A DNA stretch of 32,775 nucleotides. It comes from a virus (taxonomy: Duplodnaviria; Caudoviricetes). The position numbers and the translations under genes are program-made. The stretch is taken from IMG/VR virus record IMGVR_UViG_3300047669_001912, positions 1 through 32,775 of that record; one strand, 5' to 3'. Positions 1 to 32,775 of the stretch are shown piece by piece; within the stretch, counting starts at the first letter, position 1; every line of letters starts with the position of its first letter. The notes beneath the pieces were generated by a model. It did not search any database. It was given only the letters and a program-made list of their open reading frames with translations, and was not told the DNA's origin.

Positions 1-15
1 AATATAAGGAATAAC

Positions 16-1041
16 ATGAGTAAAGCCCGAAATATGGCGTCATTTAAACGTAGTGACGGTACACTGAATTCGAACATCTATTCTAGAAAAGCTTCACCAT
101 CATTTTCAGGTACACCCACAGGTATTAGTGCTTCTCATATAACTACTGGAGTATTACCTGTTGGAGTTACTGGTGGTTCTGGTTTAACTGCTCTAGGAAC
201 AATTGGTTCTGGTACTTTATCAAGTGGTGTTACTGGTGCTGCAGCTGTACCCGCACAATCAGGACACTCAGGTAAATATCTAACAACGAATGCAACAGCC
301 ACATCTTGGTCAACAGTTGACGCCTTACCTACACAATCAGGACAATCTGGTAAATTTTTAACAACAGATGCTACAAACGCGTCTTGGGCAACACTCTCAC
401 AAGCAAGTATTCTCACTCAAAGTATGGCGGGTGGAAATAGAAACAGTCTTGAGGTACGTGGTTTAGATACTAGTGCTGGTGGGGGTGGAACAGGTATTAC
501 ATCTCTTATTTCTACTCATTATTCTTTTAATTCTTCCGGTGCTGATGGGGGTGGTAAACTTCTATTACGTAGAAGTAGAGACACCGTTTACTTGAACAAC
601 GATGCTGTTATGGCGAATGATTGTTTAGGTAAAGTAGTGTTTGGGGGTTCAGATTATACAGCATGGCAGGAAGGACCGGAGATTAGAGGTGTGGCACATC
701 AAGCTTGGAATAGTAGTAGTGTACAAGGTTCTTTTTTGTCATTCCATACTAAAGATGATGGTACATCAACACTTGATGAACGGATGCGAATTGATCATAA
801 TGGTAACGTTGGAATCGGGACAGATACTCCAACTGTTGCACTGCATGTTGTTGGTGATATTTATTGTACCGATATTAGTGTTGCGGATTTAAAAATGAGT
901 AATGAAAGACCAGGACATCCTGGGAATGATATAGATGGTACACATGGTTCATGGACGTTTCAGGAAGGAACGGAAAATATGTACCTTATAAATAGAAAGA
1001 GTGGTAAACATTTCAAAATAGTATTAGAGGAGATAGAATAA
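16..1041 (+). CDS. Tail fibre/fibre-like structural protein
   Basis: Gly/Ser/Thr-rich. Carries the ERMRIDHNGNVGIGTDTP motif and a C-terminal DLxMSNE...NDIDGTxGSWTFQEG...YLINRKSGK tail typical of marine T4-like fibre proteins. AAGGA SD upstream. Confidence 0.75.
   Translation: MSKARNMASFKRSDGTLNSNIYSRKASPSFSGTPTGISASHITTGVLPVGVTGGSGLTALGTIGSGTLSSGVTGAAAVPAQSGHSGKYLTTNATATSWSTVDALPTQSGQSGKFLTTDATNASWATLSQASILTQSMAGGNRNSLEVRGLDTSAGGGGTGITSLISTHYSFNSSGADGGGKLLLRRSRDTVYLNNDAVMANDCLGKVVFGGSDYTAWQEGPEIRGVAHQAWNSSSVQGSFLSFHTKDDGTSTLDERMRIDHNGNVGIGTDTPTVALHVVGDIYCTDISVADLKMSNERPGHPGNDIDGTHGSWTFQEGTENMYLINRKSGKHFKIVLEEIE
247..393 (+). repeat. Tandem 78-nt (26-aa) intragenic repeat, about 2 copies
   Basis: VPAQSGHSGKYLTTNATATSWSTVDA followed by LPTQSGQSGKFLTTDATNASWAT. 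Confidence 0.85.
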
Positions 1042-2180
1042 TGACCGTTTATTCTCGGACGCGAACAAGAACAGAACAAGGATTACCAGTACCTAGTGAG
1101 GAAACTAGGGGTGGTCTTTTAATGGCATCTAATGATGGTGCATATTGGCAATATCCAGGTAGTGCTCACTCAGCACTAGCATCAGGATGGAGGTATAGGT
1201 CAATATACACACATGGATATCTAGCAGCAGGTTATAAAGGTTCTAATGCATGGCGAGCTGTAAACAAAACATGGCATCAAACAGATACCACGTTATATTG
1301 TGGCGAACAGTTAGATAGAGAAGGTTCATATTTATCAGGTACATGGAGTGATCATAATGGATATATAGAGAATAATGGTCATACTCTTGCTGGTACAAAC
1401 CTATCTAGTTATAGTCTTGCTAATGGACAAACAAGAAAAATAACTACAACAGGTGGATTTTCATCTGCTGGGGTAACTTATGGATATGTAGGGTATAATC
1501 CACTAGCAGACGGATTAGTTTATGGTACTGCAGGATACGTGGGTAATGTAGGTGGTTGGAATTTTAGTGTGAGTGTTCATGATTGTGCTACCGCCTCAGG
1601 AATAAAAACACAAGAAGGAATGTGGGCAGGGGGTACAACTACCACAACTACTCATTCTTTACATTTTGCTTCAGAAGTCATGTATACCGGTCCTACAGCA
1701 CCAGCTAGTGGACTAGGTACAGGTTGTCAAGGAGAAAATAAAGGTTGGTTGATGAACGCGGGTAATAACAAATACTCTTATAATTGGTCTAATCGAACAA
1801 TGGGATCAGGTGGTACTTGGACGTATGGAACAGATGGACAATGTAAGGCGATTTCTTCTAAACACGGTCATCATTATGTAGGAACTGGTAGTAACGTGTC
1901 TCCAGGCCAAAATAAATTTGCCGATAGCAATGGAGCTCATATGTCATCCCCAGCTAAACATCATACAAATGGTGAAGAAAATCAAGAAGATGGTCAAGAT
2001 TGGGGTTATACATTGGGAGATTATAATGGACAACAAAACAATTGGACTGTAAAATATACATATTCAACTGATGCACAGACTGCACTAGGGGCGGCGGCTA
2101 TGCCTAAAGGGCATTATGGACAATCATCTGGTTTTTGTAGTACAGCTGCAGCATCTGTGTGTGATGTGGGGGTAAGTTAA
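1041..2180 (+). CDS. Gly-rich Kelch-like beta-propeller protein, putative tail adhesin/virion protein
   Basis: Recurrent G-aromatic-x-x-G blades (HGYLAAGY, EGMWAGG, KGWLMNAG, HHYVGTG, WGYTLGDY), each followed by strand-like segments. Start overlaps the fibre gene stop (TAATG). Confidence 0.55.
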   Translation: MTVYSRTRTRTEQGLPVPSEETRGGLLMASNDGAYWQYPGSAHSALASGWRYRSIYTHGYLAAGYKGSNAWRAVNKTWHQTDTTLYCGEQLDREGSYLSGTWSDHNGYIENNGHTLAGTNLSSYSLANGQTRKITTTGGFSSAGVTYGYVGYNPLADGLVYGTAGYVGNVGGWNFSVSVHDCATASGIKTQEGMWAGGTTTTTTHSLHFASEVMYTGPTAPASGLGTGCQGENKGWLMNAGNNKYSYNWSNRTMGSGGTWTYGTDGQCKAISSKHGHHYVGTGSNVSPGQNKFADSNGAHMSSPAKHHTNGEENQEDGQDWGYTLGDYNGQQNNWTVKYTYSTDAQTALGAAAMPKGHYGQSSGFCSTAAASVCDVGVS

Positions 2181-3166
2181 TGTCAATTCCTGATTTTGAA
2201 CCGGTGATTACTCTACCAGTAATTAAGGAGGGGCCAAAAACTACTACAACAAAAATAAGATATATTATAATTCCTGAAGGAGATATTAAGGAATATGAAT
2301 CAGGAGGTGGTTTTAATGATAAGAATTTTTATTGCGAGCAACATTATAATTTAATGGGGTTGAGTACGATAGCAATAAGTGATTCTTATTTAGAAACCAT
2401 TAGACCAATTTTAGGTAGGTCTTTCGAAGAAATAACAGAGGAAGAATTTTATTTTGGTACTGCACATTTTGGTGAAATACGAGATTCCGTTAAAGTTATG
2501 AAACAAGAAACTGGTGTTATTTGGGATTGGACTCCCGCACTACCTGAGGAAGTGTTTAAAAGTGCAGTAGATTTTTCTCAAGACATGAAAGATTTTACTT
2601 TATCATTTATGAAAAAATATGCAAAAGAAATTATAGAAAATGAATATAGTAAAAAATTAAAGTTTATTAAAAATGTATCTGAATTGGAAGCTGCAACCTG
2701 GGAAATTCAAAAACATGAAGCACGAGAATGGTTAACTTATGGGGCAGACGATCCTGCTCATATAACTCCGTTTTTAGATTATATTGCAACAGAAAGAAGT
2801 TTTGATAAAACCACATTATCAAATAAGATATTAGAAAAGGCGGAAGAATATCAAGATAGACTTTCTACTCTGTTAGTTGACTCCCAAAAACTATTAAAAA
2901 AAGCAGAATCATGTACAACAATATGGGATTTAAACATTATATATGAAGATTATTTTGGTATAATGATGCCGTCTGACCAAGCAGTAACATTAAAACGTTT
3001 GGATTCTGGTATAAAAGAAGATGGTGGAATTGATTACAATAGAAAAGGTTTACGAATGGCATTTTTTAATTCAGAGACAAATGCAAAAACAACAGAAGAT
3101 GATCCAAAAGCATTTTGGAAACCAGATCCTATTAATCCCTACTTGGGCAATAAATTAAATTTTTAA
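2180..3166 (+). CDS. Tail-fibre assembly chaperone-like protein (DUF4376-like helical domain)
   Basis: ELEAATWEIQKHEAREW...TPFLDYIATERS...LSNKILEKAEEY resembles the E..TW..Q..EA..W...TP.L..IA..R pattern of fibre-adjacent assembly proteins. Confidence 0.5.
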   Translation: MSIPDFEPVITLPVIKEGPKTTTTKIRYIIIPEGDIKEYESGGGFNDKNFYCEQHYNLMGLSTIAISDSYLETIRPILGRSFEEITEEEFYFGTAHFGEIRDSVKVMKQETGVIWDWTPALPEEVFKSAVDFSQDMKDFTLSFMKKYAKEIIENEYSKKLKFIKNVSELEAATWEIQKHEAREWLTYGADDPAHITPFLDYIATERSFDKTTLSNKILEKAEEYQDRLSTLLVDSQKLLKKAESCTTIWDLNIIYEDYFGIMMPSDQAVTLKRLDSGIKEDGGIDYNRKGLRMAFFNSETNAKTTEDDPKAFWKPDPINPYLGNKLNF

Positions 3167-4524
3167 TGTTTACAGAAATAAGTGAAAAATTAGTCCAACT
3201 ACAAAAAAAATCTAAATGTACCCCTCAACCATGCCAATCATGTTTAAAAAATCCTTGTTGTAGACATCCTGGCTATGCTACTTTAGAAAATGTAGAAAAA
3301 ATATATCTAAAATATGTAGATGGAGAACTAGTAAGAGAAGATAACATAAAATTTAAATCTAATTTAACATTTAAAGAATTTATAGAAGAATATTTTAATA
3401 TTAAAACCTCTGATACAATAGACAATTTTTGTGTATTTTTTCCCAAAACATTGGGTAATTTTGGGTGTGTGTTCAATAAAAGAAAAATTGTTGATAATAA
3501 AGACAATTTTAAAAATTGTCTACTGTGGGACGAAGATAGATTTAATAAAAATACAGCGTTTCCATTAGGTTGTATTAATAATGGTGCTTCGGTTCAAGAC
3601 AGAGAAGAATTGTTTTCAATTTATAATAAAAATTTTAGTAATAGTGTGGAAAGACTTATGAAACAAACAACTAATTTACCAGATATGTTACATGACAAAA
3701 CAGATATTGTAAGTAGCGATGTAAAAAATATAAAAGTAGATACGTGGATAAAAGATCATTTAAATTTTTCTCCAGAAGAAGAGAGAACATTAGAACTTGC
3801 CATTCAATTTGATAATGGTCAATCTGATTATACTTCTGCCAATTTTGTATCAAATACAGGAATAACACCATATAAACAAGTTCATCAATCATTTATGGAA
3901 TTGGAAACACGATATCATGCATTTAAATCCATTGTACGAAATCTAAGAGAAGCGGAAGTTCGATGCAAAATATTTGAAAGAGATATAAAAATTCAAAAAG
4001 ATGAATTAGAAAAAGAATTGATGATAATTGCATATGAAGATTTAATGTATGATGTAACTATTTTTAAACGAAAAATGACACAATGTTCACGAGAACTCAG
4101 AACATATTTAGATCTTCTTAATAAAGTAAAAGAAAAAGACTTAGCAGAATATTTAAAGGAAGACAAGGACGAAGAACGAAAATATTGGGTGGCTAGAATG
4201 TCAAAGCAAGCCGCGATGGATATTATATCATATGGTCGTATAGGTTCGGGTAATATGGATTCTATTTTGTTGATGCCAGAAGAAGATCAACTTGGTACAT
4301 TACAAGGTGCATTAAAGTTTTCTGGTTTATTGTCTTCAACAATAGGACAAATTAATAAACAAGTAGAAGGACAAGTTAATACTAAAGTATCACTTGAAGG
4401 ATTACAAATGCCAAAATTGGCAGATAGTAGAAAATTATTTGAAATAGAGTTAGAATTATATGAAAATGAAAATGAAAATATTCAGTATACCGATCAATCC
4501 AAAATTAACGGAACCTCAATTTAA
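3166..4524 (+). CDS. Fusion of an N-terminal YkgJ-like Cys-cluster domain with a conserved phage coiled-coil protein
   Basis: CQSCLKNPCC plus further Cys (GCVF, NCLLW, PLGC) in aa 1-160. Helical/coiled-coil C-part with YWVARMSKQAAMDIISYGRIGSGNMDS. Possible internal ATG at 3658. Confidence 0.55.
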   Translation: MFTEISEKLVQLQKKSKCTPQPCQSCLKNPCCRHPGYATLENVEKIYLKYVDGELVREDNIKFKSNLTFKEFIEEYFNIKTSDTIDNFCVFFPKTLGNFGCVFNKRKIVDNKDNFKNCLLWDEDRFNKNTAFPLGCINNGASVQDREELFSIYNKNFSNSVERLMKQTTNLPDMLHDKTDIVSSDVKNIKVDTWIKDHLNFSPEEERTLELAIQFDNGQSDYTSANFVSNTGITPYKQVHQSFMELETRYHAFKSIVRNLREAEVRCKIFERDIKIQKDELEKELMIIAYEDLMYDVTIFKRKMTQCSRELRTYLDLLNKVKEKDLAEYLKEDKDEERKYWVARMSKQAAMDIISYGRIGSGNMDSILLMPEEDQLGTLQGALKFSGLLSSTIGQINKQVEGQVNTKVSLEGLQMPKLADSRKLFEIELELYENENENIQYTDQSKINGTSI

Positions 4525-6112
4525 TGATTTTTTAGGTTTTTTACATACCTATAAAGATTATATACGCGACTTATATTTTACTTGTAGAATGCCACCTTTT
4601 CAACAAGATGCTATGGGTGATATTTTTAATGGTTCTCCAGATCATTTAGCTATTTTAGATAATGCTATAAACATATCAAAAGAGACAGGCATACCACTTT
4701 CTGCTACGTTTAATAATACATTAATTAGACCAGAGCAAAGTAATTTAGATTTATTCATACAAAATTTTAAACAAATTTATGATACCGGTTGTATTAAAAG
4801 TGCAACAATTCCCCACACACATTGGGTTGCTACAAAACAAATACAACATGCCTTCCCCGATTTAGAAATTAAAAATACAATATTACGAAATGTTACAGAG
4901 CCACGGGAAGTAGTTGCTCTAGGTGAAGTTGGATTTAACTATGTCAATTTAGATCGAGATTTAATGCGAGATCAAGATAAGTTAAAAGAAATGAAACGTG
5001 CTAAAGAATATGCGGGGGTTCAACTGTCATTATTAGCAAATGAGGGTTGTATAGGTAATTGTCCTATGATGGATGAACATTATGAATTTAATAATTCTAG
5101 AACAGGTGAAGTTCAATATTTTAATGATCCTATATCAAGAGTATCTTGTGAGAAATGGGATCAAGAAGATCTTGCGGTTCCATTAAAATCTGCTAATTTT
5201 CCCCCTTGGAGAGAAGATTGGGATGAATTGTTAGAGTATGTTGATGTTATTAAAATGCATGGAAGAGAATCTCCCGCGAGGTTAAATGAAACCATGCACA
5301 TAGTAAAAAATTATGCAGAAAATAAAGAAATATTATTTGATACATTTAATGATTTTATAGATGTTACAAATTTAGTAGATGCTCCTATAAATGTATGGCG
5401 TAAAAAAATAAAAACTTGTAAATTTGAATGTTGGGATTGTGGATATTGTGATAAAGTTATGAAAGCAAAAAGTGAACTTGTTATTAGTAATAAAATACGA
5501 CAAGTAACAAAAGAATTGGTCGATTCTGTTAATAAAGACATTATAATTGATATTGAAGGTTTGTCTTCTCAAAGAGTTGGTAATTTACTCAATAGTCTAG
5601 GGAGTGTTTCTACAAACTATTTGGAAATAGGATCTTATTTAGGTTTTAGTACATGTTCTGTGTTGAAAGATAATGATATCAATGTATTTTGTGTCGATAC
5701 ATGGAAAGAAAATTTACAACCATTAACTCAAGGATTAACTTTACCTGATAATTCTAAAGAAGAATTTATTAAAAATGTAAAAATATATAAAGGAAATAAT
5801 CCTGTAACAGCATATGAATGTGATTTATTTGATACAAATTTAAACGATATTAAAAATATTGATTTATTTTTTTACGATGGTCCTCATGATAGTAACTCCA
5901 TTGAAAAAGCAGTAATATATTATAAGGACTGTTTTGCAGATGAATGTATTTGTATTTTTGATGATGCTAATTTTACAGATGTTGTTATAGGGGCAAATAA
6001 GGGATTAGAACAAATCGATCATAATGTAATTTTTGAGAGAAAAATATTAAATCAAATAGAAGATGCTAGTCAATGGTGGAACGGCATATATATCGTGGTA
6101 ATTAAAAAATGA
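4460..6112 (+). CDS. U32-family (UbiU/UbiV/RlhA/TrhP-like) putative Fe-S protein fused to a class I SAM methyltransferase (Methyltransf_24-like)
   Basis: N-domain: VNLDRDLMRD, LLANEGCIGNCP, IKMHGRE (cf. U32 LKIEGR), CKFECWDCGYC. C-domain: YLEIGSYLGFST, VDTW, DLFFYDGPH, IFDD. True start may be 4466 or 4472. Confidence 0.65.
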   Translation: MKMKMKIFSIPINPKLTEPQFNDFLGFLHTYKDYIRDLYFTCRMPPFQQDAMGDIFNGSPDHLAILDNAINISKETGIPLSATFNNTLIRPEQSNLDLFIQNFKQIYDTGCIKSATIPHTHWVATKQIQHAFPDLEIKNTILRNVTEPREVVALGEVGFNYVNLDRDLMRDQDKLKEMKRAKEYAGVQLSLLANEGCIGNCPMMDEHYEFNNSRTGEVQYFNDPISRVSCEKWDQEDLAVPLKSANFPPWREDWDELLEYVDVIKMHGRESPARLNETMHIVKNYAENKEILFDTFNDFIDVTNLVDAPINVWRKKIKTCKFECWDCGYCDKVMKAKSELVISNKIRQVTKELVDSVNKDIIIDIEGLSSQRVGNLLNSLGSVSTNYLEIGSYLGFSTCSVLKDNDINVFCVDTWKENLQPLTQGLTLPDNSKEEFIKNVKIYKGNNPVTAYECDLFDTNLNDIKNIDLFFYDGPHDSNSIEKAVIYYKDCFADECICIFDDANFTDVVIGANKGLEQIDHNVIFERKILNQIEDASQWWNGIYIVVIKK

Positions 6113-6753
6113 AAATATTCCATCAATTTTTTGAAGATAGACTCATAACTTTTTTTGAAGTATCTGATAATTTTACTAATGAATTTAAGTCTCACATTTT
6201 TTCTATTGTAGATTCAAGTGGTGCTAGAGCTAACAATATGCTAGTAGGTGAAATAGAAGAAGAATATTATATTGATGTTGATGCTGTAAATGATTTCTAT
6301 GTAAATACATTTAAATCTATAATACACGCCCATCTACAACAAAATTCAAATTTACGGGTGTATGGTAACAAGGGTGATTTTAGTATTCATATTAATTCAT
6401 CTTGGGTGAATGTTATGAAAAAAAATGAATTTAATCCTGTCCATGTTCATGCAAAAAATGATTGTAATCTTGTGTATTGGATAAATGATTTTGATGGTAG
6501 TATGGAGAACTCGGCGGAAAAAAGTGAAAGAAATAATTTTTATAATTTAAAAACTCAAGAGATGGAAACTTCTAATGACTCATACAGAGGGGTTCATTGT
6601 ATATTAAGAAATAATCGTTGGTTGAATGTACCACCACGGAAAAATTTTGGTGTTATTTATGATTGGGATGTGATACATCAAGTGTATCCATTTGATGTAA
6701 ATGAGGAACGATTATCGTTTGTAATGAATATGAATGTGAATTATAATGGTTGA
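6109..6753 (+). CDS. Putative 2OG-Fe(II) oxygenase (2OG-FeII_Oxy_5-like)
   Basis: WVNVMKKNEFNPVHVH (HxH), distal IHQVYPF His, and ERLSFVMN (RxS) 2OG-binding motif. Confidence 0.75.
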   Translation: MKIFHQFFEDRLITFFEVSDNFTNEFKSHIFSIVDSSGARANNMLVGEIEEEYYIDVDAVNDFYVNTFKSIIHAHLQQNSNLRVYGNKGDFSIHINSSWVNVMKKNEFNPVHVHAKNDCNLVYWINDFDGSMENSAEKSERNNFYNLKTQEMETSNDSYRGVHCILRNNRWLNVPPRKNFGVIYDWDVIHQVYPFDVNEERLSFVMNMNVNYNG

Positions 6754-7621
6754 TATAATTTTAAATAACCAATGGTATGTGATATATCTTGCTGGTATAA
6801 TGATCATATCAGCATATGTACAACGTAATGGTCTTATATATCCCTTATTAAACAAATTAACACTATTTGTCCCTTCTAAACGTTTGTTTGTTGTGGCAAC
6901 AAGTGCTATCGCGGGTATATTACCTATTGCGGGCAGAGTTTCAATTTCTGCTGGTATCTTAGATACTATTGCACCAAAAGATGATAGACGAAAACATTAT
7001 GGTATACTTGACTATCTAAGTACACATCATTATTATCTCTGGTCTCCTTTTGAAAAATCTGTTATTATTCCAATGGCGGTTCTAAGTTTATCGTATGTAG
7101 AATTCATGCAATTAATGTGGCCATTGACTATAATTGCTATTGTTATTCCATTTGTTTTAATATTCACGTTACTTAAAGAAGATGATGTAATTATTCAGAC
7201 ACAAAAAGAAGAACGGATAAAAGTTGAATGGATAAATTGGAAGTTACTAGCAACAGTTGCAGTAATTATTATATTGGGTAATTTTGTACGAGAACATACA
7301 GACACAATAAAATCTTACTTAGAAAATAACAATTGGTCTATTGTTTCAGGAGCTTGGATAGGATTTGCTGGTAGTTTTTTATTGGGATCATCTAGTCGAT
7401 TTGCTGCGTTCACTGCAATTCTTACAAGTATTTTTGGTATAGAATATCTCCCATTATTTTTTGCTATAGATTACACTGGATATATGTTAAGTCCTACTCA
7501 TAAATGCTTTGCTATAGGAAAAATGTATTTTAATACTTCACTTGTTACGTATTATACCCACATAATTTTCCTATGTTCAATGATTATTGCAGTGGCGGTT
7601 TTACTTGTATCTTTTAGATAA
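6746..7621 (+). CDS. Polytopic membrane protein, DUF401/ion-transporter-superfamily-like
   Basis: About 8-9 hydrophobic segments. GILPIAGR, HHYYLWSP and GYMLSPTHKC resemble DUF401 motifs (GLLP..GG, H...WP, G.MLSP.H.C). Confidence 0.55.
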   Translation: MVDIILNNQWYVIYLAGIMIISAYVQRNGLIYPLLNKLTLFVPSKRLFVVATSAIAGILPIAGRVSISAGILDTIAPKDDRRKHYGILDYLSTHHYYLWSPFEKSVIIPMAVLSLSYVEFMQLMWPLTIIAIVIPFVLIFTLLKEDDVIIQTQKEERIKVEWINWKLLATVAVIIILGNFVREHTDTIKSYLENNNWSIVSGAWIGFAGSFLLGSSSRFAAFTAILTSIFGIEYLPLFFAIDYTGYMLSPTHKCFAIGKMYFNTSLVTYYTHIIFLCSMIIAVAVLLVSFR

Positions 7622-7630
7622 TGGTGGTAT

Positions 7631-7638
7631 TATAAATA
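7631..7638 (+). promoter_or_regulatory. T4-type late promoter TATAAATA
   Basis: Exact gp55 consensus in the intergenic gap before the neck genes. Confidence 0.8.
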
Positions 7639-7684
7639 GTTATAGAAATACCAACTAAACTATACTATTACAAGGAGAAATATT

Positions 7685-8026
7685 GTGGCGTTAACCCTCC
7701 AAAAACAAACTCTTAATTTTGTGTTAGATCAAGGCTGCACTTTTTCCAAAGTTGTTGTCGCTAAAGATTCAGCATCAGTAAACGTAGCTATTTCATCTGG
7801 TACTGCTACTGCTAAAATGCGACAATCATATCATTCAGCAAATAATATATATAGTTTCACTGCAGGAATTGCGGGATCTAATGTAACAATCTCCATGACC
7901 TCTACCCAAACTTCAGCTATTCCAGCCGGGAATTATGTATATGATATTGAATATACACAATCAGGTGGAGATATAGAACGAGTAGTAGAAGGTCTTATCA
8001 CAGTTTCGCCGGAGGCAACAAAATAA
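7685..8026 (+). CDS. Small beta-sandwich virion protein upstream of gp13
   Basis: GTG start after AAGGAG. DQGxTF...A.MR....YVYDIE...RVVEG.ITV.P pattern common in marine T4-like phages. Confidence 0.65.
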   Translation: MALTLQKQTLNFVLDQGCTFSKVVVAKDSASVNVAISSGTATAKMRQSYHSANNIYSFTAGIAGSNVTISMTSTQTSAIPAGNYVYDIEYTQSGGDIERVVEGLITVSPEATK

Positions 8027-9039
8027 TGGCACAGCCAACTACTAAAGCAACTTTTAAAGATTATTGTAAACGAAAACTTGGATGGCCGGTAGTAGACCTG
8101 AATCTAGATGATGATCAAGTGGAAGATTGTATAGACGATGCTTTTCAATTTTATCAAGAATATCATTATGATGCTACAGAAAATATTTATCTTAAACACC
8201 AAGTATCCGCTTCTACTGTTAAATTAGCATCTGCTCCCACTGGTACTTTTACAGCTGGTGAATATATCACTGGTGGAACGAGTGGTGTTAGAGCAAAAGT
8301 ACATGAGTATCATAGTGCTAATACAACATTGAGATTTAAAGACCCAGAAGTTAAATATGGTGGTGATGGGAATACGTATTTCAGTAATACTACTACTACG
8401 TTTTCAACAAGTGAAACTCTCACAGGAGAAAATTCTAGTGCTACTGCAACAACCCACAGCTCTACACCAGTTGTTATAGGTGATTATGATAACAAATATA
8501 TTGCAATTGCCGAAGCTATTATTGGGGTAAGAAGAGTAATGTCTTTTTCAGATGATGTATCTAATTCTTCTATGTGGTCAGTTAAATATCAATTTGCTTT
8601 GAGTCAAGTTCAAGGTAATTTGGGGGGTATGGATCTAGTAACACATAAACTGAACCAACAACACATGTCATTAATTAATGAAATGTTTACAGGTGCGATT
8701 TTATTTAGATATAATCGACACGCAGATAAATTACATCTTGATGTTTCGTGGGGAGTAGATGTAAATGTCGATGCTTGGGTGATTGTTGAATGTGATAAAA
8801 TTCTTGATCCTACCACATATTCTGATATTTGGGGTGATATGTTTCTTAAACAATATGCTACATTATTGATAAAGAAGCAATGGGGTCAAAATTTAATTAA
8901 ATATGAAGGATTACAACTACCTGGGGGAATTTCTCTTAATGGGCGACAAATGTATGATGATGCAGTTGGTGAAATACAAGTAATAGAAGAACAAATGCAA
9001 TTACGCTATGAACTACCTGTAAATCATATGATGGGATAA
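8026..9039 (+). CDS. gp13: Neck protein gp13
   Basis: YCKRKLGWPVVDLNLDDDQVEDCIDDA; KKQWGQNLIKYEGLQLPGGISLNG; synteny. Confidence 0.93.
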   Translation: MAQPTTKATFKDYCKRKLGWPVVDLNLDDDQVEDCIDDAFQFYQEYHYDATENIYLKHQVSASTVKLASAPTGTFTAGEYITGGTSGVRAKVHEYHSANTTLRFKDPEVKYGGDGNTYFSNTTTTFSTSETLTGENSSATATTHSSTPVVIGDYDNKYIAIAEAIIGVRRVMSFSDDVSNSSMWSVKYQFALSQVQGNLGGMDLVTHKLNQQHMSLINEMFTGAILFRYNRHADKLHLDVSWGVDVNVDAWVIVECDKILDPTTYSDIWGDMFLKQYATLLIKKQWGQNLIKYEGLQLPGGISLNGRQMYDDAVGEIQVIEEQMQLRYELPVNHMMG

Positions 9040-9045
9040 CTCTAC

Positions 9046-9909
9046 ATGGCAACTAACCCTTATTTCAATCATTATGGAAAAAATACCGCAGACCAACGAT
9101 TGATAGAAAATTTAATGATTGAATCTATCAAAACTCATGGTATTGATGTATCCTATTGTCCAAGAACTATGGTCGATGAAGACATATTAATGGGTGAAGA
9201 TGGACTTTCTCAATATAATAGTGCCCATACAATTGAAATGTATATCAAAACTATTGATGGTTTTGAAGGTGAGGGTGATTTTATATCTAAATTTGGATTA
9301 CAAATAAAAGATCAAATAACCTTTACTGTAGCAAGACGTAGATGGGCTGAATTGGGATTAACTGGTGATGGTAGAGATACTGCACCAAAAGAGGGAGATT
9401 TAATATATTTTCCTATGACTAATGCTCTGTTTCAAGTACTGTTCGTGGAAGATGAATCGATATTTTATCAAACTGGTGGACTACAAGTTTTCGATCTCTT
9501 ATGTGAAATGTTTACTTATTCAAATCAAAAACTGAATACTGGTATAAATGATATTGATAAAATTGAACGACTACAAGCCTACTCTTTAAATTTTACTATG
9601 AATGTTGGAAGTGGAAATTATACTGTAGAAGAAATTGTATATCAAGGAAGTTCTTTATCGGAAGCAACTGTACAGGGAGAAGTCGCTAGTTGGAATTCTA
9701 CAACTAAAATATTAAATCTTATTAATATGACAGGAAATTTTTCTGGTACTGTTAATATTATAGGTGATAACTCAAATGCTAATTATTCTGTCACTTCATT
9801 TAATGCACAAGATTCAACGTCAGCATCCGTTGGTGATAATTTAGCAATAGAACAAGAAGCTGATTCTATTATTGATTTCACTGAAGGTAATCCGTTTGGG
9901 AGCTTATAA
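9046..9909 (+). CDS. gp14: Neck protein gp14
   Basis: NPYFN; GFEGEGDFISKFGLQI; PKEGDLIYFP; DFTEGNPFG. Confidence 0.93.
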   Translation: MATNPYFNHYGKNTADQRLIENLMIESIKTHGIDVSYCPRTMVDEDILMGEDGLSQYNSAHTIEMYIKTIDGFEGEGDFISKFGLQIKDQITFTVARRRWAELGLTGDGRDTAPKEGDLIYFPMTNALFQVLFVEDESIFYQTGGLQVFDLLCEMFTYSNQKLNTGINDIDKIERLQAYSLNFTMNVGSGNYTVEEIVYQGSSLSEATVQGEVASWNSTTKILNLINMTGNFSGTVNIIGDNSNANYSVTSFNAQDSTSASVGDNLAIEQEADSIIDFTEGNPFGSL

Positions 9910-10850
9910 TGTTAGGACAAACTTATTATCATGAAACTATTAGAAAATATGTTGCTGTATTTGGAACTCTTTTTAATGATATTAATATTCAGAGAAAAAA
10001 CTCGTCAGGTGTAGTACTTCAACAAATTAAAGTTCCTATCGCGTATGAAGCTAAAGATAAAATGTTATTGCGTGTGAGAAGAGGGTCTAAAGCAGATCAG
10101 AGTATTGGAATAAGTTTACCGAGAATGGGGTTTGGTTTAAATGCTATTATATATGATCCACTTAGAAAATTAAGTACTTTAGGACAAACTTATGCAGCAA
10201 ATAATGCAACCTCTTCTACTACATTATTAAAACAGTATAATCCTGTACCTTATAATTTTGAGTTTGAATTGTCTGCAATGGTAGATAACTCAGAAGATGG
10301 TGCTCAGATTTTTGAGCAAATTGTCCCATTTTTTACACCAGAGTTTACAGTTAGTGTGAGTTTAATCCCCTCCATGAACATTAAACCTGATATTACAATA
10401 ATATTAAATGATGTTTCTATTGATGATTCTTATGAGGGTGATTTAACTGTAAGAAGAGAAATACTTTGGAGCTTAAATTTTACACTGAAGGGGTTTATTT
10501 ATCCAGATGTTAAATCTGGGTCAGTTGTTAAAACGGTTATAGTACATCTCCGTACTCCTGCAGAAGTTGGAGAATCAGAATATATTATTTTAGAAAATAG
10601 TACAGATTTTTCAATAAATCATTTAATTTTGGACGCGGATGCGGGTTCCCCAAATGATACTAGTGTAATGAAAATACTTAGTGAAGACAGTTTTGATTCA
10701 TCAATGGCAGGAATTAAAACACGAATAACAACTACTCCTGGAGCAGTTGATGTTATAGCAAGTGATGATTTTGGATATTCACAAACAGTTGAATATTTTG
10801 ATGATACTATAGATAATAATCCAACAACTGGATTGGATGTTAATTTATAA
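9909..10850 (+). CDS. gp15: Tail sheath stabiliser/completion protein gp15
   Basis: YYHETIRKYVAVFGTLFNDI; LPRMGF; PVPYN; QIFEQIVPFFTP. Confidence 0.93.
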   Translation: MLGQTYYHETIRKYVAVFGTLFNDINIQRKNSSGVVLQQIKVPIAYEAKDKMLLRVRRGSKADQSIGISLPRMGFGLNAIIYDPLRKLSTLGQTYAANNATSSTTLLKQYNPVPYNFEFELSAMVDNSEDGAQIFEQIVPFFTPEFTVSVSLIPSMNIKPDITIILNDVSIDDSYEGDLTVRREILWSLNFTLKGFIYPDVKSGSVVKTVIVHLRTPAEVGESEYIILENSTDFSINHLILDADAGSPNDTSVMKILSEDSFDSSMAGIKTRITTTPGAVDVIASDDFGYSQTVEYFDDTIDNNPTTGLDVNL

Positions 10851-10862
10851 TGATAGGAAAAA

Positions 10863-11294
10863 ATGGAAAAAATAATAGACCAAAGAATAGACGAAATTCT
10901 TGAGATTACAAGTCTTGTTCCCACCTCAGAATTAAAGCCTGTGTCTGACCAAAGGATCAAACCAAAAACTGATGGTAAGGATCAAGATACGGATTATGAG
11001 TATGCGAGAGAAAATTACTACAACCTCATTGAGAGAAATCAAGATGCTGTAGAAGAAATGTTAGAGATAGCTAAACAATCGGAATCTCCTCGTGCATTTG
11101 AAGTTGTAGGACAGCTTATCAAAGCGGGGTTAGATGCGAACAAGGAAATGATGGGTCTACATAAGACCAAGAAGGAATTAAAAATAGAAAAGGGTGGAAC
11201 TACGTCATTGGTAAATAATGCAGTGTTTGTAGGAAGTACAGCTGAATTACAAAAAATGTTGAAAATGCACAAAGTTGAAGAGGAAACTCCGTAA
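10863..11294 (+). CDS. gp16: Terminase small subunit gp16
   Basis: DYEYARENYY; SESPRAFEVVGQLIK; NNAVFVGSTAELQKML. Confidence 0.92.
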   Translation: MEKIIDQRIDEILEITSLVPTSELKPVSDQRIKPKTDGKDQDTDYEYARENYYNLIERNQDAVEEMLEIAKQSESPRAFEVVGQLIKAGLDANKEMMGLHKTKKELKIEKGGTTSLVNNAVFVGSTAELQKMLKMHKVEEETP

Positions 11295-12928
11295 TGGCAA
11301 GTGAAAATTATTTAGGTAACCCGAATCTTAAGAACGTTGGTCAGAATATAGATTGGACGAAGACCACTCTCAAAGAATACATGAAGTGCAAAGAGTCTCC
11401 TGAATATTTTATAGAAAATTATGTTCAGATTGTACATCTAGACAAAGGTCTAGTGAAATTTAAGATGTATGATTATCAAAGAGATATGGTTAGAAAATTT
11501 AATGATAATCGTTTTGTAATCTGTAAACTACCTCGACAAACAGGAAAATCCACTACAATTATTTCCTTCCTTCTTCATTATATCCTGTTCAATGAAAGTG
11601 TTAACGTTGCTATTCTTGCCAACAAGGGTGCAACAGCAAGAGAACTCCTATCTAGATTACAACTTGCATACGAACATTTACCAAAATGGTTACAACAAGG
11701 TGCAGTTGTATGGAACAAAGGTAATATTGAAATAGAGAATGGGTCTAAAGTTATTGCCTCAGCAACTTCTAGTTCTGCTGTTCGAGGTAGTTCATTTAAT
11801 ATCATTTTTCTTGATGAGTTTGCTCACGTTCCACAAAATATAGCAGAACAATTCTTCACCTCTGTTTATCCTACAATTTCTTCTGGTGAATCGACTAAGG
11901 TACTTATTGTTTCGACTCCACTTGGACTGAATATGTTCTATAAAATGTGGATAGAAGCAGAAGAAAAAAGAAGTGACTATGTACCAATTGCAGTTCATTG
12001 GTCAGAGATGCCGGGGAGAGATGCAAAGTGGAAAGAGGAAACAATACGTAATACTTCTGAATTACAGTTCACACAGGAATTTGAATGTGAATTTGTGGGG
12101 TCAACCTATACATTAATTGCTCCATCTAAATTGAGAACGTTGGTTTTTGCCAATCCAATACACAGTAATAATCACTTGGATGTATTTCAAGAACCAATAA
12201 AAAATCATGTATATGCATTGATAGCCGATACTGCTCAAGGAAAAGGTGTAGATTATTCAGCCTTTATTGTATTTGATGTTACTAAGACACCCTATAGACA
12301 AGTAGCAAAATTTAAAGATAATACTATTTCACCCTTATTGTATCCTAATGTAATTTACAATGTGGGGAATAAGTATAATATGGCTCATGTTTTGATTGAG
12401 GTGAATGATATTGGTTCTCAAGTTGCGGATACTATACACTATGATTTAGAGTATGAAAACATAATGATTGTTACTCAGAGAGGGAGAGCTGGTCAACAAA
12501 TTGGTGGTGGGTTTACAAAGAACATTCAGTTAGGACTAAGAACGAGTAAACAAATTAAGAGAATTGGATGTGCAACTCTAAAAGATATGATAGAACAAGA
12601 ACAATTGATTCTTCCAGATTTTGATACGATTAGTGAACTTACTACATTTGCTCTACGAAATAATACATATCAAGCAGAAGAAGGTTCTCATGATGATTTG
12701 GCGATGTGTTTAGTTATATTTTCGTGGTTGGTGAATCAACGATATTTTAAGGAATTGACAAATATGGATATCAGAAAACAGTTGTGGGAAGAACAAATGG
12801 AAACTTTAGAACAAGATATGTTGCCGTTTGGAATTATAGATTCCGGATTAGAAGAAGAAACTTTTAAAGATACTGGTGGGCAAACCTGGACAGTTGATGA
12901 TAGTAATGATAGAAGATTATATAATTAA
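11294..12928 (+). CDS. gp17: Terminase large subunit gp17
   Basis: PRQTGKST Walker A; IIFLDEFAHV Walker B; STPLG; HDDLAM nuclease motif. Confidence 0.97.
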   Translation: MASENYLGNPNLKNVGQNIDWTKTTLKEYMKCKESPEYFIENYVQIVHLDKGLVKFKMYDYQRDMVRKFNDNRFVICKLPRQTGKSTTIISFLLHYILFNESVNVAILANKGATARELLSRLQLAYEHLPKWLQQGAVVWNKGNIEIENGSKVIASATSSSAVRGSSFNIIFLDEFAHVPQNIAEQFFTSVYPTISSGESTKVLIVSTPLGLNMFYKMWIEAEEKRSDYVPIAVHWSEMPGRDAKWKEETIRNTSELQFTQEFECEFVGSTYTLIAPSKLRTLVFANPIHSNNHLDVFQEPIKNHVYALIADTAQGKGVDYSAFIVFDVTKTPYRQVAKFKDNTISPLLYPNVIYNVGNKYNMAHVLIEVNDIGSQVADTIHYDLEYENIMIVTQRGRAGQQIGGGFTKNIQLGLRTSKQIKRIGCATLKDMIEQEQLILPDFDTISELTTFALRNNTYQAEEGSHDDLAMCLVIFSWLVNQRYFKELTNMDIRKQLWEEQMETLEQDMLPFGIIDSGLEEETFKDTGGQTWTVDDSNDRRLYN

Positions 12929-13404
12929 GTAAAAGGATCTATATCACCAAAGTTAACTTCTGTGGGTGGGTGGTTTATTTCTGTTATTAAATCCTCAATT
13001 TTATTAAGTAAATCAGGTCTTTCCTTTTTTAATCTAGTCAGAAAACTAATAGAACCTGTGACTAGTTGATCTGGTCGAATAGTTAATCTTTTTCCTATTT
13101 TTCTTTTATTAGATATTTCAAGGTGTTTGGGATTTACACAAGATGGATTGAAACAAGTTTGGGTTATTACTTCATGATCAGCAATTTCACCGTGAAGTCC
13201 AGTTGAGGGGGAAAACATACCATACATCATTACTGCAAATCTACTAGCAGGCATGGTTCTTCCCATAACGGAAAACATTCCATGTCCTGTTTTATTTTTT
13301 GCAGCAAGCCAAATATGACATTTTGTATTTGTCTCAGAGCGATCAACTTTTTTAAGAAATCTCTTTGTTATACTTTTACTATCCCAGAATTTAACTTTGT
13401 CCAT
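12925..13404 (-). CDS. HNH (HNH_3/T7 gp2.8-like) endonuclease homologue, catalytic residues apparently degenerate
   Basis: RFLKKVD..CHIWLAAK...GHG.F...ASR...QTCFNPSCVNPKHL. AAAAAGG upstream on the minus strand. Stop overlaps the gp17 stop (TTAA). Confidence 0.75.
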   Translation of the reverse strand: MDKVKFWDSKSITKRFLKKVDRSETNTKCHIWLAAKNKTGHGMFSVMGRTMPASRFAVMMYGMFSPSTGLHGEIADHEVITQTCFNPSCVNPKHLEISNKRKIGKRLTIRPDQLVTGSISFLTRLKKERPDLLNKIEDLITEINHPPTEVNFGDIDPFT

Positions 13405-13437
13405 TTTGACCTTTTTGTATATTTATGATAACACTAA

Positions 13438-13475
13438 CTATTTATGATTTTGAAGAATTGAAAAATCATAAATAG
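13438..13475. promoter_or_regulatory. Perfect 14-bp inverted repeat containing divergent CATAAATA late-promoter-like boxes
   Basis: CTATTTATGATTTT (13438-13451), 10-nt spacer, AAAATCATAAATAG (13462-13475). Confidence 0.65.
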
Positions 13476-13530
13476 ATTCAGATAGTATTATTACTATAAT
13501 TACAATAAAACTTTATTTAGGAGAGATAAA

Positions 13531-15723
13531 ATGCCTTTTACAATTAGTCCAGGCGTTGTCACCAAAGAAATCGATTTGACTACTGTTGTACCTTCAACTT
13601 CTATGACCGAAGGTGGAATTGCAGGGCCGTTCAATTGGGGACCTGCGTATGAAAGAACAATAGTATCTAATGAAGCAGAATTAGCAAGTATCTTTGGTAA
13701 ACCCGTTTCAGCTACATACAAAACATTTTTTACTGCTGCAAGTTATCTCGCGTATTCTGCGAATCTTAAAGTGGTTCGTACACCTAATATAACTGATGCT
13801 AAAAATGCAACAATGGACTCAGCCAATACTGTCTATATCGCAAATGATGAAGATTATGAAAATACTTATGATCCAAATATGGGAGGAAGTCAAAGTAGTG
13901 ATTTCGGTCCTTTCATAGCAAAATATCCTGGAGATCTAGGAAATAGTCTTAGAGTTTCTATGTGTGGTGCGGCTAAAGCAAACACCAACGCGGATGGTAC
14001 ACTTAATTCGAATACAGATGTTGTCTTAACAGGTACATCTGCTTGGACACAGAGTGGTGGAGCATTGGCAGGATCTGGTACTTTTTATCAAACAGAATTA
14101 AGTGTTGGAGATGTTATTTTACTTGGAGCTAAGTATTTAGTACTGAAAACTATTACTAGTAACACTGTAGCAACTGCATCAAGTGCATATGGATCTGATA
14201 TAGCTGATGGATCTACTGTACGTAAAATAAGATCTGGATTCGCAGAACCATCTACTCAAATGATTGGTACTGTAGCCGTTTCTGCTAATGGTTCTGTTAT
14301 AACAGGTACAAGCACAGAGTTTTCAACTCAAGTTAGTGTGGGTGATATAATTAAATTAGAAGGTATTTTAGAAGAAAGAAAAGTTACCGTTGTTAGTAGT
14401 GCAACTTCTATGACAGTTGATGCACCATTTGTTTTAGCCGCGGCAGCAAATACATGGTCACGTACATGGGAATATGCTAGTTCATTCGATGATCATCCTA
14501 CTACTACAGCTTATGCAGCAAGAAATAGTGGATCAAATGATGAAATGCATATAATAATAGAAGATCAAGACGGAGAATTTGCTGGAGCAAACAACACTGT
14601 AATTGAAACATATTCAGGAGTTTCAGTTGCTGCAGGTGCTAAGTCAGAAGATGGTCAGAGTAACTATTACAAAGATAGACTCAATAGAGGATCATCGTAT
14701 GTTCGTTGGATGGATCATGCTATAGAAGGAGATGCAGATTCTGCTTATGGAACAACTGCTTGGGGTGGAGTGGCAACAGGAAAATTTAATGCAAAAGGGG
14801 CTATTGTTTCTGCAAGTTTAACTGGTGGACATTCTGGATCAGCTTCAACTCCTGGAAATATTCAAATAGGATTGGATGAATTTAAAAATACAGAAGAGGT
14901 AGATGTAACACTTTTAATGACAGCAGATGCAGGTGCGGCTACACAAATTTATGCTATTAATAATATAGCAGAATATCGTAAAGATTGTGTGGCGTTTGTT
15001 TCACCTCCACAAATAGCCGTTGTCAATAACGCGGGATCAGAACTTAAGGATGTAGTAGCTCATCGCGAGTCGATGCCTAGTTCTTCTTATGCAGTTATGG
15101 ATTCTGGATGGAAATATATGTATGATAAATATAACGATGTATACAGATATGTTCCATTGAATGGTGATATTGCTGGATGTTGTGCATTTACAGATCAAAC
15201 TCGTGATCCATTTTGGTCTCCTGCTGGTGCAGTGAGAGGTAATATTCGTAATGCTATTAAATTACCTTTTAATCCGAATAAAACACAAAGAGATGGACTT
15301 TATAAAAAAGGTGTTAATCCTATAGTGGGAATGCCTGGACAAGGAATTCTTCTTTTCGGAGATAAGACACTACTAGCAAAACCTAGTGCTTTTGATCGTA
15401 TCAATGTACGAAGATTGTTTATTCTTTTGGAAAAATCAATCGCCAATATGGCAAAATCGTTCTTGTTTGAATTCAACGATTCTTTTACACGTTCCAGATT
15501 TGTATCTACAGTAGAACCTTTCTTGAGAAATATTAAAGCCCGACAAGGTGTTCAAGATTTTAAGGTTATTTGTGATGGTTCAAATAATACTGGTGATGTG
15601 GTTGACCGTAACGAATTTCGTGGTGATATTTATGTAAAACCATCTCGTTCTATTAACTTCATACAGCTTCAATTTGTTGCTGTAAGATCTGGTGTCGAGT
15701 TTAGTGAAATTACAGGCGGCTAA
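13531..15723 (+). CDS. gp18: Tail sheath protein gp18
   Basis: SPGVVTKEIDLT; FNWGP; YDKYNDVYRYVPLNGDIAG; FDRINVRRLF; KPSRSINFI. Confidence 0.97.
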   Translation: MPFTISPGVVTKEIDLTTVVPSTSMTEGGIAGPFNWGPAYERTIVSNEAELASIFGKPVSATYKTFFTAASYLAYSANLKVVRTPNITDAKNATMDSANTVYIANDEDYENTYDPNMGGSQSSDFGPFIAKYPGDLGNSLRVSMCGAAKANTNADGTLNSNTDVVLTGTSAWTQSGGALAGSGTFYQTELSVGDVILLGAKYLVLKTITSNTVATASSAYGSDIADGSTVRKIRSGFAEPSTQMIGTVAVSANGSVITGTSTEFSTQVSVGDIIKLEGILEERKVTVVSSATSMTVDAPFVLAAAANTWSRTWEYASSFDDHPTTTAYAARNSGSNDEMHIIIEDQDGEFAGANNTVIETYSGVSVAAGAKSEDGQSNYYKDRLNRGSSYVRWMDHAIEGDADSAYGTTAWGGVATGKFNAKGAIVSASLTGGHSGSASTPGNIQIGLDEFKNTEEVDVTLLMTADAGAATQIYAINNIAEYRKDCVAFVSPPQIAVVNNAGSELKDVVAHRESMPSSSYAVMDSGWKYMYDKYNDVYRYVPLNGDIAGCCAFTDQTRDPFWSPAGAVRGNIRNAIKLPFNPNKTQRDGLYKKGVNPIVGMPGQGILLFGDKTLLAKPSAFDRINVRRLFILLEKSIANMAKSFLFEFNDSFTRSRFVSTVEPFLRNIKARQGVQDFKVICDGSNNTGDVVDRNEFRGDIYVKPSRSINFIQLQFVAVRSGVEFSEITGG

Positions 15724-15734
15724 TAAAATAGTCT

Positions 15735-15742
15735 TATAAATA
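15735..15742 (+). promoter_or_regulatory. T4-type late promoter TATAAATA
   Basis: Exact consensus between gp18 and gp19. Confidence 0.8.
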
Positions 15743-15837
15743 ATAGTATAGGTGGGGGAAGACGATGGTTTCCGAAGGGAGTACTTGTAAAAAAGACTTC
15801 CCCATTACATCTTTAATCTAATCATCGGAGAAAAACA

Positions 15838-16386
15838 ATGGCAGATCCAGTATTTAGCCCAACTAACTTTTTATCTAAACTAGGAGATGGTGGTGCATTA
15901 CAATCACTTTTTTCTTGTTCTCTTACATCAAGTGCTTCAAGTGTTGCGGACATGGGTTCAGTCGAATTTCTTTGTCACACAACATCTTTTCCAGCGTCAA
16001 CTATAACCTCTACTCCAATTTCTTATATGGGAAGAGAACTAAACATTCCTGGTAATAGAGCAGCAGAGACTTGGACATCTACTATTTATAATGATGAAGG
16101 TCATTCAGTACGTAATGATTTAATCGCTTGGATGAACAAACTTAACGATTTTGAAACTAATACACGTGCTATTAATTATGATGATCCTTCAAAATATGGT
16201 GGAGAAATGTCAGTTAGACAATACTCGAAATCGTCAGAAACAATAACTAATTCTGTGAAGTTTTTTAATATATGGCCTTCTAGTGTGGCGGAAATTTCTC
16301 TTGATTGGGCAACTAGTGAGATTCAAGATTATGAAGTAACTTGGGAATTTTCTCATTGGAATGTTGTTGCAATCGAGGACGAATAA
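15838..16386 (+). CDS. gp19: Tail tube protein gp19
   Basis: FLC....P; YMGRELNIPGNR..ETWT.TIYND; WPSSVAEISLDW; synteny. Confidence 0.9.
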   Translation: MADPVFSPTNFLSKLGDGGALQSLFSCSLTSSASSVADMGSVEFLCHTTSFPASTITSTPISYMGRELNIPGNRAAETWTSTIYNDEGHSVRNDLIAWMNKLNDFETNTRAINYDDPSKYGGEMSVRQYSKSSETITNSVKFFNIWPSSVAEISLDWATSEIQDYEVTWEFSHWNVVAIEDE

Positions 16387-16435
16387 ATCATTTTTACATT
16401 TAAAATTACTATAATTAGAAAAAAGAAAAAAATAT

Positions 16436-18001
16436 ATGGCAGTTGAATTATTTGGTTTTACTATAGGAAGAGTAGACAAAGACAAAAGAAATAAAAAGTC
16501 TTTTGCTCTTCCTGAACCAGAAGACGGCGCAGTTGAAGCTGGACCCACAGGATCAGCATATGGTACATATGTAGATCTTGAGGGTGTAGCAAAAAATGAA
16601 GAGGAAATGATACGGAAATATCGTGATATGGCGAATTTTCCTGAATGTGATCAAGCAATAGATGATGTTATTAATGAAGTAGTCGTCACTAATAGAGAAG
16701 AGGCACCTGTTAGTCTTAGTCTTGAAAAATCTACTCTGTCAGAACCAATAAAAGAACGTATACATAAAGAATTTAAAGAAGTAGTTCGTCTACTTGATTT
16801 TAAAAAAGTTGGTTATGAGTTAATCCGAAAATGGTATGTTGATGGTAGATTATATTTTCATATTATTATTGATGAAAAAAACCCCAAACGTGGTATATTA
16901 GAACTACGTTCAATAGATCCCCTAAAAATAAAGAAGGTTAGACAGCCTAAGTTTACAGAAGGACCAAGTGGTAAAGAAGTAGATACTAATGAATTTCTAG
17001 AGTATTATTTGTTTAATGAATTTGGAATTACAGCCCAAACTGGTGGAGTAACTATGCAAATAGCGGCTGATGCTGTTTCGTATGTTCATTCTGGTATATT
17101 GGATGTAGATAGAAAAGTTGTATTGGGACATCTTCATAAGGCAATTAAACCATTAAATCAACTTAGAATGATTGAGGATGCAGTAGTAATTTACCGTATT
17201 TCAAGAGCACCTGAACGAAGAATTTTCTATATTGATGTGGGTAACTTACCAAAAATAAAAGCAGAACAATATCTTAGTGATATCATGAACAAGTATAAGA
17301 ATAAACTTGTATATGATTCTCAAACAGGTGATGTCAAAGATGATCGTAAGCATATGAGTATGCTTGAAGATTACTGGCTTCCACGTAGAGAAGGTGGTAG
17401 AGGAACAGAAATAACTACATTACCGGGCGGGGAAAACTTAGGAGAACTAGCTGATGTTGAATATTTCAAATCAAAACTATACAAAGCTCTTAATGTTCCC
17501 CCCTCTCGTTTAGAACAAGATTCTGGCTTTATACTAGGACGAGCAGAAGAAATTTCAAGAGATGAAGTAAAATTTACACGTTTTGTTGAAAGACTACGTG
17601 CAAGATTTCAAATATTATTTGATGATATTCTTGAAAAACAATTACTTCTTACTGGTGTAATTTCAGCTCAGGATTGGGAACTTATAAGGGATCAACTAGT
17701 TTATGAATGGCAGTCTGATTCACATTTTGCTGAACTAAAAGATGCTCAAATGATGAAAGAACGATTGGGTATTTTAGTAACTGATATGGGTTACAGAGAT
17801 GAAGTTGTTGGTAAATTTTTCTCTCAAGAGTACATTAATAAGAAGGTTCTTAAATTGACTCAAGCAGAAATAGATGAAATTAAAGATCAGATGGAGAGAG
17901 AGAAGGCAGAAGCAGCTCCTCCAGAGGGAGAATCAGAGGATCAATTTTCTGAATTTGACCCATCATTAAATAAACCTAACTTGAAAGTAATTAATAGTTA
18001 G
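16436..18001 (+). CDS. gp20: Portal protein gp20
   Basis: WYVDGR; IYRISRAPERRIFYIDVGNLP; MLEDYWLPRREGGRGTEITTLPGG. Confidence 0.97.
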   Translation: MAVELFGFTIGRVDKDKRNKKSFALPEPEDGAVEAGPTGSAYGTYVDLEGVAKNEEEMIRKYRDMANFPECDQAIDDVINEVVVTNREEAPVSLSLEKSTLSEPIKERIHKEFKEVVRLLDFKKVGYELIRKWYVDGRLYFHIIIDEKNPKRGILELRSIDPLKIKKVRQPKFTEGPSGKEVDTNEFLEYYLFNEFGITAQTGGVTMQIAADAVSYVHSGILDVDRKVVLGHLHKAIKPLNQLRMIEDAVVIYRISRAPERRIFYIDVGNLPKIKAEQYLSDIMNKYKNKLVYDSQTGDVKDDRKHMSMLEDYWLPRREGGRGTEITTLPGGENLGELADVEYFKSKLYKALNVPPSRLEQDSGFILGRAEEISRDEVKFTRFVERLRARFQILFDDILEKQLLLTGVISAQDWELIRDQLVYEWQSDSHFAELKDAQMMKERLGILVTDMGYRDEVVGKFFSQEYINKKVLKLTQAEIDEIKDQMEREKAEAAPPEGESEDQFSEFDPSLNKPNLKVINS

Positions 18002-18005
18002 AGTT

Positions 18006-18022
18006 TATAAATAGTATAAATA
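18006..18022 (+). promoter_or_regulatory. Tandem late promoters TATAAATA x2 (18006-18013, 18015-18022), plus GATAAATA at 18028-18035
   Basis: Read directly after the gp20 stop. Confidence 0.75.
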
Positions 18023-18058
18023 TAATAGATAAATAAACGTATATAGGAGTTAGTTATT

Positions 18059-18256
18059 ATGTCCGAAATGTCTGCAGTTGAAAATATTGTAGCGTTATCC
18101 GTGAATGGTGATGCAGGAGAAGTAAAATCCGCAATTAACAGTGCGCTCCAGCAGAAGATACTGGTAGCATTAGAAGATAAAAGAAAAGATATAGCAAGTA
18201 CTTTTTTAACCAAAACAGAGGCAGACCCGAAAGGGCCGGAAAGTTCAGGGGAATAA
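18059..18256 (+). CDS. Small prohead core protein (gp67-like)
   Basis: Position after gp20; short helical protein; TAGGAG SD. Confidence 0.6.
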   Translation: MSEMSAVENIVALSVNGDAGEVKSAINSALQQKILVALEDKRKDIASTFLTKTEADPKGPESSGE

Positions 18257-18259
18257 TAG

Positions 18260-18976
18260 ATGGCAGCTGAAACACAAAAATTAGTTGATACCGAAAAAAA
18301 AGTAGTTTATAAATTTTATAGTAATGTGGCAGAGACAGATGTCAAGAAAGTAGATGTATCAACTCTTAATTGGGCTAAACATACTCTTACTTTATCCGCT
18401 GCATCGACAGAAAACTTTAAAGTTGGTGAAGTAATAACAACCGCCGCTACGGAACATTTTCTTGTTACTGGATTTACGGCTGGAGCATCTACTGTAGAAG
18501 TTGTTGGATGGGACAATACAAACAAAACAGCAACAACTATTCTAACTACTATGTCTAATGGAGATGCTATTGTTGGTGGTGTATCAGGAACACACACTGA
18601 AACCGTTTCAAATAGTGGAAATCTTACAGAATTAGATTACAATGTTTTAGTTACTAAAATACAATGGATGACAAACGGAGAAAACGTTAAGATTGAGTGG
18701 GACGGATCAAGTACAGAGGCTGTTGTTGCAAGTATTGGTGGTAATGGAGTTCTCAATTTACCATATCAAGAATTTCCAGGAATTGGAAGTAATGCAACCG
18801 GTGATACAGGTGGAGTTTTAGGTGATATTCAGTTTTCCACAGTTGGATTTGGTTCGGGTGATGATTATACGATTATAATGGAATGTAAAAAACAAGCACC
18901 AGGATATGACATTCCTCAATATGAACTAAATGCTAGTTTGGGATTCACTGTTGATTTTGTATTAGGTAATAGATAG
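18260..18976 (+). CDS. Putative virion/head-associated protein at the gp68 position
   Basis: Beta-rich. KKVDVSTL...KIQW....VKIEWDG...GDIQFST...YTIIMECKK pattern, interrupted by a T/G-rich insertion. Confidence 0.55.
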   Translation: MAAETQKLVDTEKKVVYKFYSNVAETDVKKVDVSTLNWAKHTLTLSAASTENFKVGEVITTAATEHFLVTGFTAGASTVEVVGWDNTNKTATTILTTMSNGDAIVGGVSGTHTETVSNSGNLTELDYNVLVTKIQWMTNGENVKIEWDGSSTEAVVASIGGNGVLNLPYQEFPGIGSNATGDTGGVLGDIQFSTVGFGSGDDYTIIMECKKQAPGYDIPQYELNASLGFTVDFVLGNR

Positions 18977-18985
18977 GAGAAAAAA

Positions 18986-19621
18986 ATGAGACTTATTTGC
19001 GAAACACTTGAAGATGTAGAATTTGTATGTGAATCCACTAGTACAGGTGGAAAGAATTACTTCATTGAAGGTGTATTTATGCAAGCCAATGTAAAGAATC
19101 GCAATGGCAGAATATATCCAAAAGATATATTACAAAAAGAAGCTAAGAGATATGAACAAAATTATATCAACCAAAACAGAGCGTTTGGTGAATTAGGACA
19201 CCCAGAAGGTCCTACTGTTAATCTTGAAAGAGTTTCCCATTTAATACAATCACTAAAAATGGAGGGGAACAATTTTATCGGTAAAGCAAAGGTTATGGAT
19301 ACTCCTTATGGGAAAATTGTAAAGAATTTAATTGATGAGGGTGCTCGTTTGGGCGTCTCATCTAGAGGAATGGGCTCGTTAAAGCCTGCAGGGCGTAATG
19401 TTAGTCAAGTACAAGATGATTTTTATCTTGCTACTGCTGCTGATATTGTCGCTGATCCTTCTGCACCAGCGGCTTTTGTCAATGGTATTATGGAAGGAAG
19501 AGAGTGGATATGGGATAATGGATTACTCGATGAGCGAGAAATTACCCGAATTAAACATGATATACAACATAAAAGTATTAATGAAGTTAAAGCTTTTGAA
19601 ACTTTTATGTCAAAGTTATGA
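18986..19621 (+). CDS. gp21: Prohead protease gp21
   Basis: NRNGRIYP; GELGHP; GVSSRGMGSL; DIVADPSAP. Confidence 0.96.
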   Translation: MRLICETLEDVEFVCESTSTGGKNYFIEGVFMQANVKNRNGRIYPKDILQKEAKRYEQNYINQNRAFGELGHPEGPTVNLERVSHLIQSLKMEGNNFIGKAKVMDTPYGKIVKNLIDEGARLGVSSRGMGSLKPAGRNVSQVQDDFYLATAADIVADPSAPAAFVNGIMEGREWIWDNGLLDEREITRIKHDIQHKSINEVKAFETFMSKL

Positions 19622-19625
19622 ATTT

Positions 19626-19633
19626 ACTAAATA
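19626..19633 (+). promoter_or_regulatory. Late promoter variant ACTAAATA
   Basis: Upstream of gp22; same variant at 22369 and 30911. Confidence 0.55.
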
Positions 19634-19682
19634 TAATTACAAACAACAATAAATGCATATAATTAAAGTACAGGAGATTTAA

Positions 19683-20981
19683 ATGTCTGAAGAATTAACA
19701 AACCAAGAGTCTGAAGAGATGACGGAGAAAGCACTTTTCGAAAAACGGAAGGTTGCTGCTGAGCAAGGTTCTTCAGATGGTGAAGAAGAAGATGAAGTAG
19801 AAGAAGGTACTTTACCTCCAGCTCTTCAAAAAGCCATTGACGCCAAGAAAAAAGGTAAAGGCGATGATGAAGAAGAAGTAGATGAAGAAGTTGATGGGGA
19901 AGAAGAAGACGAAGAAGAAGTTGAGGAATCTCAAGATTTCGGAGACCAAGGGCGTAAAGCTGATAAAAAAGCAAAATGGAAAAAAGGTGACGAAGGAAAA
20001 GAGAAAGAAATTAAAGTTGAAGCAGTATTACCTAAAACAAAAAATGGTATGCTTAAAGCTGTTTATGAAGTTCTTAATAAGTTGAAAAAGGATGAATTAT
20101 CAACGAAATACGAACAAATTCTAACTGCTGCATCTCTCATTGAGTCTGAAGACGAAGATGATGATGATGAAGAAGAATCAACTACAGAAGCAAAACGTAC
20201 TAAGGCCGCAGTAACTGCTGAAGACCTTACTATCGATGTTAAAGATGACGTTGCTGCATTGGTAGAAGGTGAAGATGGACTTACTGAAGCATTCAAATCA
20301 AAAGCCTCAGTTATCTTTGAAGCTGCAGTACAAGCAAAAGTTATCGAAGAAGTTAACAAAAAACTGACAGAACTTGAAAATGAGCATGTTACAGAGCAAA
20401 AGGTAGTTTCTGCTGATTTCCAAAAAGGTCTTACAGAAAAGGTTGATGGTTATCTTACTTATGTTGTAGAAGAATGGATGAAAGAAAATGAATTGGCAAT
20501 CGAAAGAGGAATTCGTTCCGAATTGGTTGAAGATTTCATGTCTGGACTCAAAACCCTCTTCTCAGAACATTACATCGACATTCCAGAAGAAAAAGTTGAC
20601 ATGGTTGACGACTTGTTCACAAAAGTTGATGACTTGGAAACTTCTTTGGATGAAGAGATTAATCGTGGAGTAGAACTTCAAAAAGAATTGGCAGAATTTC
20701 AAAAGAGTGATGTCTTAAAGTCTACAACCAATGATCTAGCTGATACCGATTCAGAGAAAATCGCAAAGTTAGCAGAAGGCATCGAATATGAAAATGCTGA
20801 ACAATATACAGAAAAATTAGCCGTCTTAAAGGAGAGTTATTTCCCTAAGACTAAATCTACCACATCTGAAATTAGTGAAACAGATGAAAACCTTCAAGTA
20901 TCTGAAGAACAGTCTCCAGTAAAGCTTGATGAGAATATGAGTAAATATACTTCAGCGATACGTCGCTACAACAACAATTAA
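19683..20981 (+). CDS. gp22: Prohead scaffolding protein gp22 with a long acidic N-terminal extension
   Basis: FKSKASVIFEAAV; KVDGYLTYVVEEWMKENELAIERGI; LKESYF. Confidence 0.92.
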   Translation: MSEELTNQESEEMTEKALFEKRKVAAEQGSSDGEEEDEVEEGTLPPALQKAIDAKKKGKGDDEEEVDEEVDGEEEDEEEVEESQDFGDQGRKADKKAKWKKGDEGKEKEIKVEAVLPKTKNGMLKAVYEVLNKLKKDELSTKYEQILTAASLIESEDEDDDDEEESTTEAKRTKAAVTAEDLTIDVKDDVAALVEGEDGLTEAFKSKASVIFEAAVQAKVIEEVNKKLTELENEHVTEQKVVSADFQKGLTEKVDGYLTYVVEEWMKENELAIERGIRSELVEDFMSGLKTLFSEHYIDIPEEKVDMVDDLFTKVDDLETSLDEEINRGVELQKELAEFQKSDVLKSTTNDLADTDSEKIAKLAEGIEYENAEQYTEKLAVLKESYFPKTKSTTSEISETDENLQVSEEQSPVKLDENMSKYTSAIRRYNNN

Positions 20982-21006
20982 TTTTTAATTCTTTTAGGAG
21001 AAAAAT

Positions 21007-22308
21007 ATGTATTTATCTGAAGACCTTCAGAAAAAATGGGGTCCGGTTCTTTCACACGAAGACCTTCCCCCAATTAAAGACAGCTATCGTCGCGCTGTTA
21101 CTGCAGTTCTTTTGGAAAACCAAGAGAAAGCAATGCGTGAACAACAGTCACAAGACGGTGGAATGTTTGGTAATATTCAAGAAGCCGCCCATGCAAACAA
21201 AATGGGTAGTTCTGAAGCTGGTACAGGTGGGATCGATTATGTTGATCCTGTTTTGATTTCACTAGTTCGTAGGGCAATGCCTAATCTTATTGCTTATGAT
21301 GTTTGTGGTGTTCAACCAATGAACGGTCCTACTGGATTGATTTTTTGTATGAAATCACACTACACTAGTCAAACTGGTGCAGAAGCTGGTCACGATGAAG
21401 CTGACACATCTTTTAGTGGAGCAGTAACACATTCTGCTAACAGTAACCCAGCAGATGCAAGTATGACTACTGGTACTAGTGTAACGACAGCAGTTCAAGA
21501 AGCTGATGTTACTATTCCAGAGATGGCGTTTGCAATTGACAAAGTAACAGTAACCGCTGGATCACGTGCACTCAAAGCTGAGTACACAATGGAATTGGCT
21601 CAGGATCTTAAAGCCGTTCACGGTTTGGATGCTGAAACTGAATTGTCAAATATTCTTTCCGGAGAAATTTTGGCTGAGATCAATCGTGAAGTTATGAGAA
21701 CCATTTACACAAACTCTAAGCCTGGTGCACAACACAATGTTGCAACAGCTGGTACTTTTGATCTTGATACTGATTCTAACGGACGTTGGTCAGTTGAAAA
21801 ATTCAAAGGCTTGATGTTCCAAATTGAACGTGAAGCAAATGCAATTGCTAAAGACACACGAAGAGGAAAAGGTAATATTCTTATTACTTCTTCAGACGTT
21901 GCTTCAGCATTAGCAATGGCGGGACAACTATCTGGTGTTCCAACTGGAAATGATATTCACGGTGATGATACTGGTGCCACAATGGTCGGTACTCTTAATG
22001 GTCGATACAAAGTTTTTGTTGATCCTTATGCTCCTACTTCTGCAACTAACTTCTTCACTGTTGGTTACAAAGGTTCATCTGCATATGACGCAGGACTTTT
22101 CTATTGTCCTTACGTTCCTTTGCAAATGGTTCGTGCAGTTGGTGAGAACTCTTTCCAACCAAAGATTGGTTTCAAGACTCGTTATGGTCTAGTTTCTAAT
22201 CCTTTTGCCAATGACACAGGTGCCTCTGGTAACGGTGTTGGTGACGGTTCACTTACAGCTAACCTTAACAGGTACTATCGCCACGTTATCGTAGCAAACT
22301 TGATGTAA
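21007..22308 (+). CDS. gp23: Major capsid protein gp23
   Basis: LLENQE; LVRRAMPNLIAYDVCGVQPM; LAQDLKAVHGLDAE; FQPKIGFKTRYG; likely gp21 cleavage at IQE/AA. Confidence 0.98.
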   Translation: MYLSEDLQKKWGPVLSHEDLPPIKDSYRRAVTAVLLENQEKAMREQQSQDGGMFGNIQEAAHANKMGSSEAGTGGIDYVDPVLISLVRRAMPNLIAYDVCGVQPMNGPTGLIFCMKSHYTSQTGAEAGHDEADTSFSGAVTHSANSNPADASMTTGTSVTTAVQEADVTIPEMAFAIDKVTVTAGSRALKAEYTMELAQDLKAVHGLDAETELSNILSGEILAEINREVMRTIYTNSKPGAQHNVATAGTFDLDTDSNGRWSVEKFKGLMFQIEREANAIAKDTRRGKGNILITSSDVASALAMAGQLSGVPTGNDIHGDDTGATMVGTLNGRYKVFVDPYAPTSATNFFTVGYKGSSAYDAGLFYCPYVPLQMVRAVGENSFQPKIGFKTRYGLVSNPFANDTGASGNGVGDGSLTANLNRYYRHVIVANLM

Positions 22309-22330
22309 TCCTTTTTTAAGGAATACAGAG

Positions 22331-22362
22331 AAAGGGGTGGGCTTTTGTCTACCCCTTTTTTT
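22331..22362 (+). terminator. Rho-independent terminator after gp23
   Basis: AAAGGGGTGGGC-TTTT-GTCTACCCCTTT stem (with G-U pairs) running into a T7 tract. Confidence 0.9.
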
Positions 22363-22368
22363 ACGCCT

Positions 22369-22376
22369 ACTAAATA
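22369..22376 (+). promoter_or_regulatory. Late promoter variant ACTAAATA for gp3
   Basis: Immediately after the terminator and upstream of a late gene. Confidence 0.6.
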
Positions 22377-22407
22377 GTAGAGAACACTATAACATCTAAA
22401 AGGATAT

Positions 22408-22875
22408 ATGGCATTAAGTACACAACCAGAAAACATAAATCCCTTAACCGAAGTACAATTTAAATTTGAACTTCAGGCTTTGCCTAAGACTACATTTTTT
22501 GTTCAAACGGTTAATTTACCTGGAATAACAATGTCTGGAATGCCTTATGGTCTCCCACAAAGAGAAGGACTTATGTTGCCAGGTGGTTCAGTAGAATATG
22601 AACAACTAATTGTAGGATTTCTTGTTGATGAATATTTAAAAAATTGGCAAGAAGTATTTACATGGATAACTGGTAAACCTGAATATACAGATGGTGTATT
22701 AACTATATTAAGTAGTTCAATGAATCCTACATTAGAGATTCATTTTGCAAATATGTTCCCTACTAATTTAGCAGAAATACAATTTGATACTACAGTAATG
22801 GAAACAACAAATTTAATAACCAACATTACTTTTGCTTATAGTGAATATACTGTTAAGAATCTATTAAATAATTAA
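22408..22875 (+). CDS. gp3: Tail tube terminator/completion protein gp3
   Basis: FFVQTVNLPGI; YEQL.V.FLVDEYLKNW; LTILSS..NP; FPTNL. Confidence 0.88.
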   Translation: MALSTQPENINPLTEVQFKFELQALPKTTFFVQTVNLPGITMSGMPYGLPQREGLMLPGGSVEYEQLIVGFLVDEYLKNWQEVFTWITGKPEYTDGVLTILSSSMNPTLEIHFANMFPTNLAEIQFDTTVMETTNLITNITFAYSEYTVKNLLNN

Positions 22876-22884
22876 TAATAAATT

Positions 22885-23319
22885 ATGAAATTTGAAGAAA
22901 TACAAAAATTATGGTCAAGTGATTGTAATATTGATGAAACTGAATTATCTCAAGAAGCAGTAAAAATTCCCCAATTACATAACAAGTATTTAATACTATA
23001 TTCCAATGAAAAATTAAAATTCAAGGATATGAGCTTTATATTTACTAGTCTCCGTAGAAGAAAAAGAGATTATTATAGTGGAAGAATGACTGAAGAAGAA
23101 TTAGAAGCTGTGGATTGGGAACCATTTCAATTCAAATTACTCAAAGTAGACATACAAGAATATATAGATTCAGATGAGAATGTAATAGAATCTAAAAAAT
23201 TACTTGCAGTACAAGAAGAAAAAGTGAATTATTTAGAAGCTATAGTTCGAAGTCTTACCAATAGGGGGTATTTAATTAAAAATGCAATTGACTGGAAACG
23301 TTTTACAGCAGGGAATTGA
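22885..23319 (+). CDS. uvsY: Recombination mediator UvsY
   Basis: KIPQLHNKYL; YYSG; RGYLIKNAIDWKRF. Confidence 0.92.
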   Translation: MKFEEIQKLWSSDCNIDETELSQEAVKIPQLHNKYLILYSNEKLKFKDMSFIFTSLRRRKRDYYSGRMTEEELEAVDWEPFQFKLLKVDIQEYIDSDENVIESKKLLAVQEEKVNYLEAIVRSLTNRGYLIKNAIDWKRFTAGN

Positions 23320-24757
23320 GGATATTAGTATATCTAAGCATGATGAGGTATACTTAAAAATCCATTGTGAACCATCTGTTGCTCAAGAACTATGTGATTA
23401 TTTTACGTTCTTTGTTCCTGGATATACGTTTATGCCCTCATATCGTAATAAAATTTGGGATGGTAAAATACGGCTATTCAATATTCACACTAGATATCTC
23501 TATAGTGGTCTTCTTGAATATGTTTTTATATTCGCTGACAAAAGAAACTATAAGATAATTCCTGATGGGGATTGGTGGAAACCTCTCAAAATAGAAAAAA
23601 ATCAAAACTTTATTGATAGTCTCAATCTACCATTTGTTCCTAGAGATTACCAACTAGAGGCGTTTCATCATGCTCTGTCATACCAAAAAGCATTATTAGT
23701 TTCTCCTACCGCAAGTGGAAAATCTTTAATAATCTATCTAATTGTACGAGCATTGAATGTTAAGACTTTAATAATCGTTCCTACCACATCATTAGTATCT
23801 CAATTATATACAGATTTTCAACAATACGGATGGGATTCTGCAAAATTTTGCCATCAAGTTTATGCGGGTCAAGATAAGATATCAGAAAAGAAAGTTGTTA
23901 TTTCTACATGGCAATCCATTTATAAACTCCAAAAGAAAAGTTTTGAACCATACGAATTAGTAATTGGAGATGAAGCTCATGGATTCAAATCAAAATCTCT
24001 TACATCTATTATGACTAAATGTGTAAATGCTAGACATCGAATTGGTACAACAGGAACCTTAGATGGGACACAGACACATAAATTAGTATTGGAAGGTCTA
24101 TTTGGTAAGGTTTATAAGGTTACAACAACTAAAAAATTAATTGATAGGAAACAATTAGCAGAATTCCGTATAAGTATTATAATATTAAAATATCCTGAAG
24201 AAATATGTCAGGCAATGAGAAGAACTAAGTATATGGAAGAGATAGAGTTTTTAGTAGGAGACGTTAAAAGAAATAAATATATAAAGAATTTGGTATTATC
24301 CTTAAAGGGTAATACGTTACTTCTCTTTAGATTAGTAAAAAAACATGGACGTATTTTATATGATATGATAAAGGATGAAGCAGATGATAATAGAAAAACT
24401 TTTTTTGTTCACGGTGGAACAGATACAGATACAAGAGAGCAAATACGAGCAATTGCCGAAACAGAACATGACGCGATCATCGTGGCTAGTTATGGGGTAT
24501 TCAGTACCGGCATCAACATTAGGAATTTGCATAACATTATTTTCGCTAGTCCTTCTAAGTCTAGGGTCAGAAATCTACAATCGATAGGTAGAGGACTAAG
24601 GATATCAGAAAATAACCAAGAAACCGTTTTATATGATATTAGCGATGATTTCTGTGCAGGAGCTAGAAAGAATTTTGCTTATCAACATTTTGAAGAAAGA
24701 CTTAAAATATATGAAGAAGAGAAGTTTCCTTATAAGATTTTTAACGTTTCTCTTTAA
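23282..24757 (+). CDS. uvsW: SF2 helicase UvsW (start uncertain)
   Basis: WDGKIRLF; PRDYQ; SPTASGKS; DEAH; QSIGRGLR. Confidence 0.95.
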   Translation: MQLTGNVLQQGIEDISISKHDEVYLKIHCEPSVAQELCDYFTFFVPGYTFMPSYRNKIWDGKIRLFNIHTRYLYSGLLEYVFIFADKRNYKIIPDGDWWKPLKIEKNQNFIDSLNLPFVPRDYQLEAFHHALSYQKALLVSPTASGKSLIIYLIVRALNVKTLIIVPTTSLVSQLYTDFQQYGWDSAKFCHQVYAGQDKISEKKVVISTWQSIYKLQKKSFEPYELVIGDEAHGFKSKSLTSIMTKCVNARHRIGTTGTLDGTQTHKLVLEGLFGKVYKVTTTKKLIDRKQLAEFRISIIILKYPEEICQAMRRTKYMEEIEFLVGDVKRNKYIKNLVLSLKGNTLLLFRLVKKHGRILYDMIKDEADDNRKTFFVHGGTDTDTREQIRAIAETEHDAIIVASYGVFSTGINIRNLHNIIFASPSKSRVRNLQSIGRGLRISENNQETVLYDISDDFCAGARKNFAYQHFEERLKIYEEEKFPYKIFNVSL

Positions 24758-24792
24758 TTTGCTTTTGTTAATGTTTCCGCCCCAACAGGCTT

Positions 24793-24820
24793 ATTATATC
24801 ACCCTTTTACCATTTGTCAA
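24793..24820 (-). promoter_or_regulatory. Sigma70-type promoter on the minus strand, pointing into uvsW
   Basis: Reverse complement reads TTGACA-16 nt-TATAAT with extended -10 (TGATATAAT). Confidence 0.6.
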
Positions 24821-24823
24821 GCC

Positions 24824-24851
24824 TTGACTTATTAGAATTCCATGATATAAT
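24824..24851 (+). promoter_or_regulatory. Sigma70-type early/middle promoter for gene 55
   Basis: TTGACT-16 nt-TATAAT with extended -10 TG (TGATATAAT). Confidence 0.8.
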
Positions 24852-24892
24852 GAATTATAGATTAAAAACAATCATTTATTGGAGTATATTAT

Positions 24893-25462
24893 ATGGCAAA
24901 GCGAAAAAAAGTCGCCAAGGCGCATTATGTAGATAATGCACAATTTTTAGAAGCGATGATAGAGTATAAAAAGGAACTCTTAATTACAACTGAAAACAAT
25001 GAACTTCCACCACAAATTTCAGAATATTTAGGATCTGTATTTCTAAAAATAGCTCAAAGATTATCTTTCAGGCCAAACTTTATAAATTATACCTTTAAAA
25101 ATGATATGATTTCTGATGGGATAGAAAACTGTTTACATTATATCCATAATTTTAATCCAGAAAAATCAAAGAATCCTTTTGCTTATTTTACACAAATCAT
25201 CTTTTATGCCTTTATACGAAGAATTCAAAAAGAGAAAAAGCAATTATATATAAAATATAAAAGTATGCAGAATTATGAGATTTCTCCTGATTATATGGAC
25301 TACATGGGGGTGGAAGATGGTGCACCCGTAGGAGATTATAGCAAGTCAGATTTTAAAACAATGGTTGATACTTTTGTAGATAATTTTGAACAAAGTAAAA
25401 AGAAAAAAGCTGTTAAGAAAGATGTTTCTAATTTAGAACTTTTTATGAGAGTTTCTGCATGA
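24893..25462 (+). CDS. gp55: Late transcription sigma factor gp55
   Basis: HYVDN; RPNFINYT; DMISDGIENC; NPFAYFTQI; RRIQKEKKQ. Confidence 0.96.
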   Translation: MAKRKKVAKAHYVDNAQFLEAMIEYKKELLITTENNELPPQISEYLGSVFLKIAQRLSFRPNFINYTFKNDMISDGIENCLHYIHNFNPEKSKNPFAYFTQIIFYAFIRRIQKEKKQLYIKYKSMQNYEISPDYMDYMGVEDGAPVGDYSKSDFKTMVDTFVDNFEQSKKKKAVKKDVSNLELFMRVSA

Positions 25463-26529
25463 AGATAGCCCTTATAACAGACACACACTGGGGTGCGCGT
25501 GGTGATAGTCCTATTTTTCAAAACTATTTTAAAAAGTTTTATGATAATGTTTTCTTTCCTTATCTTGAAGAGCATAATATTAAGACTTGTATCCATCTTG
25601 GTGATGTCGTAGATAGACGAAAATTTATAAACTTCAAGACATTAAGTGATCTACGAACAAATTTTGTTGAGCGATTATGGAAAATGGGTGTAGATACACA
25701 TATAATAATTGGAAACCATGATACGTTCTTCAAAAATACTAATGAATTGAATTCTATCGAAGAAATTTTCACAACTACTGAAGGTGAGGTAGAGCCGTGG
25801 ATATATTCTTCCCCCAAGGAAGTTGATTTTGGTGGACTTGGTATATTAATGATGCCGTGGATAAATGAAGGTAACTACGGAGAGTGTATGAAGATGATTC
25901 AAAACACTAGTTGTCAAATTTTGATGGGACACTTAGAAGTTCAAGGATTTATAATGCAAGTAGGTCAAACAAATTTTGAAGGGCTTAAGGCATCTATATT
26001 TGAAAAGTTTGATATGGTAATGAGTGGACATTTTCATCACAAATCAGATAATGGAACAGTTTATTATCTTGGTAATCCGTATGAAATAACATGGAGTGAT
26101 TATAAAGACCCTAGAGGGTTCCACATCTTTGATACAGAGACAAGAGAGTTAGAGAGGATAGAAAACCCCTATAGAATGTTTAGAAAGTATTATTATGATG
26201 ACAGTGATACTACTCTGGAAGAGCTAACCAATATGGATTATAGTGAATATGAAAATACGTATGTAAAGGTTATAATACAAAAAAAGTCGAATCCCTTTTG
26301 GTTTGATACCGTTCTAGATAAATTTTATGCGGTAGATGTAGCAAATTTGGTAGTAGTTGAAGATTTTTCAGATTTATATACAGAAGAAGATGAGAATATT
26401 GATGAAGCTCAAGATACCTTAACTATTTTGAGTAAATATGTTGATACATTAAATGTAGATAACAAAACAGGATTGAATACATTAATGAGAAATTTATATA
26501 ATGAAGCATTAACTGTGGAGACAATATAA
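25459..26529 (+). CDS. gp47: Recombination endonuclease gp47 (Mre11/SbcD-like)
   Basis: DTHWG; GDVVDRR; GNHD; GHFH. Confidence 0.95.
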   Translation: MKIALITDTHWGARGDSPIFQNYFKKFYDNVFFPYLEEHNIKTCIHLGDVVDRRKFINFKTLSDLRTNFVERLWKMGVDTHIIIGNHDTFFKNTNELNSIEEIFTTTEGEVEPWIYSSPKEVDFGGLGILMMPWINEGNYGECMKMIQNTSCQILMGHLEVQGFIMQVGQTNFEGLKASIFEKFDMVMSGHFHHKSDNGTVYYLGNPYEITWSDYKDPRGFHIFDTETRELERIENPYRMFRKYYYDDSDTTLEELTNMDYSEYENTYVKVIIQKKSNPFWFDTVLDKFYAVDVANLVVVEDFSDLYTEEDENIDEAQDTLTILSKYVDTLNVDNKTGLNTLMRNLYNEALTVETI

Positions 26530-26531
26530 CG

Positions 26532-26885
26532 ATGGAAACCTATGCAGAACTATTAAACAAAAAGGAGAAAGAAGCTATGAGCAATTATGATATGGACGAG
26601 ATAGAGAGGCAGAAGGAAAGAGAACGAAAAAGTAGGGGGATCAGATCAATTGAAAAGGTTAGGTCAGTAGTTGAAATTGGTAAAGATGAAACACCCCACA
26701 CCTCAGTTGATATAGAGATTTCAGATGATAATTTTAGAAAAGTTGCTTTTCAGGCACATGAAAGAGATATTACTTTTAATAAGATGGTGGGACTCATATT
26801 GAAAGATGGGTTACAATTACACGCCCGTTCTTCAGAATATAGATTTGAACATGAACCAAAGCCTCAGTTATTAAAAGAATATTGA
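26532..26885 (+). CDS. Hypothetical protein with a possible ribbon-helix-helix domain
   Basis: VDIEISDDNFRKVAFQAHERDITFNKMVGLIL pattern; alternative start at 26577 with an AAGGAG SD. Confidence 0.5.
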   Translation: METYAELLNKKEKEAMSNYDMDEIERQKERERKSRGIRSIEKVRSVVEIGKDETPHTSVDIEISDDNFRKVAFQAHERDITFNKMVGLILKDGLQLHARSSEYRFEHEPKPQLLKEY

Positions 26886-27070
26886 TGGAAGATCTAAACC
26901 TGTACTTCAAGGATGTAAAAGAACGTATAATATCATTAGAAGAAGCTCAGGAAAGGTGTTCCTTACCTATGATTGATAAGAAATACAATATCGAAAAAGC
27001 TAAGCTAGAATTGATTAAATCTACTATAGTATTTTGTAATTATTTAGAAGAGAGTAAAATTAAGTTTTGA
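26882..27070 (+). CDS. Hypothetical protein (62 aa)
   Basis: Fills the gap and overlaps both neighbours. Confidence 0.5.
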   Translation: MMEDLNLYFKDVKERIISLEEAQERCSLPMIDKKYNIEKAKLELIKSTIVFCNYLEESKIKF

Positions 27071-28737
27071 TATATTTTAAAAATATTCGTTGGAAAAATC
27101 TGTTAAGTACTGGGAATCAATTCACAGAAATTCAATTAGATAAAAGTTCTACTACATTAATTGTTGGTGATAATGGGTCAGGTAAATCTACAATCCTAGA
27201 CGCATTGTGTTTTGGTCTATTTAATAAACCATTTAGAAAGATTAATAGACCACAATTAATAAATTCTGTTAACGATGGGGGATTACTCGTAGAAATAGAA
27301 TTTGATATTGGAAGTAGGTACTATAAAATTCGTAGAGGGATTAAGAAGAATATCTTTGAGATTTATGTAAATGATAAACGATTAGATCAAGATGCTAAAT
27401 CTGTTGACCAACAAGAATACCTTGAAAAAACAGTACTTAAATTAAATTATAAATCATTTACTCAAATAGTTCTATTGGGAACTGCCTCTTTTACTCCCTT
27501 TATGCAGCTAAAAACTGTAGATCGTAGAAATATTATTGAGGACTTACTTGATATTCAGATTTTTTCTATAATGAATAATTTATTGAAAAATAAGATATCT
27601 GAAAATAAAGACATAACTACTTCTAATGAAATTAAAAGAGAATTATCTATTGGTAATATTAATACTACTGAGGGGTTGATTGCCGATTTAGAGAAAACTA
27701 AATCAGACCAAATACAAAAAAATGAACGTGATATTAGTGACAATGCTGCAGATATTGACCGAATAAATGTAATAGTAAAACAACTAATAGATTCAATATC
27801 AACTGATGATTCACAAAAAAACTTTGATGAATTGACAGGCTTTCAAATGGGTATTGAGCGTAATATGATATCCTTAGAGAAGGAAATAGAATTTTATGAA
27901 AAGAACACTGTTTGTTCTACATGTCAACAAGAACTAGAGGAAGACCATAAAGCTAAGATGATATCAGAGCATCATGGGCGTTTACATGAAAGTGGGACAG
28001 CATTATTAAAAATAGGTAATAAGATCCGTGGATATCAAGCACAATTAGATACAGTTACAAAAGTTCAAACAGAAATTACTACTCATCAAAATCAAATACA
28101 AGCAATTTCTAGTTATATTTTAAAATTAAAACATCAAATTGAAGAGATAGCAGGAAGAGAAGATGATATAGGTACAAGGGTACACAAACTAAAAGAGGTA
28201 AAAGAAGAATTAAAATTGTGTATAGAGAAACAGAAAAGTTTATCATCACAGAAGCAGTTATATGAGACCGCATATATTTTATTAAAAGATACTGGAATTA
28301 AGACTCGTATTATTAAGCAGTATCTTCCTATAATGAACAAATTGATCAATAAGTATCTGTCTTCAATGGAATTTTTTGTATCCTTTAATTTAAATGAAAA
28401 ATTTGAAGAGAAAATAAAATCACGATTTAGAGATGAATTTACATATGATTCATTTAGTGAGGGTGAGAAAATGAGAATTGATCTAGCTCTTCTTTTTACT
28501 TGGCGAACAATTGCTAAAATGAAAAATAGTGTTAATACCAATCTTCTAATTTTAGATGAAGTATTTGATTCTTCATTAGATGTAAATGGTACTGAGGAAT
28601 TTCTAAAAATTTTACATAAATTAACAGGTAAGCAGAATACATTTATTATTAGTCACAAGGGAGATGTACTTTTTGATAAATTTAAAGATGTGATTAAATT
28701 CGAGAAATATAAGAATTTTTCTAGAGTAAAAAGATAA
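27067..28737 (+). CDS. gp46: Recombination endonuclease ATPase gp46 (Rad50/SbcC-like)
   Basis: GDNGSGKST; CSTC zinc hook; FSEGEK signature; LILDEVFD; TTG start. Confidence 0.96.
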   Translation: MIYFKNIRWKNLLSTGNQFTEIQLDKSSTTLIVGDNGSGKSTILDALCFGLFNKPFRKINRPQLINSVNDGGLLVEIEFDIGSRYYKIRRGIKKNIFEIYVNDKRLDQDAKSVDQQEYLEKTVLKLNYKSFTQIVLLGTASFTPFMQLKTVDRRNIIEDLLDIQIFSIMNNLLKNKISENKDITTSNEIKRELSIGNINTTEGLIADLEKTKSDQIQKNERDISDNAADIDRINVIVKQLIDSISTDDSQKNFDELTGFQMGIERNMISLEKEIEFYEKNTVCSTCQQELEEDHKAKMISEHHGRLHESGTALLKIGNKIRGYQAQLDTVTKVQTEITTHQNQIQAISSYILKLKHQIEEIAGREDDIGTRVHKLKEVKEELKLCIEKQKSLSSQKQLYETAYILLKDTGIKTRIIKQYLPIMNKLINKYLSSMEFFVSFNLNEKFEEKIKSRFRDEFTYDSFSEGEKMRIDLALLFTWRTIAKMKNSVNTNLLILDEVFDSSLDVNGTEEFLKILHKLTGKQNTFIISHKGDVLFDKFKDVIKFEKYKNFSRVKR

Positions 28738-28777
28738 ATATTAGGTAGTAATAAGATCTTTCATAAAGGAAAAACAT

Positions 28778-28999
28778 ATGCACAAAACAGTATTAATTTT
28801 TGTGATGATGATGACATGGATGTTCGTTGGATGTGAAACAGTAAGACAAGTTAAGGCAGGATGCTGGGGTTATTGGATTCACAATGAAGGCCATAAGAGA
28901 GGCACTAGGTTAGACAATCAAAATAACAATAGACCTATGAGACAATGTGTGGATGAGAATTTTCCTCATCAAGATACAGAAAAAAGACCATACGGTTAA
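28778..28999 (+). CDS. Putative lipoprotein
   Basis: Signal peptide ending FVG-C; two further Cys; AAGGA SD. Confidence 0.6.
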   Translation: MHKTVLIFVMMMTWMFVGCETVRQVKAGCWGYWIHNEGHKRGTRLDNQNNNRPMRQCVDENFPHQDTEKRPYG

Positions 29000-29038
29000 A
29001 GTAACAATTTAGATGTAGAAATACGGATTAGAGTAAAA

Positions 29039-29464
29039 ATGTATAAATCACTAATATTTATTATGGTATTATTTGGTGGATGTACAATAAACATGACACC
29101 ATCACAGGAACAAGTTGAAAAAAAGGTTCCCGATCAGATAGAGATGAAACAAGCCGAACAAAGTAAACACAAACCTTGGCCACAAGATGGGAAAGAATAT
29201 TGGTATGCCCGATACTTTCATACAATGGCGAGTCACCCAGGCATTCAACGGACGATAAAACCAGAGGATGTATTTGAAATAGTCAAGTGTACTATGGACA
29301 AATACGAAGAGGATAATTCATGGCAATGGTTTCTTGACAATCTTGCAAATGTGCAGATACTTACACTCAAAAATTCTCAGTATGTATACGATGTCACTAC
29401 AGTTTGCGCAGCTAAACAAAAGGCTAAAACCCCAAGACCAGTAGATGTGAGAAACACTATATAA
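29039..29464 (+). CDS. Putative lipoprotein
   Basis: MYKSLIFIMVLFGG-C lipobox-like signal; two further Cys. Confidence 0.6.
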   Translation: MYKSLIFIMVLFGGCTINMTPSQEQVEKKVPDQIEMKQAEQSKHKPWPQDGKEYWYARYFHTMASHPGIQRTIKPEDVFEIVKCTMDKYEEDNSWQWFLDNLANVQILTLKNSQYVYDVTTVCAAKQKAKTPRPVDVRNTI

Positions 29465-29465
29465 G

Positions 29466-29714
29466 ATGCCAATATACGAATATAAATGTAACTTATGTAA
29501 TGGACTTTGGGAAGAAATTCAAAAGTTTTCTGATGATCCACTTACTGTTTGTAAAAGTTGTGAAAAAGAAGGTGGAGTACATAAACTTGTGCCTGGTAGT
29601 ATGAGCTTTATTCTCAAGGGTAGCGGGTGGTATAAAGATGGATATTCATCAATAAAACCAAAAGAAAGTGGGGATGTTGACTCTGGGGCGGTTCAGTTGA
29701 CCACTGACCATTAA
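29466..29714 (+). CDS. FmdB-family zinc-ribbon protein
   Basis: MPIYEYKCNLC...CKSC...FILKGSGWYKDGY. Confidence 0.88.
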   Translation: MPIYEYKCNLCNGLWEEIQKFSDDPLTVCKSCEKEGGVHKLVPGSMSFILKGSGWYKDGYSSIKPKESGDVDSGAVQLTTDH

Positions 29715-29822
29715 CCAGATCGGCGGGAGTCGTCATCCGCTTAATAGTATAGAATATACGAGGCTTGACCTTAAGTTCTATTAACTTGTGCATTCCCTTT
29801 TTTACTTAAGAAAATATATAAT

Positions 29823-29987
29823 ATGATTATAACAACCACCACAATAATGATAGTTCAAGTTATTATCTTAACTTGGATATTTTCAACTACTCCAGCCGAT
29901 TGTCCTAGAAAGTACATGAAATCTAGTGAAATAACTAGATACTGTGAATTAGACTATGGGGGGAAATGGAAGTTGAAGGAGGAATAA
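29823..29987 (+). CDS. Small membrane-anchored protein (54 aa; below the ORF-track cutoff)
   Basis: Manual translation MIITTTTIMIVQVIILTWIFSTTPADCPRKYMKSSEITRYCELDYGGKWKLKEE; ends 1 nt before the next ATG and contains its SD. Confidence 0.55.
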   Translation: MIITTTTIMIVQVIILTWIFSTTPADCPRKYMKSSEITRYCELDYGGKWKLKEE

Positions 29988-29988
29988 C

Positions 29989-30201
29989 ATGAAAGTAATA
30001 CTAGAATTTAATTTACCAGAAGATAAAGAAGAGTATGATACAGCCTCAAAAGGAATGGATTGGGCTCTTGTTGCATGGCACATAGACGATTTTATCCGAA
30101 ACAAGATCAAATATGAACAAGACAGAGATGGCGTATTACAACTTGTTAGAGATGAACTAAATTTTCGGATAGAAGAAAAAGGATTAAAATATCCAGAATG
30201 A
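29989..30201 (+). CDS. Conserved-looking phage hypothetical protein
   Basis: MKVILEFNLPED.EEY motif; strong AGGAGG SD. Confidence 0.7.
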   Translation: MKVILEFNLPEDKEEYDTASKGMDWALVAWHIDDFIRNKIKYEQDRDGVLQLVRDELNFRIEEKGLKYPE

Positions 30202-30416
30202 GAACGAGAGATTATCGAAGAAACCAAGAAGAAAAGAAGAAACGAAAAGTTGTTAAAGACCATGATAAATGGTGGTGGGGAGATGAGTCTCCTAGAATGG
30301 TAGGGAAAAAAGCACATACTCCAGCAATGTGTAGTTGTCATATGTGTGGAAACCCCCGTAAATATTGGAAAGAGAAAACATTCCAAGAACGAAAAAATGA
30401 AGAAGTTGACTCTTGA
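30198..30416 (+). CDS. Small basic protein with a CSCxMCGNPRK motif
   Basis: ATGA-coupled; Cys cluster suggests Zn binding. Confidence 0.65.
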   Translation: MRTRDYRRNQEEKKKRKVVKDHDKWWWGDESPRMVGKKAHTPAMCSCHMCGNPRKYWKEKTFQERKNEEVDS

Positions 30417-30469
30417 AAAAGAAAGATAGAAAACTCTACGATTCGTGGAAATATAAAAAAGGAAATCTT

Positions 30470-30907
30470 ATGGAGTTCAACAATCCTATTTTTCAGACAC
30501 TATTAGGTCTGGTGATTTTTTATATCGGTCTGAAGATGTTCAGCGGTGGAATGAAATCAATGGGCAAACTGGAACACCTTGAGGTTTTTCTTGGTAATCC
30601 ATACTATATGTTTTTGGGGTCTATAGTGATGACTCTCCTGTGGCAATCTTCATCCTTGTCCACAACAGCAATTATTGGATTGGTTGCATCTGGTGCTCTC
30701 CCTCTACCATCAGCGATTGCGGCTGTACTTGGTGCAAACATTGGAACTACAGGAACTATCTGGTTAGCAGGAATGTTGGTGAGCGATGGAATGCCCGTAG
30801 GTATCACTAAACAAATTGCGATGGTTCATACAGGAGTGAATATGTTGATGGCAATACTGTTACTTCCATTCGTTCAACCAATTGCTAAGTTTATGTCGAA
30901 ATTTTAA
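30470..30907 (+). CDS. Na+/Pi cotransporter family (NptA/NaPi-II), single-repeat protein
   Basis: GLKMFSGGM; LWQSSSLST; LGANIGTT; AMVHTGVN. ATG at 30470 with an AAGGA SD is preferred over TTG at 30413. Confidence 0.85.
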   Translation: MEFNNPIFQTLLGLVIFYIGLKMFSGGMKSMGKLEHLEVFLGNPYYMFLGSIVMTLLWQSSSLSTTAIIGLVASGALPLPSAIAAVLGANIGTTGTIWLAGMLVSDGMPVGITKQIAMVHTGVNMLMAILLLPFVQPIAKFMSKF

Positions 30908-30910
30908 TTT

Positions 30911-30918
30911 ACTAAATA
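30911..30918 (+). promoter_or_regulatory. Late promoter variant ACTAAATA upstream of guaC
   Basis: Same octamer as before gp22 and gp3. Confidence 0.45.
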
Positions 30919-30980
30919 GTAATAAGGAGCGGAAGGTTCCTTGGTGTTTACATTTTAATATATCAAACCAGAAGGGTTAG

Positions 30981-31991
30981 ATGCGAATTATAGATGATGT
31001 CAAATTAGATTTTAGCGATGTGCTAATATCCCCCAAAAGATCACAACTTACCTCACGTAAAGACGCAGACCTCACCAGATCATTTACCTTTAAACATTCA
31101 CACCATAAATGGAGTGGTATTCCCATAATTGCCGCCAATATGGATCATACAGGAACTAATGCTATGGCTCATGTTCTTATGGGATACCCTATGCTTACAG
31201 CTCTATGTAAGTTTGTCGAATCTACAGAGTGGGGGTGGAATAAGAACATAATAAGAACTATCGGATTAGACCAAAATCTAGACAAGTTAGCCTATGATTC
31301 TGACACAGCGCCATGGATTTGTCTTGATGTAGCAAATGGATATACAGAACGATTTAATGATTATGTTTCCTTGATGAGAGAACACGAAGCAACCAAAGAT
31401 AAAATAATCATAGCTGGAAATGTATGTACACCAGAAGCTACAGAGCAGATACTTCTTGCTGGCGCAGATGTTGTGAAAATTGGTATTGGGCCTGGAAGTG
31501 TTTGTACGACTCGGAAAATGACAGGGGTAGGATATCCACAACTTTCAGCCACGATAGAATGTGCTGATGCGGCTCATGGTTTGGGTGGACACATTATTAC
31601 TGATGGTGGATGTACGGTGGTAGGAGACATTGCTAAAGCATTTGGTGCTGGTGCTGACTTTGTAATGTTAGGTGGAATGCTCGCAGGTCATTGGGAATGT
31701 GCATGGGATGATGAAGCGGAAGATCCAGAAGTTACAGGTACAATGACATTCTATGGTATGTCCTCTGATGATGCCCAACTAAAATACTACGGAGAAAAAC
31801 AATCTCATCGTGCATCTGAAGGAAAAAAAGTTCAAGTTCCATATCGGGGTAATGTTGCAGACACAATACAAGATATTTTGGGTGGACTAAGAAGCGCGTG
31901 TACTTACGCTGGAGCCAGAAGTATAAAATCATTACCTAAGTGTACTACATTTGTAAAAGTAAATAGACAATTGAATGAGGTATTTTCATGA
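30981..31991 (+). CDS. guaC: GMP reductase (type 1)
   Basis: KLDFSDVLISPKRS.L.SR; AANMD; CLDVANGY; GIGPGSVCTTR; RASEGK; ILGGLRSACTY; no CBS domain. Confidence 0.92.
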   Translation: MRIIDDVKLDFSDVLISPKRSQLTSRKDADLTRSFTFKHSHHKWSGIPIIAANMDHTGTNAMAHVLMGYPMLTALCKFVESTEWGWNKNIIRTIGLDQNLDKLAYDSDTAPWICLDVANGYTERFNDYVSLMREHEATKDKIIIAGNVCTPEATEQILLAGADVVKIGIGPGSVCTTRKMTGVGYPQLSATIECADAAHGLGGHIITDGGCTVVGDIAKAFGAGADFVMLGGMLAGHWECAWDDEAEDPEVTGTMTFYGMSSDDAQLKYYGEKQSHRASEGKKVQVPYRGNVADTIQDILGGLRSACTYAGARSIKSLPKCTTFVKVNRQLNEVFS

Positions 31992-32470
31992 GTAAAAAAC
32001 AATGGTATAGCTGGGAAGAAATGACAAGAGATGTTGGTTCGTTGTGTCGTGAAATTGTTCTAGATAAGTTTGACCCACAAGTGATTGTTGGGCTCAGTCG
32101 TGGAGGGTTGGTGCCAGGAGTAATGATGAGCCACTGGTTCAATAAACCATTTAAGTCAGTTCAGGCATCACTCAGGGATTTTGCTGAGTGGGAAAATTAT
32201 CTGCCAAGACCTACAGATGAAAGAGTTTTGATAGTTGATGACATATGTGATTCAGGTAAAACATTCAGAAAAATAGAACAACATATTAAGGGGCCGAGAA
32301 AAGGAAATCCAATGGAAATTCAATGTGAGGTTCGGTTCGCCAGTTTAATTTGGAATAATGAGTGTGAAGATAATTTTGAACCACATTATTATGCACAGGA
32401 GATGGCTAAAGATTCTGAGAATATTTGGCTCACTTTTGCGTGGGAAGAATTCTGGCGGCCGCCAGTTTAA
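31988..32470 (+). CDS. Purine phosphoribosyltransferase (xanthine-guanine PRT/Gpt-like)
   Basis: SWEEM; IVGLSRGGLVPG; VLIVDDICDSGKT PRPP-binding motif; W..F.WE. Confidence 0.85.
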   Translation: MSKKQWYSWEEMTRDVGSLCREIVLDKFDPQVIVGLSRGGLVPGVMMSHWFNKPFKSVQASLRDFAEWENYLPRPTDERVLIVDDICDSGKTFRKIEQHIKGPRKGNPMEIQCEVRFASLIWNNECEDNFEPHYYAQEMAKDSENIWLTFAWEEFWRPPV

Positions 32471-32471
32471 C

Positions 32472-32499
32472 AGAATTATTGGAAGATAATTCTATTTTT
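32472..32499 (+). terminator. Possible weak terminator/hairpin
   Basis: AGAATTAT-TGGAAG-ATAATTCT followed by ATTTTT. Confidence 0.4.
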
Positions 32500-32525
32500 A
32501 ACCTAAATCTCGGAAGGAGATTGAT

Positions 32526-32775
32526 ATGAAGAAAATAATTGCTTTAATAGCAACGATTGTCGGGTTGGCAATCTTTAGTATAGTAAATGTATCTGGAGGA
32601 AAATTACCTTCAGTTGGTTATGTTCTAGTGGGGCCACATACCGATGGTGGATGGTCAATGAGACATCATGATGGATTTCAATCATTGACAAAACATGGTT
32701 ATAAAGTTGGTATGGTTGAAATGGTGCCGGAAGCAGAGTCAACAAAAATATTCCGCAAGCTTGCACGAAAACACG
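32526..32775 (+). CDS. BMP-family (PnrA/Med-like) ABC transporter substrate-binding protein, truncated by the window end
   Basis: Manual translation MKKIIALIATIVGLAIFSIVNVSGGKLPSVGYVLVGPHTDGGWSMRHHDG...EMVPE matches the BMP VGF.Y.GP..D.GW...H..G motif; AAGGAG SD. Confidence 0.8.
   Translation, partial: MKKIIALIATIVGLAIFSIVNVSGGKLPSVGYVLVGPHTDGGWSMRHHDGFQSLTKHGYKVGMVEMVPEAESTKIFRKLARKH

Follow-up and report, generated by a model that had tools for sequence, protein, structure and literature searches.

A four-gene block joining a predicted Kelch propeller to a U32-like/methyltransferase enzyme beside the tail-fibre genes of a marine T4-like phage

The locus

The window, i.e. the whole 32,775-nucleotide stretch of DNA that was analysed, comes from a marine T4-like phage with a four-gene block beside its tail-fibre genes. 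Seven ORFs on the plus strand (Table 1, where 3166–4524 is one ORF holding the Cys domain and the coiled coil, and 4460–6112 another holding both enzyme domains) follow one another with overlaps of 1, 1, 1, 65, 4 and 8 nt and no gaps and, as the first-pass annotation had described, the run ends at the T4 late promoter of the neck genes. The overlap of 65 nt shrinks to 53 nt if translation starts at the third Met (4472), the start suggested by the N-termini of homologs. A contig from a seawater run that is not marked as a possible source of the window spans positions 136–5077 with five differences, so that the fusion of the Cys domain with the coiled coil is not an assembly artefact.

Table 1. 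Features of the block and its surroundings in the window.
Feature	Position	Strand	Basis or remark
Tail-fibre-like protein, upstream, 341 aa	16..1041	+	PHROG 9942 tail fiber, E 1.4e-12; context, outside the fixed core
Candidate T4 late promoter TATAAATA, 54 nt upstream of the propeller	987..994	+	Motif match; may follow from codons
Core gene 1, predicted six-bladed Kelch beta-propeller	1041..2180	+	PHROG 1417; model; Foldseek
Core gene 2 (helper), likely fibre-assembly (chaperone-like) protein	2180..3166	+	PHROG 1604/10301/2618, families with no assigned function
Accessory 8-Cys domain, fused to core gene 3	3166..3675	+	In 3/34 loci
Core gene 3, helical coiled-coil protein	3721..4524	+	PHROG 1409; alignment A4
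Core gene 4, N-terminal domain, remote U32-family TIM barrel, likely Fe-S enzyme	4460..5500	+	Profile homology; model
Core gene 4, C-terminal domain, class I SAM methyltransferase	5500..6112	+	PF13578, E 2.8e-9
Accessory 2OG-Fe(II) oxygenase	6109..6753	+	PF13759, E 2.3e-8; PHROG 81
Accessory DUF401/ion-transporter-like membrane protein (permease)	6746..7621	+	PF04165, E 2.5e-8; alignment A6
T4 late promoter box TATAAATA of LtfC-like and neck genes	7631..7638	+	Intergenic

Among the gene labels proposed at first pass, those of the fibre, the methyltransferase, the 2OG oxygenase and the DUF401 protein rest on direct matches, a model and a fold search back the Kelch propeller, U32 has indirect support only, and the chaperone is supported by the gene position of homologs; for the proposed Cys cluster, the 8-Cys domain has no family match. 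Direct Pfam, NCBIfam and PDB sequence searches gave no name for the propeller, the helper, the coiled coil or the U32 domain. The tail-fibre-like protein matches related loci in short stretches alone (about 37–65%), and the upstream neighbours of the block carry fibre hallmarks (Peptidase_S74, Mtd_N, Laminin_G_3).

The late box TATAAATA occurs six times in the AT-rich window against 6.4 expected, i.e. without enrichment over chance. In relatives, a box precedes the propeller at the same offset (−52; L134 and L143) or at −23/−27 (L144 and L107), and it is absent in the close relative L015. With lineages not dereplicated, 6 of 64 distinct upstream stretches have the box close to the first propeller and 22 of 85 have it close to the coiled coil, compared with 58 of 2760 random ones, and a late promoter is not established as a conserved feature of the block. 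The RNA runs compared with the window yielded short scattered contigs only, which are no measure of transcription. In the cyanophage P-HM2, all four core genes (PHM2_098–101) are expressed late in light and dark (PMC5082946, supplement).

The core proteins

The propeller model (pLDDT 74, pTM 0.74) consists of six four-stranded blades that superpose on Kelch domains; the top Foldseek matches are Kelch/SAKe6 (E 6e-12 to 5e-10, TM 0.56–0.60 by query), the best of them Kelch domains with E 6e-12 and TM 0.59–0.60, and the closest folds include the peptide-binding Kelch adaptors Keap1 and KLHL17. At the sequence level, there is no Pfam Kelch match, the similarity between blades is weak (best probability 68), and one look-alike cluster in the Atlas carries Kelch on 22% of its members. 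The protein, present in one to three copies per locus, has a short anchor-like N-terminal segment, and in 17 of 56 homologs, the window's own protein not among them, the N-terminus matches neighbouring non-module proteins (none of 168 shuffles does); some homologs have Ig or Gly-rich extensions. A fibre-shaft motif profile built from nine instances matched 2 of 103 propellers, none of 315 controls and none of 103 shuffles, and is too weak to use. The conserved polar residues are K269, K274, E312, E313, N314, Q332 and N334. The propeller is unlike a typical host-range adhesin because it is not hypervariable: its mean identity is 35%, compared with 30% for the helper and 33% for the coiled coil, and it is 86% identical in L015 against 87% for the U32-like enzyme, and 82% identical where the latter reaches 89%. 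It varies no more than its partners do, and the earlier view of this protein as the receptor-binding adhesin is not borne out.

The helper is likely a fibre-assembly (chaperone-like) protein, judging from the gene position of its homologs. The C-terminal domain of a helper homolog matches Pmp6_0036 of Pasteurella phage Pmp6 (E 3e-11), which lies directly 3' of the tail fiber gene Pmp6_0035, and the window's helper lies directly 3' of the propeller; no Tfa-family match was found in Pfam, PHROG or NCBIfam. Tail fibres paired with an assembly protein or adhesin are known from P2 (gpH/gpG), lambda (Stf/Tfa) and T4 (gp37/gp38). The block resembles these pairs in its position after fibre genes, in the assembly slot occupied by the helper homolog in Pmp6 and in forming a co-evolving unit; it differs in the lack of a Pfam or PHROG Tfa match, in the additional coiled coil, in the Kelch head and in the constant enzyme. 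The coiled-coil protein retains the C-terminal motif W..R..KQ...D....GR...GN (conserved columns, 72 loci) and has no usable match in the Atlas.

The fourth core protein lies below the detection level of the Pfam U32 family (PF01136): the best E value among 32 members is 0.14, and 1 of 63 more distant relatives has a match. The assignment comes through P0264, a profile match of the enzyme domain that carries Pfam U32 at E 1.4e-9 and aligns with it (hhalign, alignment A1) over the full length of 300 columns (probability 99.3, E 4.9e-20). The model (pLDDT 85) has eight alternating beta/alpha units, a predicted TIM barrel. From the U32 proteins RlhA, TrhP and UbiU/UbiV, the window's enzyme differs in its fusion to a methyltransferase and in being a phage late gene; a PDB sequence search with this domain gave nothing significant. 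Seven Cys (C197, C201, C230, C320, C324, C327 and C330), each kept in at least 90% of 72 loci, would be compatible with binding of an Fe-S cluster. In the available part of PMC5727448, RlhA likewise has conserved barrel Cys and a C-terminal Cys group, but its E161/C169/C176 spacing (Cx6C) is not found here, where the motif is N194-E195-G-C197-x-G-x-C201 (Cx3C) followed by C230 and a C-terminal Cx3Cx2Cx2C.

The methyltransferase domain keeps E389-x-G391, D473 and D501-D502-x-N504. It is a separate gene in some lineages and is absent beside the U32 gene of the Ralstonia jumbo phage RP31. Bacterial homologs of the enzyme adjoin SPASM radical SAM maturases, type I secretion genes, a GLUG-repeat adhesin, a sulfotransferase and GNATs (the Smithella homolog sits with the GLUG adhesin, the sulfotransferase and CysD); five bacterial draft genomes with the enzyme yielded no propeller or coiled coil.

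A fixed unit of four genes with optional neighbours

The fixed unit consists of four genes, the propeller, the helper, the coiled coil and the U32-like/methyltransferase enzyme. The surveyed loci are the best-scoring ones (the best 80 of 579 and the best 80 of 426 confirmed matches), a choice that could miss distant stand-alone copies. In the 34 non-redundant loci anchored on the propeller, the helper, coiled coil and U32 genes are always present; the 34 centred on U32 contain the coiled coil in all cases and the propeller, helper and methyltransferase in 33 each, and U32 is found in all 79 new loci anchored on the coiled coil (not dereplicated). Linkage is kept in loci with swapped order of helper and coiled coil or with enzymes inserted between the core genes. 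The near-constant co-occurrence of these genes, which the first-pass annotation had singled out for checking, is thus observed; its seven-gene cassette is rejected as a fixed unit because the oxygenase (20/34), the permease (17/34) and the Cys domain (3/34; all U32-centred) assort independently, and independent assortment was part of what that annotation had said would count against it.

The oxygenase, the permease and the Cys domain are optional add-ons, as are halogenase and radical-SAM genes in other loci. In propeller-anchored loci, an oxygenase is found in 24 of 34 and the permease in 26 of 34. Relatives have zero to five detected oxygenases per locus (the window has one), and the oxygenase is 50% identical in L015, compared with 76–87% for the core genes. 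Trp-halogenase homologs occur in 9 of 34 loci but not in the window, and a dUTPase-fold protein appears around the core in relatives. The permease, with its invariant motifs H-H-Y-Y and S-P-x-H-K-C, is found in 12 phage records, compared with 126 for U32, is separated from the block by about 56 kb in S-CAM4 and in some lineages adjoins a gene for an outer-membrane barrel or TonB-receptor-like protein. Bacterial DUF401 relatives in 43 of 151 genomes (best E 2e-14) are too distant to use, and a literature search for DUF401 function gave nothing, several matches probably being longer DUF numbers. The Cys domain, a separate gene in L018 and L021, keeps all eight Cys in the four aligned sequences; none of the four has a Pfam match at E 0.2, hence none to the YkgJ/FliB-type PF03692, and no homolog of similar length was found. 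It may resemble a YkgJ/FliB-like Fe-S domain.

Cultured carriers of the block are P-HM2, P-SSM4, Syn19, S-RIM2 and S-CAM4. The block is accessory (about 5 of 16 cyanophages), and P-HM2 and the co-isolated P-HM1, which lacks it, form a natural with/without pair; it is probably also missing from the three cyanophages whose proteomes are given in PMC3037559. In the phiKZ-like RP31, the coiled coil (E 6.5e-34), U32, the permease and a weakly matching propeller (16 bits) stand in a row 3' of a collagen-repeat virion protein. No paper describing the four-gene block was found in the literature.

What is new here is that the propeller, helper and coiled coil co-evolve (rho 0.72–0.79) while the enzyme tree conflicts with theirs (Spearman rho 0.18–0.29; 11 of 53 strong trio splits conflict). 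The co-evolution asked about at first pass holds within the trio and fails at depth between enzyme and propeller. For U32, the delta lnL is 719 on the trio tree and 301 on the methyltransferase tree; as AU tests rejected every non-self tree, within the trio too, the comparison rests on the magnitude of delta lnL alone. In the loci examined, a swapped enzyme is always replaced and never lost. The enzyme is thus required but interchangeable, and the tree conflict argues against a tight, specific enzyme–propeller interface.

A possible role in fibre modification

The block is predicted, and likely, to decorate a virion fibre chemically because it is kept together in very different phages and is expressed late in P-HM2. 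Together with the bacterial relatives beside peptide-modifying radical SAM and adhesin genes, this timing is in line with the tailoring system suggested at first pass. Late hydroxylation and O-methylation of a fibre-tip complex is the reading that we favour, albeit tentatively. The block would build a Kelch-propeller complex at the fibre tip late in infection, with the trio as one assembly unit in which the propeller may be the tip or docking adaptor, the helper the fibre-assembly protein and the coiled coil the scaffold. Known U32 enzymes hydroxylate without O2, using prephenate; the U32-like domain might do the same, and the fused methyltransferase might cap the hydroxyl by O-methylation. 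The target would be the propeller complex or the fibre joined by it and, because the enzyme is swapped between trios, the feature recognised would be invariant and not a surface particular to one lineage. The oxygenases, the halogenases, the radical SAM enzymes and the Cys domains may be optional diversifying tailors, and the permease may supply a metal or co-substrate. Points in favour of this reading are the linkage, kept even in RP31 next to a collagen-repeat virion protein, the late timing in P-HM2, the fibre hallmarks upstream, the N-termini that propellers share with their neighbours, the helper homolog in Pmp6, the bacterial neighbours of the enzyme and the proposal of PMC2938197 described below. 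Against it count the mismatch of enzyme and trio trees, the RP31 virion proteins listed below, the lack of a methyltransferase beside U32 in RP31, the modest variability of the propeller, its N-terminus in the window with no matching neighbour, the poor yield of the fibre-shaft profile, the RNA and quinone-precursor substrates of characterised U32 hydroxylases, the Cys spacing that departs from RlhA and the five bacterial genomes with the enzyme but no propeller or coiled coil.

A wider proposition, possible but doubtful, is that phages of unrelated families share a virion-tailoring machine, in which the trio directs a U32-type Fe-S enzyme towards the fibre tip, there to install hydroxyl groups without O2, and methoxy groups, on protein, and plug-in oxygenases, halogenases and radical SAM enzymes write lineage-specific, possibly metal-chelating patterns that tune host recognition. 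Few auxiliary metabolic genes are as common in aquatic phages as those for 2OG oxygenases and halogenases. If the proposition is true, phage particles would carry a surface code written by enzymes, which would account for the many orphan oxygenases in aquatic myoviruses, and U32 chemistry, known for RNA and quinones, would gain a new class of substrate. With a tailoring enzyme coupled to a fibre-associated trio, the late-expressed fixed core offers a concrete target.

It is unlikely that the enzymes instead make a small molecule (a hydroxylated, O-methylated and sometimes halogenated aromatic or amino-acid derivative, e.g. a chelator or pigment), with the permease and outer-membrane barrels importing a precursor or metal and the trio binding or displaying the product. 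The interchangeable enzyme, the halogenase homologs and the barrel or TonB-receptor-like genes beside the permease would fit, and in the available parts of PMC2938197 and PMC7824862 the oxygenase/halogenase arrays of cyanophages are interpreted as pathways of secondary metabolism; but the fixed core has no scaffold-building enzyme, the proteins that constantly accompany the enzyme are non-enzymatic and encoded among fibre genes, and the timing in P-HM2 is late. Relatives of the block share with the Syn9-type arrays of PMC2938197, to which the cluster in PMC7824862 is related, multiple 2OG oxygenases, Trp-halogenase homologs and a dUTPase-fold protein around the core; the arrays differ in that no U32, propeller, helper or coiled-coil gene is named in those parts, and the window, with one oxygenase and no halogenase, does not have their tandem dioxygenases, halogenase and dUTPase-fold gene.

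An unlikely alternative is that the propeller is an intracellular, non-virion substrate adaptor, so that, in late infection, the trio would bring the enzyme a protein of the host or a component of its envelope, for receptor masking, lysis control or counter-defence. Similarity to Keap1 and KLHL17 and the conserved polar residues point this way, as does mass spectrometry of RP31 virions (gel bands, 32 proteins), in which ORF133 and ORF140 were detected and none of ORF135–139, including the propeller-like ORF139. On the other side stand the N-terminal segments that propellers have in common with neighbouring fibre-like proteins, the Ig or Gly-rich extensions and the need for a target common to hosts as distant as cyanobacteria and Ralstonia.

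Pairing of TrhP with TrmR is the model for methoxy-modified RNA bases, and it is quite unlikely that the U32-like domain and the methyltransferase act in the same way on tRNA or rRNA with the trio merely adjacent. Known U32 enzymes do hydroxylate RNA, and one source labels several homologs of the enzyme as 'predicted O-methyltransferase YrrM', but the near-obligate link to the trio would be left unexplained, there is no NCBIfam match to the enzyme, and its bacterial homologs lie beside peptide- or adhesin-tailoring genes, with no RNA-modification gene among the scanned neighbours. The available parts of PMC5727448, PMC6599085 and PMC10990095 give RNA or quinone precursors as the substrates of the characterised U32 hydroxylases. 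Finally, a hitchhiking island in the fibre region without functional link is very unlikely, the least probable of the readings: the block is accessory, the trees of enzyme and trio disagree, and oxygenase and permease assort freely, but the linkage holds where the gene order has changed, where genes are inserted, where the enzyme has been replaced and even in a phiKZ-like phage, and in the loci examined the swapped enzyme is never lost.

For the favoured modification of the fibre tip, the closest cellular counterpart is found in the available part of PMC2938197, where tail-collar and collagen-like proteins of bacteria are proposed as substrates of linked hydroxylases. These clusters, too, link tailoring enzymes to fibre-like proteins; they are predicted, cellular, and combine 2OG hydroxylases with sulfation, whereas the constant enzyme of the window is U32-like with a methyltransferase.

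Gene linkage in the window and related loci

The window, 32.8 kb long, is a contig from a T4-like myovirus; it carries neck, terminase, sheath, portal, gp23 and UvsW genes, and its sequence was detected in seawater and ice metagenomes. The first seven ORFs follow one another without intergenic gaps, each overlap being 1–65 nt, as the first-pass annotation had described; in a run that is not marked as a possible source, a single contig spans 136–5077 with five differences from the window. The T4 late box motif TATAAATA occurs six times in the window compared with 6.4 expected, so that the box upstream of the propeller gene is at most a candidate.

Features of the window and of homologous loci
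Feature	Position	Strand	Remarks
Fiber-like ORF 1	16–1041	+	
TATAAATA box	987		54 nt upstream of propeller
ORF 2, propeller	1041–2180	+	
ORF 3, helper	2180–3166	+	
ORF 4, Cys domain and coiled coil	3166–4524	+	
ORF 5, U32-like domain and methyltransferase	4460–6112	+	
ORF 6, 2OG oxygenase	6109–6753	+	
ORF 7, DUF401 permease	6746–7621	+	
TATAAATA box	7631		
LtfC-like fiber-assembly gene	7685–8026	+	directly 3' of the late box
Free-standing HNH endonuclease	12925–13404	-	opposite strand, flanked by terminase and tail sheath genes
IMPDH/GMP reductase family gene	30981–31991	+	
L008 (bacterial), GLUG cluster	around 170–14260		
L005 (filed as Cloacimonadota MAG)	1–3937		U32, dCTP deaminase, NAD-ligase genes
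L082, second, short coiled-coil-family gene	9925–10362		downstream of enzyme

The suggestion that all seven genes form one dedicated cassette did not survive the linkage surveys. A first count covers 34 non-redundant viral loci that extend ≥4.5 kb upstream and ≥3 kb downstream of U32: the coiled coil is present in 34 and the propeller, helper and methyltransferase in 33 each, compared with 20 for the oxygenase, 17 for the permease, nine for a halogenase, seven for a dUTPase-fold gene and three for the Cys domain. The exception is the Ralstonia phiKZ-like jumbo phage RP31, where ORF139 weakly matches the propeller profile (16 bits) and ORF138 is marginal. The proposed co-occurrence held throughout the propeller-anchored survey (19 loci plus the best 80 of 426, yielding 34 non-redundant loci with 4 kb downstream): helper, coiled coil and U32 are found in 34/34, the methyltransferase in 33, the permease in 26 and an oxygenase in 24. 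U32 is also present in 79/79 new loci drawn with the coiled-coil profile (best 80 of 579, not dereplicated), and the annotated phage records matched, which are highly redundant, number 126 for U32, 121 for the propeller, 128 for the coiled coil and 12 for the permease. The propeller occurs in 1–3 copies per locus, the remaining core genes almost always singly; helper and coiled coil swap places, and halogenase, oxygenase or radical SAM genes interrupt the block. Given these counts, reorderings and insertions, the fixed unit consists of four genes, a linkage that is demonstrated, and the oxygenase, permease and Cys domain of the window are optional.

One lineage (L216, L218, L220, L224, L225, L228, L237, L239) carries, between helper and U32, a radical SAM gene whose product (~332 aa) bears a Cys cluster at its C-terminus. 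By eye, with no Pfam match, the gene immediately before the permease resembles an outer-membrane barrel in L218, L220 and L224 and a TonB receptor in L237.

Identity of the encoded proteins

Direct family matches were obtained for the fiber (PHROG), methyltransferase (PF13578), oxygenase (PF13759) and DUF401 permease, and ORFs 2–5 match PHROGs 1417, 1604, 1409 and 1458, all annotated as of unknown function. The propeller model, built from 33 sequences (pLDDT 74, pTM 0.74; residues 1–47 and 134–171 unreliable), has six-bladed Kelch domains as top structural matches (E 6e-12), a predicted fold that agrees with the initial Kelch-like assignment. The C-terminal domain of the helper is homologous to the gene immediately 3' of the tail fiber in Pasteurella phage Pmp6. 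ORF 4 begins with an 8-Cys domain of 170 aa, which matched no family in the family search and is a stand-alone gene in two loci (L018, L021). The helper is a candidate tail fiber assembly (Tfa-like) protein, and the 8-Cys domain may resemble YkgJ/FliB-type domains.

The U32 Fe-S label was justified in part. The N-terminal domain of the enzyme has no U32 match in Pfam; a profile search gave 696 relatives at E ≤ 0.001, and Pfam U32 is present in one of 63 scanned; that relative aligns to the domain over its full length (probability 99.3, E 4.9e-20). The model contains eight beta/alpha units (pLDDT 85), a predicted TIM-barrel-type fold. Seven cysteines, each conserved in ≥90% of 72 loci, fall into two groups (C197/C201/C230 and C320/C324/C327/C330), a pattern suggestive of one or two Fe-S sites. 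The spacing differs from that given for RlhA, a characterized U32 hydroxylase, in PMC5727448, and we therefore call the enzyme U32-like rather than a U32 member.

Co-evolution and bacterial relatives of the enzyme

The first-pass annotation asked whether these genes co-evolve: propeller, helper and coiled coil (the trio) demonstrably do, but the enzyme does not follow them at depth. Pairwise identities from 72 loci are correlated inside the trio (rho 0.72–0.79), and so are those of U32 and methyltransferase (0.82), compared with just 0.18–0.29 between trio and enzyme, a contrast that may be inflated because the loci were drawn from different anchors. The trees have 30 strong splits in common; 11 of the 53 strong trio splits contradict the enzyme tree, with 0–1 conflicts inside either group. 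The propeller delta lnL rises from 144 on the helper plus coiled-coil tree to 1212 when the enzyme tree is imposed (2000 replicates; every non-self tree rejected). The enzyme is thus a constant component that has been exchanged between trios; in L025, for example, U32 is at 77% and the propeller at 30%, and in L034 at 58% and 41%.

In ten loci from bacterial genome collections, the enzyme lacks the methyltransferase and neighbors SPASM radical SAM maturases, type I secretion genes or DUF6445, or alternatively a GLUG adhesin with sulfotransferase, GNAT and CysD; propeller and coiled coil were not found in five of these genomes, which are draft assemblies. These neighbors suggest that the substrates are peptides or proteins. 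The L008–L010 cluster (Smithella/Syntrophaceae) encodes a GLUG-repeat adhesin, sulfotransferase, ATP-grasp enzyme, U32 homolog, uncharacterized 259-aa protein, GNAT, TauE and CysD/CysN, and looks like an adhesin-tailoring locus. In Campylobacterota (L001–L004, L006), U32 homologs, of which L001 contains two, adjoin SPASM radical SAM maturases, DUF6445 and a TPR protein or lie immediately upstream of an operon for type I secretion. The L005 contig is possibly viral, since RP31 likewise has a dCTP deaminase near U32.

Late expression and possible function

The block is a real, widespread, uncharacterized late module, for which a tailoring mechanism is plausible, and belongs, as a variant, with enzyme-plus-surface-protein tailoring clusters; no paper describing the four-gene core was found in the literature searched, mainly open-access text, so absence from print is unproven. 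Late timing is documented in cyanophage P-HM2, where all of PHM2_098–101 (T4-GC 351–354) show late expression in the light as well as in the dark (PMC5082946). In PMC3037559, the block is listed as P-HM2-unique relative to the co-isolated P-HM1, its cluster labels occur 4–6 times among 16 genomes, and it is missing from the virion table, whose three phages probably lack it.

Our tentative preference, held with somewhat less than even confidence, is that a propeller complex would sit in the virion, associated with the fiber, and would be tailored late by hydroxylation followed by O-methylation, the permease bringing in some solute. Fiber hallmarks are found in genes neighboring the block. For some hydroxylase clusters of bacteria, PMC2938197 suggests that tail-collar or collagen-like proteins are the substrates. 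The propeller N-termini are interchangeable segments: the same segment recurs in neighboring non-module proteins in 17/56 cases vs 0/168 shuffles, the N-terminus of the window propeller not being among them. The propeller is no more variable than its partners across the 72 loci, so that its original designation, a tail adhesin, is at most a candidate role.

A metabolite pathway, with the enzymes making a small molecule, is an unlikely but serious competitor: PMC2938197 interprets the Syn9 arrays, which combine dioxygenases and halogenases with a dUTPase-fold gene, as probable metabolite pathways, and PMC7824862 offers a comparable metabolite interpretation. Marginally less probable is a Kelch propeller acting as an intracellular adaptor for a host target; in RP31 virion mass spectrometry on gel bands (PMC5468394), the flanking ORF133 and ORF140 were detected and ORF135–139 were not. 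Of two weaker readings, RNA methoxylation by the enzyme, in the manner of TrmR, is improbable, and simple hitchhiking of the genes slightly more so. RP31 also carries a second tailoring-like cluster, ORF72–76, in which radical SAM/Fe-S genes and an MgoB homolog adjoin YomR-like genes (PMC5468394).
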